From the NCBI GenBank assembly GCA_965225945.1, contig CBDDBZ010000025.1, forward strand, positions 103,994 through 167,993: a DNA stretch of 64,000 bases, written 5' to 3'. The translations under genes were made by a program, and so were the position numbers. The notes beneath the pieces are model-generated. The model had not been told where the DNA came from, did no database searches, and was given only the letters and a program-made list of their open reading frames with translations. This document shows, one piece after another, positions 1 through 64,000 of the stretch. Origin of the DNA: Alphaproteobacteria bacterium. Its GTDB lineage: Bacteria > Pseudomonadota > Alphaproteobacteria > GCA-2731375. How positions within the stretch are numbered: position 1 is the stretch's first letter; every line of letters starts with the position of its first letter.

Positions 1-28
1 GCCTGAGCGCGAGCCAACGGAGACCCCT

Positions 29-481
29 ATGACCGAGCACCCCAAGCCGCGCGCCGTCGGTTTCAACCACGTCGCCCTCGAAGTCGGCGACATGGACGAG
101 GCGCTGGCCTTCTACGGCCGGATCTTCGACTTCACGCTCCGGAGCCGGAGCGAGAACATGGCCTTCATCGATCTGGGCGACCAGTTCTTGGCGTTGCAGA
201 CCGGCCGGCACCAGGGGCCGGACGACGGCCGCCATTTCGGCCTGGTGGTCGACGACAAGGCGGCGGCGCGTACCGCGCTCGAGGCCGCCGGCGTCGAAAT
301 TTTGCCGGGCCGTTTTCTCGACTTCCGCGATCCCTGGGGCAACCGGATCGAGATCGTCGGCTACGACAACATCCAGTTCACCAAGGCGGCGGACGTGCTG
401 CGCGGCATGGACCTCGCGCATCTCGAGAAGAACGAGAACGCGCTCGGCGAACTCGCCGAAAAGGGCATGGCGCCGGAATAG
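29..481 (+). CDS. VOC/glyoxalase family protein
   Basis: GFNHVALEV..D...A..FY, HFGLVV and DPWGNRIE motifs; GGAG SD upstream. Confidence 0.85.
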   Translation: MTEHPKPRAVGFNHVALEVGDMDEALAFYGRIFDFTLRSRSENMAFIDLGDQFLALQTGRHQGPDDGRHFGLVVDDKAAARTALEAAGVEILPGRFLDFRDPWGNRIEIVGYDNIQFTKAADVLRGMDLAHLEKNENALGELAEKGMAPE

Positions 482-576
482 GGCGTCGGGACTTGGGGCG
501 CGCGCCGCCGCTTGCCGCCGCGCCCGCTTCGCGTCATCCTTCGTCCAGATGGCGAGAAACGACAAGGAGCGGTGTC

Positions 577-1635
577 ATGGCGAGCAAGAAGGGCAACGGC
601 AACGGCGGAGCGGCTTACGTCTATGCGGGACTGGCGGGGGAGAGCGCGCCGGGACGCATTGTCGACAGCGGGCTCTATCGCCTCACGGATGGTAGCGAGG
701 AATGGGAGGCGCTCTCGGGCGGCTTGCCCGATGAGCCGGCGATCCGCGCACTCGCCGTCCATCCCGCCAGACCGGAGGTGGTCTACGCCGGCACTCAGGA
801 CGGCCCCTACCGGAGCGAGGATCACGGCGCCACCTGGGCGAAGGTGGCGGTACCGGATCACGGCCTGCCGGTCTGGTCGGTGCTGTTCCACCCGCGCGAT
901 CCCGAGGTGATCCTGATCGGCTACGAGAACGCCGAGATTTATCGCAGCGACGACGGGGGTGAGAACTGGCGGCGCCTGCCGGTCCACGTCCGCTACCCCG
1001 ACATCACCACCGCGCCCGGCTCCAACCCCGCGAAGCGCGTGTTGATGCTGGACGCGAGCCCGACCGACCCGCAAGTGCTCTACGCCGCGATCGAGGTCGG
1101 CGGCACGATCCGCTCGAGCGACGGGGGCATGAGCTGGGAAAACCTTTCCGACGGGCAATACCTGAACGACGATCCGGTCGATATGCACGGCGTCTTGGCC
1201 AGCCGCTGGCGGCCCGGCAACGTCTACGCCATCGGCCGCGCCGGCATGTTCCACAGCGCCGACGGCGGCGATCATTGGCGCCTCGTGCCGCTGGAACCAT
1301 TGAACGAGAAGGGCCAGATCTACTGCCGCGACATCGCCGAGGTGCCGGGCAATCCGCGCTGCCTCTGGGTCGCGGCCGGCGGCAACTTCCAGAGTGACGT
1401 CGGCGTCCTGCTGAATAGCGCCGACGGCGGCGATACCTGGCGCCGGGTCGACATGGGGCTCAAGCCCGAGAACACGCTCTTCGCGCTCGCCTTCGACGAG
1501 CGGCGGCCGGAGCGGATGTCGTGCGCCACCAACGCCGGCCAAGTGTTCACCAGCCTCGACGGCGGCGATAGTTGGGCCGACCTGCCACCGCTCCCTTGCG
1601 ACGGCGGGCAGATCTACGCGCTCGCCCGGGGCTGA
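577..1635 (+). CDS. BNR/Asp-box repeat beta-propeller protein (WD40/YVTN/BNR-like), no signal peptide
   Basis: Repeated SxDxGxxW Asp-boxes (SEDHGATW, SDDGGENW, SSDGGMSW, SADGGDHW, SADGGDTW, SLDGGDSW); AAGGAG SD before ATG 577. Confidence 0.85.
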   Translation: MASKKGNGNGGAAYVYAGLAGESAPGRIVDSGLYRLTDGSEEWEALSGGLPDEPAIRALAVHPARPEVVYAGTQDGPYRSEDHGATWAKVAVPDHGLPVWSVLFHPRDPEVILIGYENAEIYRSDDGGENWRRLPVHVRYPDITTAPGSNPAKRVLMLDASPTDPQVLYAAIEVGGTIRSSDGGMSWENLSDGQYLNDDPVDMHGVLASRWRPGNVYAIGRAGMFHSADGGDHWRLVPLEPLNEKGQIYCRDIAEVPGNPRCLWVAAGGNFQSDVGVLLNSADGGDTWRRVDMGLKPENTLFALAFDERRPERMSCATNAGQVFTSLDGGDSWADLPPLPCDGGQIYALARG

Positions 1636-1654
1636 ACCGCGCGCGAGGGGCGCG

Positions 1655-2767
1655 ATGGCGATGATCATCGATTCCCACGCCCATATCTTCGAGAAGTGGT
1701 CGGGCGCCTGCGGCCTGGCCTCGCGGGCGCTCCACTGGCGCTATATTCAGAAGAACGTCACCCGCCCGGCGGCCAAGGTCTATCGCTCGGCCGACGGCGC
1801 GCCGGGCGACGCCTCGGCGCTCTCCCGGCCGGGCGAGGGCACTTGGGCCGGTCTCAGCGACGACGTCGACTTTCGCGTCGGACCATATGGCCGACTGGAG
1901 TTCGCGATCGACGGCGAGGACCATTACGTTCAGTACATGCCGGTCGGCATGGCCGAGATCGAATCCACGCCGGAATTCATGCTCACGCAGATGAACGCGG
2001 CCGGCGTCGATCACTGCGTCCTGCAGGCGGGTTTCGCCTATGGCGCCATGAACGACTACAACGCGCTGGCCCAGAGGCAGTTCCCCGCGCGTTTCACCGG
2101 GCTTTTTCATGTCGACGAGGCGCGCGCCGACGAAGCGGGCTGGATGGCCGAGGCGCGCCGCGCGGTGGAGCGACTGGGGCTGCGGGGCCTCTACTATTCG
2201 CTGGAGCAATTCAGCCGCTACGGCTTCGACGTCTGGTTCGACGACCGCCGCTTCGATGCTTTCTGGGACCTGATCCAGGGCCACGACCTACCCGTCTTCA
2301 TCGAGTTCTCCTCGATTCCGAGCTACGACCGGGCCGGTTACATGAACGTCGTCGGGCGCTTCGCCGGCCTACTTGACCGCTTCCCCTCGATCCGCTGGCT
2401 GTTGGTGATGGCGCCGCCCGTGCAATATTTCGCAACCGACGGCCGCTGGGACTTCCCCGAGCTGGCGGCGGAGGTCTATGGCCGCGATAACGTCAGCCTG
2501 GAGATGTGCTTTCCCATCACCTGGGGCGGCGTCTGGGACTACCCTTACCCGGAAGCGCGAGCGCTGATCCGCGACCTGCGCGACCGTTATGGCGCGGGCA
2601 AGCTCGTCTGGGGCTCCGACATGCCCAACCTCGAGCGCTTTTGCACCTATCGCCAGGGCGTCGACTATATTCGCCGCCATTGCGATTTTCTCTCCGCCGA
2701 GGAGAAGGATCGAATTCTGGGCGGCAATCTGGCGGACTTGCTGGGAATCGCACCCGGCGGCGCCTAG
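1655..2767 (+). CDS. Amidohydrolase family protein (Amidohydro_2-like)
   Basis: IIDSHAH metal motif, WGSDMP, ILGGN C-terminus. Confidence 0.85.
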   Translation: MAMIIDSHAHIFEKWSGACGLASRALHWRYIQKNVTRPAAKVYRSADGAPGDASALSRPGEGTWAGLSDDVDFRVGPYGRLEFAIDGEDHYVQYMPVGMAEIESTPEFMLTQMNAAGVDHCVLQAGFAYGAMNDYNALAQRQFPARFTGLFHVDEARADEAGWMAEARRAVERLGLRGLYYSLEQFSRYGFDVWFDDRRFDAFWDLIQGHDLPVFIEFSSIPSYDRAGYMNVVGRFAGLLDRFPSIRWLLVMAPPVQYFATDGRWDFPELAAEVYGRDNVSLEMCFPITWGGVWDYPYPEARALIRDLRDRYGAGKLVWGSDMPNLERFCTYRQGVDYIRRHCDFLSAEEKDRILGGNLADLLGIAPGGA

Positions 2768-2786
2768 ATCCGCCCCCTCCCCGGCC

Positions 2787-3335
2787 TCACCCGACCTCCG
2801 TCACCGCCTCCCGGCCCAGGGTGATCAGGCGGAGCGTGCCGCCGTCGGTCTCGAAAGTCGTAATCGAGCCGTTGTCGGGGCGGAAGACGCGCACGCGGTC
2901 CTCGCCGGTGGCGTGGCCGACGGCGACGTTGATGGCGATGAAATGGCTGAAGATCACCGCATCCCGTTCCAATCCCCTGACATAGTCGACCACGCCCCGG
3001 CGCCAGGCCAGCAACTCCGGCGCCACCACGCTCCAGCCGCCGGCCATCACCGAACCGAGCCAGGCGCGGCGCGCCCCCAAATCCACAGCCCCCGAGGGGA
3101 TCTCGGCCACTTGCCGAGCCACCACCGGCGCCACCCCCCAGCGCGCGGCCAAGGGCGCCGCCGTCTCTCGCGCGCGTAGCAACGGGCTGGTCAGCAGCGC
3201 GCATGGGCGCAAGGGCGCCAGTTCCGCCGCCACCGCCTCGGCCTGGGCGCGGCCCAGGTCGTCGAGCCCGGGGTCGAGTTCGGCGTTGAAACCCGCCCCG
3301 TCCTTGCCGTGGCGGATCATGTGAATGCGCACCAT
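2787..3335 (-). CDS. Histidine phosphatase (phosphoglycerate mutase-like) family protein
   Basis: RHG motif, SPLLRARETA, FSH. Confidence 0.85.
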   Translation of the reverse strand: MVRIHMIRHGKDGAGFNAELDPGLDDLGRAQAEAVAAELAPLRPCALLTSPLLRARETAAPLAARWGVAPVVARQVAEIPSGAVDLGARRAWLGSVMAGGWSVVAPELLAWRRGVVDYVRGLERDAVIFSHFIAINVAVGHATGEDRVRVFRPDNGSITTFETDGGTLRLITLGREAVTEVG

Positions 3336-3342
3336 CGCTCGC

Positions 3343-3966
3343 TCAATAGAGCTTCGTGCGGAGGCTTTTCTGTACCATGGCCTCGGCCTCCTCGGCCGAC
3401 GAGCCGTCGGCGACCTGATCGGTGATCATCTGGCCGAGCGTGGGGAGTACCGAGCGTTCGATCCGGTAGTCGTCGTTCCAGAGGCGGGAGCGGCGAAGCG
3501 CCTTCGAGCATTGGAACATCACTTCCTCCACCGTCACCTCCAGCGCGCTTCGCGGCACCTTGCCTTGAGCCGCCAGCGGCGCCAGCACGGCGGGATCGCG
3601 GACGATCCGCGCGCTACCGTTGACGCGCAGCGTCTCCTCCACCCCCGGGATCATGAAGATCAGTCCGACGCGCGGGTTCTCCACGATGTTGGTGAGGGAG
3701 TCGACCCGGTTGTTGCCCCGCCGGTCGGGGATCAGCAGGCGTTTGTCGTCCAAGACCTCGACGAAGCCCGGCGCGTCGCCGCGCGGCGAGACGTCCAGGC
3801 GGCCCTCGGCGTCGGCGGTGGCGAGGCAGAGGAAGGGCGAGAGGGCGATGAAGTTGCGGCAGTGTTTCTCCAGCCGGTCGATGCATTTCACGGCCGCGAG
3901 CCGGCTCGGCCGGCCATAGATCTCGCCGAGACACCGGGCATCGCGAATTTCGCTGGCGTCGGTCAT
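3343..3966 (-). CDS. Pyridoxamine 5'-phosphate oxidase-like FMN-binding protein (MSMEG_1061 family)
   Basis: DVSPRGD.PGFV, PDRRGNNRVDSL.NI, ETLRVNG, CSKAL.RS.LW motifs. Confidence 0.85.
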   Translation of the reverse strand: MTDASEIRDARCLGEIYGRPSRLAAVKCIDRLEKHCRNFIALSPFLCLATADAEGRLDVSPRGDAPGFVEVLDDKRLLIPDRRGNNRVDSLTNIVENPRVGLIFMIPGVEETLRVNGSARIVRDPAVLAPLAAQGKVPRSALEVTVEEVMFQCSKALRRSRLWNDDYRIERSVLPTLGQMITDQVADGSSAEEAEAMVQKSLRTKLY

Positions 3967-4121
3967 GTTGGGGGCTCCGAGGGTTCCGTCCGGCGGCCAA
4001 TCTAGCCCGCCGCCGAGCGCCCGGCAAATCACGCCGCCGGCGCGCTTTTCGTGCTATGAGAGCGCCGCCCGACCGAGGCGCGGCCCGGCGAGCAACGATT
4101 TTCGCGGAGGAGGAACGCCAC

Positions 4122-6206
<2,085 letters not shown>

Positions 6207-6253
6207 GGCGGTTTCGACCGGGCCAGGTGATTCCGCGTGAGCGGAAATTATCG

Positions 6254-6727
6254 TCACCGTCCGTGTTGGCGCTGGAGGCTCTCCCACAGCCGGCGACGGC
6301 GGTCGGCCTCGGCCAGTAGACGGCGGGCCTCGGCGGCCACGCGGCGGTCCTGGGCCGAGGGTCGCTTCGGCGCCAGTGCCGCGATGATGGCAATTTTCAG
6401 TGGCGCCCCCCGCCTGAGCCGGACGCAGCCACCGGTCCGGTAGATCTTCCCATAGAGCTTGATCGTGTCGTATTCCGGCTTCGAGCCCCAGCCCTTCGCC
6501 GCGTAATAATGGGTCAGCTCGTGCTCCGTCACCTCGCGGTGAATACGCCTGAGTCGATAGATGATGTAGGCGAGCTGCTCCTGGCTCTGGACGTTGAGCA
6601 GCGCCGTGTTGAGCGACCGGCGGAAGGCGGCGGTGAATTCGTGGTGGGTCTCGCAGCCGGCGGCCACGGCCGATACCGGCGCCAACGCGGTCCAGGCCAA
6701 GATGAGAACTGCGACGAGGCGGAGCAT
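6254..6727 (-). CDS. Secreted SprA-related family putative metalloprotease (HExxH)
   Basis: Signal peptide MLRLVAVLILAWTALAPVSAVA; EVTEHELTH; Y..GG.V; AALAP..PSAQDRRVAAEA tail typical of SprA-related proteins. Confidence 0.6.
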   Translation of the reverse strand: MLRLVAVLILAWTALAPVSAVAAGCETHHEFTAAFRRSLNTALLNVQSQEQLAYIIYRLRRIHREVTEHELTHYYAAKGWGSKPEYDTIKLYGKIYRTGGCVRLRRGAPLKIAIIAALAPKRPSAQDRRVAAEARRLLAEADRRRRLWESLQRQHGR

Positions 6728-6834
6728 ATCGACATGATCCCACGCAAATCCCGACCTTGTCAGTGACGGCCGACACTCGGGCAAGCGTAACAGAGTTCAC
6801 GAGACGAGTGTATTCAGGCCGGTCCCGGCTGGCT

Positions 6835-8241
6835 TCAGCCGGCCCCCGATCGGCGTGCGGCGTCGTCCATCCGTAAGAGCGCCGCCGGGGGCCGGATCAC
6901 CTCGGTGTCCTCGTCCCTGGCCGGGCTCGGCGGCGGGGCCAGCAGCTTCGGCGCGCCCGGCGGACGGCCCCACTCGATGCGGTCGAAGGCGCCGCAGTTC
7001 GGGCAGCTCGCTTGCCAAGTCTCGCCGCGCCAGCCACAGGCGCCGCAGCGCCAGGCGAGGCCGTCACCGAGGTGGGCGGCCCGCTCCAGCCATTCGCGGG
7101 CGGCCGCCTCGCCGCCCTCGGCGGCCAGCGCCAACGCGGCGCGCAAGCGATAGACCCGCGCGTCCGGGCCGTCGGCGAGCGCCGCCTCCAACGACTGGCG
7201 CGCGTCATCCCAGGCCTCGGCGGCGAGCGCCGTTTGCGCCAGCAACAGCCGGCTTTCGAGGTGATCGGGGCGGCCGGCGACGGTCTGTTTCGCCTCCTTC
7301 AGGCGCGAGGCCGCGTCGAGCCCGGCCCACAGTGTCCGCGCCGCGTCGGCCAGTTCCGGGTCGGGCGTCGCCGCCCAGGCGTCGCTCAGCAGGCGCCGTC
7401 CGCGCTTGAGGTCGCGGGCGAGGGCATGCAGGCGCACCATCAGCGCTGCCGCGCTGGCGATGTCTGGCACCAGCTCGCGGGCCTTGCCGGCGGCATCCAT
7501 GGCTTGGCGCGTCTCGCCCGCTTCCAAGTGGTGGCGGGCCCGGCCGATCAGCGCCACGCCGCGCCGCCGGGCGAGCGCCTCACCCCGGATCGCCTTGTGC
7601 CGTTGGGCTTCCTCGAGGGTCGCGAGCGCGCCGGCCCAATCCTCCTCCGAAATTTGGATCTGATAGAGCTCGAGCACTGCCCAGGTCGCGTCGGGCCTGA
7701 GCGCCAACGCTTCGCGGGCGAGCGTGCGGGCGCGATCGATATCACCGTCGCGCTGCGCCAGGACCAGCAAGCCCCGGGCGCCGAGGAAGGCGCTGTCCGA
7801 GTTCTCGCGCAGTCGTTCGAAGTGCTGCTTGGCTCGAGCCTCGTCGCCGTCGAGCTGTGCCGCTTGCGCCGCCAGGAGCTGCGTCAGCGGTTCGCCCTCC
7901 AGCAGCATCCGGGCGCGGCGCGCCAGTTTCCCACCCTCGGCTGTATCACCGGCGGCGACGGCGACGAGGCCGCGCGACAGTACCTCGTAGCCGCGTTCGC
8001 GACGACGCCGGACGCGATTTCGCCGCCAGGTGCTCGGCCGCAGGCCGATCCATTGCAGGACGCGGAAAATGGCGATCGCCACCGCGATCAGCACCAACAG
8101 CGCCGCCAGCGCCACGCCGATCGAGGTTTGGATCCGCCAAGCCGCCAGATCCAGCGTCAGGCGGCCCGGATAGTCGGCGAAATAGGCCGCGAGCCAGGCG
8201 ACCGCCGCGAGACAGAGAAAATAACCGACGGCGCGGATCAT
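6835..8241 (-). CDS. hemY: HemY-like TPR membrane protein (alphaproteobacterial HemY/Orf52)
   Basis: Two N-terminal TM segments, GLVAVAAGD, LLAAQAAQLDGD, TPR-like helices, C-terminal CxxC..W...CPxC; follows mic60. Confidence 0.9.
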   Translation of the reverse strand: MIRAVGYFLCLAAVAWLAAYFADYPGRLTLDLAAWRIQTSIGVALAALLVLIAVAIAIFRVLQWIGLRPSTWRRNRVRRRRERGYEVLSRGLVAVAAGDTAEGGKLARRARMLLEGEPLTQLLAAQAAQLDGDEARAKQHFERLRENSDSAFLGARGLLVLAQRDGDIDRARTLAREALALRPDATWAVLELYQIQISEEDWAGALATLEEAQRHKAIRGEALARRRGVALIGRARHHLEAGETRQAMDAAGKARELVPDIASAAALMVRLHALARDLKRGRRLLSDAWAATPDPELADAARTLWAGLDAASRLKEAKQTVAGRPDHLESRLLLAQTALAAEAWDDARQSLEAALADGPDARVYRLRAALALAAEGGEAAAREWLERAAHLGDGLAWRCGACGWRGETWQASCPNCGAFDRIEWGRPPGAPKLLAPPPSPARDEDTEVIRPPAALLRMDDAARRSGAG

Positions 8242-8248
8242 TACCGCC

Positions 8249-10300
8249 TCACCCGGCGCCGAGAAGCGCGATGGCGCGCGCGCCCAACACATCGAGCGCG
8301 CCGTTGGCGGCAAGCCAGGCTTCCGCCTCCGCCCGCCAGGGGGCGAGCGCCTCGCCGGCGCCACCGTCGAGCCCCCGGACCGCCTCCAGCGCGCCGCCGA
8401 CGTCGCTCCGCTCGAGCCGCGCTTCCGCCCGCGCCAGCGCCGCCTGGGCGTCCTCGCCCGCGACCTCGCCTCGTCGGCGAACGGTGACCAGTCCGGCGAT
8501 CCGGTGCCACATATAGTCCCACCATTCGTCCTTGCCGGGTCGGCCCTCGGCCTCGAGGCTCGCCTCGATCAGCGGCTGGAAACTGGCGCGCAGCCGCGCC
8601 GGCGTGGCGATGCCGCCGGCGGCCTTGGCCTCGAGCGTGGCGAGCGCGGCCGCGATCTCGGCGTCACCCTCGGCGAGTGGGGTGATCGTCGTCAGGACCT
8701 TGGCGTAGGCGCGCCCGGATCGGACCGCGTTGTCGAGCTGGCCGACCGCCAGAACCAGGGCTTGGCGGCGCGCCGAATTCCGTATCTCGGCCCGCGCTTC
8801 CGTCAAGTCCTTCACGCTTCCGTCCAGGGCATCGAGGCGGCCGGCGAGTGCGGTCGTCTGGTCGACCACGCCCTCGAGCCGGCCCGCCAACGCTTGCGTG
8901 CGTTCGGCCGCCTCGCTCTCGCCCGTGGTGGCGGACGCCGGCATGCTCCGAAGCTCGGCGATGGCGCGATCGATGGCCGCGAGACGCGCCGTGAACTCGA
9001 TCGTATCCGCGGCCCCCGCCTTACCCGCCGCCGCGACGGGCACTGGGCGGGCCTCGATCGCCGTGAGCCGCTTCTCCAGCTCGACGAGGGTGCCGGCGAG
9101 CGCGGGATCGGCGGCCGAGGCACCTTGGGCGGCGCCCTTCAGGCTCTTTTCCACCCGGTCCAGGCGACGGGCGAGTTGGCGTGCCGGGGCCGGGTCGCTC
9201 GGGGTCAGGGTGGCGACGCGGGCCCCCAGGCTCTCCAATCGCGCTTCCAGCGCCGCCAGCCGCAGCACCCTCGGGTCCTGCAGGAAGTCGGGGAGATAGG
9301 GCAGGAGGTACGGCGACGTCGCCGGCCAAATCAACATGCCGACGATGAAGGCGACCAGCAGGGAAGCGATCCAGGCGAGCTTGACGCCGTGACCGCCGAA
9401 CGGTCCCCGGGATGGCGCGTTCGGGCCGTCTCCGAGGGGCGGCTCGCTCCCCTCGTTCGCCCGGCCGGCGGTGTCGGACCCGGTGAAGGGCGTCTCGGTG
9501 GACTCCGCCGAAGTCGTTTCGCTCTTCGTCTCTGCGGGCACGGCCTCGGCGGTCGGATCGTCTTCGGATGGTCCCGGCGTCCTTGCCAATGCGCCCTCCT
9601 CCAAGGTTTCGAGCAGGCCTGCCTCGGTCGGTTCGGCCGCGGTTCTTAACGCCCGCCAATGTATTTCCGCCAGCTCCCGCGCCACGGCGGGGGAGAGGCA
9701 ACAGGCGACGACGTCGCGACACGTGCCCACCAGGTTCGCGCCGCGCACGAGACTAGCAAAGGCGGCGGCGGTGCGCGGCGAAAAAAACAGCGCCGCGTCG
9801 ATTTGCCCCTCGACGAGCGCGCGCGCGGCCTCGACCGGCAACGTCGCGGCGGTACGCGCCTCGTAGAGCGTGGCGCGGCGCACCTCAAAGCCGGCGGCCC
9901 GCAGCGTGCCGGCGAGATCGCCGGCGAGATCGCCGGCCGCGATGTGCAGCACCGCGCCGTCGGCGGGCGTCAGGCGCGATTGGACCAGCGCCGCCAGCGC
10001 TTGGACATCGCCGCCCGCGCTCTCCACCGCTTTGAAGCCGAGTTCGCGGGCCGTTCTCGCCGTGGCGTCACCGACGGCGAGGAGCGGCGGCCGAAGCGGC
10101 TTGCCGGCAACCCGGGCGAGCGCGCGGACGCCGTTGGCGCTGGTCGCCAGGATCGCCTGGATGCCGTCCAGCTCCAGCGTGACGCTATCGTGGAAGTAGA
10201 TTTCCAAGAGCGGCGCCCGGACCACCTCGTGACCGAGTCCCTCCAGCCTTTCGACCAGAAGCTGAGCGTCCGCTTGCGCGCGCGTGACCAGGAGACGCAT
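8249..10300 (-). CDS. hemD: Uroporphyrinogen-III synthase fused to COG4223/mitofilin (alpha-Mic60) domain
   Basis: N-terminal LLVTR, TSANGV, AVGDATA, FFSPRTA, CLSPAVA; acidic linker, single TM, coiled coil, C-terminal mitofilin-like GLVTVRR..G....A.LARAEA.L...D...A. Confidence 0.85.
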   Translation of the reverse strand: MRLLVTRAQADAQLLVERLEGLGHEVVRAPLLEIYFHDSVTLELDGIQAILATSANGVRALARVAGKPLRPPLLAVGDATARTARELGFKAVESAGGDVQALAALVQSRLTPADGAVLHIAAGDLAGDLAGTLRAAGFEVRRATLYEARTAATLPVEAARALVEGQIDAALFFSPRTAAAFASLVRGANLVGTCRDVVACCLSPAVARELAEIHWRALRTAAEPTEAGLLETLEEGALARTPGPSEDDPTAEAVPAETKSETTSAESTETPFTGSDTAGRANEGSEPPLGDGPNAPSRGPFGGHGVKLAWIASLLVAFIVGMLIWPATSPYLLPYLPDFLQDPRVLRLAALEARLESLGARVATLTPSDPAPARQLARRLDRVEKSLKGAAQGASAADPALAGTLVELEKRLTAIEARPVPVAAAGKAGAADTIEFTARLAAIDRAIAELRSMPASATTGESEAAERTQALAGRLEGVVDQTTALAGRLDALDGSVKDLTEARAEIRNSARRQALVLAVGQLDNAVRSGRAYAKVLTTITPLAEGDAEIAAALATLEAKAAGGIATPARLRASFQPLIEASLEAEGRPGKDEWWDYMWHRIAGLVTVRRRGEVAGEDAQAALARAEARLERSDVGGALEAVRGLDGGAGEALAPWRAEAEAWLAANGALDVLGARAIALLGAG

Positions 10301-10307
10301 GGCGCCC

Positions 10308-11243
10308 TCACGGTCCGTCGACGAAGAAGTCCGGTCCCGCGCGGCGCAACAGCTCCAGCCCTGCCTCGCGGCCGAGCGCCGGCCCGTCCGCCGCCGGACC
10401 GCGCCGCGAGGTGGCGTGCCGCGCGCGCCCGTCGGGCGAGAGGATCTCGCCCTGGAAGGCGATCAACCCCTCGGCGTCGAGACTGGCGAGGCCGGCGATC
10501 GGGGTCCGGCAGGAACCGTCGAGCGCGGCGAGAAAAGCCCGTTCGGTGGCGACGCGAAGCGCCGAGGGCGCATCATCGATGGGTGCCAGCAGCGCCCGCG
10601 TGGCCGCGTCGTCGGCGCGGATCTCTATACCGATGGCGCCTTGCGCCACCGCGGGCAAAATCTCCGCCGGCGCCACCGGGACGCCGTACCGGCCGCCGAG
10701 GCCGAGGCGCCGGAGCCCCGCCTCGGCCAGCAGCATCGCGTCGGCCTCGCCCGACTCGAAGCGCGCCAAGCGGGTCCCCAGATTGCCCCTGTTCTCGATG
10801 ATCCGGAGGTCCGGGCGGCAATATAGCGCCTGCGCGCGGCGGCGCAGCGAGGAGGTGGCCAGCACCGCGCCCTCCGCCAGCCCGTCGAGCGTGTCCGCAT
10901 CCCGCGCCAGCAGGACATCGCGCGGGTCTTCCCGGGGCAAGACGCAGGCAATCTCCATGCCGTCCGGCAGCACCGTCGCCACGTCCTTCATGGAATGGAC
11001 CGCGAGGTCGATCTCGCCGGCCGCGAGCGCCGCCTCGATCTCCTTGGTGAAGAGGCCCTTGCCGCCGACTTCGCGCAGCGGCTTGTCTTGAATACGGTCG
11101 CCGCTGGTGGCTATGGCAACGACGGCGATCGCGCCCCGATCGAGCCCGTGCGCCACGGCCAGGCGGTCGCGCACCTCCTCGGCCTGGGCCAGGGCGAGCG
11201 GGCTGCCGCGGGTGCCGATGCGAAGCGTCGGTTGCGGGCTCAT
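10308..11243 (-). CDS. hemC: Hydroxymethylbilane synthase
   Basis: [42 protein letters not shown]. Confidence 0.97.
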
Positions 11244-11321
11244 GCCCCCGGTGCTAAGCGCTTCGGTGGCTCGGCGCAAGGCGGAATCGGAGCCCGCCCG
11301 CCGGCCCCGGGAGAGCCAGGC

Positions 11322-12380
11322 GTGAACGACCCCACGATCCGCGTCCTCGGCATCGAGACCAGTTGCGACGAAACCGCGGCGGCGCTCGTCAGGGGCGACG
11401 GCCGCATCCTCGCCGAGCGGTTGGCGAGCCAGACGGCCGAGCACGCGCCCTACGGCGGCGTGGTGCCGGAGATCGCCGCGCGCGCCCATGTCTCGCGGCT
11501 GGACCATCTGATCGCCGATGTGATGGCGGAAGCGAAGCTGCCGTTGGGTGAAATCGACGCGGTCGCCGCGACCGCCGGCCCCGGCCTGATCGGCGGCCTG
11601 CTGGTCGGTCTCTCGACGGCGAAGGCGATCGCCTCCATCCTCGCCAAGCCCCTGCTCGCGGTCAACCACCTGGAAGGCCATGCCTTGAGCGCCCGCCTGG
11701 TCGCCGAGGTGCCGTTTCCCTATCTGCTGCTGCTGGTCTCGGGCGGGCACTGCCAGTTGCAGCTGGTGCGCGGCGTCGGGCGCTACGATCGCCTGGGCAC
11801 GACGATCGACGACGCGGTGGGGGAGGCCTTCGACAAGACCGCGATCCTGCTCGGCCTCGGCTTTCCGGGCGGGCCGGCGATCGAGCGGGCGGCGGTGGAC
11901 GGTCGGGCCGACGCCTATCCGCTGCCCCGCCCGATGCGGGCGCGCGAGGGTGCCAATTTCTCCTTCTCCGGCCTGAAGACGGCGGTGCGCTACCTGCTGG
12001 AGCGCGAGCCCGGAGCGCGGCCGGCGGACGTGGCGGCGAGCTTTCAGGCGGCGGTGGTCGAGGTGCTGGTGGACCGCACTCGCCGGGCCATCGCCATGGC
12101 CCGCGCGCGCGACGGCGCGACGGCGCATCTGGTCGTCGCCGGCGGTGTCGCCGCCAACCGCGCGATTCGTGGCGCAATGGCGGAGCTCGCAGGCAGCGAA
12201 GGCTTGGACCTGGTGGTGCCGCCGCCCCGGCTCTGCACCGACAACGCGGTGATGATCGCCTGGGCCGGGGTGGAGCGCCTGCGTCTCGGGCTGATAGACG
12301 ACCTCTCGGCACCTGCCCGGGCCCGCTGGCCGCTCGACCCCGACGCCAAGCCCGCGCCCTTCGCGGGCGTCAAGGCATAG
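11322..12380 (+). CDS. tsaD: tRNA N6-adenosine threonylcarbamoyltransferase
   Basis: [47 protein letters not shown]; divergent from hemC. Confidence 0.97.
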
Positions 12381-12402
12381 CGCTGGGCGTCCGCCCCCGG
12401 CG

Positions 12403-13164
12403 CTATCCGATACCCGCGCGTCGGCGGAAGGCGGGGTCGGCGAGGGAGATCTCCTGGCCGCTCAGGTCGCGCGCCGCCGGGGTGCAAAGATAGACGATGG
12501 CCCGCGCGGGATCGTCGAGCGAACCCAGATTCTCGCGGGGAATCCGGCTTACCGGGTTGATCCCCGAGGCGCGGATTTGCACCTGCATGTCGGTGTCAAC
12601 CGTGCCGGGAGAGAGACCATGGACGCGAATTCCATCGCCGCCGGCCTCCAGCGCCAGCGAGCGCGTCACCATGGCCAAGCCGGCCTTGCCCGCGCAATAG
12701 GCGCTCCAGCCCTCGAGGGGGCGGTGGGCGGCGCCGGAGGACAGGTTGATGATGGTCCCCCGACCGGCCGCGCGCATGGCCGCCAGCACGGCATGAATGC
12801 AGTTGTAGGCACCGATCAGATTGATCTCGATATTGCGGACCCAGGCCGAGGGATCGCCGTCGCCGAGCCGGCCGATCGGCTCGACCACGCCGGCATTGTT
12901 GACCAGTGCCTCGATCGGCCCGAGCCGGTCGCGGGTGGCCCGGACCATGGCCACGACCTGAGCCCAATCGGCGACGTCCGTGGCCATGGCTTCGGCCCGG
13001 CCGCCGGCGTCGCGAATTCGCCGGGCGACGGCCTCGGCCTGGGCGCCGTTGCGGGCCGCGAGCATGACCGCCGCGCTCGCCGCGCCCAAGGCCCTCGCCG
13101 CGGCGGCGCCGATCCCTCGGCTCGCCCCGGTGACGACGACCACTTGCCCGCCCAACCCATCCAT
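12403..13164 (-). CDS. Short-chain dehydrogenase/reductase
   Basis: TGASRGIG, NNAG, SSGAA, YCAGK, PGTVDTDMQ; start set at ATG 13164. Confidence 0.9.
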   Translation of the reverse strand: MDGLGGQVVVVTGASRGIGAAAARALGAASAAVMLAARNGAQAEAVARRIRDAGGRAEAMATDVADWAQVVAMVRATRDRLGPIEALVNNAGVVEPIGRLGDGDPSAWVRNIEINLIGAYNCIHAVLAAMRAAGRGTIINLSSGAAHRPLEGWSAYCAGKAGLAMVTRSLALEAGGDGIRVHGLSPGTVDTDMQVQIRASGINPVSRIPRENLGSLDDPARAIVYLCTPAARDLSGQEISLADPAFRRRAGIG

Positions 13165-13274
13165 ATTCGTCGCTCCCTCGCATTCTCGTCCCTCGGGCGG
13201 CGGCGTATGGCGCCGCATTTTCAGGTCCTTGTCGGTTTCGATTGCCGCGCCGTCCCGCTCGGCGGAGGGCGGGC

Positions 13275-14093
13275 TCAATTCGCGTGGATCCACCAGAGCA
13301 GGCCGCCGCCCAGGATCAGGCGGTAGATCACGAAGATCGTGTAGCTGGAGTGGCGCACCCAGAACATCAGGAAGGCGATGGCGAGCAGCGCCGCGACGAA
13401 GGCCAGCGCACCGGCCACGAGCACGGATATACCGAACTGGAGATCGCCGCTCGCCGCCACCTCGACCGTGGCGTAGCCGCCGGCGGCGAGGATCGCCGGG
13501 ATCGACAGCAGCATCGAGAAGCGCGCCGCCGCCGCCCGCTCCATCCCCAGCAGGCGGCCGCCGATGATGCAGGCGCCGGCCCGGCTGGTGCCCGGAACCA
13601 GCGCGAAACACTGAATCAGGCCGATGAGCAGCGCGCCGCGCCAGGTCAGCTGGTCGAACGCGCCGGTGGTCCGCCCCGTTAGATCGACGGTATAGAGGAC
13701 GGCGGCGAAGACGATGGTGGCCCAGGCGATCACCTCGAGCGAGCGCAGCATCTCGTCGATACCGAAGCGGGTCAGAGCCACGCCGGCGACGATCAGCGGG
13801 ATCGTGCCCACCGCGAGCAGAACCAGGAGCGGCGTGTCCGGCGTCGCCTGGCCGCGGGCCAGCGCCAGGAGCGCGCGCAGCAGGCGGCGAACCTCGTCGC
13901 GGAAATAGATCCCCACCGCCCCGAGGGTGCCGACATGGACGGCGATGTCGAGCTCGATCCCCTGGTCCGGCCACTCGGCGATCACCGGCACCAGGATCAG
14001 ATGGGCCGACGAGCTTATCGGCAGAAATTCGGTGATGCCCTGGACCAGCGCCAGGACGACAATCTGCACCAGCCCGACCGGACCTTCCGCCAT
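13275..14093 (-). CDS. uppP: Undecaprenyl-diphosphate phosphatase
   Basis: QGITEFLPISSSAH, PGTSRAG, AARFSMLLSIP; polytopic. Confidence 0.95.
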   Translation of the reverse strand: MAEGPVGLVQIVVLALVQGITEFLPISSSAHLILVPVIAEWPDQGIELDIAVHVGTLGAVGIYFRDEVRRLLRALLALARGQATPDTPLLVLLAVGTIPLIVAGVALTRFGIDEMLRSLEVIAWATIVFAAVLYTVDLTGRTTGAFDQLTWRGALLIGLIQCFALVPGTSRAGACIIGGRLLGMERAAAARFSMLLSIPAILAAGGYATVEVAASGDLQFGISVLVAGALAFVAALLAIAFLMFWVRHSSYTIFVIYRLILGGGLLWWIHAN

Positions 14094-14192
14094 GGTGTCC
14101 CCTCGTTGGCGCCGTTACCGTCGCATTCGGCAGCGTCCGGTGTTCTTCCTAAGTCCTTTATACCACGGGGATTCTGGTCCGACTCGCGGAAT

Positions 14193-14978
14193 TTAATCTC
14201 GATTTGACTCGATAGCCGCTAGACATGCCGTGTCGACGACGAGTTCGCGGAGCAGGCGGCGGAGATCGCCGAAATTTTCGAAGGTCGCGTCGGGCGCCGC
14301 CTCGCCCGCGCCGATCGAGACCTCGGGGCGGCGCATCTGCAGCGCCGTGATGCCGAAGCCGCGGGCGCCCTGGATATCTTTCACCGGATCGTCGCCGATC
14401 ATCCAGACCTCGGCCGGCGAGACGCCGAGCTTGTCGATCACCAGCCGGAAGGGCGCGAAGGCCGGCTTGTCGGCACCCGCCTCCTCCGAGGTCACGACGA
14501 AGTCGAAGGCCCCCTCGAGGCCGAAGTAGATCAGCTTGCGGAACTGGATTTGGGCGGTGAGGTCGGTGAGGACCGCCGTCGCGATCCCGGCGCTCCGGAG
14601 GTCGCGGACAAAGTCGTCGACCTCCGCGAACAAGCGCGCATGCGCCAGAAAGGCCCGCCAGTAGGTCTGCTCCAGGTCCAGGCTGGTCAGCGGCCGGCTC
14701 TTCATGCCGAGTAATTCGACGGCGCGGTGGTAGTAGAGCAATCGGTTGTGGGAGCTCGCGGTATCGCCCAACTGCGACTTCACCGCCGCGCGCCCTCGTG
14801 CCACCGCCTCGCGGAACGCCCCTCGCTCGACGCCCAGCAATTGGACCGCCTTCTCCTCGACGATCTCGCTCGCCGCCTCATGCGCGGGTGCGTAGGCGTA
14901 AAGGGTGTCGTCGAAATCGAGGATCACCGCGGCCGGCGCCTTGGCCAGCGCATCCGGGGTCAATCGCTTCACCGCCAT
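14193..14978 (-). CDS. HAD family hydrolase (phosphatase)
   Basis: DFDDTLY motif I, SEEAGADKP, MIGDDPVKDI; overlaps the stop of the upstream gene. Confidence 0.9.
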   Translation of the reverse strand: MAVKRLTPDALAKAPAAVILDFDDTLYAYAPAHEAASEIVEEKAVQLLGVERGAFREAVARGRAAVKSQLGDTASSHNRLLYYHRAVELLGMKSRPLTSLDLEQTYWRAFLAHARLFAEVDDFVRDLRSAGIATAVLTDLTAQIQFRKLIYFGLEGAFDFVVTSEEAGADKPAFAPFRLVIDKLGVSPAEVWMIGDDPVKDIQGARGFGITALQMRRPEVSIGAGEAAPDATFENFGDLRRLLRELVVDTACLAAIESNRD

Positions 14979-17050
14979 GTTCGGTCCCTCAACGCTTGCT
15001 CGATCTCGACCAAGGTGACGAGCTGCATGATACCGCCCATTCGCCCGCTCCATGTCGGCGAGCGGTCCAACAGCTCGTCAAGCCGGGGTACCAGCATTTG
15101 CGCGGCGAGCGCGATATCCGCCGCCGCCACCTCGCCGTCGACCGTGAAGGCGACCGTGGCCTCGTGGTCGATCTCCTCGACATCGACCCTGAGGCCGCAG
15201 ACCCCGATCAGGACTCGCGACAACTGTTCGTAGTAGAGCCCTTCGCGCAGCCGGACGTGCAGCTTCACCCGGGTTTCGTCGATTCCCCGCTCGTCGCGGA
15301 GCATATCGGGGTGGACCGGCAGGAGGGTGAAGACGAGGTCGGCGTGGCGTGCCTGGGGCTGGATGTAACGCGCGCCGTCAGGTCGGCGGCGTTCGATCGA
15401 GGCGGTGACCGCCGCCGGATCATGCCCGCGCTCGCCGACGTCGCGGGCGATCTTCCAATGGCGACGCAGGTCTTCCTCGGTGGCGACGAAGATGGCGAGG
15501 TCGAGGCGGCTCCGGAGCTCCGGCGGATAGAGCGTGTGCAAGCCGGAGACGATGACCACGTCGTTCGGCGGGATCACCTCGGGCGCCGTGAACCGCCCGG
15601 TGGCGTGATCGTAGCGCCGGGCGACGACCCGGCGACCCTCGATCATGCCGAGCGCGTCCTCGGTGAACCGCCGGAGGTCGTTGGCGCGTGGGTCGAGATG
15701 GGTCAGCGCGCGCCACATCGGCTCCTGCCGTTCCCAGTTGTGATAGTCGTCGCCGGTGACATGGGTCACCGCCCGCTCGCCGAAGAGCCCGGCGATCGCC
15801 AACGCCAATGTGCTCTTGCCGGTGCCGGAATCGCCGGCAATGCCGATCGCCAGCGGGCGGCGGCCGAGCCGGTGGAAGTCGTTGCCGGTGATCCCGCGCC
15901 GGTACATGCCCACCGCCAACACGACCCCGAGCGCGGTGACCAGGGTGAGCCAGAGCGAGCGCGCGTGCGGCGTCACATGGGCGGCGAACTCCGCCCCCTG
16001 CCAGGTGTAGTCGAGGCCGAGGAACGGCACCCCGGCGCCCTGCGAATAGAGCAGGTGATAGGGGATCAGCAGCAGCGCGAAGACGCTGGTCAGGAAGACG
16101 GCGTTGCCGCCCACTCGGAGCTGGTGGAGGGCGAGGAAAGGCAGCACCCAGAGGTACCAGCCGACCGAGGCCGGCGTCATCAAGACGACGACGACGAAGA
16201 CGACGCCGAGGATCGCCAACAGCAGCTCGAAATTCTGCCGGCGAAACCGCCAGACGACGTAGAGCACCAGGAGATAGACCAAGGGCGTCAGATAGATGCC
16301 GAGGCCCGGCGCGAGGTCGATCGAGAGCTGATAGACCTTGCCGATCTCACGGCTGCCGAAGACCATCTGGGTGAAGCCGGGCGAGAGTAGCCAAGGCCCC
16401 TGGGCCGCCAGCAAGGTGGCGGCGGCGGCGGCGGCGAAGGGGATCGCCAGGTCGCGCGTCCGCTTGTTGACCCAGAGGTAGAGCAGCAGGAAGGGTGCCG
16501 CGAGCACCATCGACAGCTTGGCGACGATGGCGAGGCCGGTGGCGATGCCGGCGGCATGCGGCCTGGCGCTCTTCAGATAGAGCAGCGCGCCGAGCAGAAA
16601 GGCGACCGGCACCACGTCGGTCTGGCCGTGCCAATAGGTGATGTAGAAGGAGAAGGGCGAAAGCCAGTAGAAGATCAGGATCTCGCGCGGACGGTCGTCG
16701 ACGATTCGGGTCAGCAACAGCAGTGCCCAGACGTCGGCGAACAACAGGCTCGCGCGGAATCCGACGCCGGCCAGATAGTCGATATTCAGCAGTTGATCGG
16801 CCAGCATCCCGACGGCGACCGACGGCAGGTGCGCCAGCAGCATAACGGTGCCATAGGGAAAGGCGAGCGCATCGCCGCCCTGGGCGATGAAGTCGGTCCA
16901 GGGGTCCGCGCTCGGCGAGGTCACCAGGAATTGGACGAAGGGCAGGAACCATTCTCGCTGCACCTCCGGCACCACCAGGGCGACGAGCAGCAGCTTCGCC
17001 ACCAAGCCCGCCCGGAAGAGCGGCTGTCGCGAGAGCGCCTTCAGGTCCAT
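14969..17050 (-). CDS. Polytopic GT-C-like membrane protein fused to phosphoribulokinase/uridine kinase-like P-loop domain
   Basis: About 10 hydrophobic segments with FPYG, YWLSP..YITYWHGQTD, GWYLW motifs; then IGIAGDSGTGKST, DDYH, LDPRAN, YDHATGRFTAP, GLH. Confidence 0.8.
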   Translation of the reverse strand: MDLKALSRQPLFRAGLVAKLLLVALVVPEVQREWFLPFVQFLVTSPSADPWTDFIAQGGDALAFPYGTVMLLAHLPSVAVGMLADQLLNIDYLAGVGFRASLLFADVWALLLLTRIVDDRPREILIFYWLSPFSFYITYWHGQTDVVPVAFLLGALLYLKSARPHAAGIATGLAIVAKLSMVLAAPFLLLYLWVNKRTRDLAIPFAAAAAATLLAAQGPWLLSPGFTQMVFGSREIGKVYQLSIDLAPGLGIYLTPLVYLLVLYVVWRFRRQNFELLLAILGVVFVVVVLMTPASVGWYLWVLPFLALHQLRVGGNAVFLTSVFALLLIPYHLLYSQGAGVPFLGLDYTWQGAEFAAHVTPHARSLWLTLVTALGVVLAVGMYRRGITGNDFHRLGRRPLAIGIAGDSGTGKSTLALAIAGLFGERAVTHVTGDDYHNWERQEPMWRALTHLDPRANDLRRFTEDALGMIEGRRVVARRYDHATGRFTAPEVIPPNDVVIVSGLHTLYPPELRSRLDLAIFVATEEDLRRHWKIARDVGERGHDPAAVTASIERRRPDGARYIQPQARHADLVFTLLPVHPDMLRDERGIDETRVKLHVRLREGLYYEQLSRVLIGVCGLRVDVEEIDHEATVAFTVDGEVAAADIALAAQMLVPRLDELLDRSPTWSGRMGGIMQLVTLVEIEQALRDRTWR

Positions 17051-17081
17051 CACGGCAAGCCTGGCGCGCGCGAGCTTCGGA

Positions 17082-17666
17082 TCAGCGCCAAAGCTCGGGC
17101 GCCTTGGTGCAGACCGCCTCGGCCCGGATGCCGCGGTTCGCCAGCAGTCGCCGCATGTCGGCGATTTCGGAGGTCTCGCGCCCCTGCAATTCGGGCGAGA
17201 CCAGGCAGAGGCGGAAACCGGCGGCCTGCAATGATTCGGCCTCAGCACGGCACAGCGGGAACTTGGTGAAACAGTCGACCCAGGCCCACTCGATCATGCC
17301 GGCGAGCGCCAGCGCGGTATCGAGCGTCTCGTATTCCGACACGCGGACGGCGCAGCGCCTCTCGCCCGCCCGTGCGGTGCGGATCAAGAATGGGAAGGAC
17401 TGGTCGAGGAAGAAGAAATTTTCAATTCCCTCGGCCGCCACCGCCGCCAGCACGTGCGTCTCCAGCCCTTCTTCCTTGACGTTCAGGATCAAGGTGCCGT
17501 GCGCATAGGCTTGAAGCCAGTCCTCGAACCGCTCACCGACGACGAAGGGGTCGTGGTGGATCACCAAGTCGTCGCCCTGGCTGCGGATGTCGACTTCGAT
17601 GCCGAGCTCGCGCGGTGTCGCCTCCAGCTCGGCCCGGGTGTTGCGGCGATGGCGGATCAGGATCAT
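17082..17666 (-). CDS. Small glycerophosphodiester phosphodiesterase/PI-PLC-like protein
   Basis: HRRN, GIEVDIR, HHDPF, LNVKEEGLE, RVSEYE, WVDCF, VSPELQGR; ATGA overlap with GT2. Confidence 0.7.
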   Translation of the reverse strand: MILIRHRRNTRAELEATPRELGIEVDIRSQGDDLVIHHDPFVVGERFEDWLQAYAHGTLILNVKEEGLETHVLAAVAAEGIENFFFLDQSFPFLIRTARAGERRCAVRVSEYETLDTALALAGMIEWAWVDCFTKFPLCRAEAESLQAAGFRLCLVSPELQGRETSEIADMRRLLANRGIRAEAVCTKAPELWR

Positions 17667-18376
17667 GCGGCTTCCCTCAAGCGCCGGCGGAGTTCCAGGC
17701 TGTAGCTCATGGTGCGGTGGATGAAGCGCGCCTTGGCCTTCCAGTCGACGTTCCAGCGCGAGATGCCGTGCGCCCGCGGGCCGAAGCGGACGGGAAAGCG
17801 CCGCACCTCCAGGCCGGCGATCCGGGCCTGATAATAGGCGTAGAGATCGAGCGAGAAATCCCCCGGCGGCGCCCGCCAGCTCTCGAAGAAGGCGCGGGGG
17901 AACATGGTCGGTTGGGCGTTGATGTCCCACATCGCGCGCGCCAGCAGCATGGTCTCGAAGGCGGCCATGCCCACAGTGAAGGCGACGTCGGCCAGCGGCC
18001 GGCCGAAGCGGCGGCCCTTGACGAAAAGCTGCTCGGGCCGCACCGCCGCCTCGAACAGCGCCAGGCCCCTGAGCGCGTCCTCCGGATCGGTCTGCATATC
18101 GGCGTGGGTCCAGGCGAGGATGTCGCCCTTGGCCACGGCGAGCCCGGCGAGGACGCCGTTGCCGTAGCCCTGGTTGATCTCGACGCGGGTGGTTTCGAGG
18201 AAGCCGTGTTCCCGCGCCGCGGCCGCCAGAATCGCGTCGCTGCCGTCGGCGGAGCCGTTGTCCACCAGCACGACCTCGACGTCGTCATGGCCCATCACCT
18301 CGGCCAGGCGGCCGATCAGCAGCGGCAGGTTGGCCGCCTCGTTGTAGCAGGGGATGACCAGCGACAGGGCCGTCAC
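17663..18376 (-). CDS. Glycosyltransferase family 2 (polyprenol-phosphate glycosyltransferase/DPM1-like)
   Basis: SLVIPCYNE, VDNGSADGS, NQGYG, HADMQTDP, R.HG.S.W. Confidence 0.9.
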   Translation of the reverse strand: MTALSLVIPCYNEAANLPLLIGRLAEVMGHDDVEVVLVDNGSADGSDAILAAAAREHGFLETTRVEINQGYGNGVLAGLAVAKGDILAWTHADMQTDPEDALRGLALFEAAVRPEQLFVKGRRFGRPLADVAFTVGMAAFETMLLARAMWDINAQPTMFPRAFFESWRAPPGDFSLDLYAYYQARIAGLEVRRFPVRFGPRAHGISRWNVDWKAKARFIHRTMSYSLELRRRLREAA

Positions 18377-18619
18377 GGGCGACCTCCGGGCAAGCACCGC
18401 GAATCGCGGACCAAGGGTAGCATATCGACGCTGACGAGCCGCCACTCGGCACCCTTCGTCTCGAGGGTGTGGGATCGCCCGGGTCCAAGGGCAAAGAGGT
18501 CACCGTGAGATGATGGGCGCACGCCGCGCCTCGCGATTGCTGCTCGAGGACTCCCGGACGTCGGAGGCGATAGACTGGCCTCGGACCAACGCGCCCGAGT
18601 TGCGGGGAGATCGCCTTTC

Positions 18620-19852
18620 ATGTCGATGCTGGTAATCGAGAACTGTCGGCTGCTGGATCCCGCCCGGGGCGAGGCGGTCGAGCGGGCCCATGTGCTGGTG
18701 GAAGACGACCGCATCCGCGAAATCGCCACCAGGCGGATCCGCGCCGGCCGGATCCGGCGCCTGAACGCCGAGGGCCGCACGCTGATCCCGGGCTTGATCG
18801 ACGCTCATGTCCACCTCATCGCCACCAGCCTCGACCTCGGCCAGATCGATCGGGAAAGCGCAATGCTGACCGGCGCCCGCGCGCGGCTGATCATGGAGGC
18901 CATGCTGGACCGCGGCTTCACCACGGTGCGCGACGCGGGCGGCGCCGATTGGGGCCTCGCCAAGGCGGTCGAGGCCGGCCTGATCCGGGGCCCCCGCGTC
19001 TTCTTCGCCGGCCATGCCTTGAGCCAGACCGGCGGTCACGGCGATTTTCGCCCCCTCACCTGGTCGGGCGACGGTTGCCCGGCCTGCGCCGGCGAGACCT
19101 TCGCCGTCATCGCCGATGGGGTCGACGCGGTGCGCAAGGCGGCCAGGGAGGAGCTGCGCCGCGGCGCGCACCAGATCAAGATCATGGCCTCGGGTGGCGT
19201 CGCCTCGCCCAGCGATCCGATCTGGAACCTGCAGTATTCGGAGGAGGAGATCGCCGCCGCCGTCTGGGAGGCCAAGTCGTGGAAGACTTACGTCATGGCG
19301 CACGCCTATACGCCCGAGGCGATCGGGCGCGCCGTCCGCCTCGGCGTCCGCTCGATCGAGCACGGCAACCTGCTCGACGGCGACACCGCCCGGCTGATGG
19401 CCAGCCGGGGCGCCTTCCTGGTGCCGACGCTCGCCACCTACGAGGCGCTGGCGCGGGACGGTGAACGATTGGGCTTCCCCGCCGCCTCGATCGCCAAGAT
19501 CGAGGACGTGCGCGAAGTCGGCCTGCGCAGCCTGGAGATCGCCCGCGAGGCCGGCGTCGAGACCGGCTACGGCACCGACCTCCTGGGCGCATGCCACGAG
19601 CATCAGTCCGACGAGTTCACCATCCGCGCTCGGGTCTTGGCGCCGCTGGAGGTGCTGCGGAGCGCCACCTCGACCAATGCCCGGCTGCTGAACCGGGCCG
19701 GCGAGCTCGGCACCATCGCCGAGGGCGCAATCGCCGATCTGTTGCTGGTCGACGGCGATCCCTTGCGCGATTTGGCCCTGTTGCAGGGCCAAGGCCGGCA
19801 CCTGAGCCTGATCATGCAGGGCGGGCGACTCCACAAATCGACCTTGGACTAG
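18620..19852 (+). CDS. Amidohydrolase family protein (Xaa-Pro dipeptidase-like)
   Basis: PGLIDAHVH, GFTTVRDAGG, SQTGGHGD, KIMASGGVASP, AHAY, SIEHGN, GTDLLG. Confidence 0.9.
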   Translation: MSMLVIENCRLLDPARGEAVERAHVLVEDDRIREIATRRIRAGRIRRLNAEGRTLIPGLIDAHVHLIATSLDLGQIDRESAMLTGARARLIMEAMLDRGFTTVRDAGGADWGLAKAVEAGLIRGPRVFFAGHALSQTGGHGDFRPLTWSGDGCPACAGETFAVIADGVDAVRKAAREELRRGAHQIKIMASGGVASPSDPIWNLQYSEEEIAAAVWEAKSWKTYVMAHAYTPEAIGRAVRLGVRSIEHGNLLDGDTARLMASRGAFLVPTLATYEALARDGERLGFPAASIAKIEDVREVGLRSLEIAREAGVETGYGTDLLGACHEHQSDEFTIRARVLAPLEVLRSATSTNARLLNRAGELGTIAEGAIADLLLVDGDPLRDLALLQGQGRHLSLIMQGGRLHKSTLD

Positions 19853-19866
19853 GGAGACGGCGCGTC

Positions 19867-21483
19867 ATGGCGAAGCTGCGAAAAGCGATGATCTCGGCCG
19901 CCCAGCCGGAGGCGGTGGAGGCCGGCGCGGTGGTGCTGCAAAGGGGCGGCAACGCGGTCGACGCGGCGATGGCCTGCGCCCTGGTACAGGGCGTGGTCGA
20001 TCCGCAGATGTGCGGCATCGCCGGCTTCGGCAGCCTGCAGGTCCATCTGCCCGAGCGCGGCGTCCATGAATGCATCGACTTCCACGGCAAGACACCCGCC
20101 GCCGCCACCGAGGGCATGTGGGAGAAGCTGGTCATCAGCGAAACGCGGGACGGCTTCGGCTTCATCCTGGAGGGCCGGGTGAACGAGGTCGGCCATCAGT
20201 CGATTACCGTGCCCGGCAGCCTCTTGGCCTACCACGAGGCGCAGAGCGAATGGGGTACCTGGGACTGGGCCGATATCGTCCAGCCGGCGATAGAGCAGGC
20301 CGAGCGAGGCTTTGCCGTCCGCCCCCACGTCTACAATTGGTGGACCGAGCCGGGCCTCTTCGACCGACTGGAGACGACCGATAGGCTGCGTCACACCGAG
20401 GACGGGCGGCGGATCTATTTCCATCCCGACGGCACGCTCAAGCGGCCGGGCGAGCGGGTCGAGAACCCCGACATGGCGCGCACGCTGCGGCGGATCGCCG
20501 ATGGCGGGGCCGAGGTCTTCTATAGCGGCGAGATCGCCGAGGAGATCGTGGCCGACATGAAGGCGAACGGGGGCCTGCTGAGCGCCCGGGACCTCGCCGA
20601 CTTTCGCACCACGCGCACGGCGCCGCTGCGGGGCACCTACCGGGATTTCGAGATCGCCACCAACCAGCCCCCCGGCGGCGGCATCATGGTGCTGCAGATG
20701 CTGAACACGCTGGAGAATTTCGATCTCGCCAGCCTCGGCCACAACGCGGCGGAATACCTGCGCGTCGTCGCCGAGGCGATGAAGCTCGCCACCATCGACA
20801 AGGAGGCCCGCGTGGGCGATCCCGCCTTCGTCGAGGTGCCGGTCGAGGAGCTGTGCGGCAAGGCCTACGCGGCCGAGCTCGCGACGCGGATCCGGCTCAG
20901 GCAGAAGGCGCACGTGAGCCGGCTCCAGGGCCCGGCGGAATCCAAGCAGACCACCCAGGTCTCGGTCGTCGACCGGGACGGCAACGCGGTCTCGATGACC
21001 CATTCCCTCGGCATGCCGTCGGGCGTGATCACGCCGGGTTTGGGCTTCATGTACAACGGCTGCATGTCGGTGTTCGATCCCCGGCCGGGCCGGGCCGGCT
21101 CGATCGCGCCGGGCAAGAGCCGCTTCAGCGCCATCTGCCCCTCGATGGTCTTCCGTGACGGCGAGACCCGCCTCGTCATCGGCGCGCCGGGCGGCACCCA
21201 GATCGTCATGGGCGTGTTGCAGGCGATGCTCAACGTCTTGGAGTTCGACATGGGAATCGTCGAGGCCATCGTGGCGCCGCGCTTCTCCGCCACCAGCGAC
21301 GTGCTCGAGGTCTCCAACCGCATCCCGCGCTACGTGACCGACGTGCTGAAGGGGCAGGGCTACGAGATCGGCCGCTCTCACCTGAGCTATCCCTTCGCCG
21401 GCGTGCACGGCATTCGGATCGACGACGGCATGCCCACCGGCTTCGCCGACCCCAACCACGACGGCATGGCGCTGGGCGTGTGA
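19867..21483 (+). CDS. ggt: Gamma-glutamyltransferase family protein (cytoplasmic)
   Basis: GGNAVDAA, TVPG, FY.GEIA, QTTQVSVVD (Thr nucleophile), GAPGG; no signal peptide. Confidence 0.9.
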   Translation: MAKLRKAMISAAQPEAVEAGAVVLQRGGNAVDAAMACALVQGVVDPQMCGIAGFGSLQVHLPERGVHECIDFHGKTPAAATEGMWEKLVISETRDGFGFILEGRVNEVGHQSITVPGSLLAYHEAQSEWGTWDWADIVQPAIEQAERGFAVRPHVYNWWTEPGLFDRLETTDRLRHTEDGRRIYFHPDGTLKRPGERVENPDMARTLRRIADGGAEVFYSGEIAEEIVADMKANGGLLSARDLADFRTTRTAPLRGTYRDFEIATNQPPGGGIMVLQMLNTLENFDLASLGHNAAEYLRVVAEAMKLATIDKEARVGDPAFVEVPVEELCGKAYAAELATRIRLRQKAHVSRLQGPAESKQTTQVSVVDRDGNAVSMTHSLGMPSGVITPGLGFMYNGCMSVFDPRPGRAGSIAPGKSRFSAICPSMVFRDGETRLVIGAPGGTQIVMGVLQAMLNVLEFDMGIVEAIVAPRFSATSDVLEVSNRIPRYVTDVLKGQGYEIGRSHLSYPFAGVHGIRIDDGMPTGFADPNHDGMALGV

Positions 21484-21542
21484 TACCAAACGACGTAAGT
21501 CCCGACCGCCCCGCCGTGGCGGTCGAGATTGGACGCCATCAC

Positions 21543-22163
21543 CTATCCGTATACGAACAACAGGACGGCGACGATGATCACCAGACCGGTGACCCAGATC
21601 CAGGTCGGCAATCCCTCGCGTATCGGCGCGGGCGCCGCGAGCGGCGTCTCGAGCGCGTCCTCCTCGAGCGTGGGCGGCGCGGCCCCCGGGGCGAGGGCGG
21701 CCGGCGTCACGGCCGCGGCGGGCACCTGGGCCGCCCGCGCGCTGAAGCTGGTGAAGAACTCGTCGGCGAGCTTGCGGGCGGTGCCGTCGATCAGGCGCGA
21801 GCCGAGCTGGGCCAGCTTGCCGCCGACGGCGGCCTGGGCCTGGTAGCTCAGGATCGTCATGTCGCCGTCCTCGTCGAGCCTCACCTTGGCGCCGCCCTTG
21901 GCGAAGCCGGCCGCGCCCCCCTTGCCCTCACCAGTGATGGTGTAGCTGTTCGGTGGATCGAGCTCGGAGAGCGTGACCTCGCCCTTGAACTTGACCTTCA
22001 CCGGGCCGACCTTGGAGGTCACCGTGGCCTCGAAATGGGTGTCGTCCTTCTTCTCGAGGGTGTCGCAACCCGGGATACAGTCCTTCAAGACAGCCGGATC
22101 GTTGAGCGCCGCCCACACCTGCATCCGGCTAGCCGGAATGCGATATTCGCCGGTCAGTTCCAT
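21543..22163 (-). CDS. coxG: CoxG/SRPBCC family protein with C-terminal TM anchor
   Basis: VWAALNDP.VL..CIPGC, KVGPVK, GEGKGG.AGFAKG, VGGKLAQLGSRLID. Confidence 0.85.
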   Translation of the reverse strand: MELTGEYRIPASRMQVWAALNDPAVLKDCIPGCDTLEKKDDTHFEATVTSKVGPVKVKFKGEVTLSELDPPNSYTITGEGKGGAAGFAKGGAKVRLDEDGDMTILSYQAQAAVGGKLAQLGSRLIDGTARKLADEFFTSFSARAAQVPAAAVTPAALAPGAAPPTLEEDALETPLAAPAPIREGLPTWIWVTGLVIIVAVLLFVYG

Positions 22164-22339
22164 CGCCGGATCTCGCTTTCGTGTTGTCGCCGTTGGGGCC
22201 AGGGTAGTCCCGCCTCCCGGGGCCGACAAGCGACGCGACGCAACGGCCTCGGTGCCCGACAGATAAGTCCTCGAAGCCGGCCCCCTCCCCCGACTTCCTC
22301 CGCTGGCCAAACCGCCCCGCGGTTGCCTCGCCAACTTCG

Positions 22340-22354
22340 GGACAAAACAGGAAC
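22340..22354. promoter_or_regulatory. Possible alphaproteobacterial LexA box (GGAC-N7-GAAC) overlapping a minus-strand TTGACA promoter
   Basis: GGACAAAACAGGAAC, one mismatch to GAAC-N7-GAAC. Confidence 0.35.
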
Positions 22355-22400
22355 ATATGGCGGTATGTCAAGCGCGTCATTTTGGTGGCGGGCGCGCGGT

Positions 22401-22430
22401 CTTGATCGTCGCGGCGCCGACACTACATCT
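22401..22430 (+). promoter_or_regulatory. Putative RpoH (sigma32) promoter of hsp20
   Basis: CTTGA...CTACATCT upstream of a small heat-shock gene. Confidence 0.55.
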
Positions 22431-22435
22431 AGCGT

Positions 22436-22531
22436 ATGGCGGCGCCCTCGGGGCCGCCGGCGGAGGCCGCTTCGGCTCCGCGGGTACATGACGAAGCCAT
22501 GCTTGCTCGCGCTGGAGGAGGTGGTTCGATG
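22436..22531 (+). ncRNA. ROSE-like RNA thermometer in hsp20 5' UTR
   Basis: Two GC-rich hairpins, then UUGCU (22503-22507) positioned to pair with the GGAGGAG SD before ATG 22529. Confidence 0.6.
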
Positions 22532-22993
22532 AACCGTTTGTCTGCGTTCAACTCTCCGTTGCTGCTCGGATTCGATCATTTCGAGCGCATTCTCGAGCGG
22601 GCCACCAAGGCCGGCAGCGACGGCTATCCCCCTTACAACATCGAGCGGGTCGGCGAGAACGGTCTCCGCATCGTGCTGGCGGTGGCCGGCTTCGGCGAGG
22701 AGGACCTCAAGATCACGCTGGAGGACAACCAGCTGATGATCCGCGGCAAGCAGGGCGAGGAGGGCGAGGAGGCTGGCAGGATCTACCTCCATCGCGGCAT
22801 CGCCGCCCGCCAGTTCCAGCGCGCCTTCGTGCTGGCCGAGGGCATCGAGGTCGCCGGGGCAGAGCTCGACAAGGGCCTGCTGGCGATCGACTTGGTCCGT
22901 CCGGCACCGACCCCCAACGTCCGCACCATCGAGATCGGTGGGGGATCGGGGCGCGGCGGCGCCGGCAAGTCCATCGATCTCAAGCGCGCGTGA
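22529..22993 (+). CDS. Hsp20/alpha-crystallin small heat-shock protein
   Basis: SPLLLGFD, GYPPYNIE, LAVAGF, YLHRGIAARQFQRAFVLAEG, GLLAIDL. Confidence 0.95.
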   Translation: MNRLSAFNSPLLLGFDHFERILERATKAGSDGYPPYNIERVGENGLRIVLAVAGFGEEDLKITLEDNQLMIRGKQGEEGEEAGRIYLHRGIAARQFQRAFVLAEGIEVAGAELDKGLLAIDLVRPAPTPNVRTIEIGGGSGRGGAGKSIDLKRA

Positions 22994-23041
22994 ACGCCCG
23001 CGCCAGCTCGCGAACGGATGTGTAGCCGAGGGGTGAATGAG

Positions 23042-23269
23042 ATGCGAAAGCCCGACACGAGGACGGCGGACCGATCCGTCGTCACCATGCAACAGCTCTT
23101 CCAAATCGGCCTGAGCGAAATTGCCTACGTCAAGGCGGTGGACGACGAGAGCGGCCGCAACTACGCGATCCATACGGCCGACGGCAACGAGATCGCGCAC
23201 TTCGCCGACCGCGACGTCGCCTTCGCGGCCTGCCGCCAGCACGACCTGGAGCCGGTCAGCGTCCACTGA
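23042..23269 (+). CDS. DUF1150 family protein
   Basis: IAYVK, YAIHTADG, AFAACRQHDLEPVSVH; conserved position after hsp20. Confidence 0.85.
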   Translation: MRKPDTRTADRSVVTMQQLFQIGLSEIAYVKAVDDESGRNYAIHTADGNEIAHFADRDVAFAACRQHDLEPVSVH

Positions 23270-23368
23270 CCGCCGCGCGTTCTGCCCAGGCCACCCGGCA
23301 CGGCGACCACCGCCACGAAACGGGCGCCCGGCGCGCCTGAGCGAAGCGAAGGACATTTTCACGGGGAC

Positions 23369-24435
23369 TCACTCGAGGCGGGCGCTCACCGCCTCGGAAA
23401 GCACCGTGTGGAGGCCGCCGCCGTCGGCGCCCGGCCGCAGCAGGCGGTATTGCGCGCTATAGCGACCCGCCGGCCAGGTTTTGCCGCTGCGCCTGCGCGA
23501 GCCGATGTAATGGCGCTGGATCGCTCGGTTCTTGCTTGCAGGGGGAAACCGCTTCTCGGCCAGGACGCGACCCGCCGGCGCCACCATCCGCATGACCTCG
23601 ACGTCGCCGCTGCGAAGGCCGAAAACCTCGACCCAGAAGAACAGCTTACTGCCGCCGGCGGCCAGCTCCCCCTGGCGATAGGCGCCGGCGCGGACCTTGT
23701 CCCATTCGGGTTGCTCGAGGCTGAAGCCGGCGCCGAGCAGACCGCTGAATCGGTAGCCGAGCCGCGCCATCGTCTCCCGTGACCAAAGCGGCTCGGCCCC
23801 CGACATGCCGTCGCAAGCCCCATCGGCGAGGCGTCCGGTGTAGGGGTCGACCGGCCGCTTCTTCACAGCCACGCCGAAGTGGAGAGGCGGGAAATCCGTC
23901 CGGCCGGAGAGCCCGATCCGGCCCAGCACATGGCCGGCCTCGACCCGCTCCCCCACGGTCACGCGAATGGAGCCCTTCCGCATATGGCAATAGAGGCTCG
24001 TCCAACCGCCGCCGTGAGAGATTCCGACGCCGTTGCCGCATTTGCGCGTCAGGGCCGGATCGCGACCGCCGTCGTCCGCCATGCCGTCGCGGGCCGAGAC
24101 GACGCGACCAGCCGCCGCCGCCAGGACGTCGACGCCTCGCGCCATCTCCGCCAGGTTGCGCACGCGAATGTCGGTGCCCCGGTGACCGTCATAGGTGAGC
24201 GGGCCGCAGGTGAAGTCCCGCGCCAGCGGGCCGGGATCCACGTCGACGTGGTTCTGCACGAAGCAGTCTCGGCCCGGCTCGCAGTCGAGGGGAAAGCGAA
24301 AACTCGGTGGCTCGGCCGCGAGAGGGGCGGACACCACCAGTAGCAGCGCGCACGGAAGCGCCGGCCAGCGGCGCCGGCCCGCCCCAAGCCGCCCAGGGGC
24401 CGCATTATTCGCCGTTTCGGCGGTGTGAAAAAGTA
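23369..24435 (-). pseudogene. M23 family peptidase, 5' end interrupted by IS1595 and HxH motif degenerate (possible pseudogene)
   Basis: TYDGHRGTD, CGNGV, YCHM..GS, GLSG; FPPLHF where FPHLHF is expected; no in-frame start between the IS and the signal peptide. Confidence 0.6.
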
Positions 24436-25460
24436 GGCTCAATTCGTGAATTGTATGCGTCACCTTGTTACGGCGGCGGCGAGGCAGGCTCGGTCATTGG
24501 CGCCGGGGGCGAGGCCGACGAGGTGGAACCAGCTCAGGTAGTTGTCCAGATAGCGGGTGGCGATGCCGCGGCGGGGACGCAGGAAGTCCTTCAACCGGCT
24601 GTGGCGGCTGTTCACCGTCTGCACATGCAGATCGCCCCGAACCCGTTCCCCCATCGAGCGGTTGAGTGCTTCGTGGCTCACCCCGAGCGCGGCGGCGCAC
24701 GGTGGGTAGCTCGCGCCGCCGTCGGAGACCAGCAGGGCGTCCTTCGCGACCACCGGGTCGAGGGCAGCCGTGAGCGCCGCCGCATCGACCCTGGGCAGCA
24801 CCGCGCTGACCGTCGTTCCGCTCTGGTCCGCCGCCATGAGAACCGGTACCTGCTCGCGCGAGAGGCCGCGCTTCTTCGCCTTGCCGCCCCGCCGCCGTGC
24901 CTTGCGCCCCAGCCCGCGCGCGCCCTTCCGGCTCTCCAGGACGTAGGTCTCGTCCGCTTCCACGATCCCCTTGAGCACCTCCGAATCGCTCCGCGCCGCC
25001 GCCAGAAACCGGTGACGCCAGCGGAACGCCGTGCTCACCGCCACGTCGCAGCGCGCCGCCGACGCCTTCACCGTCTCCCCCTTCGCCAGCGACGCCCCGA
25101 ACGACAGCCAGCGTTCCTTGTGGTGCAAGCCCGACAGCGGCGTACCGCTCAGCGCGTTGAAGGTCCTGCCGCAGCCCTTGCACTGGTAGCGCCGCAGACC
25201 CCGCGCCATACCGCGCGAAACCGCCCCTTCGCTCGCGCAGTGCGGACAGCGCCGGGCCTCGTCCACACCAAGCTCGATCGCGGCCTTCGATGCCTCGCCC
25301 TCGCTCCGGCCCGACAGCACCGCGAGCGCCTCGCGCCGCTGCGCGCGCGTCAGCCCGCGCGCCGCCGAAAGCCACACCTGGAAACCCTTGCCGTCCATAA
25401 CCCAACCTCCTGACGTTCCAGGCACTCTATCACTAATGCATACAATTCACGAATTGAGCC
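24436..25460 (-). mobile_element. IS1595-family insertion sequence (ISPna2-like), 1025 bp
   Basis: Perfect 23-bp TIR GGCTCAATTCGTGAATTGTATGC at both ends; 8-bp TSD AAAAAGTA (24428-24435 and 25461-25468). Confidence 0.95.
24460..25398 (-). CDS. IS1595 family transposase
   Basis: CPHC..CKGC Zn finger, HTH, EADETY / SDG / HVQTVNSRHSRLK (DDN-type triad), RGIATRYL.NYL.W. Confidence 0.95.
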   Translation of the reverse strand: MDGKGFQVWLSAARGLTRAQRREALAVLSGRSEGEASKAAIELGVDEARRCPHCASEGAVSRGMARGLRRYQCKGCGRTFNALSGTPLSGLHHKERWLSFGASLAKGETVKASAARCDVAVSTAFRWRHRFLAAARSDSEVLKGIVEADETYVLESRKGARGLGRKARRRGGKAKKRGLSREQVPVLMAADQSGTTVSAVLPRVDAAALTAALDPVVAKDALLVSDGGASYPPCAAALGVSHEALNRSMGERVRGDLHVQTVNSRHSRLKDFLRPRRGIATRYLDNYLSWFHLVGLAPGANDRACLAAAVTR

Positions 25461-25503
25461 AAAAAGTATCCCGAGTAAAGCGAAGAAGTTTTTCACAAGG
25501 AAC

Positions 25504-25968
25504 TTATTCGTGGCCTGGCACACTGGTATCGGTCAAAAGCGCGTAGATCGCGTCCGCCTGTTCGGAACCCCGGAGCTTGCGACAGAACTCCTGGTCGCGC
25601 AGCAGACGAGAGATCCGCGCCAATGCCTTCAGGTGGTCGGCGCCGGCGCTCTCGGGCGCCAGCAACAGGAAGATGAGGTCGACCGGCTCGTCGTCGATCG
25701 CATCGAAGTCGATCGGCGTCTCCAGGCGGGCGAAGAGGCCGTGGGGGCGCGCCAGCTCGCCGAGTTTGCCGTGCGGGATGGCGATGCCCTGGCCGACACC
25801 GGTGGTGCCGAGGCGCTCGCGCTCCAGCAGCACGTCGAAGATCTGCCGCTCATCGAGGCCGGTGAGCGCCGCGGCCCGATTCGAAAGCTCCTGCAGCACC
25901 TGCTTCTTGCTGCCCGCCTTGAGGTTGGGGACGACGGCGTCCTGCGCCAGAAGCGCGTCCATCTCCAT
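25504..25968 (-). CDS. ptsN: PTS IIA-like nitrogen regulatory protein
   Basis: RERLGTTGVG.GIAIPHGK, PVDLIFLLLAPE.AGADHLKALA. Confidence 0.97.
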   Translation of the reverse strand: MEMDALLAQDAVVPNLKAGSKKQVLQELSNRAAALTGLDERQIFDVLLERERLGTTGVGQGIAIPHGKLGELARPHGLFARLETPIDFDAIDDEPVDLIFLLLAPESAGADHLKALARISRLLRDQEFCRKLRGSEQADAIYALLTDTSVPGHE

Positions 25969-25981
25969 CTCGACGAACCTC

Positions 25982-26572
25982 CTACTCGCCCTCGTCTGCC
26001 TGACGGGAGGGGTCGATCCAGCCGATGTGACCGTCGGCGCGGCGGTAGACCACGTTGAAGCTCCCGGTGCCGCCGTTGCGGAACATCAGCACCGGCAAAT
26101 CGGCGAGATCCATCCGCATCACCGCCTCGCCGACGCTCAACCTGTCGATCTGCGTGGTCCGCTCGGCGACGATCACCGGCTGAAAGGTCTCCAGGACCTC
26201 CTCCTCCTCGGCCTCGGGCGCCAGCACGTAGTCCCGCGCGGTCTCGACCGGGCGGGCCGCGTCGCGCTGGCGATTGTGATGATCGCGCAACCGCCGCTTA
26301 TAGCGCCGAAGCTGCTTCTCCAGCCGGTCGCTCGCGGCATCGAAACCCGCCGTGAGTTCATCGGCCTCGGCGTGGCTATGGGCATGAATGCCGTGCCCCA
26401 CGTGGACGGAGCAATCGGCCCGAATCGAGGTCGAGCCCGAGCGCGAGAAGACCACGTGAGCCTCGATCGGATTGCCGAAGTATCTCTCGACCGCCTTGGA
26501 CAGACGCGATTCGACATGGCTGCGAAGCTGCTCCGAAATCTCGAGCTGCTTTCCTGATATCTGAATTTGCAT
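25982..26572 (-). CDS. hpf: Ribosome hibernation promoting factor (long HPF/RaiA)
   Basis: MQIQISGKQL, EKQLRRYKRRL, LSVGEAVMRMDL, NVVYRR.DG.IGWIDP. Confidence 0.95.
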   Translation of the reverse strand: MQIQISGKQLEISEQLRSHVESRLSKAVERYFGNPIEAHVVFSRSGSTSIRADCSVHVGHGIHAHSHAEADELTAGFDAASDRLEKQLRRYKRRLRDHHNRQRDAARPVETARDYVLAPEAEEEEVLETFQPVIVAERTTQIDRLSVGEAVMRMDLADLPVLMFRNGGTGSFNVVYRRADGHIGWIDPSRQADEGE

Positions 26573-26643
26573 CGTTCCCGTGGAAGCTAGGGCGCGCCGC
26601 CTCGTCATCCGCGCGCGTTGGTCGCGCTCGCGAGGCGCCGGAA

Positions 26644-26670
26644 CATATGGCGGCGCCCGGTGCCTGTCAA
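26644..26670 (-). promoter_or_regulatory. Putative sigma32-type promoter for hpf-ptsN
   Basis: Minus strand TTG-N17-CCATAT overlapping the rpoN stop. Confidence 0.45.
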
Positions 26671-28208
26671 CCAGCCTCCCAAAGCGACGCACGCTTGATT
26701 CGCCGCCGCTGGACGGAAGACGGAATCGCCATCGATTCGCGGTATTTGGCGACGGTGCGCCGCGCGATGTCGGCCCCGGATTCACGCAACAGGGTGACCA
26801 GGCGATCGTCGGAATGCACCGCGCCGCCATCCTCGCCGTCGATCAGCGCCCGGATGCGGTGCTTCACCGCCTCGGCCGAAAGGGCATCGCCCCCCGCCGC
26901 CGAGGCGATCGCCGAGGTGAAGAAATACTTCAGCTCGAAGATCCCTCTGGGCGTCTCGACGTATTTGTTCGAGGTCACCCGCGAGATGGTGCTTTCGTGC
27001 ATCTCGATCGCTTCGGCCACGGTGCGCAAATTGAGCGGACGCAGCAAATCGACACCATGCTCCAGAAAGCCCTCCTGCTGACGGACGATCTCGCTCGAGA
27101 CCTTGAGGATCGTACGGGCTCGCTGGTCGAGCGACTTCACTAGCCAATTGGCGTTGTTGAGGCACTCCGTGAGATAGGCGCGCTCGGTGCTGCCGCGATC
27201 CATGTGGCGGACGAGCGCGCTATAGCGCGCGTTCACCAGCACCCTGGGCAGGGTCTCGGTGTTGAGCTCGATCCGCCAGGCGCCGTCCGGCTCACGGCGC
27301 ACCAGGACGTCCGGCACGATCGGCGCCGCGACCGCGTAATCGAACAGAAGACCCGGCTTGGGGTTAAGGGCGCGAATTTCGCCGATCATCTCCGCCATGT
27401 CCTCGGCGTCGACCGCGCAGAGCCGCCTCAGCGCGTCGAAATCGTGTCGGGCCAGCAAGTCGAGATGGTCCAGCAGCGTCCGCATCGCCGGATCGAGGCG
27501 ATCCCGTTCGCCGAGTTGCAGCGCCAGGCATTCCGCCAGATTGCGCGCGCCGATGCCGATCGGGTCCATCTGTTGCAGCGCGGCCAGCACCGTCTCGACG
27601 CGTCGGGCCGGACAGCCGAGCTTGGCCGCGACTTCGCCGACGTCCTCGGTCAGGTAGCCGGCTTCATCCAGGCTCTCGACCAAATGGGCGCCGATCAGAC
27701 GGTCGACCGGATCCTCCAGGCCGGTGTTGATCTGGCCGAGCAGGTGCTCCTTCAGTAAAATCGCCGCGTCGGGAGCGGCATCGATGCCGCCGCCCTCACC
27801 CTCGTAGTTCCCGCCACCGCCGAGGCCGCTCCAGGCCGCGCGCTCCAGCTCGGCCGCCGCGCCGCCGCCATGTTCGATAGCTTCGCCATGGGTGAAGCCG
27901 TTCTCGTCGTCGGTGTCGAGTGGCGCCTCGGCCTCGGCGGTGCCGCCGGAATAGTCGACGTGGTCGACCTCGATCTCGCCCATCGCCTCGACCGCGCTCT
28001 CGCCACCGCCCGCCCCGGCCGGCGTCTCGCCCTCGACCGCCGGCTCCCCCTCCGCGCGTTCCAGCACCGGATTTTGTTCGAGCTCCCGCTCGACGAAGGC
28101 ATCGAGCTCCAGGTTGGTGAGTTGCAGCAGCTTGATCGCCTGCTGCAACTGCGGCGTCATCACCAGGGACTGGGAGGTACGAAGCTCCTGCTTTTGGGAT
28201 AGCGCCAT
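26667..28208 (-). CDS. rpoN: RNA polymerase sigma-54 factor
   Basis: QSLVMTPQLQQAIKLLQL, HESTISRVT, RpoN box ARRTVAKYRE. Confidence 0.98.
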   Translation of the reverse strand: MALSQKQELRTSQSLVMTPQLQQAIKLLQLTNLELDAFVERELEQNPVLERAEGEPAVEGETPAGAGGGESAVEAMGEIEVDHVDYSGGTAEAEAPLDTDDENGFTHGEAIEHGGGAAAELERAAWSGLGGGGNYEGEGGGIDAAPDAAILLKEHLLGQINTGLEDPVDRLIGAHLVESLDEAGYLTEDVGEVAAKLGCPARRVETVLAALQQMDPIGIGARNLAECLALQLGERDRLDPAMRTLLDHLDLLARHDFDALRRLCAVDAEDMAEMIGEIRALNPKPGLLFDYAVAAPIVPDVLVRREPDGAWRIELNTETLPRVLVNARYSALVRHMDRGSTERAYLTECLNNANWLVKSLDQRARTILKVSSEIVRQQEGFLEHGVDLLRPLNLRTVAEAIEMHESTISRVTSNKYVETPRGIFELKYFFTSAIASAAGGDALSAEAVKHRIRALIDGEDGGAVHSDDRLVTLLRESGADIARRTVAKYRESMAIPSSVQRRRIKRASLWEAG

Positions 28209-28411
28209 CCTCGGGCTCTCCGGTCCCTATCGCGCGCACGAGCGGCCCGGCGCGCCGCTCGAATTACGGTCGGAATTTAGGATACGTCTCCCGGACGCGC
28301 ATTCCAAGAAAGCGGGGGACCGGCGGGCGCCGGCGAGGAAGCGGGGGTGCATCGTCATCGACCGGTTATCCACCGGAGTGACTTAACATTCAGGTAACGG
28401 CGGGTCCGGGC

Positions 28412-29026
28412 TCAGGAGTGGGCGAAGATGTCGACGTCTTGCCAGCCCGCGAGATCCAGCTCCGCGCGTGTCGGCAGGAAGCGGAAGCAGGCCTCCGCCA
28501 GATGGCGCCGGCCTTCGCGCTCCAGCCGTTGCTCCAACTCGGCGTGCAGTCGGTGGAGGTGGAGCACGTCGCTCGCGGCGTAGCGAAGCTGATCCTCCGT
28601 CAGTTCCCGGGCACCCCAATCGGTCTGCTGCTGCTGCTTGGAAATGTCGATGCCGAGGAGCTCGTGGCAGAGGTCCTTGAGACCGTGCCGGTCGGTGAAG
28701 GTGCGAACCAGCTTGGAGGCGATCTTGGTGCAGTAGACCGGCGCGCAGGCGACACCCAGATAGTGCCGCAGCACCGCGACGTCGAAGCGGGCGAAATGAA
28801 ACAGCTTCACGACCGAATCGTCGGCCAACAGGCGCACCAAGTTCGGAGCCTGGTAGCGGCCATCGGAAAACCGCACCAGATGACATTCGCCATCGCCGCC
28901 CGAGAGCTGCACCAGACAGAGCCGGTCGCGGTGCGGGTCGAGCCCCATGGTCTCGCTGTCGATCGCGACCATGTCGGCGAAGTCTAGCCCCGAGGGCAGG
29001 TCGTGCTCGTGCAGATGGATATTCAT
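28412..29026 (-). CDS. rnd: Ribonuclease D-like 3'-5' exonuclease
   Basis: AIDSETMGL, RDRLCLVQL, FHFARFD, CTKIASKL.RT, YAASDV, DIFAHS. Confidence 0.93.
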   Translation of the reverse strand: MNIHLHEHDLPSGLDFADMVAIDSETMGLDPHRDRLCLVQLSGGDGECHLVRFSDGRYQAPNLVRLLADDSVVKLFHFARFDVAVLRHYLGVACAPVYCTKIASKLVRTFTDRHGLKDLCHELLGIDISKQQQQTDWGARELTEDQLRYAASDVLHLHRLHAELEQRLEREGRRHLAEACFRFLPTRAELDLAGWQDVDIFAHS

Positions 29027-29097
29027 CTGGGCATTTACCGCGCCGATCCCGCCGTGTCCGTCCGTGGCGCGACTCCGCGCGCCGGGAAGCGTGCGGC

Positions 29098-29184
29098 TGG
29101 TGCCCAGGAGAAGACTCGAACTTCCACGAGGTTACCCTCACTAGCACCTGAAGCTAGCGCGTCTACCAATTCCGCCACCTGGGC
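29098..29184 (-). tRNA. tRNA-Leu(CAG)
   Basis: Reverse complement GCCCAGGTGGCGGAATTGGTAGAC...CTAGC-TTCAGGT-GCTAG, long variable arm, GTTCGAGT, encoded CCA. Confidence 0.97.
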
Positions 29185-29212
29185 GACGGCCCCCCATATC
29201 GCCGAAGCCCCA

Positions 29213-29242
29213 GGCTGTCAACCGGTCGGCTGTCAACCGGTC
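29213..29242. repeat. 15-bp tandem duplication containing the tRNA-Leu -35 hexamer
   Basis: GGCTGTCAACCGGTC x2 (minus strand carries TTGACA twice). Confidence 0.85.
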
Positions 29243-29284
29243 GATCGCCGCCGGTCGAGTGCCACCCTGGCGCCGGCGGCGCGG

Positions 29285-29821
29285 TCAGCGCGGCGTGATC
29301 ACCATGGTCATCTGCCGTCCCTCCATCTTGGGGAACTGCTCGACCTTGGAGATCTGCTCCAAATCGTCGCGCACGCGCTCGAGGACCCGCATCCCGAGGT
29401 TCTGGTGCGCCATCTCGCGGCCGCGAAAGCGCAAGGTGACCTTCACCTTGTCGCCCTCGTGCAGAAACTTGAGCATCGAGCGCATCTTCACATCGTAATC
29501 GTGCCGATCGATGTTCGGACGCATTTTGATTTCCTTGACTTCGATGGTCTTCTGCTTCTTGCGCGCCTCGTTGGCACGCTTCTGCGCCTTGTACTTGAAC
29601 TTGCCGAAATCCAGGATCTTGCAAACCGGGGGATCGGCGTTCGGCGAGATCTCGACCAGATCCAGGCCCGCGTTCTCGGCCCGGTCCATGGCGTCGTCGG
29701 TCGCGACGACGCCGACGTTTTCTCCGGTCTCGTCGATGAGGCGGACTTGCTCCACGTCGATTTGACCATTCACGCGTGGCCCTTCACGGGGCGGCGGCGC
29801 CGTAATGAAGTGTCGAACTAT
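29285..29821 (-). CDS. infC: Translation initiation factor IF-3 (probable non-AUG ATA start)
   Basis: [42 protein letters not shown]; AAGGAG 8 nt before ATA with an in-frame TAG immediately upstream. Confidence 0.93.
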
Positions 29822-29918
29822 CTATCCAACTCCTTGCTGTTCGCAGAGACGATCTCACGAAACGGAGCCCCATGGCCAGCCCGAAGGCTGGTCCCACGGT
29901 TTCCGACCGGGCTTCGGA

Positions 29919-31841
29919 TCAGGCCCGCGCCTCGTCCGGTGGCCTCGCTTCGCCGACTAATTTAACGACCGCCCCGTCGAGCGCAAGTATCTCTTGCGCC
30001 TTCGAGCCCAGCCGCCTGACCGCGAGCGTGCGCTCGGCGGCCTCGCGACGCCCGATGGCGATGATCAACGGCACCTTGGCCAGGCTGTGTTCGCGGACCT
30101 TGTAGTTGATCTTTTCGTTGCGGAGATCGGTCTCGACGCGAAGGCCAGCCGCCCGGAGCTCGGCCGCGACCTCGGCCGCGAAGTCGTCGCCGTCCCGGGT
30201 GATCGTCGCCACAACCGCCTGCACCGGGGCGAGCCAGAGCGGCAGTCGTCCGGCGTAGTGCTCCACCAGCACGCCGATGAAGCGCTCGAAAGAGCCGAGG
30301 ATGGCGCGATGCAGCATCACTGGGCGGTGCCGCGCGCCGTCCTCGCCGACATAGCTGGCGTCGAGCCGCTCGGGCAGCACGAAATCGACCTGCAGCGTAC
30401 CGCACTGCCAGTCGCGACCGATCGCGTCGCGGAGCACGAAATCGAGCTTCGGGCCGTAGAAGGCGCCGTCGCCGGGGTTCAACTCGTAGGGCAGGCCGGT
30501 GGCCTCCACCGCCTCCTTCAGCGCGGCTTCCGAGCGATCCCAGACCGCGTCGTCGCCCGCCCGCGTCGGCGGCCGGTCGGCGAACTTCACCATCACCTCC
30601 TCGAAGCCGAAATCGCGGTAAATCCCGATCAGCAGATCGCAAAAGGCGGTGCTCTCCGAGGTGATCTGGTCCTCCGTGCAGAAGATGTGCGCGTCGTCCT
30701 GCACGAAGTTGCGGACCCGGAGCAGACCGTGCAGCGCGCCGGAGGGCTCGTAGCGGTGGCAGGAACCGAACTCCGACATCCTGAGCGGCAGGTCGCGATA
30801 GCTCTTGATGCCTTGCCGGAAGATCTGCACGTGGCAGGGGCAGTTCATCGGCTTCAAGGCGAAGGTCCGCCCCTCGGATTCCGAGGTATACATGTGCTCG
30901 CGGAACTTCTCCCAGTGGCCCGAGGCCTCCCAGAGCATGCGGTCGACGAGTTGGGGGGTCTTCACTTCCTGGTAGTCGGCGGCGTCCAGGCGGCGGCGCA
31001 TGTAGTGCTCGCAGGTCCGATAGAGCGTCCAGCCCTTGGGATGCCAGAAGGCCATGCCGGCCGCCTCTTCCTGGAAATGGTAAAGGTCCATCTCGCGGCC
31101 GAGGCGGCGGTGATCGCGTTTTTCGGCCTCCTCCAGGCGAAACAGATAGGCCTCGAGTTCCTTTTCGTCGCGCCAGCAGGTGCCGTAGATTCGCTGCAGC
31201 ATCGGGTTGCGGTGATCGCCCCGCCAATAGGCGCCGGCGAGCTTCGTCAACTTGAAGCCGGTGCCGACCTGGCCGGTCCGCCCGAGGTGCGGGCCCCGGC
31301 AGAGGTCGACGAAATCACCTTGGCTGTAGAGCGAGATGATCTCGCCCTGGGGAATTTCTGCGATGATCTCGGCCTTGTAGTGCTCGCCGATCGATTTGAA
31401 GTATTCGATCGCGCGGTCCCGCTCCCATTCCATGCGCTGAATCGTCTCGTCGCGGGCGACGATTTCGCGCATGCGCGCCTCCAGCGCCACCAAATCGTCC
31501 GGCGTGAAGGGCGTCTCGCGGGCGAAGTCGTAATAGAAGCCGTCCTCGATCGCCGGGCCGATGGTGACCTGCAGGTCGGGCCAGAGCTCCTTCGCCGCCT
31601 CCGCCAGGACATGGGCGCAGTCGTGGCGCAGGATCTCCAGCGCCTCCTCGGCCGGCCGCGTGATGATCTCGATCGGGGCATCGGCCTCGATCGGCCGCTC
31701 GAGGTCGACCAGCTCGCCGTCGACGCGCGCGACCAGGGCATCGCGGGCGAGATCGGCACCGATATCGGCCGCGACCCGCGCGGCCGTCACCGGGCCGTCG
31801 TAATCCGTGATGCTGCCGTCGGGCAGCGTAATCGCGACCAT
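29919..31841 (-). CDS. thrS: Threonine--tRNA ligase
   Basis: TGS domain, [54 protein letters not shown]. Confidence 0.98.
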
Positions 31842-32028
31842 GGGAACGCTCTCGTTCGGATTTCGCTATATCGGTCAATGTCTTCGCGCGACCCTGGGGC
31901 CGACGCAAGGCGGAAGGTAAGCCTCTTGGCCAAGCTGTCAAGCGGCTAGCTGAGGCGAAGATCGTCAGGGCCGAGCCATTGCGCTAACCTCCCCGCTTCG
32001 GTGCGGGGGAGCGCGGGAGGGCTGGCGT

Positions 32029-33336
32029 ATGGCGCGGGATCTGGCGGCGATCGCCAAGCAGCAGGGCATCAAGTATTTTCTGATCAGCTTCGTCGATTTG
32101 TTCGGCGGGTTGCGCGCCAAGCTGGTCCCGGCGCGCGCGATCGCCGATATGCAGGCCTCGGGCGCCGGTTTTGCCGGTTTTGCCGCCTGGCTCGACATGA
32201 CGCCGGCGGATCCCGACATGTTCGCCGTTCCCGATCCTGAGAGCCTGATCCAACTCCCCTGGAAGCCCGAGGTGGGTTGGCTGGCGGCCGATCTCTGGAT
32301 GGACGGGGTCGAGGTCGAGGCCTCTCCCCGGGTGGCGCTGAAGCGCCAGGTCGCCCGGGCCGCCGAGTCCGGATACCGGATGAAATCGGGCGTCGAGTGC
32401 GAATATTTTCTGATGTCGCCGGACGGCCGGTCGATCTCCGATCCCTTCGACACCCAGGAAAAGCCCTGCTACGACCAGTCGGCCCTGATGCGGCGCTACG
32501 ACGTCGTCTCCGAGATTTGCGACCACATGATCGAGCTCGGCTGGGAGCCCTATCAGAACGATCACGAAGACGCCAACGGCCAGTTCGAGATGAACTGGGA
32601 CTACGACGATTGCCTGACGACGGCCGATCGCCACGTCTTCTTCAAATACATGGTGAAGGCGGTGGCCGAGACGCACGGCTTTCGCGCCACCTTCATGCCG
32701 AAGCCCTTCGTCGACCTCACGGGCAACGGCTGCCACGCCCACATCTCGCTCTGGAACAGAAACGGGCGGCGCAACCTGTTCCTCGACGACAAGGACGAGA
32801 TGGGCCTTTCGGCCACCGCCTATAACTTTCTGGGCGGAATCATCCACTCGGCCGAGGCGCTCTGCGCGATCTTCAACCCGACCGTCAACAGCTACAAGCG
32901 GCTCAACGCCGCTCCGACGCTCTCCGGTGCCAGCTGGTCGCCGAACGCGGTCTCCTATTCCGGCAACAACCGCACCCACATGATCCGCATTCCCGATCCC
33001 GGCAGGTTCGAGCTTCGGCTGATGGACGGCGCCGCCAACCCCTACCTGTTGCAGGCGGGCGTGCTCTGCGCCGGTCTCGACGGCATCGCCAATGAACGCG
33101 ATCCGGGCAAGCGCCTCGACATCAATATGTACACCGACGGTCACAAGGTCCGGGGCCTGAAGCGGCTGCCGCTGACGCTGCACGACGCGCTCCGTATCGC
33201 CGAGAAGTCCAAGGTGCTGCGCCAAGGGCTGGGCGCGCCGGTGATGGATGCCTATCTCAAGCTCAAGATGGCGGAATGGCACCGCTTCACCCTGCACTTG
33301 AGCGAGTGGGAGCGCCAGAACACCCTGGACATCTGA
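32029..33336 (+). CDS. glnT: Type III glutamate-ammonia ligase GlnT / gamma-glutamylmethylamide synthetase-like
   Basis: GIKYFLISFVDLFG..RAKLVP, KPCYDQSALMRRYD, YQNDHEDANGQFEMNW, TFMPKPF, GNNRTHMIR. Confidence 0.85.
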   Translation: MARDLAAIAKQQGIKYFLISFVDLFGGLRAKLVPARAIADMQASGAGFAGFAAWLDMTPADPDMFAVPDPESLIQLPWKPEVGWLAADLWMDGVEVEASPRVALKRQVARAAESGYRMKSGVECEYFLMSPDGRSISDPFDTQEKPCYDQSALMRRYDVVSEICDHMIELGWEPYQNDHEDANGQFEMNWDYDDCLTTADRHVFFKYMVKAVAETHGFRATFMPKPFVDLTGNGCHAHISLWNRNGRRNLFLDDKDEMGLSATAYNFLGGIIHSAEALCAIFNPTVNSYKRLNAAPTLSGASWSPNAVSYSGNNRTHMIRIPDPGRFELRLMDGAANPYLLQAGVLCAGLDGIANERDPGKRLDINMYTDGHKVRGLKRLPLTLHDALRIAEKSKVLRQGLGAPVMDAYLKLKMAEWHRFTLHLSEWERQNTLDI

Positions 33337-33423
33337 GGCCGATGGGTATTGAACTCGACCCGTCTCGGGTCATGCCCGCGAAGGCGAAGCGAAGGACTAT
33401 TTAACAGGGCACGAGGTGACGAT

Positions 33424-34374
33424 ATGGCGATGAGCAACGTCACGATCTTCGGTGGCTCCGGCTTCCTCGGTCGCCATCTCGTCAAGCGGCTGGCCGGGAA
33501 GGGGGTGCGGGTCCGGGTCGCGGTTCGCGATCCGGAAGCGGCGGCCTTTCTGCAACCGATGGGCGATGTCGGCCAGATCGCCGCCGTCCGGGTCAACATT
33601 CGCGATGCCACCAGCACCCGCCGCGCCGTCCTGGGCGCGGACGCGGTGGTCAACGCCGTCGGCATCCTGTATCAATTCGGCGCCCAGCGCTTCGAGGCGA
33701 TCCACCATCAGGGCGCCTGCAACGTCGCCGAGGCGGCCCGCGCCGAGGGCGTGCGGCGCTTCATCCACGTTTCCGCCATCGGCGCCGACGCCGAGAGCAC
33801 GTCGATCTACGCCCGCACCAAGGGGCTCGGCGAACAGGCCGTGGCGGCGATCGATTCGGCCACGACGATCGTGCGCCCCTCGGTCGTCTTCGGGCCGGAG
33901 GACGACTTCTTCAACCGCTTCGGCGCCATGGCGCGCCTCTCGCCGGTCCTGCCGCTGCCCGGCGGCGGCCATACCCGCTTCCAGCCGGTCTACGTCGGCG
34001 ACGTCGCCGAGGCGATCGTGAGCATTCTGCAGGACGGCGCCACCAGCGGCCTCAGCTACGACCTGGGCGGCCCCCGGGTGCACAGCTTCAAGGAGCTGAT
34101 GGAGCTGGTGCTGGAGGTTACGGGACGCAAGCGGCTGCTGGTGCCGGTGCCGCTCGCGATCCTCAAGTTGCAGGCGACCTTCCTGCAGCTTCTGCCGGTG
34201 CCGCCGTTGACCCGCGACCAGGTCGAGCTGCTGAAATACGACAACGTCTGCGGGGACGGCGCGCCGGGCCTCGTCGATCTCGGCGTCGAGCCGACGGCGG
34301 CCGAGGCGATCCTGGAGAGCTACATGTACCGCTACCGCCGCTCCGGCAAGCTGGCCGGATCGCGTTTCGCCTGA
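33424..34374 (+). CDS. Complex I NDUFA9-subunit family SDR protein
   Basis: TIFGGSGFLGR, LQPMGDVGQI, SAIGAD, YARTK, RPSVVFGPED.FFNRF, FQPVYVGDVA. Confidence 0.93.
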   Translation: MAMSNVTIFGGSGFLGRHLVKRLAGKGVRVRVAVRDPEAAAFLQPMGDVGQIAAVRVNIRDATSTRRAVLGADAVVNAVGILYQFGAQRFEAIHHQGACNVAEAARAEGVRRFIHVSAIGADAESTSIYARTKGLGEQAVAAIDSATTIVRPSVVFGPEDDFFNRFGAMARLSPVLPLPGGGHTRFQPVYVGDVAEAIVSILQDGATSGLSYDLGGPRVHSFKELMELVLEVTGRKRLLVPVPLAILKLQATFLQLLPVPPLTRDQVELLKYDNVCGDGAPGLVDLGVEPTAAEAILESYMYRYRRSGKLAGSRFA

Positions 34375-34651
34375 TCGGCGGGGGCGAGAGGGCCCGGGCG
34401 CGAAGCGATCGCCATGCTGGATTCCGTCCTGACATTTCTGCTGGGCATGCTCGGCACGCCCGCGCCGAGGCCGCCGCGGGGCTCGTCGAGGCGCTGCTCC
34501 GAGCGGGCTGAGTTCGGCTTGCCCGGCCGCTCCTCGGCGACATCGCCGCTGCCTCCCCCACTTGCCACCGTCAATTCCGAGCCCTGGCGAGGGGCCTGGC
34601 GAGGGGCTGAGCGTCTGGCCGTCGCCGAGGTTCGCTTCGACCCGCCTGGCC

Positions 34652-34680
34652 TTGACAGGGCTTCGGGGCCGCCCCTATAT
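34652..34680 (+). promoter_or_regulatory. Putative sigma70 promoter of tRNA-Ala
   Basis: TTGACA-N17-CTATAT. Confidence 0.6.
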
Positions 34681-34738
34681 CCGGATCGCGCCGGGCCGGC
34701 GGGCGAGCCGCCCGATGTCGGCGGCGTGGATGGCGGAT

Positions 34739-34814
<76 letters not shown>

Positions 34815-35078
34815 GCCCCGCCGGACCACCGGACGCGGATCTGCCGTCCAGCGAAATTGCCTCTATATTTCAGTTACTTGCGCCAATATCGCCGGCCATT
34901 TCGGGGCAGAGAGACGGCGCATTTGCGGGATTCCTCTCGGAATTCGGAGACCGTCTCCGTTGGCGCTTTCCGGTAGCCCCACTTTTCAGTGGATACCGGC
35001 GGGGGTGGGTCAGGCGAAGCCGAGTAATCGGCGCTGATCGACCCATTTCGGTGGCACTCTGCCGAGGCGCGCCTTTCT

Positions 35079-36188
35079 CTAATGAAAGCAACCGCGCGCG
35101 GCGATGGGCCACACGGCCTCGACCCGGCCGTCGCGGACGCAGACGTAGTGGTCCCAACGATCGGTCATGGAGTCCTGGTGGCCGCTCGAGAGCAGAAACT
35201 GTTCGCCGAGCTCGAGCCCCCTCTTGCCGCTCGTTCGGAGCGTGATGTGCTCCTCGTGCAATGCCTCGACCGCGACGCCGTCCCGTCCCTCGACCCGTGG
35301 CCAGGCGCGGAAGCCGAGCGCGCGGGTGCCGACGTCGCCGATCGCGATGCCTGGGCGCGGCGTGCTGATGACGGTCGCCAGGACCTTGGCGGCGATCTGG
35401 AACTCGCGCATGTAGTCGAAGGAATGGCTCATCAGCATGTAGGTGCCGCCCTCGACCTCGGTGATGCCGGGCATCGTCGCCGCGATGTCGTAGGAGAAGG
35501 TCTCGCCCGAGGAGACGACCTCGACCGCGATGCCCTCGGCCTCGATCGCCGCCTTGACGTCGAGGCACATGGCCATGAAGGGGACGCCGTCGCGGATCCG
35601 GGTCTCGCGGTCGGGTTTTCCAGGGAGCGTCTGGTGGCTCATCACGCCCTTGAAGGCGATTGAGGGAAGTGCGTTGGCCAGTTTTGCCAGCGCAACGCCC
35701 TTCTCGATCCCGCCCTGATCAGCCCAGCGGACGCCTGCCCGCCGCGCCGAGGTCGCGACCTCGACCACGACGCCGATGATGACGCCGTGGCGTTCCGCCG
35801 CCCGGGAGAGTTGGCGGAGGTTCTCCGCGTCGTCGACCGCGACCCGGAGCGTGGCGCGCCTCGCCAGCGCCGCCAGGCGCTCGATCTTGTCCGCGCCGAC
35901 GATCTGGTTGGCGATCAGGACGTTCTGGATGCCGCCCTCTACCATCACCTCGGCCTCCGAGACCTTGGCGCTGCATATTCGCTCGTCGGTGCCGCCGGCG
36001 CGGAACTGCATGTGGGCGATGATCGGGCATTTGGTGTTCTTCACGTGATGGCCCATCTTGCAAACCGTGTCGCGGTAGGTCTCGGCCACGACCCGCTGGT
36101 TGTGTTCGAGCGCCGCCATGTCGATCAGCAGGCAGGGTGTGTCGAGTTCCGCCAGCGGCGTGCCGATCGGCGGTCGATAGGAGTCCAT
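35079..36188 (-). CDS. DSD1/D-threonine aldolase-like fold-type III PLP enzyme (Lys retained)
   Basis: LDTPCLLID, HVKNTKCP, AKVSEAEV, IANQIVG, EEH, GHQD, W.IAARG. Confidence 0.85.
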   Translation of the reverse strand: MDSYRPPIGTPLAELDTPCLLIDMAALEHNQRVVAETYRDTVCKMGHHVKNTKCPIIAHMQFRAGGTDERICSAKVSEAEVMVEGGIQNVLIANQIVGADKIERLAALARRATLRVAVDDAENLRQLSRAAERHGVIIGVVVEVATSARRAGVRWADQGGIEKGVALAKLANALPSIAFKGVMSHQTLPGKPDRETRIRDGVPFMAMCLDVKAAIEAEGIAVEVVSSGETFSYDIAATMPGITEVEGGTYMLMSHSFDYMREFQIAAKVLATVISTPRPGIAIGDVGTRALGFRAWPRVEGRDGVAVEALHEEHITLRTSGKRGLELGEQFLLSSGHQDSMTDRWDHYVCVRDGRVEAVWPIAARGCFH

Positions 36189-36218
36189 GATGATCCTCTC
36201 TTCGTTGCGCGAGCCACC

Positions 36219-37352
36219 TCAGCGATAGCGGCCGCGCGCGCTGATGTCCCAGACCGCCTCCAGGCGCCCGTCCAGGTGGGCATGTGCGAAATCGTGCAGG
36301 TTGGCGCACATGCCGGCATCGGAGGGCACGAGGAGGGCCTTGCTGCCGTGCCGAATCGCGCCGTCGAGTGGTTCCGCGAAGTTCAGCTCGCCGTGCTCGG
36401 CCGACATCATGGCTTCGTTGACGTGAGCGGTGGGCGCCGCGGCGAGGCCGAGGATCCGCTCGAGCCGCGCCGGCCCGGCGTCCATGCCGACGGCCTTGAC
36501 GCCCGCGTCGGTGATGGCGACGCCGGGCTCGGGCCGGCTGACGACGCTGGCGAGCACGTGGGCCGCGGGCCAGAGCTCGGCGCGGATGTCCTGGTAGCGC
36601 CCGTCCATCAGGGCATAGGCGCCGGCTGGCACTTCGCTCACTCCGTCCATGGCGCCGACGATCTCGTAGTTGTGGCTGGCGCCGAGGCTCACCACCTCGA
36701 CCTCGATGCCGGCTCGCTCGACCAACGCGCGGCTGTCGAGGAGCTTCTCGAGGCAGGCGCGCGTCTCCGCGGTCCGTGCCTCGGCATCGGGATCGAGGAT
36801 CGGGCCCTCGTAGCTCGCGAGACCGCGGAAATCGAGGTTCGAAGCCGCCGCCGCCCGCTCGGCGAGCGCCAGCACCGGCGCGCCCGGCGCCACGCCGCAG
36901 CGGCCGAGGCGGGTGTCGACCTCCACCAGCACGCCGATCTCGACGCCGGCCGCAATGGCCGCCTCGGAGAGTTGGGCGAGGTTTCGCGCATTGTCGAGCG
37001 CGACGGCCACGCGCGCCCGGCGCGCCAGGGCCGAGAGCCGCTCGATCTTCGGCGCCGTCACGACCTGGTTGGCGATCGCGATGTCGTCGATGCCGGCGGC
37101 GGCGAACACTTCCGCCTGGCCGAGGGTGCCGACGGAGATGCCGCCGACGGTGCCGCCGGCGGCCAGTTGGCGGTGCGCGATGGCGGGGCAGCGGTGGGCC
37201 TCGACATGCGGGCGAAGCTTGGCCGGGCGGTCGCGGAAGAAGCCGTGCACCGTCTCGATGTTGTGCTCGAGCGCGGCGAGGTCGATCAGCAGCGAGGGGG
37301 TGTCGAGCGCCTCGAGTGGCGTTCCGACGGGCTTGAAGAGGGGGCGTTCCAT
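36219..37352 (-). CDS. DSD1/D-threonine aldolase-like paralogue lacking the PLP lysine
   Basis: LDTPSLLID, RPHVEAHRCP (K to E), RCGV, SYEG, GAYALMD, SAEHG, PSDAG where PxHxC/D is expected. Confidence 0.85.
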   Translation of the reverse strand: MERPLFKPVGTPLEALDTPSLLIDLAALEHNIETVHGFFRDRPAKLRPHVEAHRCPAIAHRQLAAGGTVGGISVGTLGQAEVFAAAGIDDIAIANQVVTAPKIERLSALARRARVAVALDNARNLAQLSEAAIAAGVEIGVLVEVDTRLGRCGVAPGAPVLALAERAAAASNLDFRGLASYEGPILDPDAEARTAETRACLEKLLDSRALVERAGIEVEVVSLGASHNYEIVGAMDGVSEVPAGAYALMDGRYQDIRAELWPAAHVLASVVSRPEPGVAITDAGVKAVGMDAGPARLERILGLAAAPTAHVNEAMMSAEHGELNFAEPLDGAIRHGSKALLVPSDAGMCANLHDFAHAHLDGRLEAVWDISARGRYR

Positions 37353-37368
37353 CGGCGCTTCGCGCGGC

Positions 37369-38751
37369 TCAGTCCTGCCCGCCGGCGGTCGCGGCGAGGG
37401 AGCCGGAGTTGGTGAAGTCCAGGTGCCTCGGGTGGCCGTCGAGGGCGCGGCGGACGGCGCTCTCCAGGCGGCCGACCGCCTCGTCGATCTCCGCCTCGGT
37501 GATCACCAGGGCCGGGCAGATGCGGATGAAGTTCTTGACCGCGATCAGCACCAGCCCCTCCTGAAGCGCGTTGTAGCGGATTCGCTCCGCCATCGCGGGG
37601 TCGGGCCGCCGGCCGCCGCCGGGCGCGACGATGTCGAGCATCCAATAGAGGCCCCGGCCGCGCACGTCGCCGATCGGCTCGAATTCGTCAGCCAGCTGGC
37701 GAAGCCGGCGCTCCATCACCGTGCCCAGGCGGGCGGCGCGACCGGCGTAATCGTCGCGCAACACGATCTGCAACTGCTTCAGCGCGACGGCGGCCGGCAG
37801 CGGGTCGCCCGAATAGGTCCCGGCCCAGGGCAGGCCCGCCTTGCCGCGCGATTCCTCCGCGATTTCGCGCGTCGTCACCGTGCCAGCGATGCCGAGGCCT
37901 GCCGTCATGCCCTTGCCGAAGGTGACGACGTCCGGCACCACGCCATCCCTCTGGAAGCCCCACATGTGGCCGGTCTTGGCCGGCGCCAACTGCGCCTCGT
38001 CCAGCACCAGCAGCGCGCCCCAGCGGGCCGCCAGATCCTTCAATCGCGCGAGCCATTCGCCCGGCGGCACCACCATGCCGCCCGCGACCGGGATGGTCTC
38101 GGCCAGGATCGCCGCGATGTTCCGGCTGGTGACGTGCTCCATCAGCTCTTCGCTCGCCGCCAGGCAGGCGATGTCACAGGCCGGGTATTCCAGGTTGATC
38201 GGGCAGCGATAGCACAAGGGCGCATAGATGGCGTTGCGGTGGGCCGGCAGCATCAGCGGCCCGAGCCCGGCCTTGCGGCCGCCGCCGACGCTGGTCACCG
38301 CCTCGGCCGCCAGGCTGCCGCCGTGCAGGCCCCGGATGAGCGAGACCATGTCGTACTTGCCGGTGACGCCCAAGGCCATCCGCATGGCGATCTCGTTCGC
38401 CTCCGAGCCGGTGACGGCGAAGTTCACCACGTCCAGCCCCTGCGGCAGGGTCGAGGCGATCAGCTCGGCGAATTCCACCAGCCAGGGATTGGAGAACCAG
38501 GAGGACTGATGCACCAGGCGTTCGGCCTGGGCCTTGATCTCTTCCGTCAGCTCCGGGTGGCCATGGCCCAGCACCATGCACATCATGCCGGCGGTCATGT
38601 CGACATAGTCGTTGCCGTCGACGTCGGTGAGGTGGATGCCGTGCCCGCCCGAGAACATGATCCGGGGCTCGTAGCGCCAGCCGATGATGTGTTCCTCGTC
38701 CCGCGCCATCAAGTCGTGGTGGGCGTTGGAAAACTGGAATTCGCTGGTCAT
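37369..38751 (-). CDS. Class-III PLP aminotransferase
   Basis: DVDGNDYVD, LGHGHP, TGSEANE, LDEAQ, PDVVTFGKG, GDVRGRGL; ATGA overlap with hyuB-like gene. Confidence 0.9.
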   Translation of the reverse strand: MTSEFQFSNAHHDLMARDEEHIIGWRYEPRIMFSGGHGIHLTDVDGNDYVDMTAGMMCMVLGHGHPELTEEIKAQAERLVHQSSWFSNPWLVEFAELIASTLPQGLDVVNFAVTGSEANEIAMRMALGVTGKYDMVSLIRGLHGGSLAAEAVTSVGGGRKAGLGPLMLPAHRNAIYAPLCYRCPINLEYPACDIACLAASEELMEHVTSRNIAAILAETIPVAGGMVVPPGEWLARLKDLAARWGALLVLDEAQLAPAKTGHMWGFQRDGVVPDVVTFGKGMTAGLGIAGTVTTREIAEESRGKAGLPWAGTYSGDPLPAAVALKQLQIVLRDDYAGRAARLGTVMERRLRQLADEFEPIGDVRGRGLYWMLDIVAPGGGRRPDPAMAERIRYNALQEGLVLIAVKNFIRICPALVITEAEIDEAVGRLESAVRRALDGHPRHLDFTNSGSLAATAGGQD

Positions 38752-40442
38752 GGCGTCTCGTCCTCCTCGGTTGCCTCGCCGCGGGGATAGCCGTAGTCGC
38801 GCTTGGCGCCCTCGGGCGTCACGTAGCCGTCCGCCAGGTCGGCCAGAATCGCCGCCGCCGGGCGCTCCCCGGGCTTGCCGTGGCCGCCGCCGCCCGGGCA
38901 GCGGAGGCTGAGCCGCTGGCCGGAATGAAAAGCGACGTTGGGCGAGCTGGTGGGGGGAATCGGCTCGCCGTCGACCGAGATGCGGCCGAGTCCGCCGGCG
39001 CCGCCGCCGAAGAGACCCAAGGGGCCCGCCGCCATGCGTCCGGCCGAACCCGAGAGAATGAGCGGCACCGCGGCGTCGACGTCGCCATGGCCGGCCAGCA
39101 CCAGCTCTTCGCCGAGGCCGCCGCGCCAGCGCCCCGGGCCGCCCGAATCGGCGATCAGCTCGCGCCGCTCGAACAGCACCGGCGTCTCGACCTCCGACCA
39201 TTCGATCGAGACGTCGCGCACGTTGTAGGGGAAGCTGATCGAGGCGAGGCCGTCGCGCCCGGGCCGGCCGCCCATCCCGCCGAAGGCGTGCTGATGCAGC
39301 GCGAACAGCTCGCCGTTTCGCCTGACACCGTTGACGTAGAACTGCCAAGTGGGTAGCGAGCCGGATTCCGCCGGCGCGCGGTCGGGCGCGATGTCGGCCA
39401 GGATGCGGAACATCAGGTCGGAGACCAGCATGCCCGCGGCGAGCCGCCAGAAGCAGGCCGCCGGATAGGTCGGGTTCAACAGGCAGCCCTCGGGCGCTTG
39501 AATTCGCATCGGCAGATAGGTGCCCTCGTTGTTGGGCAGTTCCGGGTCGCAAACCATCTTCATCGGCACCGCGACATAAGCGCGGGTGTAATTCATCGGG
39601 CAATTTACCGGCCGGCGGACCTGGCGCGAGGTGCCGGCGAGGTCGACGGCGATTTCGTCCCCTTCGATCGCCAGTTCGAGCGCGATGGTCGGGCGCTCGT
39701 CCAGTCCCTCGATCTCCAGCGTGGTCTCGCGCCGGTGCCGGCCGTCGGGGAGCGAGGCGATGCCGCGGCGCATGCCGGCCTCGGTGCGGCGGATGATCTC
39801 GTCGGCAACCGGCAAGAGGGAGGGCAGGCGGAACTCCCGCGCCAGCGCCTCCATGGCGCCGGCGCCGATCCAGCCGGCGGAGACCTGAGCCCGGATGTCG
39901 CCGATCATCATCTCGGAGAAGCGCACGTTTCGCCGCAGCAGCTGGAACAGATCCTGGTTCGCCCGGCCCTCGGCATAGAGGCGGAGCATGGGAATGATCA
40001 GACCTTCCTCGTAGACCTCTTCGGCGAGGCCCGAGCCCTTGCGCCCGCCGATGTCGACGTGATGCACGCTGTTGACCGAGAAGCCGATGAACCTCTCGTC
40101 GAGGAACGCCGGCGTGGCGATGAAGACATCGGCGGTCTGCCCGTTGCAGAGCCAGGGGTCGTTGCAGATGAAGACGTCGCCCGGACGGATCGTCTCGGGC
40201 GGAAAGGCCGCCATCAGGTTCTTGCCGAACACGGGCATCACGCCCGTGTGGCCGGTGGCGCCGAGCCAGGTCTGGGCGATCAAATTGCCGCGGGCATCGC
40301 AGAGCCCGGTCGACATGTCGTGGACCTCGATCACGTCGTGAGAGAAGGCGGTGCGGAACAGCGTCGTCGCCATCTCGTCGGCGATGGCGATGAGACGCGG
40401 CCAGATGATCTCCAGCGGCAGTTCGGTCGGTGGAGCGTTCAT
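38748..40442 (-). CDS. Hydantoinase B/oxoprolinase family protein
   Basis: RTAFS, PGDVFICNDPW, HHVDIGG, EEGLIIP, GGMGGR, DSGGPGRWRGG, PGGGG. Confidence 0.92.
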   Translation of the reverse strand: MNAPPTELPLEIIWPRLIAIADEMATTLFRTAFSHDVIEVHDMSTGLCDARGNLIAQTWLGATGHTGVMPVFGKNLMAAFPPETIRPGDVFICNDPWLCNGQTADVFIATPAFLDERFIGFSVNSVHHVDIGGRKGSGLAEEVYEEGLIIPMLRLYAEGRANQDLFQLLRRNVRFSEMMIGDIRAQVSAGWIGAGAMEALAREFRLPSLLPVADEIIRRTEAGMRRGIASLPDGRHRRETTLEIEGLDERPTIALELAIEGDEIAVDLAGTSRQVRRPVNCPMNYTRAYVAVPMKMVCDPELPNNEGTYLPMRIQAPEGCLLNPTYPAACFWRLAAGMLVSDLMFRILADIAPDRAPAESGSLPTWQFYVNGVRRNGELFALHQHAFGGMGGRPGRDGLASISFPYNVRDVSIEWSEVETPVLFERRELIADSGGPGRWRGGLGEELVLAGHGDVDAAVPLILSGSAGRMAAGPLGLFGGGAGGLGRISVDGEPIPPTSSPNVAFHSGQRLSLRCPGGGGHGKPGERPAAAILADLADGYVTPEGAKRDYGYPRGEATEEDETP

Positions 40443-42532
40443 GCCGTCCCCCCTTCCTCGATCTCGATGAGAAGCGAGCCCAGCTCGTCGACCTCGACCC
40501 GGGCGCCCTGGTCGACGACGGTGGTGGTCGAGGATTCCTCGATGATCGCCGGCCCTTCGAAGCGCATGCCGGGCGCCAGGCTTTCGCGGCTGTGCACGGC
40601 AAAGGGGATCCGCTTTCCCGCCACCGCCGAATAGGCGTCGCGCGTGCCGGTCTTCGTGGCACCGCCCGCTACCGGCGCCGCCGCGCGAAGCGTCGGTGCC
40701 GGGACCCGGAGGCGGCCACGCAGATGCAGGTCAACCAGCTCGGCCGGGACGTCGTCGTAGAAGTAGCCGTACTTCTCCCGGTAGATCCGGGCGAAGCGAT
40801 CCCAGAGCGCCTCGCCGTCCAAGGGCGCGTCGTCGAGCAGCACCGTCACCTGATAGCCCTGGCCGATGTAGCCGATCTCGGCGGCGCGGATGAATTCTAT
40901 CTCGGACTCGGCGTCGATCTGGCGCAGCATCGCCTCGATCTCGGTCCGGAGTTCGGCGAACACCGCCTCCGCCGCCCTCGCTTCCAGGCGGGCGAGCGGC
41001 GTCTTGATCGTCCGCGCGAGATCGAAGGCGGCCGGCGCGATCAACAGGCCGAGGGCCGAGAGCACGCCGGCCCGCAGCGGCACCAGGATCCGCCGCATCG
41101 AGAGCTTGCGTGCCAGGTGGTCGGCGTGCATGGGCCCGGCGCCACCGAAGGCGACGAGGAGGGCTCGATCGGGCGTCCCGCCCCGCTCGCTCGCGTGCAT
41201 GCGGACGGCGGCGGCCATCGCCTCGTCGACGACGTTGCGCACGGTCCAGGCGTCGGCCAGCACATCACGGCCGGACTTGGCGCCAAGATGGTCGCGCAGC
41301 GCGCGCGCCGCCGCCTCGACGTCGAGCGCCATCCGTCCGCCGGCGAAGCGCGCCGGGTCGAGATAGCCGAGGACGACGTCGGCGTCGCTCACCGTCGGCC
41401 GCTCACCACCCTGGCCGTAGCAGGCGGGGCCCGGGTCTGCGCCGGCGCTCTCTGGCCCGACCTGCACCAGGTCGAGGGAGTTGACGAAGGCGATGGAGCC
41501 GCCGCCGGCGCCGATCTCGATCATGTCGACGGCCGGCACGGCGACGGGAAAGCCGCTCGACTTGGTGAAGCGCCGGGAGCGGGCCACTTCCAGCTGGTCG
41601 GTGATCGGCAGCGCGCCCGCCCGGATCAGGCAGGCCTTGGCCGTGGTGCCACCCATGTCGAAGGAGATCACTTCGTCCTCGCCCATCAGTTCGGCGAAAT
41701 GGCGGCCGACGATGGCGCCGGCGACGGGGCCGGACTCGATCAGGCGAACGGGAAAGGCACCGGCCGTCTCGGCCGAGGCGATGCCGCCGGTCGACAGCAT
41801 GATGCGGAGCGGGGCGCGGTATCCGGCGTCCGCCAGGCTCCGGTCGAAGCGATTGAGATAGCCGCGTGCCATCGGCTTGACGTAGGCATTGACGACGGCG
41901 GTGCTGGTCCGCTCATATTCCTTGATTCGGGGCAGCACCGCGGCCGAAGTGGTGATCTCCACCTCCGGCAGCAGCGCCGCGAGGGTTTCGGCAGCCGCCT
42001 GTTCGTTCGCCGGATTGACGTAGGCATGCAGAAAGGCGATCGCCACGCTCTCGATTCCCGCCGCCCGCAATTGCTCGGCGAACTTGGAGATTTCGTCCCG
42101 CTCGACGGGCTTCAGCACGGTGCCGTCGGCCGCCGTGCGCTCGTCGACGCCCAGGCGCAGGCGTCGCGGAACCAGCGGTTCGGGCGGGTCTTCCCACAAT
42201 TCATAGGTCGTGACCCGGACGTGGCGGCGGAGCTCCAGGACGTCGCGAAAGCCCTTGGTCGTCAACAGCGCCGTCCGTGCGCCCTTGCGCTCGATCACCG
42301 TATTGGCGATCAGCGTCGTCGCGTGCGCGATTCTTCGGGTGTACGCCACGTGGTCCGGGTCGACCGCATCGAAAGCGCCGAGGCCGGCGAGCGCGCCGGC
42401 TGAGGGATCCTCGGGCGTGGTCAACCGCTTTTCGATATGCAGCGCGCCGCTCGCCTCGTCGTACAGGACGAAGTCCGTGAAGGTGCCGCCAATATCGCAG
42501 GCGACACGGTAGCGCGCGCTTCCCCGGTCCAT
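40439..42532 (-). CDS. Hydantoinase A/oxoprolinase family protein
   Basis: DIGGTFTD, HATT, EYERTST, ESGPVAG, DMGGTTAK, IGAGGGS, GPESAGADPGPACY. Confidence 0.93.
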   Translation of the reverse strand: MDRGSARYRVACDIGGTFTDFVLYDEASGALHIEKRLTTPEDPSAGALAGLGAFDAVDPDHVAYTRRIAHATTLIANTVIERKGARTALLTTKGFRDVLELRRHVRVTTYELWEDPPEPLVPRRLRLGVDERTAADGTVLKPVERDEISKFAEQLRAAGIESVAIAFLHAYVNPANEQAAAETLAALLPEVEITTSAAVLPRIKEYERTSTAVVNAYVKPMARGYLNRFDRSLADAGYRAPLRIMLSTGGIASAETAGAFPVRLIESGPVAGAIVGRHFAELMGEDEVISFDMGGTTAKACLIRAGALPITDQLEVARSRRFTKSSGFPVAVPAVDMIEIGAGGGSIAFVNSLDLVQVGPESAGADPGPACYGQGGERPTVSDADVVLGYLDPARFAGGRMALDVEAAARALRDHLGAKSGRDVLADAWTVRNVVDEAMAAAVRMHASERGGTPDRALLVAFGGAGPMHADHLARKLSMRRILVPLRAGVLSALGLLIAPAAFDLARTIKTPLARLEARAAEAVFAELRTEIEAMLRQIDAESEIEFIRAAEIGYIGQGYQVTVLLDDAPLDGEALWDRFARIYREKYGYFYDDVPAELVDLHLRGRLRVPAPTLRAAAPVAGGATKTGTRDAYSAVAGKRIPFAVHSRESLAPGMRFEGPAIIEESSTTTVVDQGARVEVDELGSLLIEIEEGGTA

Positions 42533-42629
42533 TCGTTCCCCTCTCCAGGGTGGAATTGTGACCGCGAAACGGCCCCGGGGCAATTCACGCCCGCTTGCCC
42601 GGCGTCGTCGGCTTCGACAAGATCGAGCG

Positions 42630-44708
42630 ATGGCATCGGACGCGAGGGCGGGGAGCGGCGGATCGGCGGCGGGCGGACGCCGCGTCGACATCGCCGTCGA
42701 CATCGGCGGCACCTTCACCGACGTGGTCGGCTGGGACGGTGCCCGCTTTCACCTCGCCAAGGTCTCCAGCCGGCCGGACCGGCCGGCCGATGCGGTCGTC
42801 GAGGGGATCGACATCCTGCTGCGCTCCGCCGGCCTCGAGCCCGCCCGCGTGCGTCGCTTCGTCCACAGCACGACGATCGCGACCAACGCGGTGCTCGAGC
42901 GCAAGGGCGCCAAGGTCGGCCTCTTGATGACCGAGGGGTTCGAGGACGTGTTGGAGATCGGACGGCAGAAGCGCTCGGCCATGTACGAGCTGTTCCTGGA
43001 GCCCGAGACCCCCGGCTTCATCGCGCCCGGGCGACGGCGCGCCGGCATTCGCGAGCGGATCGACGCTGACGGCCAGATCACCGTGCCCCTCGACGAAGAG
43101 GGCGTCATCCGGGCAACGAGACGCCTGGTCGAGGAAGAAAATATCGAGGCGATCGCCGTCTGCTATCTCTTCTGCTTTCGCAATCCGGCGCACGAACGGC
43201 GCACGCGGGAGCTCATCCGGGCCCACTGGCCCGAGATGCCGATCTCGCTGTCGTTCGAGATCGACCCGGTGTTCCGCGAATACGAGAGGACCTGCGCCAC
43301 GGCGTTCGACGCCTATGTCAGACCGGTGATGGTCGGCTACCTGGAGCGCCTGGGCGGCGCGCTCAAGGCGCGCGGCATCGCCGCGCCAATCGAAATAATG
43401 CAGTCGGGCGGCGGCGTCGCCTCGTTCCGCCAGGCATTGGAGCGCCCGGTGTCGAGCCTACTCTGCGGCCCGGCGGCGGGCGCGGTGGGTGGCTCGGTGG
43501 CGGGCGGCCTCGCGGGCCACGCGAACCTCGTCACCATCGACATCGGCGGTACCAGCACCGACGTCGCCATCGTGCTCGATGGCCGGTTGGAGCCGTCGCG
43601 CGAGGGGCGGATCGGCGGCTATCCCCTGCGCGTACCCATGGTCGGCGTCCACACGATCGGCGCCGGCGGCGGCAGCATCGCGCGCCTCGACGAGGCCGGC
43701 GCGCTCAAGGTCGGACCGGAAAGCGCCGGCGCCGAGCCCGGGCCGATCTGCTATGGCCGAGGCGGACGCGAGGTCACGGTCACCGACGCCAGCCTGGCGC
43801 TCGGCTATCTCCACCCCGACTGGTTCGCCCGCGAATTGAGCCTGGAGCAAGCGGGGAGCGAGGCGGCGCTCGGCGACCTCGCCGCGCGGATGGAGATGGC
43901 GCCGCTGGCGGCCGCGCTGGGCATCCACACGGTGGTGAACGCGGCGATGACCGACGCGATCCGCGCGCTCACCGTGGAGCGCGGCCACGACCCCCGCGAT
44001 TTCGCGCTGGTGGCCCTGGGCGGCGCCGGCCCGTTGCACGGCGGCGCCATCGCCGAGGCCCTGGGTATCGCCACCGTGATCGTGCCGCCGCGCCCCGGCG
44101 TGCTCGCCGCGGAAGGCCTGCTGCACGCGCCGATCGTGGCGGAGGCCTACCGGACCTTCGCCGTGCCCGCAGAGACGGCGACGGCCTCGGGCATCGACGA
44201 CGTCTTCGCCGAACTGGCGACACAGGTCAGCGACGAACTCCGGCGCGACGGCCACGATCCCGCCGAGGCGACACTCGCCCACGCGGCCGACATGCGCTAC
44301 CTGGGCCAGTCCTACGAGATCGAGGTGCCGCTCGCCACCATCGACGGCGCCATCGAGACCTTTCGTCGGCGCTATCGTCGCCTGCACGGGCACGCCAGCG
44401 CCGAAGATCCGGTCGAGTTCGTCAATCTGCGCGTGAGCGCCACGATCCGGCCGCCCGAGATCTCGATGTGCAACGCCGAGGTCGGCGCCGGGCGCGAGGC
44501 CGCGGAAGTCGGTCCGGTCTGCTTCGATCCCGTCGAAGGGATGATCGCGGTTCCCTTTCACCGCCGCAATTCACTCGGCGCCGGCAGCACGCTGGACGGC
44601 CCGGCGGTCATCGTTCAGGGTGACACCACAACGCTGCTGCGGCCCCGCCACCGCTTGCGGGTCGATCCCATCGGTAATTTGATCATCACCCTGGACGGGG
44701 CGACATGA
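42630..44708 (+). CDS. Hydantoinase A/oxoprolinase family protein
   Basis: DIGGTFTD, HSTTIATN, REYER, DIGGTSTD, IGAGGGS, GPESAGAEPGP, DMRYLGQSYE. Confidence 0.93.
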   Translation: MASDARAGSGGSAAGGRRVDIAVDIGGTFTDVVGWDGARFHLAKVSSRPDRPADAVVEGIDILLRSAGLEPARVRRFVHSTTIATNAVLERKGAKVGLLMTEGFEDVLEIGRQKRSAMYELFLEPETPGFIAPGRRRAGIRERIDADGQITVPLDEEGVIRATRRLVEEENIEAIAVCYLFCFRNPAHERRTRELIRAHWPEMPISLSFEIDPVFREYERTCATAFDAYVRPVMVGYLERLGGALKARGIAAPIEIMQSGGGVASFRQALERPVSSLLCGPAAGAVGGSVAGGLAGHANLVTIDIGGTSTDVAIVLDGRLEPSREGRIGGYPLRVPMVGVHTIGAGGGSIARLDEAGALKVGPESAGAEPGPICYGRGGREVTVTDASLALGYLHPDWFARELSLEQAGSEAALGDLAARMEMAPLAAALGIHTVVNAAMTDAIRALTVERGHDPRDFALVALGGAGPLHGGAIAEALGIATVIVPPRPGVLAAEGLLHAPIVAEAYRTFAVPAETATASGIDDVFAELATQVSDELRRDGHDPAEATLAHAADMRYLGQSYEIEVPLATIDGAIETFRRRYRRLHGHASAEDPVEFVNLRVSATIRPPEISMCNAEVGAGREAAEVGPVCFDPVEGMIAVPFHRRNSLGAGSTLDGPAVIVQGDTTTLLRPRHRLRVDPIGNLIITLDGAT

Positions 44709-44709
44709 G

Positions 44710-46485
44710 ATGAAGATCGATCCCATCACCTTGGAAGTCTTGGGCAACCGGTTCGACGCGATCGCGCGCGAGATCCAGACCACGCTGCTCCGGAGTTCCT
44801 ATTCCGTCATCCTGAAGGAAGGCGAGGACTGCTCCGCCGCCCTGTTCGATGCCGAGGGCGCCATCGTCGCTCAGTCGACCGCCCTGCCCCAGCACATGGC
44901 GGCCTTCATTCCGGCGATGGCGCGCATCCTCGCGGCCTTTCCGCCGGCAACGATGCACGCGGGCGATATCTACGCCATGAACGACCCGCACGACGGCGGC
45001 ACCCACCTGCCCGACCTCGTCGTCGCCGCGCCGGTCTTTCACCGGGACATGGTCGTCGCGTTCGCCGTCTGCCTCGCGCACCAGGAGGATATCGGCGGCA
45101 AGATTGCTGGCAGCATGCCGACCGACTCGACCGAGATCTTCCAGGAAGGCCTGATCCTGCCGCCGCTCAAGCTGCATGACCGGGGCCAGCCCGAGCGCAC
45201 GGTCATGGAGATCATTCGCCGCAACGTGCGGATCCCGCATGTCGTGATCGGCGACATCGGCGCCCAGGTCTCGGCCGTCACGGTCGGCGCCCGGCGCCTG
45301 GCCGAGGTATTCGAGGCCCATGGCGCCCCGGTCACCGCCACATACATGTCCGCGTTGCAGGACTATGCCGAGCGGCTGACCCGTCGCCGCATCGCGGAGA
45401 TGCCGGACGGCGTCTACGCCTTCGCCGACTTCATGGACAACGACGGCATCGAGCTCGACCGCCGGGTCCGCATCGCCGTCGAAGTCAGAATCGCCGGCGC
45501 CGACATCACCGTCGACTTCACGGGCACCGATCCCCAGGTGCGCGGCCCGATCAACGCGCCCTGGTCCGGCGGCGCGGGAGCCGCCTACTACGCCGTCCGC
45601 TGCGTCACGGATCCGGGCCTGCCCAACAATCAAGGCTGCTACCGGCCGATCCGGGTGGTCATCCCGGAGGGCTGCCTGCTGAACCCGCGCCATCCCGCGC
45701 CGGTGGCGATCCGGGCGCATACCTTGAAACGGGCCGCCGACACGGTGCTGGGCGCCTTGGTCCAGGCCGTGCCCGAACGCGTGCCGGCGGCGCCCGCCGG
45801 CAGCATCAGCTGCGTCTCCTTCGGCGGCACCGATCCCAGGACCGACGCCACCTTCGGCCTCTCCGACATCGTCGCCGGCGGCAGCGGCGGACGTCCGGGC
45901 GGCGATGGCCTCGAGGTCGTCGACACCGACGTCTCCAACTGCATGAACATCCCCGCCGAGGCCATGGAGATGGGCTATCCCCTGCAAGTGGTCTCGATGC
46001 GGCTCGGTCGCGACAGCGGCGGCGCCGGTCGCCATCGCGGCGGTACCGGCCTCGAGCGCGTCCTGCGCGCGACCCGGGGCGAGGTGACCTGCTCCTATCG
46101 CTCCGAGCGCCATTTCACCGCCGCCTGGGGCCTCCACGGCGGCGCGCCCGGCGCGCGCTGGGCCAGCGAGATCGCCCGCGCCGACGGCTCGCGCGAGGCG
46201 ATCGCCTCCAAGCGGGGCTTCACGCTCCGAGCCGGCGACCGGCTGGTGATCCGGACCGGCGGCGGCGGCGGCCATGGCCCCGCCGTCGAACGCCCGGCGC
46301 GCGACGTGCTGGAAGACGTCCTGGACGACAAGGTTTCCGCCGTCCAGGCCCGCGAGAGCTACGGGGTCGTCCTCGATGCGGGAGGGCGAAGCATCGACGA
46401 GCCCGCGACCCTGGCGCTCCGGCGCGACATGATGGACGCGGGCGAGGTTGGAACGCCGGTTTACCGGCGAGACCCGGAGGAATGA
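44710..46485 (+). CDS. Hydantoinase B/oxoprolinase family protein
   Basis: DPITLEV, NDPHDGGTHLPD, HQEDIGG, QEGLILPP, DSGGAGRHRGG, TGGGGGHG. Confidence 0.93.
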   Translation: MKIDPITLEVLGNRFDAIAREIQTTLLRSSYSVILKEGEDCSAALFDAEGAIVAQSTALPQHMAAFIPAMARILAAFPPATMHAGDIYAMNDPHDGGTHLPDLVVAAPVFHRDMVVAFAVCLAHQEDIGGKIAGSMPTDSTEIFQEGLILPPLKLHDRGQPERTVMEIIRRNVRIPHVVIGDIGAQVSAVTVGARRLAEVFEAHGAPVTATYMSALQDYAERLTRRRIAEMPDGVYAFADFMDNDGIELDRRVRIAVEVRIAGADITVDFTGTDPQVRGPINAPWSGGAGAAYYAVRCVTDPGLPNNQGCYRPIRVVIPEGCLLNPRHPAPVAIRAHTLKRAADTVLGALVQAVPERVPAAPAGSISCVSFGGTDPRTDATFGLSDIVAGGSGGRPGGDGLEVVDTDVSNCMNIPAEAMEMGYPLQVVSMRLGRDSGGAGRHRGGTGLERVLRATRGEVTCSYRSERHFTAAWGLHGGAPGARWASEIARADGSREAIASKRGFTLRAGDRLVIRTGGGGGHGPAVERPARDVLEDVLDDKVSAVQARESYGVVLDAGGRSIDEPATLALRRDMMDAGEVGTPVYRRDPEE

Positions 46486-46640
46486 ACGCCCACCACCAGC
46501 AGGCGCGCATTTGACCCGGGTCGCCCCATCACCCTACCATTTGAGGCACTTCGCTCAATCGACAAGATCGCCACTGCAACTTCGCAGCAACGCAGGCGCA
46601 TCGGAACCAGGTTTCGATGCGCCTTACAGGGGAGGGACCC

Positions 46641-47843
46641 ATGAAGCGGAATCATTATGGCAAGACGGGAACGGCATCGGCACTGACGCGGCGCAAGTTC
46701 GTCTCCCTGGCGGCGGGTGGCGGCGCGGGGTTGCTGGCCGCGCCGATGATCATCGGCCGCGCTAGCGCGGCGACGACGGTCAAGCTCGGCCACACCCAGC
46801 CGCTTACCGGCCCGTCGGCCTCCTACGGCATTCGCGGCCGCGACGGCGCGCTCGTCGCCATCGACGAGATCTCCAAGATGGGCGGCTTCAAGGACAAGAA
46901 GGGCAACACCTACGTCTTCGAGATGACCCAGGACGACATGGTGAACGATCCGAAGCAGGCGGTGACGCTCTTTCGCCAGCACGCGCTCGATCCCGCGATC
47001 GTCGCCTCGATGGGCCCGACCAACTCGGTCGGCTTCCTGCCCTGCATCCCGGTCGCGGGCCAGGTCCAGCTGCCGCTGGTCGGCAACGGCTCGGGCGCAC
47101 CGGTGAAGAAATGGAACGACTGGGCCTACCGGGTGAACACGGTGGCGAGCACCGCCTTCCCGGCGATGATGCGCGTCGTCGTCAAGGAACTCGGCATCAA
47201 GCGGTTGGCGATGATCTACGACCAGACCCAGGACGCGCAGAAGGGCGATGCCGACCTCGCCGAGAAGTACGCCGGCGAACTCGGCTACGAACTGGTCGCC
47301 TTCGAAGCCTTCCGGGCGGGCGATCAGGACTTCTCGCCACAACTCGCCAAGATCAAGAGCCTGAAGCCCGATGCGGTGTATGTCGCGGCGGCGACGGGCG
47401 ACGGCGTCAAGCTGGTGACCCAGCTCAGGACCTTCGGCATGGATCAGCCGCTCATTACCGGCTACGACTCGTTCCGCGATCCGGTGTATTGGGACGGCAC
47501 TAAAGGCGCCGTGAACGGCGGCTATACCTGGCTCGCCCAGGACGTGAACTCCGCCAGCGGCAAGCTCGGCGAGTGGGTCAAGTCATACAACGGCCGCTTC
47601 AAGCTGGAGGCGACCTCGTTCTCGACCTACGGCTACGACGCGGTCTGGACGGTGGCCGAGTGCATCAAGCGGATCAACGGGAGCAACCGGGGCGAGATCA
47701 AGGAAGTGCTGACGGACCTGAACTACACCTCGCCGCTCGGCAGCTCGATCAAATTCAAGAACCCGCCGCACGGCAACAACCTGACGCCATCCGTCACGGT
47801 GGTCCAGGTTACGGGCCGCAACAAGTCGAAGGTCGTCAACTGA
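46641..47843 (+). CDS. Branched-chain amino acid-type ABC transporter substrate-binding protein (Tat-like signal)
   Basis: LTRRKFV twin-arginine signal, PLTGP.ASYG, DFSPQLAKIK, YGYDAV. Confidence 0.9.
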   Translation: MKRNHYGKTGTASALTRRKFVSLAAGGGAGLLAAPMIIGRASAATTVKLGHTQPLTGPSASYGIRGRDGALVAIDEISKMGGFKDKKGNTYVFEMTQDDMVNDPKQAVTLFRQHALDPAIVASMGPTNSVGFLPCIPVAGQVQLPLVGNGSGAPVKKWNDWAYRVNTVASTAFPAMMRVVVKELGIKRLAMIYDQTQDAQKGDADLAEKYAGELGYELVAFEAFRAGDQDFSPQLAKIKSLKPDAVYVAAATGDGVKLVTQLRTFGMDQPLITGYDSFRDPVYWDGTKGAVNGGYTWLAQDVNSASGKLGEWVKSYNGRFKLEATSFSTYGYDAVWTVAECIKRINGSNRGEIKEVLTDLNYTSPLGSSIKFKNPPHGNNLTPSVTVVQVTGRNKSKVVN

Positions 47844-47935
47844 GCCGCCTCGGCGCCTTCGGTTCGACCTATGTCGGCGAGTGAGGGCGTGACGTGCGCC
47901 AAGGGCATCGGGCCCCGCCGAGCGAGGCGGGGCTG

Positions 47936-48691
47936 ATGCTCGAGGTGCGCGACGTCACCAAGCGTTTCGGGGGCCTCGTCGCCGTCTCCTCGGTCGGCTT
48001 CGAGGTGCCGGACGGCCGCATCATCTCGCTGGTGGGGCCGAACGGTGCCGGCAAGACCACCCTCTTCAACGTGATCTCGGGCGTCTTTCCGGCCGACGAG
48101 GGGCGCATCGTCTTCGACGGCGACGACGTGACGGGCGTGCCCTCGCACCGGCTCGCCGCCCGGGGGCTGGCGCGGACCTTCCAGAACGTGCGGCTGTTTT
48201 CCCACCTGAACGCGTTGGAGAACGTGATGGTGGGGCGGACCTGCCGCAATTCCTCCGGCGTCTGGGACGCCCTGCTGTGGCTGAAGCGCGATAGGGCCGA
48301 CCGGCGCCAGGCGATGGAGCGGGCGGCGGAGCTGCTGGACTGGGTCGGCGTCGTCTCGCCCGGCCACGTGATGCCGAATGAGCTGCCCTACGGCGACCAG
48401 CGTCGGGTGGAGATCGCCCGTGCCCTGGCGACGGAGCCGAAACTGCTGATCCTCGACGAGCCGACGGCCGGCATGATCGCCAGCGAGGCGCACGAGATCG
48501 TCACCCTCATGGGCCGCCTGGTCGAGACCGGGATCACCCTGCTGCTGATCGAGCACAACATGAACGTGGTGATGTCGGTCTCGGACAACATCGTCGTGCT
48601 CAACTTCGGCGAGCGGATCGCCGAGGGTCCGCCGGCCGAGATCCAGAAGGACCCCCGCGTCATCGAGGCCTATCTCGGGGCGGACGAATGA
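47936..48691 (+). CDS. LivG-like ABC ATP-binding protein
   Basis: FGGLVAV, GPNGAGKTT, RTFQN, LPYG, LDEPTAG, IEH, V.EAYLG; alternative GTG start at 47894. Confidence 0.93.
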   Translation: MLEVRDVTKRFGGLVAVSSVGFEVPDGRIISLVGPNGAGKTTLFNVISGVFPADEGRIVFDGDDVTGVPSHRLAARGLARTFQNVRLFSHLNALENVMVGRTCRNSSGVWDALLWLKRDRADRRQAMERAAELLDWVGVVSPGHVMPNELPYGDQRRVEIARALATEPKLLILDEPTAGMIASEAHEIVTLMGRLVETGITLLLIEHNMNVVMSVSDNIVVLNFGERIAEGPPAEIQKDPRVIEAYLGADE

Positions 48692-49410
48692 CGGCGTTGT
48701 TGAAGGTCTCGGACCTGCATGTTTCCTACAAGGCGGTGCCGGCCGTGGCGGGCGCCAGCCTTGAGCTGATGGCGGGCGAGATTCGCGTCATTCTCGGCTC
48801 CAACGGGGCCGGCAAGTCGACCATCATCAAGTCGATCCTCGGTCTCGTGCCGGCGCACCGGGGCGAGATCCTGTTCCAGGGCGAGCACGACCTGCGGCGG
48901 CTGAAGCCGCACCAGATCCACCAGCTCGGCATCAGCTGGGTGCCGGAGGGGCGCCAGCTCTGGGGCACGCTCACGGTCTTGGACAACCTCCGCATGGGCG
49001 CCTTCGCCAACCGCGACGACAAGGCCGTGGCGCGGCGGATCGACGAGATGTTCGAGCGCTTTCCCCAAATCGGCGAGCGGCGGCGCCAGATCGCGGGCTC
49101 GCTCAGCGGCGGCGAGCAACAGATGGTGGCGGTGGCCCGCGCGCTGGTTTCGGGCCCGAAGCTGATCTTGATGGACGAGCCCTCGCTCGGCCTGGCGCCG
49201 ATGGTGATCCGCGACGTCTTCGCGCTCGTCGGCGAGATCAACGCCATGGGCATCTCCGTGCTGATGGTCGAGCAGAACGCGCGCCAGGCGCTCCGGGTGG
49301 CGAGCTGGGCCTACCTGCTGGAGGTCGGGCGCGTGGTCGAGAGCGGCGAGGCCGGCGAGATCGCCTCGCGCGACAGCGTCAAGGAGATCTTCCTGGGCGG
49401 GCGGGCCTGA
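48688..49410 (+). CDS. LivF-like ABC ATP-binding protein
   Basis: GSNGAGKST, VPEGR, LSGGEQQM, DEPSLGLAP, VEQN. Confidence 0.93.
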   Translation: MTALLKVSDLHVSYKAVPAVAGASLELMAGEIRVILGSNGAGKSTIIKSILGLVPAHRGEILFQGEHDLRRLKPHQIHQLGISWVPEGRQLWGTLTVLDNLRMGAFANRDDKAVARRIDEMFERFPQIGERRRQIAGSLSGGEQQMVAVARALVSGPKLILMDEPSLGLAPMVIRDVFALVGEINAMGISVLMVEQNARQALRVASWAYLLEVGRVVESGEAGEIASRDSVKEIFLGGRA

Positions 49411-49420
49411 AGGAGACGGC

Positions 49421-50290
49421 ATGGAATTGTTCCTGCAACAATTGCTGAACGGCCTGATCATCGGCAGCACTTACGCCGTCGTGGCGATCGGCTTTGCGCT
49501 GGTCTTCACCGTGCTGAGGGTGATCAATTTCGCCCATCCGGAAATCTTCATGGTCGGCATGTTCGCCGGCCTACTGGCCGGCGTCCACATCTCGGAAAAT
49601 TTGATCGTCGTGGTCGTCTGCGGCACGCTCGGGGCGGGCCTGGTCGGACTGGTGCTGGAGCGCGTGGTGCTGAGGCCGCTCCGGGGGCGCGACGTGCTGA
49701 TGACGCTGATCGGCACCTTGGGCGTCGCCATCATGTTGCAGAACGGCATGGCGACCCTGATGAGCCCGGACCCGGTGGCCTATCCCAACGTGCTGCAGCT
49801 GAGCCTGATCCTCTCCGACGAAATCATCCTGACCTCGCGTCAGCTGGCCAATTTCATCGTCTCGCTGGTCCTGCTGGTCGCGGTCTCGATCTACGTCCGA
49901 AAGACCCGCTACGGCCGGGCGACGCGGGCGATCGCCGAGCGCGCCGACGTCGCCGCCGCCTTTGGCGTCGATGTCGACCGGGTCTCCCAGGTGACGGTGG
50001 TGCTGGCCTCGCTGATGGCCGGCATGGCGGCCGTCTCCGTCGGCATGCTCTACGGCAGCGCCTGGGCCTTCGTCGGCTTCTTTTACGGCCTCAAGGCTTT
50101 CATCTGCATGCTGGTGGCCGGCAACCGCTATTTCGAGGGCGTCATCATCGTCGCCCTGACGCTCGGCGTGGTCGAGGCGCTGGTCACGGGCTACGTCTCC
50201 TCGAGCCTGCGCGACGTCGCCGCCTTCGTGATCCTGATCGCCGTGCTCTACGTGCGCCCCAACGGCCTCTTCGGCTCCTATTCGGCATGA
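49421..50290 (+). CDS. LivH-like ABC permease
   Basis: QQLLNGL..GS.YA..A.G, INFAH, TRYGRA.RA, RP.GLFG. Confidence 0.93.
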   Translation: MELFLQQLLNGLIIGSTYAVVAIGFALVFTVLRVINFAHPEIFMVGMFAGLLAGVHISENLIVVVVCGTLGAGLVGLVLERVVLRPLRGRDVLMTLIGTLGVAIMLQNGMATLMSPDPVAYPNVLQLSLILSDEIILTSRQLANFIVSLVLLVAVSIYVRKTRYGRATRAIAERADVAAAFGVDVDRVSQVTVVLASLMAGMAAVSVGMLYGSAWAFVGFFYGLKAFICMLVAGNRYFEGVIIVALTLGVVEALVTGYVSSSLRDVAAFVILIAVLYVRPNGLFGSYSA

Positions 50291-50299
50291 GGACGTGAT

Positions 50300-51178
50300 A
50301 TGGTTTCGTTTGCCTATTGGGAACCGGTGGCGATCTTCACGCTGATCAACGTGATCGTCGTGACTGGGCTCTACATCACCGCGATGTCCGGCCAGCTGTC
50401 CCTGGCGACGGCAGCGATCGTCGGTATCGGCGGCTATGTCTCGGCGATCTTGACGACCAACTTCGACTGGCCCTTCGCCCCGGCGATTCTGATCGCCATC
50501 GTGGCCGGCGCCGTCGTTGGCGCGGTGATCGCGGCGCTCACCGTCAAGATGCGGGACTTCATCCTGAAGCTCACCACGCTCGCCTTCGGCGAGGCGGTGG
50601 CGGTGGTCGCCTTCAACATCGACTATATCGGCGGCGCCAACAGCTTCTCCGGCATCCCGCTCTATTCCACCTTCACCATCGTCGCGCTGGCGACCGCCGT
50701 CGCGCTCTACATCGCCTGGCGCTTCGACGGCTCGCGCCTGGGCTTCGCGGCGCGCGCCGTGCGCGACGATCCGCTGGCGGCTGCGGCCACCGGGGTCTCG
50801 GTGCTCTGGGTCAGGGTCGTCACCTTCGCGCTCGGCGCGGCGATCGTCGGCGGCGGCGGCGCGATTCAGGCGCACTACGTGTTGGTGATCAACCCCCAGG
50901 AAATGGGCTTCTTCATCTCGCTCACCTTCATCATCTTCCTGCTGGTGGGTGGCCTCCACTCCCTCTGGGGTCCCGTCGTCGCCGCGGTCGTGCTGACCGC
51001 GCTGCCGGAAGTCACCCGCTTCGCCAACGAGTACCGACTGATACTTTATGGCTTCGCCATCGTCATGATCGTACTGTTCCGCCCCGATGGCCTGATCACC
51101 CGGCGGACGACCCGACCGTCGGGCGGCGGGCCCACGCCGAGAGACACGGCCACCGTGCCCGTCGAACCAAGCGCTTGA
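50300..51178 (+). CDS. LivM-like ABC permease
   Basis: GQLSL, GIGGY, TLAFGE, SRLG..ARAVRDD, GG..SLWGP, RPDGL. Confidence 0.93.
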   Translation: MVSFAYWEPVAIFTLINVIVVTGLYITAMSGQLSLATAAIVGIGGYVSAILTTNFDWPFAPAILIAIVAGAVVGAVIAALTVKMRDFILKLTTLAFGEAVAVVAFNIDYIGGANSFSGIPLYSTFTIVALATAVALYIAWRFDGSRLGFAARAVRDDPLAAAATGVSVLWVRVVTFALGAAIVGGGGAIQAHYVLVINPQEMGFFISLTFIIFLLVGGLHSLWGPVVAAVVLTALPEVTRFANEYRLILYGFAIVMIVLFRPDGLITRRTTRPSGGGPTPRDTATVPVEPSA

Positions 51179-51188
51179 GGCATCCACC

Positions 51189-52082
51189 ATGGCCCGAACC
51201 GCAACCAAGACACAGCTGGCCCCGACCGTGGTGAGAAAGGATGCGGCGCTCGGCGCCGAGGTGCGCGGCATCGATCTCTCCGGCCCGCTCGATGGCGAGA
51301 CCGTCGCCTGGATCAAGCAGACCTGGGCTGAACACTTGGTGCTGGTGTTCCCCGACCAGTCCCTGACGGAGGACCAGCAGGTCGCCTTCAGCCGAAAATT
51401 CGGCGAACTCGCGGTGCATGTCGAGCCGGACAAGATCTCCACCAGGGCGCCCGAGATCTTTCGCGTCTCGAACGTCGACGAAGACGGCAACAGGATCGAT
51501 CCGGAGAGCGAGTATTTCCGATTTTTCACTGTGCTTACCGGGCGCTGGCACACCGACGGCTCCTACAAGCCGATGCCGTCCATGGGCTCGATCCTGCACG
51601 GGCAGGTGGTGCCACCGGAGGGCGGCGAGACTTGGTTCTGCAACATGTTCCGCGCCTATGACGGGCTTCCAGACGCGATCAAGGCGAAGATCGAGGGCCG
51701 CCACATGGTGCATGCCCAGGACTTCACGCGGGTCACCTGTCCAGGGCTCACCCCGCTGACGCAGGCGCAGCGCGAGGAGGTGCCGCCGGTGACCCACCCG
51801 CTGGTCCGCACCCATGGCGACGGCCGGCGCTCGCTCTATGTCAACGCCGCGGTGGCCTATTACGTCGGCGGCATGGGACTCGAGGAGGGCAAGGCTTTCC
51901 ACAAACAGTTGATGGACCTCGCGACCCGACCCGAGTACGTCTACCGCCACCGCTGGAGCGCCGGCGACGTGGTGATGTGGGACAACCGGGCCACCATGCA
52001 CCGCGTCACCGATTACGACGGCAACAAATACCGCCGCGCCATGCAGCGCACCGAGATCCTCGGCACGGATATCGTGCACTGA
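51189..52082 (+). CDS. TauD/TfdA family Fe(II)/2-oxoglutarate dioxygenase
   Basis: LGAEVRGIDL, WHTDGSY (HxD), GGET.F, HPLVRTH, WDNRATMHR. Confidence 0.93.
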   Translation: MARTATKTQLAPTVVRKDAALGAEVRGIDLSGPLDGETVAWIKQTWAEHLVLVFPDQSLTEDQQVAFSRKFGELAVHVEPDKISTRAPEIFRVSNVDEDGNRIDPESEYFRFFTVLTGRWHTDGSYKPMPSMGSILHGQVVPPEGGETWFCNMFRAYDGLPDAIKAKIEGRHMVHAQDFTRVTCPGLTPLTQAQREEVPPVTHPLVRTHGDGRRSLYVNAAVAYYVGGMGLEEGKAFHKQLMDLATRPEYVYRHRWSAGDVVMWDNRATMHRVTDYDGNKYRRAMQRTEILGTDIVH

Positions 52083-52168
52083 CGCCAGGGCCGGGGGACG
52101 TTTGCGGACGGCCGGCGAGCCGGGGTGCAACGGACGGGAACGCGATCGGCGAGGCAAGGAGGGTGGTC

Positions 52169-53068
52169 ATGAACGAACTGCCGTCACTCGGCCGCTTTCC
52201 CTATTCCGGGCTTCGCTCACGGCCCGATTTCGATTGGCCCGAGGGCAAGCGGCTCGCGGTCCACGTCGCCGTCAACCTCGAGCATTTCATCTTCGGCGAG
52301 GGCGGCGTCGACCTCGACCGGCCGACGCCGCCGCCCAACCACCGCAGCTATCTCTGGCGCGATTACGGCAATCGGGTCGGCGTCTGGCGCCTGCTGGACC
52401 TGTTCGACGAATTGGACGTGCCGGTCGGCGTCATCACCAACGCCTCGATCTACGACCATTGCCCCGAAACCGTCGCCGCCTTCCGCGAACGCGGCGACGA
52501 GATCATCGGCCACGGCATGACCAACTCCAAGAAGCCGAACGAGATGACCGAGGCGGAGGAGGTCGAGATGGTGCGCGCCGCGACGGCGGCCTTCCGGCAC
52601 CACGAAGGGAGCGCGCCGACCGGCTGGCTGACGCCCTACCTCAACCCCTCGGAGGTGACAACGGACATCCTCAAGGAAGCCGGCTATCAATACGTGCTGG
52701 ACTGGGGGATCTGCGATGACCAGCCGTTCTGGGCGCGGACCCGCGCCGGACCAATTCTGGCGGTGCCCTACCCGCTGGAACTGAACGACCAGCCGGCAAT
52801 GGTCTTCCGCCGCAACACGGCGGCGGAGTTCGCCGACATGATGATCGACCACTTCACGGAGCACCTGAGGGCCTCGCCCAAATACCCCTCCGTCTGCTCG
52901 TTCTCGCTGCACCATTTCATCATGGGCCAGCCCTATCGGCTGCATCAACTGAGACGCGCCCTCGAACACATCGTCGCACGCCGGGACGAGATCTGGCTGA
53001 CCACCCCCGGCGCCATCGCCCGCCACTACATGTCGCTCCCCGGGGAGAAGCAGCTGACGCCGGCGTGA
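52169..53068 (+). CDS. Polysaccharide deacetylase family protein (PuuE/allantoinase-like)
   Basis: WPEGKRLAV, WRDYGNRVGVWR, IIGHG, DDQPFW, PY.LELND, LH.FIMGQP.R. Confidence 0.88.
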   Translation: MNELPSLGRFPYSGLRSRPDFDWPEGKRLAVHVAVNLEHFIFGEGGVDLDRPTPPPNHRSYLWRDYGNRVGVWRLLDLFDELDVPVGVITNASIYDHCPETVAAFRERGDEIIGHGMTNSKKPNEMTEAEEVEMVRAATAAFRHHEGSAPTGWLTPYLNPSEVTTDILKEAGYQYVLDWGICDDQPFWARTRAGPILAVPYPLELNDQPAMVFRRNTAAEFADMMIDHFTEHLRASPKYPSVCSFSLHHFIMGQPYRLHQLRRALEHIVARRDEIWLTTPGAIARHYMSLPGEKQLTPA

Positions 53069-53204
53069 GCGAGCTTCGTCCGCCGTCATGGATCGCCGTG
53101 AAAGCCGAAGGATGCCGGCTCCGGGCCACATCTTTGGAAACCTTGGCCAACCGGCGCACCGCGCTCGGGTCGAAATCTTCACGCGACCCGATCGCCGCTC
53201 CCAT
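53069..53204 (-). pseudogene. IS630-family transposase N-terminal remnant
   Basis: GGAGG SD then MGAAIGSREDFDPSAVRRLAKVSKDVARSR...AIHDGGR, resembling alphaproteobacterial IS630 N-termini; truncated at the deacetylase stop. Confidence 0.6.
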
Positions 53205-53536
53205 GGTGGGCCCTCCTCAAGTCCGGATGACCGGTAACGGGATCGACCGCCTCCGCGCTCTTCCCAATCGTCAATTTTGGCAAGTTCTAATGGAACGCCC
53301 GGTCTCGGGGGCATTCCTGACTTCGATTCGGCGAAACCCGACATTCGACTGCCAATGCCGTCTATTGGGGGTAGAATCACCATCGTCGCCGTCTCGTGTG
53401 CCGGCCACGGGCTAGATGGGCGCTTGGCCTACGCATATCGTCCTCCAGATTGCGATCGAGTGCCCGAAGGGCTACCCTGATGCTCGGAACCGATGCTCAT
53501 CTGGGAGATGTCGGCTCGTGGCCCGGACGGCCCGTG

Positions 53537-54892
53537 ATGGATGCGAAACAAGTAAAAACGATCGTCGACCGCTACATGTTCCCGACCGAGGGTACGTCCT
53601 ATATGGGCGGCCTGGAGAACCGGCCGGTCATTGCCGGCAGCTTCGGGCGCACCGTGGTCGACACGAACGGCAAGGAATATCTCGACTTCCAGTCGGGCCA
53701 AATGGGCGCGGCCCTCGGTCACCAGCATCCGCGTATCGTCAAGCGGATCGAGACGACCATGAAGTCGCTGCTGCACGCTTCCAACACAATGTTGAACGTG
53801 CCGCGCCTGCGCCTGCATGAGAAACTCGGTAAATTGCTACCGCGCCCATTGGAAAAGTCGCTCTTTCTGGTGTCGGGCAGTGATTCGATCGAAGCCGCGA
53901 TCGATTTAGCGCGCAAGGCGACCGGCGGTCTCGATGTGTTGGGGTTGCATGCCGGCCTGCATGGCTCGACTTCCTATGTCACGAGGTCGCTTTCGTTCAA
54001 TTGGGAACGGCGCAAACATGCGGCCGTTGCGCCCCACACCGCGTCGGTGCTGACGCCCTATTGCTATCGCTGCCCACTCGGCCTCAAGTTTCCGCGCTGC
54101 GAGGTGCAATGCCTGACTTCCAGTTTGGAGCTGGCCGATGCCAATTTCACGGCGCAGCCGGCAGGCTTCATCGCTGAACCGATCCTTTCCGCCGGCGGTG
54201 TCATCGTGCCGCCGGATGGGTATTTCACGAAAGTGAAGGAGGCCTGCGATGCGCGTGGCATGGCGTTGATCGTCGACGAAGCGCAAACCGGCCTCGGCAA
54301 GACGGGAAAGCTGTTCGGATTCCAGCACGAGAACGGTTTGAAGCCGGACATCATCGCCATATCGAAGCATTTCGGCGGCGGCCTGCCGATCAGCGCCGTC
54401 TGCACGACGGCCCGGATGGCCAAGGCGGCAATATCGAACGGTTATTTCGCAACCCGCAGCCACGCCACCGATCCACTTCTCTGCGCCGCCGGGGAGGAAA
54501 GCCTCGATATCGTCGTCGACGAGGATATGCCCGGACGCGCCCGGCGGATCGAACGACACATAAAGTCCGCCTTCCGCTCGATGGCGAAGGAGTTCGAATG
54601 GATCGGCGACATCCGTGGGCGCGGCGTCCTGCTCGGGATCGAGCTGGTGCGGGACCGCCACACCAAAGCGCCCGCCAATGCCGAAACGCAAGCAATCTTC
54701 CAGTATTGCCTCGACAACGGCCTGATCTTTCAGGTGCGGGGCGTGCGCGAATTGAAAAATGTGATCCGGCTGGTACCGCCGATGACGACGACGAAGACGG
54801 AACTGGATCGGGCCCTGTCGATCCTGCATGACGCCTTCACGAAGGTTGCCAAGCGCGGCGCCAAACGGCGGCCGAAGGTCCGTGCCCGCTAG
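53537..54892 (+). CDS. Class-III PLP aminotransferase (2,2-dialkylglycine decarboxylase-like)
   Basis: DFQSGQMGAALGHQHP, EPILSAGG, DEAQTGLGKTG, ISKHFGGG, GDIRGRG. Confidence 0.88.
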   Translation: MDAKQVKTIVDRYMFPTEGTSYMGGLENRPVIAGSFGRTVVDTNGKEYLDFQSGQMGAALGHQHPRIVKRIETTMKSLLHASNTMLNVPRLRLHEKLGKLLPRPLEKSLFLVSGSDSIEAAIDLARKATGGLDVLGLHAGLHGSTSYVTRSLSFNWERRKHAAVAPHTASVLTPYCYRCPLGLKFPRCEVQCLTSSLELADANFTAQPAGFIAEPILSAGGVIVPPDGYFTKVKEACDARGMALIVDEAQTGLGKTGKLFGFQHENGLKPDIIAISKHFGGGLPISAVCTTARMAKAAISNGYFATRSHATDPLLCAAGEESLDIVVDEDMPGRARRIERHIKSAFRSMAKEFEWIGDIRGRGVLLGIELVRDRHTKAPANAETQAIFQYCLDNGLIFQVRGVRELKNVIRLVPPMTTTKTELDRALSILHDAFTKVAKRGAKRRPKVRAR

Positions 54893-55066
54893 ACGATGCA
54901 AGGCGCGTCTACGTCCGCTTCATGGACGACATTCTGGTGCTCAGCCGGACGGGCTGGAAGCTCAGGAAAGCGGTCAAAGCGGTGAACCAAGTGCCCGGCT
55001 CGCTAAACTTGGAAAAGCATCCCGACAAAACTTTCATCGGGCAAACGATCGTGGGAGCCTCGATAG

Positions 55067-55912
55067 ATGACCACCTCGCGAACCGCGACCTTCCTGGATG
55101 ACCCCATCGCCGAGTACGTCGATCTGGAGCGCTATCCCATCGCCGATCTGAAAAGCCCGGCGGCCCGAGCATTAATTGCGCGTATGCACGAGGAGATGGC
55201 CAATCTCGGTGCCTGCTGCCTCAGGAATTTCATCTGGCTTGAAGCCCTGGAGAAACTGCGGGGCGAAGCTGAAAGCCTGGCGCATCTGGCATATGGCGGA
55301 CCGAGCGAGGCGACGCCCTATTTCTTCAACTACCGCATCGGTGAGGGGAAGGGCTATCGCGAGGATCATCCGACACGGCGCACTTCACCCCGGCGCCTGG
55401 GTCAGGTGGCAGGCGATTTAATTCCTGAGGATGCCCAGGTGCGCCGGATCCACCGCAGCCCGAGCCTGATCGCCTTCCTGGCCAAGGCGCTGGGGGAACA
55501 AGCACTCCATCCCCTGGCCGACCGGAAGCAGTCGCTCAACATCTCGGTCATGGAGGAAGGCGGTTGTCAGCAGTGGCACTTCGACCGCGGCAAGTCCGTC
55601 ATCACCCTCCTGGTCCAGGCTCCGGAAGGCGGCGGTCACTTCGAGTACGTTCCCGATGTACGCAACGAAGACTCGGAAAATTTCGAGGCAGTGGGCCGGA
55701 TCCTCGATGGCTATCGCGAAAACGTACGGTCGGTCGAGATCACCGCCGGGACGCTAATGCTCTTTCGTGGGCACTACTCCCTCCACCGGGTGACCCCGGT
55801 CGAGGGCAAGCGCCATCGCCTCCAGCTCATCCTTGCGTACGCCGACCGACCGGACCAGCACGGCTCGGCTGAATCGAGTCGCCTCCACTATGGCACGCGG
55901 GCGGCGGGCTAG
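55067..55912 (+). CDS. BesD/HalD-related Fe(II)/2OG oxygenase (HxD, hydroxylase type)
   Basis: VDLERYPI, WHFD, TLLVQAPE.GG.FEY.P, GTL.LFRG.YSLHRVT. Confidence 0.75.
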   Translation: MTTSRTATFLDDPIAEYVDLERYPIADLKSPAARALIARMHEEMANLGACCLRNFIWLEALEKLRGEAESLAHLAYGGPSEATPYFFNYRIGEGKGYREDHPTRRTSPRRLGQVAGDLIPEDAQVRRIHRSPSLIAFLAKALGEQALHPLADRKQSLNISVMEEGGCQQWHFDRGKSVITLLVQAPEGGGHFEYVPDVRNEDSENFEAVGRILDGYRENVRSVEITAGTLMLFRGHYSLHRVTPVEGKRHRLQLILAYADRPDQHGSAESSRLHYGTRAAG

Positions 55913-56216
55913 ACACACCACAAACTATCCCGATGCGGTGACCTGACAGGTCCACTGAAGTGGACGCGGCGCGGTTGGGCATTCCTGATTGCCTACGCTT
56001 TGATCGCGATATCGTGGGGGATCGTCAACAACCTTCTGAAAGGACCGATCCCCGAGGTCATCATGATGCTCGGGTCGCCAGTTTGGTTTTGCCTGTATAT
56101 TACCGTGACAGAGGGAGTAGGCGAGGTCCGCGCCAGCCCAGATCGTGGCCAGTCGCAGAAGCGATGAAAGGCAGGCCGTGATCGGCCGTGACTTGAGGCA
56201 GGAAGGAATGTGAGCC

Positions 56217-57272
56217 ATGACGACACGATCACCGACCTCACCCGGTCTCATGGAGCGTCTGGCCGACGGGCCGGTCATCTGTGCCGAGGGGTACCTATTT
56301 GAGCTCGAACGGCGCGGCTATTTGCAGGCCGGGGCGTTTGTACCCGAGGTGGTTTCGGACCATCCCGACGTTGTCCGCCAGTTACACCGAGACTTTGTGC
56401 ATGCGGGGTCGGACGTGGTCGAGGCCCTGACCTATTACGCCCATCGGGAGAAGATGCGGCTGATTGGGCGCGAGGACGAACTGGAGCCAATGAACCGACA
56501 GGCATTGCGCATCGCCAAAGACGTCGCGGCCGAGACCGGGGCACTGGTCGCCGGCAATATCTGCAACACCAATATCTATGATCCAGACGACGCGGCGGGC
56601 CAGGCCAAGATCCGCGGTCTATATGCGGAGCAGGTGGAGTGGATTGTCGATGAAGGCGTCGATTTCGTGATTGCCGAAACGTTTCCTTGGCAAGGCGAGG
56701 CCGAACTGGCGCTGGACGCGATCAAGCAATCCGGCCTGCCCGCTGTGGTGACCTACGCGATCCACCGCGACGGCCTCACGCGGGAAGGCATTACGCCGGT
56801 ACAGGCGTGCAAGGCGCTGGAAGATCAGGGCGCGGCGGTGGTCGGCCTGAACTGCACTCGAGGCCCGAATACTATGCTGCCGATCCTGCAGGAGATCGCG
56901 GCTGTTTGCACAGTGCCGATCGCCGCTTTGCCGGTGCCTTTCCGCACCAGCGAATCGGAGCCCACATTCCAGTCGCTGACGGATTCCTGCCACGGGCATC
57001 CGGATGGTGATCGGCCGTTTCCGGTGCATCTGGATCCGATGAGCTGCACTCGCATGGACATCGCCCGCTTCACGGCGGAGGCGAAGGCGCTGGGCGTGAA
57101 ATATTTCGGCGTCTGTTGTGGCGCCGGGCCGCACCACATCCGTGCGATGGCGGAAGCGTTGGGCCGCCGTCCGCCGGCCAGTCGCTACTCGGCCGACATG
57201 TCCAAGCACTATGCCCTTGGTGATTTTGACCGTCAGCGCGGGCAGGACCGCGACTTCCGCGATCGGCTCTAA
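56217..57272 (+). CDS. Homocysteine S-methyltransferase family protein (BHMT-like)
   Basis: ICAEGYLFELERRGYLQAG.FVPE, AGSDV, GLNC.RGP, GVCCG (Zn cysteines). Confidence 0.9.
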   Translation: MTTRSPTSPGLMERLADGPVICAEGYLFELERRGYLQAGAFVPEVVSDHPDVVRQLHRDFVHAGSDVVEALTYYAHREKMRLIGREDELEPMNRQALRIAKDVAAETGALVAGNICNTNIYDPDDAAGQAKIRGLYAEQVEWIVDEGVDFVIAETFPWQGEAELALDAIKQSGLPAVVTYAIHRDGLTREGITPVQACKALEDQGAAVVGLNCTRGPNTMLPILQEIAAVCTVPIAALPVPFRTSESEPTFQSLTDSCHGHPDGDRPFPVHLDPMSCTRMDIARFTAEAKALGVKYFGVCCGAGPHHIRAMAEALGRRPPASRYSADMSKHYALGDFDRQRGQDRDFRDRL

Positions 57273-57568
57273 TCACCATCGATCGGGCGACGACCGCATT
57301 TGCCTATCGTGTGCGCTGGACGGCCCGTAATCGGTCGATATCGGTCCAGATGTCAACGGCGGTGCAAAAAGGGGCCAGTTCGGCGGAATTAGTCGGCCGT
57401 TAAATTCCCGAATTTCGGCGGCATCGTTGGTGTATTCGTCGTGAGGCACGGTTCGAGTTTGCAAGAAATCGCCTGAGGCAAGGTGGATTTCTTGCAATTT
57501 CGTTTGATTTTATGTTCTATTTTTCGCTGATTCATGTTATAGTCAAGCTCGTGATTATGAGGGCTCCC

Positions 57569-58900
57569 ATGCGACCGAAGCAGTCTCCCAAGGCCGATCA
57601 CGACGACCTCTTCCGTTCGCGCCTCGACCACATCATCAACATGCGCCACCCGCTCGTCCTCTTGGCCGAGAGGATCGATTGGGCCTGGATCGAGGAACAC
57701 CTGACGGACCGCTTCGCCGACAACGGCCGACCCGCCGAGCCGGTCCGCTTCATGATCGGCATGTTCGTGCTGAAGCACACCTACACGCTCTCCGACGAGC
57801 AGCTCTGGGAGCGTTGGGAGCACGATCCCTACTTCCAGTACTTCACCGGCGAGGAATTCTTCCAGCACGGGCTCCCCCACGAACGCTCGGGATTGAGCCA
57901 TTGGAGGAAGCGCCTGGGTGATCGCCTGGATATCCTGCTGCAAGAGAGCCTGCGCGTTGCCCATGACACCGGCGCCCTGAAGAAGAGCGATCTCGCCCGG
58001 GTCACGGTCGACACCACGGTGCAGCCGAAGAACATCACCTTCCCGACCGACGCCAAACTGCTGAAGAGGGCGATCGACAAGCTCGGCGAGCTGGCCAAGC
58101 GCCATGGCGTGGAGCTCCGCCAGAGCTATGTTCGGGTGGCGCGGCGGGCGGCGATGATGGTGGGCCGATACGCCCACGCCAAACAGTTCAAGCGGATGAA
58201 CCGGGAGCTGAAGTTCTTGCGGACCCGGCTCGGCCGGCTCATCCGTGATATCGAGCGCAAGATCGAGGGCGATCGGGCGCTGGAGGAAGTCTTCGCGACG
58301 GCGCTTCTCAGGGCCCGCCAGATCCGTGGCCAGAAGCAACGCCAGCGCGGCTGGAAGCTCTATTCATGGCATGCCCCCGAGGTCGAGTGCATCGGCAAAG
58401 GCAAAGCCGCGAAGCCCTACGAGTTCGGCGTCAAGGTCTCGCTCACCACCACCAACAAGCGTTGCAAAGGCGGACAGTTCATCCTCCACGCCAAGGCGCT
58501 CCCCGGCATTCCCTACGACCGCCACACCTTGAAGGAGGTGCTGGAGGAGACCGAGACCCTGACGGGGCGCGCGATCGAGCGGGTCTATGTCGACAAGGGC
58601 TACCGGGGCCACGATGCGCCGAAGCCGCTGCGGGTCTTCAAGTCGGGCCAGAAGCGCGGCGTCCACGGCCAGATCAAAAAGGAGCTCCGGCGACGAAGCG
58701 CCATCGAGGCCGTCATCGGCCATTGCAAGACCGACGGCCATCTCGACCGGAACTACCTGAAGGGACGGCTCGGCGACCGGATCAACGCCGTGATGAGCGC
58801 CGCCGGCTACAACTTCCGCCTCCTCCTCAGGTGGCTGAAGCTTTTTTTGCGTAAAATCATCGCCGCCGTATTGGCCGACTTGATCACAATGCCCGCATAG
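57569..58900 (+). CDS. IS5 family transposase
   Basis: DLFRSRLD.II...HPL, PY.QYFTG, VDTTVQPK, YSWHAPEVECIGKGK, VDKGY, RRSAIE.VIGH.K. Confidence 0.95.
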   Translation: MRPKQSPKADHDDLFRSRLDHIINMRHPLVLLAERIDWAWIEEHLTDRFADNGRPAEPVRFMIGMFVLKHTYTLSDEQLWERWEHDPYFQYFTGEEFFQHGLPHERSGLSHWRKRLGDRLDILLQESLRVAHDTGALKKSDLARVTVDTTVQPKNITFPTDAKLLKRAIDKLGELAKRHGVELRQSYVRVARRAAMMVGRYAHAKQFKRMNRELKFLRTRLGRLIRDIERKIEGDRALEEVFATALLRARQIRGQKQRQRGWKLYSWHAPEVECIGKGKAAKPYEFGVKVSLTTTNKRCKGGQFILHAKALPGIPYDRHTLKEVLEETETLTGRAIERVYVDKGYRGHDAPKPLRVFKSGQKRGVHGQIKKELRRRSAIEAVIGHCKTDGHLDRNYLKGRLGDRINAVMSAAGYNFRLLLRWLKLFLRKIIAAVLADLITMPA

Positions 58901-58999
58901 CGCCCCTGGCTACGACTTCCGCCTCCTCCTCCGGTGGCTGAAGCTTCTCTCGCGCAAAACCATCGCCGCCATATCGGCCGACTCGATCTCAATGCCGGC
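58805..58999 (+). repeat. Imperfect ~92-bp direct duplication of the transposase 3' end (58805-58896 vs 58908-58999)
   Basis: GGCTACAACTTCCGCCTCCTCCTCAGGTGGCTGAAGCTT... repeated with about 12 substitutions. Confidence 0.85.
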
Positions 59000-59111
59000 G
59001 GTCAGAACCGCTTCTTAACAGCCGACTAATTATAGAGGGCCACGATCGGTTGAGGGGCTTGTCCACGTAGTCCACGGGAGGACTCGTTTTGAAGGTCCTA
59101 CTGGTAACCCG

Positions 59112-60425
59112 CTAAAGCTTACTGCCGGTCGTCAATAGCCCGGTGCCTGGAGAATCCGGTTTCTTGAACGGGGTATCGACGACTTCCGCATCCACCAGAC
59201 CGTCTGCATAAGTGGCCGGCAGGACGACTTGCAGATTGGTGCCGAGTTCCGTTAACTCCACCGGTAGCATGGCGAACGCGATGTTCGACTCTTGCGTCGG
59301 CGAAAACCAGGCGGAGGTAACATAGCCGACCAATTGGCCGTCTGAGAAGATATGGTAGAAATCCGCCGGATACCAGGTAATGGGCTCCCCACCCAAGCGT
59401 AATCCGGCCAGCTTGTGGCTCACCCCTTCGTCATGGATTTTCTGCAGGGCCGCTTTGCCGATAAAGTCGTCTTTGGAGAGGTCGACCATCCAGCCCAGGC
59501 CGCATTCATAAGGATTGGTTTCCACGTCCATGTCCTGGCCGTGGGACAGTATACCCGCCTCGATTCGGCGATGATGGCCGGGCGCGATGACACGCAAGTT
59601 GTGCGCTTCGCCCGCCGCCAGAACGGCGTTCCACATCTTCTCGGCATTTTTAGTGGCGTCGAACAGATAAATTTCGAAACCGGCTTCCGCAGAGAAGCCC
59701 GTGCGCGAAATCACCACCTTGCAGCCGCCAACCTCGGCCCACATCAGGCCGTAGTAGGGAACCTCGTCGATGCCGGCGCCAACCAGATCGCGCATCAGAT
59801 TCGTGGATTTTGGGCCTTGAATCTGCACCGGGGCCACGTCAATCTCGTTGATCACCACATCATAGCGGTCAAAGGCGTTGACGCCCTGCAAATAGAGCCC
59901 GATGTCGGTGTCGGCCAGGGAGAACCAGAATTCACCCTCTGCCGGGCGCAGTAACACCGGGTCGTTCAGCACGCCGCCATAGCTGTTGCACAGGATGACG
60001 TAGCGGCATTTGCCCACTTCGCATTTGTCGACGCGCCGGGTGATGACCATGTCCACGAAAGCTTCCGCATCCGGGCCCTTGACCTGGATTTGCCGCTCGA
60101 CAGCGACATTCCACATGGTCACATGTTCGGTCAGATATTCGTATTCCTTCATCAGGCCGCCGTCTTCTGGCTTGATGTAGGCGCGGGGATGATAGACGTG
60201 GTTGTAGACCGAATAACACCAGGCGCCGGCGGCCTGACTAAGGTGCCAATAGGGGCCCTTACGCAATCGGGTATCGACCAAAAGGCGGCTGCCCTTGGCT
60301 AAAAGACCTTCGTCTCCATTGTCGCCGCTTTGGCGCAGTTGAATGGGGACATGCCGCTTTTTCAGACGGCTGTTTTCAAACATATCAGCTACTGTGAGGC
60401 CGTTCATAACATCGTTGCTCATCAT
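59112..60425 (-). CDS. GcvT-family aminomethyltransferase (DmdA-like, THF-dependent)
   Basis: VYNH, MWNVAVERQIQVKGPDA, GGVLNDP, QIQGPKS, ISRTGFSAEAGFEIY, RRIEAGILS, FIGK.AL; visibly lower GC. Confidence 0.85.
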   Translation of the reverse strand: MMSNDVMNGLTVADMFENSRLKKRHVPIQLRQSGDNGDEGLLAKGSRLLVDTRLRKGPYWHLSQAAGAWCYSVYNHVYHPRAYIKPEDGGLMKEYEYLTEHVTMWNVAVERQIQVKGPDAEAFVDMVITRRVDKCEVGKCRYVILCNSYGGVLNDPVLLRPAEGEFWFSLADTDIGLYLQGVNAFDRYDVVINEIDVAPVQIQGPKSTNLMRDLVGAGIDEVPYYGLMWAEVGGCKVVISRTGFSAEAGFEIYLFDATKNAEKMWNAVLAAGEAHNLRVIAPGHHRRIEAGILSHGQDMDVETNPYECGLGWMVDLSKDDFIGKAALQKIHDEGVSHKLAGLRLGGEPITWYPADFYHIFSDGQLVGYVTSAWFSPTQESNIAFAMLPVELTELGTNLQVVLPATYADGLVDAEVVDTPFKKPDSPGTGLLTTGSKL

Positions 60426-60540
60426 GGTCTCCCAACCCAAATATCCCGGATGCGTTTGCAATCAGCAATCTAAAATTTAAACCGGGATACCCCAGACGAC
60501 TGCCAATCGCCGACAACAGTAGCACAATGGGCATCCGGCT

Positions 60541-60639
60541 CTGAATCCGGCTCAGCATGGCGCTCAGCGAGACTGGCCGGAGCTCCAAGCGGCCCTCGAC
60601 TACGCGCGCGAGGGCGATGCCCTCGTGGGACGGCGGCTT
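60541..60639 (+). pseudogene. Serine resolvase/invertase remnant
   Basis: Translates LNPAQHGAQRDWPELQAALDYAREGDALVGRRL, matching the resolvase segment SG....RPEL...L...R.GD.LVV..LDR; not in the ORF track. Confidence 0.6.
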
Positions 60640-61047
60640 TCGGGGGGTACGGTCCCCGCCGGACCCAAACGTTGGCCTTCGTCGAGCCCACCGTTCACAT
60701 CGCCCCCTTGTCCACCTATGAGGCCCCGAGCGATGCCCGTTGAAGGGCGGTATGGATAATTTGCGCTTGAATCTGTAAATCGCTTCGGGCATCGGAAACT
60801 CCTTTGGTTCGCATTCGCCGGCGCGCAGGGGCCGAATATCGCTTTTGGCATTTTTAGTGGTACGGTTCGCGGCCCTGATGCGGCGGCGGCGACGGATCGA
60901 AGGTTCGTTCTTCGAAAGACCACACTTCGTTATCGTCGATCTGCCCCCCTTCGATGCGATTGAAGCGGCGCTCTTCGATCCAAATACCGAGTTCGGAGGC
61001 GCTCTTTTGTGGAAATCGCGGCCTTCGCGCCTTGAGGAGACGCAGCT

Positions 61048-61944
61048 ATGACGACCGAGCGCGCCCCCGAGTATACCTCCAACCCCCGTGTAATGTTTGA
61101 AATGTCGACGGAGCGCGCAGCACTGAGCGCGCCGGGAGGAAAGCCACTGATCGTCCACGTGCTCTGCGCCCTCGAGCACTGGCGCTTCGACGCCGCCATG
61201 CCCCGCCAGATCATGCCTGCGCCCCACGGAGCCCAGCCGGTGCCAGACGTTCCGAACTGGAGCTGGGCTGAATACGGTATGCGCTGTGGCATGCCGCGGC
61301 TGCTGCGTGCGCTCGGCACGCGCGGGATCCGGGCCGACGCTTGTATCAATGCCGGTGTCCTCGATGCCTATCCATCGGTCGCCGAGGCCGTGCTCGAGGC
61401 AGGCTGGGAATTTCAGGGTCATGGGCTACACCAAGCGGCGATGCCAGACGCCGACGAGGAGGCCCTCATCCGGACAGCTATCGAGAAGCTGAGTGCGTTC
61501 TCGGGGCAACGGATCCGAGGTTGGACGGGGCCGGGATTGAAGCAAAGCTTCGAGACCCCGGAGCATCTGAAGGCGGCCGGCATCGAGTACACTTGCGATT
61601 GGGTGATCGACGATCTGCCCTGCTGGATGCGTACCCTGCACGGGCCCATGGTTTGCGTCCCCTATACCCTGGAGCTCAACGACAGCGTTATCTTCGCGGT
61701 CGAAAAACACAGCTCCTCAGAGCACTACGACCGGCTGTGCCATACCTTGGAGTCTATCGACCGCGAGCTCGAGCAAGGCCCTCGGGTGCTGTCTCTCTCC
61801 CTGCATCACCACCTGAGCGGCGTGCTGCACCGGATCGGCTTCGTCGAGAAGATGCTCGATATCCTGCTGGCCCGTGACGACACGGTGTTCATGACGGGCG
61901 GCGAGATCGTTGATTGGTTCGTTGACGCAGTGCCTCCTGCCTGA
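61048..61944 (+). CDS. Polysaccharide deacetylase family protein (PuuE-like)
   Basis: PDVPNWSWAEYGMRCG, WEF.GHG, GW.GPGL, DW..DDLP, PYTLELND. Confidence 0.88.
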   Translation: MTTERAPEYTSNPRVMFEMSTERAALSAPGGKPLIVHVLCALEHWRFDAAMPRQIMPAPHGAQPVPDVPNWSWAEYGMRCGMPRLLRALGTRGIRADACINAGVLDAYPSVAEAVLEAGWEFQGHGLHQAAMPDADEEALIRTAIEKLSAFSGQRIRGWTGPGLKQSFETPEHLKAAGIEYTCDWVIDDLPCWMRTLHGPMVCVPYTLELNDSVIFAVEKHSSSEHYDRLCHTLESIDRELEQGPRVLSLSLHHHLSGVLHRIGFVEKMLDILLARDDTVFMTGGEIVDWFVDAVPPA

Positions 61945-62068
61945 TCGCGGAGCATCGCAAGATCGGCGGGACGCGCAATCGCCCGGCCACCCGCCGCGCC
62001 AGCCGCTTATCGGACCCGGAAAAAGCTGGACCGGAGGCGCGGACGGCTCCTCGAGATCGGACGTCGCG

Positions 62069-63497
62069 CTAATCCGCGCACACTTGCGGGCGCCGGCCGG
62101 CCCACGGCTTCGCGGCCTCGAGCTGCGCGGCGAGGGCAAGCAGCGGCCATTCCTCGCCGTAGCGGGCGACGAAGTGGAGGCCGACCGGCAGCCCCTCGGA
62201 GGTCCAATGCAGCGGCAGCGAAACGGCGGGTTGCCCGCTCGCATTACTGATGTAGGTATAGGGCGAGAATCGCGCCATCCGCCGGCGCAGCTCGATGGGA
62301 TCGTCGCGATAGACGAGGCTGCCCAGCGGCACCGGCGGCTGGCCAAGCGTGGTGGTTAGCCACAAATCGTGGTCGGTGAAGAATCCACTCAACGATCGGA
62401 TTTGGCGCTGAACATCCTGCAGGGCAAGCAGATAGTCGGCGGCGCTCAAGCTCTCGGCCCGCTTGGCGAAGGCCCAGACGAAGGGCTCGAAGTCCGCCTC
62501 GGATGGGGTGCGTCCGATGCGCCGCGACCAGTCAGCGATCGCCCACGCGACGCCGGCCGAGAGCAGGGTGGTAAACTTCTGCCAGAGTTCGGGCGCATCG
62601 AAACTCGGGCTGGCCTCAACGACCTCGTGGCCCAGGGATTCGCACAGCGCCGCGGTCTCCCCGATCGCCTCCACGCAGACCGGATCCAGCGGATCGCCGA
62701 GAGGGGTCTCCGTCGAGAAGCCGATGCGCAGAGCTCCCGGGTCGGCGCCGACCGCTTGCGCGAAGGGGCGCGCCGGTGACGGCGCGACATAGGGCTCGCC
62801 GACGGCGGGACCCGCCACGGCATCCAGGAGCCTGGCACAATCGCGCACCGTGCGCGTCAGCGCGTGCTCCACGAAGAATCCTGCCAGCAGGTCGCCATAG
62901 TGAGGCGCAAGCGAGTTTCGGCCTCGGCTGGGCTTCAGGCCTACCAGCCCGCAACACGAGGCCGGGATCCGGATCGAGCCGCCGACGTCGTTGCCGTGCG
63001 CCATCGCCACCACCCGGGCGGAGACCGCAGCCGCGGCACCACCGCTGGATCCGCCGGTCGTGAGGGCCGGATCCCAAGGATTGCGGGCCACGCCGAACAG
63101 CCTCGGCTCGGTGGTGGTTCCGATAGCGAATTCGGGCAGGTTGGTTTTTCCGATGGTGATGAGCCCGGCGCAGCGGAACCGCGTGTAGAGCTCACTGTCT
63201 TCCCTCGGTACATGGTCCTCGAGAAACCTGCTTCCCTCGGTAAAGCGCACCCCCGCGACCTCCGCCCCGTAGTCCTTCATCAAAAACGGTTACCCCGGCA
63301 AAGGGGCCGTCGCCGGCAGACTGGCGCGCTTCGTCACGGGCGCGATCAAACATCTCGGTAACCACCGCGTTGAGGGCGCCGTTGACCTGCTCACAGCGGC
63401 GGATTGCCTCATCGACCAACTCCAACGGACTGACCTCTCCGAGCCGCACCAATCTCGCCAAGGCGGTTGCATCCAGATCACCATAGCTTTGCTTCAT
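62069..63497 (-). pseudogene. Amidase signature family enzyme with +1 frameshift near 63290
   Basis: N-terminal DATALA.LVR.GEVSPLEL...GPFAGV and downstream KD...GKTN.PE, GGSSGG, GGSIRIPAS are in different frames; GTA A CCG TTT TTG has one extra A. Confidence 0.85.
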
Positions 63498-63564
63498 CGG
63501 ACTGGACTCCTCAAGAACTTGGTTGGCTTTCCCACAGCCTGGACCGGAAACAGACATTAAAAAA

Positions 63565-64000
63565 GGCTCAATTCGTGAATTGTATGCATTAGTGATAGAG
63601 TGCCTGCAACGTCAGGAGGTTGGGTTATGGACGGCAAGGGTTTCCAGGTGTGGCTTTCGGCGGCGCGCGGGCTGACGCGCGCGCAGCGGCGCGAGGCGCT
63701 CGCGGTGCTGTCGGGCCGGAGCGAGGGCGAGGCATCGAAGGCCGCGATCGAGCTTGGTGTGGACGAGGCCCGGCGCTGTCCGCACTGCGCGAGCGAAGGG
63801 GCGGTTTCGCGCGGTATGGCGCGGGGTCTGCGGCGCTACCAGTGCAAGGGCTGCGGCAGGACCTTCAACGCGCTGAGCGGTACGCCGCTGTCGGGCTTGC
63901 ACCACAAGGAACGCTGGCTGTCGTTCGGGGCGTCGCTGGCGAAGGGGGAGACGGTGAAGGCCTCGGCGGCGCGCTGCGACGTGGCGGTGAGCACGGCGTT
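63565..64000 (+). mobile_element. Second IS1595-family copy (runs off the window end)
   Basis: Same TIR GGCTCAATTCGTGAATTGTATGC; near-identical to 24436-25460 with 2 substitutions seen; A-rich target TTAAAAAA. Confidence 0.95.
63627..64000 (+). CDS. IS1595 family transposase (partial, truncated by window)
   Basis: MDGKGFQVWLSAARG...CPHC...CKGC, as in copy 1. Confidence 0.93.
   Translation, partial: MDGKGFQVWLSAARGLTRAQRREALAVLSGRSEGEASKAAIELGVDEARRCPHCASEGAVSRGMARGLRRYQCKGCGRTFNALSGTPLSGLHHKERWLSFGASLAKGETVKASAARCDVAVSTA

Follow-up and report, generated by a model that had tools for sequence, protein, structure and literature searches.

Periplasmic glycosylation systems of the Gtr type, which modify O-antigens and have relatives in ArnC/ArnT and CsbB-GtcA-YfhO, combine a GT2 polyprenyl-phosphate transferase (GtrB) with a GtrA-family protein and a type-specific GT-C transferase, use the housekeeping donor UDP-glucose, and are accessory, mobile and tied to O-antigen loci. 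The routes to mycobacterial decaprenyl-phospho-arabinose and to Gram-negative ribofuranose O-antigens start from PRPP and employ a UbiA-type or PRPP-dependent transferase, turning a central pentose phosphate into a lipid- or polymer-linked furanose with the help of a dedicated phosphatase that removes the 5-phosphate; mycobacterial GT-C arabinosyltransferases use polyprenyl-phosphate-pentofuranose. Ribulose-1,5-bisphosphate (RuBP) is converted to ribulose-1-phosphate (Ru1P) by the reference enzyme of the family NF053830, which showed specificity for RuBP in a set of 12 sugar phosphates (PMC9700705). The haloarchaeal non-carboxylating pentose bisphosphate pathway is catabolic and obtains its RuBP from nucleosides via R15P isomerase (Sato et al. 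2022, PMC9700705).

The window analysed here, a 64,000-nucleotide stretch of an alphaproteobacterial contig, contains a cassette of four closely spaced minus-strand genes in the order GT2, GDPD-like, GT-C::PRK fusion and HAD, with coordinates and junctions checked on the sequence:

17663-18376, minus strand: GT2, 237 aa, GTG start with GGAGG 7 nt upstream
17082-17666, minus strand: GDPD-like protein, 194 aa, AlphaFold model
14969-17050, minus strand: GT-C::PRK fusion, PF09594 and PF00485
15863..17050, minus strand: GT-C domain of the fusion, N-terminal, residues 1-396
14969..15862, minus strand: PRK domain of the fusion, C-terminal, residues 397-693
14193-14978, minus strand: HAD, 261 aa, PF00702
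13275-14093, minus strand: uppP (BacA, 236 bits)

The packed four-gene layout and the uppP spacing described in the first-pass annotation were confirmed: the GT2 and GDPD-like genes share an ATGA overlap (17663-17666), a gap of 31 bp precedes the fusion, the fusion and HAD genes overlap by 10 bp, and the co-oriented uppP follows after 99 bp. GC3 is 0.86-0.92 across the four cassette genes and uppP (5/5), and these are therefore genuine coding frames; the cassette arrangement is non-random, its gene order being repeated in dozens of genomes that are not related. Polysaccharide genes are absent on both sides of the cassette in this window.

The membrane domain of the fusion matches the GT87 family at residues 93-293 (PF09594, 36.6 bits; cut-off 25). 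Its AlphaFold model (pLDDT 95.2) aligns in VIA-align with GPI mannosyltransferase I in complex with Dol-P-Man (Z 26.3), ALG3 (25.1), ALG6 (24.4), ArnT (19.1) and PimE (19.0), and the best 20 of 48,161 chains (Z 7.5-26.3; next score 5.4) are GT-C enzymes or the GT-C-like PIGU, which bears out the GT-C fold earlier proposed for it. Charged residues are conserved across 37 sequences: D106 (34 D, 3 E), D145 (36 D, 1 E), K178 (36), E235 (35) and R271 (36). The kinase domain matches PRK at residues 402-579 (PF00485, 131.6 bits), scores 202.9 bits against the PRK subfamily model NF005655, under its cut-off of 236, and is the sole PRK-family match in this genome. As had been suspected, it is more PRK-like than nucleoside-kinase-like, with 154.7 bits against a cyanobacterial PRK (6gve), in a gap-free alignment across about 200 residues, versus 79.8 bits against uridine kinase. 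Like the phosphoribulokinases of cyanobacteria, plants and M. hungatei, it keeps the P-loop and the residues that bind Ru5P and ATP in solved kinases: His55, Arg59, Tyr98, His100, Lys151 and Arg154 of the M. hungatei enzyme correspond to H437, R441, Y480, H482, K533 and R536 of the fusion, all but K533 being invariant in 20 homologues. It differs from them in that it sits behind a 12-helix GT-C domain in genomes without RuBisCO (the large subunit was not found in this 96.6%-complete genome), and in that the C-terminal 80 residues of the fusion fall outside the PRK model match. The two domains are covalently joined in 120 of the 120 homologues among the matches listed (631-722 aa), and the PRK domain is presumed to be cytoplasmic.

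The HAD protein matches PF00702 (81.1 bits) in Pfam and, over its full length (positions 3-232 of the 234-residue model), NF053830 with 183.2 bits, under the cut-off of 330, the next family scoring 93. By its sequence, it is predicted to be a HAD-IA phosphatase resembling the haloarchaeal RuBP 5-phosphatase. The same family is matched by all 37 cassette HADs examined (best E 1.5e-56), the cassette HAD is the only strong match in this genome (the next has 46 bits), and the gene after the fusion encodes a HAD in 54 of 55 full-context loci, meaning those whose flanks reach 6 kb or more upstream and 2 kb or more downstream of the fusion. The HAD match thus lends specific support to the idea that a kinase and a phosphatase act on a pentulose phosphate. 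Compared with the haloarchaeal pathway (PMC9700705), the likeness lies in a HAD whose best match is the same family, in a class II aldolase-fold partner, and in RuBP as the presumed intermediate. The differences are that RuBP would here come from the PRK domain, that a glycosylation module surrounds the genes, that the HAD falls short of the family cut-off (183 vs 330), and that the aldolase-like protein is from a different subfamily, which carries an additional domain at its C-terminus.

The GT2 protein matches PF00535 (73.8 bits, Pfam), has ArnC as its top NCBIfam match, and has nine solved relatives at E <= 0.001 (three ArnC, one Dol-P-Man synthase, three of the GtrB homologue sll0501 and two of a GT2), placing it by sequence among putative soluble polyprenyl-phosphate transferases of the ArnC/DPMS/GtrB type. 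A homologue adjoins the fusion in 48 of the 55 full-context loci. For the 194-aa protein, neither Pfam nor NCBIfam gave a match; its AlphaFold model (pLDDT 96.2) shows a TIM barrel of the GDPD type, with GDPDs as best Foldseek matches (E 6e-8). In a wide VIA-align search, ranks 1-23 were GDPD, PLD or PI-PLC-type barrels (Z 12.6-16.7), led by 2o55 (Z 16.7, rmsd 2.5 Å across 185 residues), with generic TIM barrels below them (Z <= 12.4). It is the most conserved protein of the cassette (41-71% identity), and NCBI annotates its homologues as 'PI-PLC/GDPD family protein'. Nine residues do not vary across 34 sequences (H6, R7, N9, E24, D26, R28, H38, N62 and K64), and a signal peptide is absent, the conserved H6-R7 motif starting at residue 6. 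The modelled fold identifies it as a predicted cytoplasmic TIM barrel of the GDPD/PI-PLC superfamily. With GDPD, PI-PLC and PLD enzymes it shares the fold and the H-R ... E-x-D ... H motif, but it has no Pfam GDPD match, is 40-60 residues shorter than the matched GDPD chains, and is cytoplasmic in a sugar-activation context; where GDPDs have a third metal-binding Glu, it carries an invariant Asn (N62-x-K64).

The four genes of the window are the core, and half, of a widespread, accessory, mobile and uncharacterised module of seven conserved genes and one variable gene, for which no describing publication was found in the literature. In 58 of the 69 loci whose flanks extend at least 1.5 kb upstream and at least 0.9 kb downstream of the fusion, GT2, GDPD-like and HAD genes are all present with it, which answers the survey of co-conservation that the first-pass annotation had called for. 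Carriers span Proteobacteria, Acidobacteriota, Cyanobacteria, Actinomycetota, Planctomycetota and others, including Erwinia, Pseudomonas, Legionella and an E. coli plasmid on which eight module genes lie between IS26 copies, and within the class a full-length fusion was found in 6 of 401 genomes. Elsewhere the cassette comes with genes for a class II aldolase-like protein, a tandem nucleotidyltransferase (NTase) and GtrA, and with a further, variable polytopic membrane protein; the first three, about which the annotation had asked, are co-conserved, and in this genome they cluster on another contig (C38), behind a 913-aa polytopic membrane protein. The full-context loci contain HAD (54 of 55), GDPD-like (50), NTase (50), aldolase-like (49) and GT2 (48) genes, as well as GtrA (33, this protein being short and weakly detected), and 40 of the 55 have the aldolase-like, NTase, GT2, GDPD-like and HAD genes together. 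The GDPD-like gene is missing in loci L001, L040 and L054, and the GT2 next to the fusion in L038, L047, L076 and L081. The aldolase-like protein matches PF00596, with ketose-1-phosphate aldolases and MtnB as its closest NCBIfam families. The closest families of the NTase are sugar-1-phosphate nucleotidyltransferases, and the G-x-G-x-R...K-P-L signature is kept in both halves in 54 sequences. The membership earlier ascribed to uppP did not hold: none of 86 loci has uppP close to the fusion, and no second BacA-type copy was found in this genome; therefore its adjacency is incidental, and uppP is merely a neighbour outside the system. Apart from uppP, the earlier interpretation is supported.

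We propose, with a probability of roughly 55%, that the module is a Gtr/Arn-like periplasmic glycosylation system that makes its own donor from Ru5P, with the four genes as its core, uppP as a neighbour only, and a pent-2-ulofuranose (xylulose or ribulose) as the most likely transferred residue. The cytoplasmic PRK domain would convert Ru5P to RuBP, as its conserved substrate-binding residues suggest, and the translationally coupled HAD would take off the 5-phosphate to leave Ru1P, able to close to a furanose, a step based on family-level homology to a characterised enzyme. The later steps are suggested by fold and context: the class II aldolase-fold enzyme would reshape the ketose-1-phosphate, most likely by 4-epimerisation of D-ribulose-1-phosphate to L-xylulose-1-phosphate; the GDPD-like enzyme, whose role is a guess, and the two-domain NTase would yield a nucleotide-activated sugar; the soluble GT2 with GtrA, which look like a split Dol-P-Man-synthase-type enzyme, would load the sugar on polyprenyl phosphate; and after flipping, the GT-C of the fusion and/or the variable second GT-C-like protein would transfer it to a surface polysaccharide, typically an ABC-transporter-dependent O-antigen such as a rhamnan. 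The lack of a Calvin cycle also speaks for the scheme: no RuBisCO large subunit turned up in this genome, and the module is present in Erwinia, Pseudomonas and Legionella and on an E. coli plasmid. The module resembles Gtr in its GT2, GtrA-family and GT-C proteins and in having one membrane component variable and type-specific, while adding five conserved functions (PRK, HAD, aldolase-fold, GDPD-fold and tandem NTase), fusing one GT-C to a kinase, usually having two GT-C-like proteins, and using a GT2 without transmembrane helices of its own. Like the PRPP-based routes, it would phosphorylate and dephosphorylate a pentose of central metabolism toward a linked furanose, but it has no UbiA-type or PRPP-dependent transferase, its entry being PRK and RuBP, with NTase and GT2 to load the lipid. 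Points against this scheme are that the PRK and HAD scores lie under NCBI subfamily or equivalog cut-offs (203 vs 236; 183 vs 330), that the C1 phosphate of a ketose is not anomeric, so that a true glycosyl donor requires an extra, unprecedented step, and that two GT-C-like proteins per module exceed the need of the Gtr scheme. The loci without a GDPD-like gene or without a GT2 next to the fusion, the absence of polysaccharide genes around the cassette in this window, the single positive Yersinia genome and the main-chain xylulose described below also count against it.

The sugar might instead be an aldopentofuranose (D-arabinofuranose or D-ribofuranose) within the same Gtr-like architecture, Ru1P being isomerised to pentofuranose-1-phosphate by a reaction of the reverse MtnA or R15P-isomerase type, followed by NTase and GT2 loading. 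Sugar-1-phosphate nucleotidyltransferases normally use an aldose-1-phosphate, no phosphate shift to C2 is required, known periplasmic GT-C enzymes use polyprenyl-phosphate-arabinofuranose (AftA, AftB, AftD and Emb are among the GT-C fold matches), and D-arabinofuranan is present in the alphaproteobacterium Devosia. This variant is nevertheless unlikely: the module is without an MtnA or eIF2B-type isomerase, we know of no class II aldolase-fold or GDPD-fold enzyme that isomerises a ketose-1-phosphate to an aldose-1-phosphate, and the Yersinia O:10 correlation described below favours xylulose.

A lower probability still attaches to a teichoic-acid-like, phosphate-linked substituent in place of a glycoside, for which the NTase would make an NDP-1-pentulose, comparable to CDP-ribitol or CDP-glycerol, and the GDPD-like protein would handle the phosphodiester. 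GDPD enzymes attack phosphodiesters on a primary carbon adjoining a hydroxyl, Ru5P is a known precursor of CDP-ribitol (the 'Rib' enzyme of a review), and the N-terminus of the NTase weakly resembles IspD-type cytidylyltransferases (24 bits, below cut-off). The module, however, lacks a reductase and any co-conserved CDP-alcohol phosphotransferase or LicD/TagF-type enzyme, and an ArnC/DPMS-type GT2 with GtrA and GT-C is the hallmark of glycosyl transfer from polyprenyl-monophosphate sugars.

It is highly improbable that the kinase phosphorylates a nucleoside for nucleotide supply, or a polyprenol in connection with uppP, with the HAD as a generic phosphatase and no RuBP made. Many database records call the homologues 'uridine kinase', and no terminator-like site was found in the 99 bp before uppP, but PRK scores are about double those of uridine kinase, the ligands of the Ru5P phosphate (Arg59, Tyr98, His100) and His55 are invariant, uppP is absent near the fusion in all 86 loci, and the HAD is RuBP-phosphatase-like in every one of the 37 cassettes. 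A catabolic reading, in which the kinase, the phosphatase and the aldolase-like protein run a non-carboxylating pentose-bisphosphate shunt (from Ru5P via RuBP and Ru1P to DHAP and glycolaldehyde) and unrelated glycosylation genes happen to lie alongside, can practically be dismissed: the same three activities end the haloarchaeal pathway (PMC9700705), but the kinase is fused to GT-C throughout the homologues listed (120/120), all three are conserved together with NTase, GtrA and GT2 and found within O-antigen loci, the shunt would waste ATP where a pentose phosphate pathway already exists, and the haloarchaeal aldolase is of the FucA type, which the aldolase-like protein is not.

The proposed transfer of a pent-2-ulofuranose finds its context in glycan loci elsewhere, where ABC-transporter O-antigen loci contain or adjoin the module: in Erwinia mallotivora the order is RgpF-like, wzm, wzt, gnd, module and his genes, on an A. 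brasilense plasmid the module adjoins ABC-transporter genes, gmd and glycosyltransferases, and glycan genes stand beside it in 7 of 14 further loci examined. The whole module is present in Yersinia proxima IP37424, the sole carrier among genomes of 28 Yersinia species (1/28), whose serotype is O:10-34 and whose O-antigen genes are arranged in the order of the O:10 D-rhamnan cluster. The O:10 antigen is a D-rhamnan with L-xylulofuranose side chains for which the biosynthetic genes are not known, the link consisting of one positive genome and a published structure from other strains. Xylulose in the main chain, as in E. coli O95 and Devosia, would not be accounted for by a periplasmic system that adds side chains. 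It may be through this module, as a long-missing route, that bacterial O-antigens acquire their xylulose side chains.

The candidate glycosylation cassette described in the first-pass annotation consists of four minus-strand genes, and a check of the sequence confirmed the junctions given there (genes overlapping by ATGA at 17663-17666, then a gap of 31 bp, then an overlap of 10 bp) as well as the position of uppP, 99 bp further on:

17663-18376, minus strand, GT2 (GTG start, with GGAGG 7 nt upstream)
17082-17666, minus strand, GDPD-like protein of 194 aa
14969-17050, minus strand, GT-C::PRK fusion of 693 aa
14193-14978, minus strand, HAD hydrolase
13275-14093, minus strand, uppP, co-oriented and 99 bp downstream of the cassette
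12403-13191, SDR gene, after uppP

GC3 is 0.86-0.92 for the four cassette genes and uppP alike. The overall GC content of the cassette (0.66-0.70) lies slightly under that of its flanks (0.70-0.73), and 2-kb windows across 14001-18000 (0.664-0.674) lie 3-5 points below the flanking ones, which fits horizontal acquisition. The uppP gene, previously counted as the supplier of the lipid carrier, is ruled out as a component of the system: it occurs near the fusion in none of 86 comparison loci from other genomes, and it looks like a housekeeping gene because it is the sole BacA-type undecaprenyl-diphosphatase match in the whole genome (tblastn). A scan of 12800-19000, uninformative on operon limits, found no promoter-like sites and one terminator-like site, inside uppP. 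Elsewhere in the window, the stretch at 52000-62000 has a GC content of 0.61-0.64, against about 0.68-0.72 outside it, and may be an acquired island; it carries the following genes:

53396-54892, class-III aminotransferase
55067-55912, HalD-like protein
56217-57272, homocysteine S-methyltransferase-family gene
57512-58900, DDE transposase
59112-60461, GcvT-like gene

The fusion belongs to a sizeable family, with 497 cluster representatives at E <= 0.001 among 8,000 candidates scored; the 120 of them that were listed are all 631-722 aa long, and at least 229 of 572 pattern matches in contigs sampled at one genome per species are relatives of it. The 86 comparison loci comprise six from one search and the best 80 of these at least 229. 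The association of the cassette genes, proposed from this one window, is upheld across genomes: GT2, the GDPD-like gene and HAD occur together with the fusion in 58 of the 69 loci that have 1.5 kb or more of upstream and 0.9 kb or more of downstream sequence. Clustering of the ORFs in these loci added three partner families: an aldolase-like protein of roughly 343 aa with a class II aldolase fold (PF00596; nearest NCBIfam families rhamnulose-1-P or fuculose-1-P aldolase domains and MtnB; 'class II aldolase' clusters only in the ESM Atlas), a tandem nucleotidyltransferase of roughly 557 aa with its signature motifs kept in both halves in 54 sequences, and a GtrA-family protein. Among the 55 loci that offer 6 kb or more on the upstream and 2 kb or more on the downstream side, HAD is present in 54, the GDPD-like gene and the nucleotidyltransferase in 50 each, the aldolase-like gene in 49, GT2 in 48 and UppP in none, and 40 possess the aldolase-like gene, nucleotidyltransferase, GT2, GDPD-like gene and HAD all at once. 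GtrA stands beside GT2 in 33 of the 55 by tblastn, and in 45 loci by ORF clustering. A further membrane protein, polytopic and at least 380 aa long, completes an eight-gene module; present in 64 of the 86 loci, it falls into many separate sequence clusters, some members matching GT87 or the NCBIfam 'AZOBR_p60025 family cell surface glycopolymer formation protein', and one hitting 'DUF2029' and 'RgtA/B/C/D-like' clusters in the ESM Atlas (a lead only). Departures from this pattern include three loci that are missing the GDPD-like gene (L001, L040, L054), four in which GT2 is not adjacent (L038, L047, L076, L081) and one, L003, that has the GDPD-like gene alone. At 10 loci (L018, L007, L072, L086 and others), a class I SAM-methyltransferase gene lies between the nucleotidyltransferase and GT2, about 800 bp upstream of GT2, where it replaces or adjoins GtrA, suggesting that a methylated form of the sugar may exist.

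The statement that the window contains no flippase or nucleotidyltransferase is correct, the nucleotidyltransferase being encoded instead on another contig of the same genome (C38). There the 913-aa membrane protein, aldolase-like, tandem nucleotidyltransferase and GtrA genes follow one another on the plus strand, so that the system is split between two loci in this genome. The nucleotidyltransferase is 53% identical to that of Hylemonella. The two membrane protein genes of this cluster are:

C38:428735-429094, plus strand, GtrA (PF04138, 63.9 bits), outside the window
L088:4262-7003 (the locus on C38), plus strand, 913-aa membrane protein (about 10 helices, with a large C-terminal portion; GC3 0.86)

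The 913-aa protein has no Pfam match and no homologue in the 86 loci, and may be the acceptor-specific transferase of this organism.

The C-terminal domain of the fusion (residues 402-579) matches phosphoribulokinase, PRK (PF00485, 131.6 bits, cut-off 22), and scores 202.9 bits against subfamily NF005655, under the cut-off of 236. It aligns with the cyanobacterial enzyme 6gve at 154.7 bits, gap-free over about 200 residues, versus 79.8 bits for uridine kinase. The ligands named for the PRK of M. hungatei are His55, Arg59, Tyr98, His100 and Lys151 for ribulose 5-phosphate (Ru5P) and Arg154 for ATP (Kono et al. 2017, PMC5241800), and these correspond to H437, R441, Y480, H482, K533 and R536 of the fusion. 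Five of the six positions do not vary among 20 homologues (41-82% identity), K533 being the exception; the domain has both the P-loop and the Ru5P- and ATP-binding residues of a PRK. The genome, which is 96.6% complete, has no match to the RuBisCO large subunit and no further PRK-family gene was found in it, so the predicted product, ribulose-1,5-bisphosphate (RuBP), would have no Calvin-cycle sink.

The best NCBIfam family for the HAD protein (PF00702) is NF053830, the haloarchaeal ribulose-1,5-bisphosphate 5-phosphatase, with 183.2 bits over positions 3-232 of 234; this is below the equivalog cut-off of 330 and 90 bits above the runner-up family (93 bits). All 37 cassette HADs from other genomes that were compared also match NF053830, with both aspartates of the D-x-D motif (D21 and D23) invariant in 37 sequences, and the cassette HAD gives the only strong match in its own genome, a second HAD reaching 46 bits. 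Against solved structures, only generic HAD-IA proteins were matched, at no more than 50 bits. The reference enzyme of NF053830 is described as dephosphorylating only RuBP of 12 sugar phosphates, to give ribulose-1-phosphate (Ru1P) in cyclised form (Sato et al. 2022, PMC9700705).

The 194-aa protein has no Pfam or NCBIfam match at E <= 0.01 and no sequence relative in the PDB (best E 0.26). A model built on 34 homologues (pLDDT 96.2) is a GDPD-type TIM barrel, for which the top Foldseek matches are glycerophosphodiesterases (3ks5, E 6e-8, TM 0.69). A search independent of Foldseek, over 48,161 chains, placed barrels of the GDPD, PLD or PI-PLC type at ranks 1-23 (Z 12.6-16.7), the best being 2o55 (Z 16.7, rmsd 2.5 Å over 185 residues), versus Z <= 12.4 for generic TIM barrels. 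The protein is thus identifiable by its modelled fold only, and lies outside the sequence family PF03009. Its invariant residues are H6, R7, N9, E24, D26, R28, H38, N62 and K64, among which H6, R7, E24, D26 and H38 would be the catalytic His/Arg/Glu/Asp/His of GDPD motifs. The protein lacks a signal peptide and is more highly conserved than any other of the cassette. In two of seven longer homologues, which are rare database proteins, a GDPD-like domain is joined to the fusion, an arrangement consistent with a functional tie. Rare longer proteins of this kind are P0122 and P0125, in which a GDPD-like domain is joined to a GT87 or GT87-PRK protein, either as true fusions or through read-through in gene calling.

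The GT2 protein (PF00535, 73.8 bits) has ArnC as its top NCBIfam match, and ArnC, Dol-P-Man synthase and GtrB sll0501 as its closest solved relatives; from its sequence it is predicted to make a polyprenyl-monophosphate-sugar, as in Gtr systems. The N-terminal part of the fusion matches GT87 (PF09594, 36.6 bits, cut-off 25, residues 93-293). The GT-C fold suspected for it is borne out by an AlphaFold model of residues 1-396 (pLDDT 95.2): among 48,161 chains, the 20 best matches (Z 7.5-26.3) comprise nothing but GT-C enzymes and the GT-C-like PIGU, and the next, unrelated chain has a Z of 5.4. GPI mannosyltransferase I with Dol-P-Man (Z 26.3), ALG3 (25.1) and ALG6 (24.4) rank above ArnT (19.1) and PimE 9dm5 (19.0 over 310 residues). 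The GT87 match together with the PimE-like fold of the model does not imply a mannose donor. Residues D106, D145, K178, E235 and R271 are near-invariant.

The module is sporadically distributed and found on mobile DNA. Sampling of 401 genomes from the class found the full-length fusion in six, this one included; the three other genomes of the same family lack it. Among 72,556 plasmids, three (from A. brasilense, E. coli and Hirschia baltica) carry it; in a phage collection there was no full-length fusion, the three partial kinase matches being unrelated. On the E. coli plasmid NZ_CP145712.1 (locus L089, 4986-17325), the eight genes are ordered nucleotidyltransferase, GtrA, GT2, PI-PLC/GDPD-family protein, 'uridine kinase' (the fusion), HAD, aldolase II and a 586-aa hypothetical protein, between IS26 copies of which one is frameshifted. 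This bracketing makes the plasmid region a candidate composite-transposon-like serotype-modifying element and, being mobile in this way, the module may act as a serotype-converting element. It also adjoins a truncated AIDA-repeat autotransporter gene. The nucleotidyltransferase-GtrA-GT2 stretch occurs in 2 of 5,426 complete E. coli genomes, in records of about 33 kb (blastn with a 4-kb Erwinia query, whose other E. coli matches are to gnd). Pseudomonas piscis MC042 has two copies of the fusion on two scaffolds (L099 and L101), each 71% identical to the Erwinia protein.

Several modules lie among glycan genes. Erwinia mallotivora carries the module between gnd and the his genes, straight after an RgpF-like gene, wzm and wzt, which is the classical enterobacterial O-antigen site. 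The module on the A. brasilense plasmid has as neighbours ABC-transporter genes, gmd, a GDP-fucose-synthase-like gene, GT1/GT4 genes and methyltransferases. Glycan genes adjoin the module in 7 of 14 further loci:

L025, GT10, GT25 and gmd
L028, wzm and wzt with a Wzt_C domain
L032, L043 and L077, GT4 or GT2
L064, GT4, gmd and a CMP-sugar synthetase-like gene
L072, DegT

At a Pseudomonas locus the module comes after cmk-rpsA, the O-antigen site of that genus. Housekeeping genes flank the module at L039, L044 and L055, and transposases at L041.

The identity of the sugar is suggested by Yersinia. With the Erwinia fusion as query, Yersinia proxima IP37424 was retrieved, which is alone among 28 Yersinia species genomes in containing the fusion; all eight genes form an island flanked by amino-acid-catabolism genes on one side and a hydrolase gene on the other. 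Its own O-antigen cluster consists of manB, wzm, wzt (Wzt_C), a methyltransferase gene, GT4, gmd, an rmd-like gene, two further GT4 genes, two galU/galF-type genes and gnd. Strain IP37424 is reported as serotype O:10-34, as are 9 of 10 Y. proxima strains (PMC7660898), and the O:10 antigen is described as a D-rhamnan bearing side chains of L-xylulofuranose, joined to D-Rha by a beta 2->2 linkage (PMC11380512). The O:10 cluster of strain WL-21, as set out in that report (manC, manB, wzm, wzt, methyltransferase, GT, gmd, rmd, GT, GT, galU-galF), matches the Y. proxima layout; the account names no xylulose genes in it and merely guesses at the transferase (PMC11380512). For E. coli O-antigens too, a published account states that no genes had been found for an activated xylulofuranose or ribofuranose precursor (PMC7685785). 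With one positive genome, and the published structure coming from other strains, the link between module and xylulose is a strong lead that falls short of proof.

D-ribulose and L-xylulose are epimers at C4, and the class II aldolase fold carries out metal-enediolate 4-epimerisation, as in L-ribulose-5-P 4-epimerase. Other organisms that bear xylulose are Devosia submarina, C. jejuni RM1221 and Eubacterium saburreum. The pathway proposed here would begin with the conversion of Ru5P to RuBP by the PRK domain, judging by its conserved substrate-binding residues, and of RuBP to Ru1P by the HAD enzyme, judging by family-level homology to the characterised one. Fold and context suggest the later steps: the aldolase-fold enzyme would reshape the ketose-1-phosphate, probably to L-xylulose-1-P; the nucleotidyltransferase and GDPD-like enzyme would activate the sugar, the part of the latter being a guess; GT2 with GtrA, a pair that resembles a split Dol-P-Man synthase in that Pfam has GtrA as the transmembrane domain of that enzyme, would place it on polyprenyl phosphate; and the GT-C proteins would transfer it outside the cytoplasmic membrane. 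A difficulty for this scheme is that the C1 phosphate of a ketose is not anomeric.

In the most specific form of the proposal, which we consider unlikely as a whole (a probability of about 0.15), the module would be the missing pathway of ketofuranose glycosylation and would make polyprenyl-phospho-xylulofuranose by moving a phosphate stepwise along the sugar. Phosphorylation of D-Ru5P at C1 by the kinase and removal of the C5 phosphate by HAD would free the furanose ring to close, after which the aldolase-fold enzyme would epimerise C4, converting D-ribulose-1-P to L-xylulose-1-P. One nucleotidyltransferase domain would then form NDP-1-xylulose, from which, by attack of the anomeric O2 on the phosphate, the GDPD-fold enzyme would produce a 1,2-cyclic phosphate and then open it to xylulofuranose-2-phosphate; the second nucleotidyltransferase domain would turn this into NDP-2-xylulofuranose, the true donor. 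GT2 with GtrA would load the sugar onto undecaprenyl phosphate, and the GT-C proteins would deliver it to rhamnan-type O-antigens, as in Yersinia O:10.

The module has the three structural components of Gtr systems (GT2, GtrA and GT-C) and is also Arn-like. Gtr systems, however, draw on a housekeeping nucleotide-sugar donor and have no dedicated synthesis genes, whereas the module differs from Gtr and Arn in five extra conserved enzymes: the PRK domain, HAD, the aldolase-fold and GDPD-fold enzymes and the tandem nucleotidyltransferase. Its donor branch appears to borrow the kinase of the Calvin cycle and the phosphatase of the haloarchaeal pentose-bisphosphate pathway. Literature searches found no published description of the module.

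Envelope glycosylation would be a second role for phosphoribulokinase, in at least 229 species-level genomes, many of them in lineages without CO2 fixation. New chemistry would be involved: a lipid-linked ketopentose donor and the use of a cytoplasmic GDPD-fold enzyme in sugar activation. The module offers a concrete candidate gene set for the activation and incorporation of xylulofuranose, and may settle how these occur. Since ketofuranosides are lost in the usual mild-acid release of O-antigens, such decorations, if the proposal is true, may far outnumber the published structures, and the module may reveal acid-labile decorations that standard O-antigen chemistry misses.

Follow-up and report, generated by a model that had tools for sequence, protein, structure and literature searches.

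A tandem pair of D-threonine-aldolase-like paralogues probably encodes an obligate heterodimer of a lysine-bearing and a lysine-less subunit

Two adjacent paralogous genes in the analysed window, a stretch of 64,000 nucleotides of an alphaproteobacterial contig, probably encode a single enzyme. We propose, at a probability of roughly 0.8, that their products P0001 and P0002 form an obligate head-to-tail heterodimer of fold-type III with a single composite active site, in which the binding of the two chains is a predicted one. In this arrangement P0001 would give the barrel pocket, comprised of Lys50 (the PLP Schiff base), His48, Lys53, Arg150, His185, Gly248 and Asp339, and P0002, having abandoned its own pocket, would close that of its partner with two beta-domain loops, D282-x-G-x-K286 and S317-A-E-H320, which would contact the substrate carboxylate. 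The reciprocal site, made of the P0002 barrel and the P0001 loops, would be dead. Such a pair would have originated when the gene of a homodimeric ancestor was duplicated and the two copies underwent complementary loss, after which both were inherited together. From the evidence below we infer that the chains bind physically and share one PLP per dimer. The pair comprises the following features:

36219..37352, minus strand: P0002, the lysine-less subunit, 377 aa; PF01168 and PF14031; best solved relative 4v15, E 1.8e-60
35079..36188, minus strand: P0001, the lysine-bearing, presumed catalytic subunit, 369 aa; PF01168 and PF14031; best solved relative 6qkb, E 9.9e-50
36189..36218, minus strand: 30-nt intergenic spacer with an AGAGGA ribosome-binding motif ahead of the P0001 ATG, read from the sequence
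37200..37202, minus strand: Glu51 codon of P0002 at the PLP Schiff-base lysine position (RPHVEAHR), equivalent to Lys59 of AxDTA from Alcaligenes xylosoxidans in the 4v15 alignment
36312..36320, minus strand: D345-A-G347 of P0002 at the metal-ligand position, equivalent to His347-x-Asp349 of AxDTA in the 4v15 alignment

P0002 lies upstream and P0001 downstream on the same strand. A first-pass annotation had described them as adjacent paralogues with alike N- and C-termini, and both open reading frames were found as described, with 41% identity over 374 columns by BLASTP (E 8e-75) and common ends GTPL..LDTP.LLID and EAVW.I.ARG. Both Pfam models, the alanine-racemase barrel Ala_racemase_N (E 2.6e-17 in P0001, 9.3e-22 in P0002) and the beta-domain D-ser_dehydrat (E 4.5e-12 and 2.8e-11), exceed their gathering scores in each protein, and each aligns end to end with 4v15 and 6qkb. 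The Schiff-base lysine of the family motif R-P-H-x-K-x-H-K occurs once per pair, with K50 in P0001 and E51 in P0002. The rest of the initial sequence description needed no correction either: P0002 has the reported Lys to Glu replacement and PSDAG in place of the metal motif, and is full length with RCGV (R151), YEG (Y181) and EHG (E319-H320) intact, and P0001 keeps Lys50 and H337-Q-D339 and diverges elsewhere, with RRAGV, and SHQ for the family YxG.

The main argument for a shared active site comes from the way in which conserved residues are divided between the two chains. According to passages of the AxDTA structural report (PMC4401734), that enzyme is a head-to-tail dimer in which each site combines the barrel of one protomer, supplying Lys59, His347 and Asp349, with two beta-domain loops of the other (295-298 and 319-323), which complete the active site. 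The corresponding elements of the window pair are:

36030..36047, minus strand: H48-V-K50-N-T-K53, PLP Schiff-base lysine motif of P0001 (HHVKNTK); H48, K50 and K53 in 29/29 partners
35172..35180, minus strand: H337-Q-D339, metal-site motif of P0001; D339 in 29/29 partners, first ligand Q in 21, Y in 5 and H in 3
36492..36509, minus strand: trans loop 1 of P0002, D282-A-G-V-K286-A, equivalent to AxDTA 293-298; D282, G284 and K286 in 29/29; in the predicted interface
36390..36407, minus strand: trans loop 2 of P0002, M-S317-A318-E319-H320-G, equivalent to AxDTA 319-324; A318, E319 and H320 in 29/29, S317 in 27/29; in the predicted interface

In a complementary-conservation profile of 29 lysine-less/lysine-bearing pairs, pocket invariance is confined to the lysine-bearing partner and trans-loop invariance to the lysine-less protein, as read from the aligned sequences. 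All 29 partners also share R150, H185 and G248, and their trans-loop columns are loosened (R289 in 23/29, E312 in 8/29, E313 in 15/29, H314 in 21/29). Across 54 genome loci the metal motif of the partner clade is QxD in 42, HxD in 6 and YxD in 6. The pocket columns of the lysine-less subunits vary, with Arg151 kept in 19 and the stacking Tyr181 in 15 of the 29, and the phosphate cup is partly retained (T/S226 25/29, G244 28/29, Y/H253 23/29). Their metal-site columns hold D16 E7 N4 S2 at the first and G19 A4 S3 at the third position. The five commonest residues of the former lysine column are E11 D4 T4 S4 G3; across the clade it holds E, T, S, D, G, A, H, N, Q and occasionally K, with Glu the commonest, and the lysine occurs in three proteins of the upstream clade (P0064 and those of loci L116 and L123). 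The annotation had considered a remodelled active site, but the comparison does not support one built around this glutamate: the P0002 pocket looks abandoned rather than remodelled, since the lysine column drifts freely and other pocket residues decay as well.

Single-gene relatives (n=21) carry the pocket set and the loop set within one chain. Trans loop 2 is retained in upstream subunits merely 23-29% identical to P0002. Among the most diverged pairs, nothing but the loops is left in the upstream chain, whose entire pocket has decayed with the pairing still kept, and loop 2 is decayed in the partner itself. This pattern suggests that the dead subunit still lends residues to the active site of the live one. 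Decay is incomplete in the lineage of the window. Because R289, E313 and H314 are still present in its trans loops, a P0001 homodimer might retain some activity, and because R151, Y181, S226, G244 and Y253 remain in P0002, non-covalent binding of PLP or a phosphate ligand by this protein might persist.

The two gene types occur together in nearly all loci analysed, the locus counts not being independent events because most loci are from Chloroflexota MAGs, many of them close kin. The genome set anchored on the lysine-less protein comprised 80 loci, of which 59 matches lack and 21 have the lysine. Three of the 59 are cut by a contig end, and in 54 of the 56 testable loci the next gene downstream on the same strand is a lysine-bearing paralogue. 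No partner lies near the lysine-less gene at the other two (L040 and L076), and the partner-clade gene is found elsewhere in these genomes (E 2.7e-176 and 2.2e-178). None of the 21 lysine-keeping single-gene matches has an adjacent paralogue. The reverse set of 80 metagenome loci, anchored on the lysine-bearing protein, included 16 without upstream room; an upstream same-strand paralogue was found at 62 of the 64 testable loci (59 by BLASTP, three more by profile), and at the other two, L120 and L162, the partner type stands without an adjacent paralogue within the locus. In 121 genomes of one class, some of which also contributed loci to the genome set, the partner type occurs in seven and the lysine-less gene in all seven of these (six adjacent, one unlinked), and the gene of single-copy genomes is of the lysine-bearing canonical type in 21/21. 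Neither type was found without the other among the checkable genomes. A search of longer proteins with P0002 gave no fused two-domain form at E <= 1e-20, which is weak evidence either way. The paired module is common in deep-ocean Chloroflexota.

The pair also appears to have evolved as a unit. Across 47 locus pairs, dN/dS (NG86) is 0.06-0.24 for the lysine-less gene (two pairs saturated) and 0.02-0.20 for the partner, which agrees with the purifying selection anticipated for the lysine-less gene. In a quick tree, the lysine-less clade has an SH-aLRT support of 100 and the partner clade of 80, and their subclades mirror each other, as in co-divergence. Since this tree is without an outgroup, we make no claim on the relative age of the two paired clades or on their sister status. 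One of its rows (L004_own_c, branch length 6.8) represents a wrong open reading frame and was disregarded; the correct L004 frame is canonical, with RPHAKTHR and H-C-D. The idea that P0002 is a freshly inactivated duplicate nearing loss has in its favour the missing lysine and nothing more. It is refuted by the absence of this lysine in 117 of the 120 best P0002 homologues at 51-97% identity (one, P0064, has the lysine and two are gapped there), as well as by the dN/dS values; lysine-retaining close homologues had been named in advance as the finding that would speak for such decay. Among the 150 best cluster representatives at 50% identity, at least 25 are lysine-less proteins, and the clade extends over several phyla. 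The lysine loss is not recent decay, because it belongs to an old clade under purifying selection.

Structure prediction is consistent with direct association of the two chains. The P0001/P0002 complex scored an ipSAE of 0.94 (0.94, 0.94 and 0.93 in the individual runs), the best of three controls reaching 0.00, on a scale whose pass mark 116 of 157 solved complexes attain, as against 2 of 215 among mismatched pairs; these controls do not set a heterodimer against a homodimer, and the score may merely reflect the solved homodimers of the family (4v15 and 6qkb). At least 93% of contacts are common to the runs, and the partner pLDDT is at least 91. The predicted interface involves residues 50, 74-75, 148-154, 337 and 339-340 of chain 1 and residues 282-287 and 317-320 of chain 2, placing the P0002 trans loops next to K50. 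The first-pass proposal of an obligate alpha/beta heterodimer, taken here with one dead site, finds strong comparative support in pairing, co-divergence, purifying selection and complementary conservation, and the binding stands as a prediction.

Two other explanations have to be weighed against the single-site heterodimer. P0001 could be a self-sufficient homodimer and P0002 a separate non-catalytic binder, sensor or regulator, the two being kept adjacent by tandem duplication and a common pathway. Homodimers are known in the family, P0001 keeps much of its own trans loops, and the variable flanks of the pair do not tie it to a single pathway; yet two independent proteins would leave unexplained why the lysine-less chain holds precisely the trans loops constant and the partner lets them decay, why neither type is found alone in checkable genomes and why the subclades are mirrored, and we regard this explanation as improbable. 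A little less probable again is a heterodimer with two different working sites, in which the lysine-less pocket, the remodelled site of the first-pass annotation, would have gained a lysine-independent role, for instance as an allosteric or second catalytic site that binds PLP or another phosphorylated ligand non-covalently. The partly kept phosphate cup and the prevalence of Glu at the former lysine position speak for such a role, but that position drifts (E, D, T, S, G, A, H, N, Q, K), Arg151 and Tyr181 are maintained in 19 and 15 of 29, and the pairing persists in the most diverged members, where the whole pocket has decayed.

The genomic context of the pair in the window includes three upstream genes:

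37369..38748, minus strand: class-III aminotransferase directly upstream, with its start codon not fixed and its stop 16 nt before the P0002 ATG; PF00202, E 2.4e-75
38748..40442, minus strand: hydantoinase/oxoprolinase B subunit gene; PF02538, E 1.8e-128
40439..42718, minus strand: hydantoinase/oxoprolinase A subunit gene, given as the longest open reading frame, the true start probably lying further in; PF01968, PF05378 and PF19278, match from residue 71

The pathway link to hydantoinase and aminotransferase drawn by the first-pass annotation is not a general one: the gene association is limited to three proteobacterial loci, namely the window, a second, diverged copy carried by a congeneric genome, and one Gammaproteobacteria MAG with the hydantoinase genes only. 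Flanks elsewhere are not conserved. When the flanks of 55 paired loci were clustered, no neighbour family beyond the pair itself occurred in more than 16 loci, and a single fixed pathway for the pair was therefore dropped; the commonest flanking families are TsaD, enoyl-CoA hydratase, CoA-transferase III, FTHFS, Asp/Glu racemase, NIPSNAP and alpha/beta hydrolase. A promoter scan of 34300-43200 gave no promoters. A terminator-like hairpin at 35115-35095 (minus strand) falls within the P0001 3' end and was rejected as within chance (six found, 2.9 expected). Short metatranscriptomic contigs from four runs of three studies (X15 and X16 of P6, X17 of P7, X18 of P8) align, at 0-2 differences, to portions of P0001, P0002 and the genes upstream of them, and record 2 of X15 (36045-36273) spans the P0002/P0001 junction. 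These contigs establish neither transcription nor a single transcript, DNA carry-over being possible, and are not counted as expression evidence.

Comparison with solved relatives places the pair in a known family with a different organization. AxDTA has the same two-domain fold-type III architecture and matches P0002 at E 1.8e-60 and P0001 at E 2.2e-48, but it is a homodimer with two equal sites, whereas here the roles lie on two gene products. Neither protein has its proposed base His193 (K191 / D187), and this column is variable in both clades. The catalytic subunit further differs from AxDTA in having His185 for Tyr187 (29/29 partners), Ala74 for Gln81, and Glu or Gln in the Gln249 column (E21/Q8 in the 29 pairs), and Gln is the first metal ligand in 42/54 partners. 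The pair is probably not a classical D-threonine aldolase, because it has no catalytic-base His and its clade usually has Gln as the first metal ligand. The closest solved relative of P0001 is the 3-hydroxy-D-aspartate aldolase BhcC (6qkb), a single-gene enzyme; both proteins match its model NF045642, but at 215.1 and 221.7 bits they fall below the curated cut-off of 690 and so are not BhcC equivalogs. The eukaryotic-type D-serine dehydratases, which include yeast DSD1, share the same Pfam pair, and the chicken enzyme (3anu) holds its PLP and a His/Cys-bound metal in the same place. This single-gene enzyme is only remotely similar (E 2.9e-24 and 2.3e-12), and P0001 and P0002 have no counterpart of its zinc His-x-Cys site. 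Database sources name both genes 'D-serine deaminase-like PLP protein'. As to the chemistry, our guess is that the pair probably carries out a PLP reaction on a D-amino acid or a beta-hydroxy-D-amino acid.

Heteromers of a live enzyme and its dead paralogue are already known among a few fold-type I PLP enzymes and some eukaryotic enzymes. In serine palmitoyltransferase (SPT), the LCB1 chain is without the Schiff-base lysine and the single site lies at the interface. The excerpts of PMC3794620 describe LCB1/LCB2 as a PLP-dependent heterodimer of paralogues; unlike the present pair, it is a fold-type I eukaryotic membrane enzyme with another reaction and non-adjacent genes. Tandem PLP paralogues also encode the Ser4/Ser5 aminotransferase of Serratia sp. 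ATCC 39006, where the one without the catalytic lysine forms a complex with the intact one (excerpts of PMC11726168), but these are of fold-type I and Ser4 is truncated at both ends, whereas P0002 is a full-length chain of fold-type III. In the trypanosomatid deoxyhypusine synthase 'prozyme', a eukaryotic system that is not a PLP enzyme, activity requires that a dead paralogue pair with a live one that is itself impaired (part of PMC3663545). No live/dead heteromer in the alanine-racemase fold or in the D-threonine-aldolase/D-serine-dehydratase family was found described in open-access literature text.

The proposed heterodimer would be an unusually clean case, in which the pocket and the trans loops, together in every single-gene relative, are divided between two genes, and a natural example of the passage from homodimer to obligate heterodimer through complementary loss, held down to about 25% identity. 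A more far-reaching and rather doubtful possibility is that the pair is the first obligate heterodimer with a pseudo-enzyme subunit among fold-type III PLP enzymes, and that the division may have allowed a new reaction on D-amino-acid-like substrates, since pocket constraints would be lifted from one chain and loop constraints from the other. A new reaction is suggested by the changed partner pocket, with His for the stacking Tyr, Glu or Gln at the pyridine N, Gln-x-Asp for His-x-Asp, and an invariant Glu229. In that event SAR202/Dehalococcoidia might have in this pair a widespread but unrecognised route for dissolved organic nitrogen that is chirally 'difficult', and the pair would later have passed to Proteobacteria with lactam-opening hydantoinase genes. 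The sections consulted of a SAR202 pangenome paper (PMC6946804) point to limited knowledge of D-amino-acid use by marine microbes. Each gene expressed alone would probably appear inactive, and what metabolic reconstructions of SAR202/Dehalococcoidia enter as two enzymes is probably a single one.

The two genes lie where the first-pass annotation had placed them, on the same strand, and all the motifs it named in them are present:

35079-36188, minus strand: P0001, the lysine-bearing partner, 369 aa (Pfam Ala_racemase_N and D-ser_dehydrat)
36219-37352, minus strand: P0002, the lysine-less protein, 377 aa (Pfam Ala_racemase_N and D-ser_dehydrat)

The proteins are 41% identical (E 8e-75), and the solved structures closest to them are D-threonine aldolase (AxDTA, PDB 4v15) and 3-hydroxy-D-aspartate aldolase (BhcC, PDB 6qkb). 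With codon positions checked, Glu51 of P0002 aligns with the Schiff-base Lys59 of 4v15 and D345-A-G347 with its metal ligands His347-x-Asp349; in the same alignment P0001 retains Lys50 and H337-Q-D339.

The key result of this analysis is the complementary conservation of the two chains. As described in the structural paper on AxDTA (PMC4401734), the barrel of one protomer makes up most of the active site and contributes Lys59, Tyr187, Gln249, Arg157, His347 and Asp349; loops 295-298 and 319-323 of the other protomer complete it. Site residues were hand-mapped from the 4v15/6qkb alignments and profiled in 29 pairs. The pocket of the lysine-bearing partner is conserved (K50, H48, K53, R150, H185, G248 and D339 each in 29/29, A74 in 28/29), and that of the lysine-less chain is variable: the Lys column reads E11 D4 T4 S4 G3, Arg is found in 19/29 and Tyr in 15/29, and the metal positions are D16 E7 N4 S2 (first) and G19 A4 S3 (third). 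For the loops that reach the opposite site the situation is reversed, with G284, K286, A318, E319 and H320 of the lysine-less chain in 29/29 and S317 in 27/29, against R289 in 23, H311 in 10, E312 in 8, E313 in 15 and H314 in 21 of 29 partners. In the 21 single-gene relatives one chain holds both sets, the pocket K, H, K, R, Y, T, G, Y and the trans-loop D, G, K, E, H each being found in 21/21. Where the pairs diverge most, the upstream protein shares 23-29% identity with P0002 and its pocket is unrecognisable; it still holds D-x-G-Q-K-A and [ML]-S-A-E-H-[GT], and loop 2 of the partner itself has degenerated to MYDSYS, MGLDYS or MDASES. Such a split would be expected if only one site of an ancestral homodimer survives, built from the partner barrel and the lysine-less loops. 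We consider that P0001 and P0002 probably form an obligate heterodimer that has a single composite PLP site (probability about 0.78). Judging from their residues, decay is incomplete in both proteins in the window's lineage, so some homodimer activity possibly remains there.

Complex prediction from the two alignments gave an ipSAE of 0.94 (runs 0.94, 0.94 and 0.93; best control 0.00); 116 of 157 solved complexes attain the mark, as do 2 of 215 mismatched pairs. The runs share >= 93% of contacts and the partner pLDDT is >= 91. In the predicted interface K50, 74-75, 148-154, 337 and 339-340 of P0001 lie opposite 282-287 and 317-320 of P0002, in the head-to-tail arrangement of the DSD1/D-threonine-aldolase family. 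Since family homodimers are solved and the score makes no heterodimer-versus-homodimer comparison, the passing prediction would indicate likeness to the family rather than prove binding of P0001 to P0002.

The proposal that lysine-less homologues neighbour a lysine-bearing partner was largely borne out. The lysine-less profile picked out 80 loci when one genome per species was scanned, 59 without the lysine and 21 with it. A lysine-bearing paralogue lies directly downstream on the same strand in 54 of the 59; three are cut by a contig end, and two (L040, L076) have room for a partner and lack it, a partner-clade gene standing alone elsewhere in both genomes. None of the 21 lysine-keeping matches (mostly H-x-C) has an adjacent paralogue. 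In the reciprocal scan of metagenome contigs, anchored on the partner, 64 of 80 loci were testable and 16 lacked upstream room; BLASTP detected an upstream paralogue in 59 of the 64 and a profile HMM in three more (L159-L161), and L120 and L162 have none. Among the 59, the lysine is kept in two (L116, L123) and four are cut before its column. In 121 genomes drawn evenly from the class of one paired-locus MAG, some shared with the genome scan, the partner type occurs in seven, all with the lysine-less gene (six adjacent, one unlinked); 21 have a single family member, always of the lysine-bearing canonical type, and 93 have no family match at E <= 1e-30. The four non-adjacent cases may belong to one subgroup, in which linkage of the two genes may have been lost: the partners at L120 and L162 have Y-x-D, and the lysine-less genes of L040 and L076 cluster with that of L029, whose partner has Y-x-D. 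At a Nitrospinota MAG locus (L067, 6360-7109) the lysine-less gene is open only in its 3' part, the tblastn match covering residues 1-372; either a frameshift or broken gene, or an error of assembly, accounts for this.

Recent loss of the lysine, under which close homologues would retain it, is ruled out. A word-indexed search with P0002 found 1213 proteins at E <= 1e-20, and in the best 120 (51-97% identical) the lysine is absent from 117, present in one (P0064) and gapped in two. The column, including P0002, reads E 91, A 9, D 8, G 4, T 3, S 2, V 1, and of the 122 sequences aligned, 102 show D-x-G at the H-x-D metal position. When 1.84 billion cluster representatives were searched with a profile built from 29 lysine-less sequences, 2472 matched as family members at E <= 1e-30; the best 150 lack the lysine in 25 cases, carry it in 120 and are gapped in five, so the lysine-less form is a clade comprising two dozen or so 50%-identity clusters at the least. 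Purifying selection, proposed earlier for the lysine-less homologues, is confirmed by dN/dS (NG86) of 0.06-0.24 in 47 overlapping, hence non-independent, pairs of related loci (two saturated; the window's pair has no relative in usable range); the lysine-bearing neighbour gave 0.02-0.20.

A quick LG+G4 tree without an outgroup (82 rows, one a mis-picked ORF) splits into a lysine-less clade (SH-aLRT 100), a partner clade (80) and canonical genes, the subclades of the first two mirroring each other. P0064, with Lys at the Schiff-base column, nests within the lysine-less clade, where this column just drifts. Three upstream-clade members carry the lysine (L116 263-1561, L123 1709-2818 and P0064) and lack the metal site (D-x-E); two of them are followed downstream by a normal partner, and they may have reverted or be decaying slowly. 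The window's pair and that of a Gammaproteobacteria MAG (L007) are sisters within an otherwise Chloroflexota-dominated clade, and among 41 genomes related to the window's the pair occurs only there and in one congener (G002), twice, one copy being identical and the other at 69% identity. This position and rarity suggest acquisition by transfer. The window's genome has a further paralogue (L002, G000:C23:12335-13417), which keeps the lysine but is otherwise unusual in its motifs: RSVTKGHK, His as the stacking residue, and Y-H-G where the metal site lies.

Within its operon the pair comes last; the surroundings are as follows:

26667-28208, minus strand: sigma-54, housekeeping flank
29919-31841, minus strand: threonyl-tRNA synthetase, housekeeping flank
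32029-33336, plus strand: glutamine-synthetase-family protein, housekeeping flank
34414-35037, plus strand: 207-aa ORF convergent with the P0001 end, without a Pfam match at E <= 1e-5 and possibly not a gene
37369-38748, minus strand: class-III aminotransferase, directly upstream of P0002
38748-40442, minus strand: HydB, second gene of the operon
40439-42718, minus strand: HydA, first gene of the operon
42558-44708 and 44710-46485, plus strand: second HydA/HydB pair
46617-51178, plus strand: branched-chain-amino-acid-type ABC transporter
51189-52082, plus strand: TauD/TfdA-family dioxygenase
53396-54892, plus strand: second class-III aminotransferase
55067-55912, plus strand: HalD-like protein

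The order is HydA, HydB, aminotransferase, P0002, P0001, with spacers of 16 nt before P0002 and 30 nt before P0001, the latter gene preceded by a ribosome-binding motif. The diverged G002 copy (L182, G002:C3:1270267-1290000, 1038-14500) has the same five genes in identical order at 69% identity, with two amidases before and a response regulator and a resolvase after; this second copy may point to an island that is mobile or was duplicated. In L007 HydA/HydB lie divergently upstream of the pair, and conserved flanks were not found in the remaining paired loci. The link to the hydantoinase-type amide hydrolase and aminotransferase, put forward in the first-pass annotation, is therefore real in this proteobacterial lineage (for L007, HydA/HydB only) and does not characterise the module as such. 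The adjoining divergent second cluster (42558-55912, plus strand) includes the TauD-type hydroxylase, which, speculatively, could make beta-hydroxy amino acids.

Relative to AxDTA, the partner clade has His as the stacking residue, Glu or Gln at the pyridine nitrogen and Ala for Gln81 (Ala also in 20/21 single-gene relatives); as first metal ligand 42/54 partners have Gln and the window has His, and His193 is absent. The NCBIfam BhcC model gives the two proteins 215 and 222 bits, both below its cut-off of 690. From the absence of His193 and the pocket differences, the pair should probably not be filed as D-threonine aldolase or BhcC.

In the open-access full-text literature we found no account of a DSD1/D-threonine-aldolase family member that is heteromeric or lacks the lysine, nor 'D-threonine aldolase' together with 'heterodimer'; the accessible part of the SAR202 pangenome paper (PMC6946804) does not mention the family and contains neither 'aldolase' nor 'pyridoxal'. 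Analogues of different fold are the heteromeric LCB1/LCB2 of SPT (PMC3794620) and Ser4/Ser5 (PMC11726168), and the dead paralogue of trypanosomatid deoxyhypusine synthase (PMC3663545). The pairing of a live and a dead paralogue, with none found in the open literature for this family, is thus already known in other folds.
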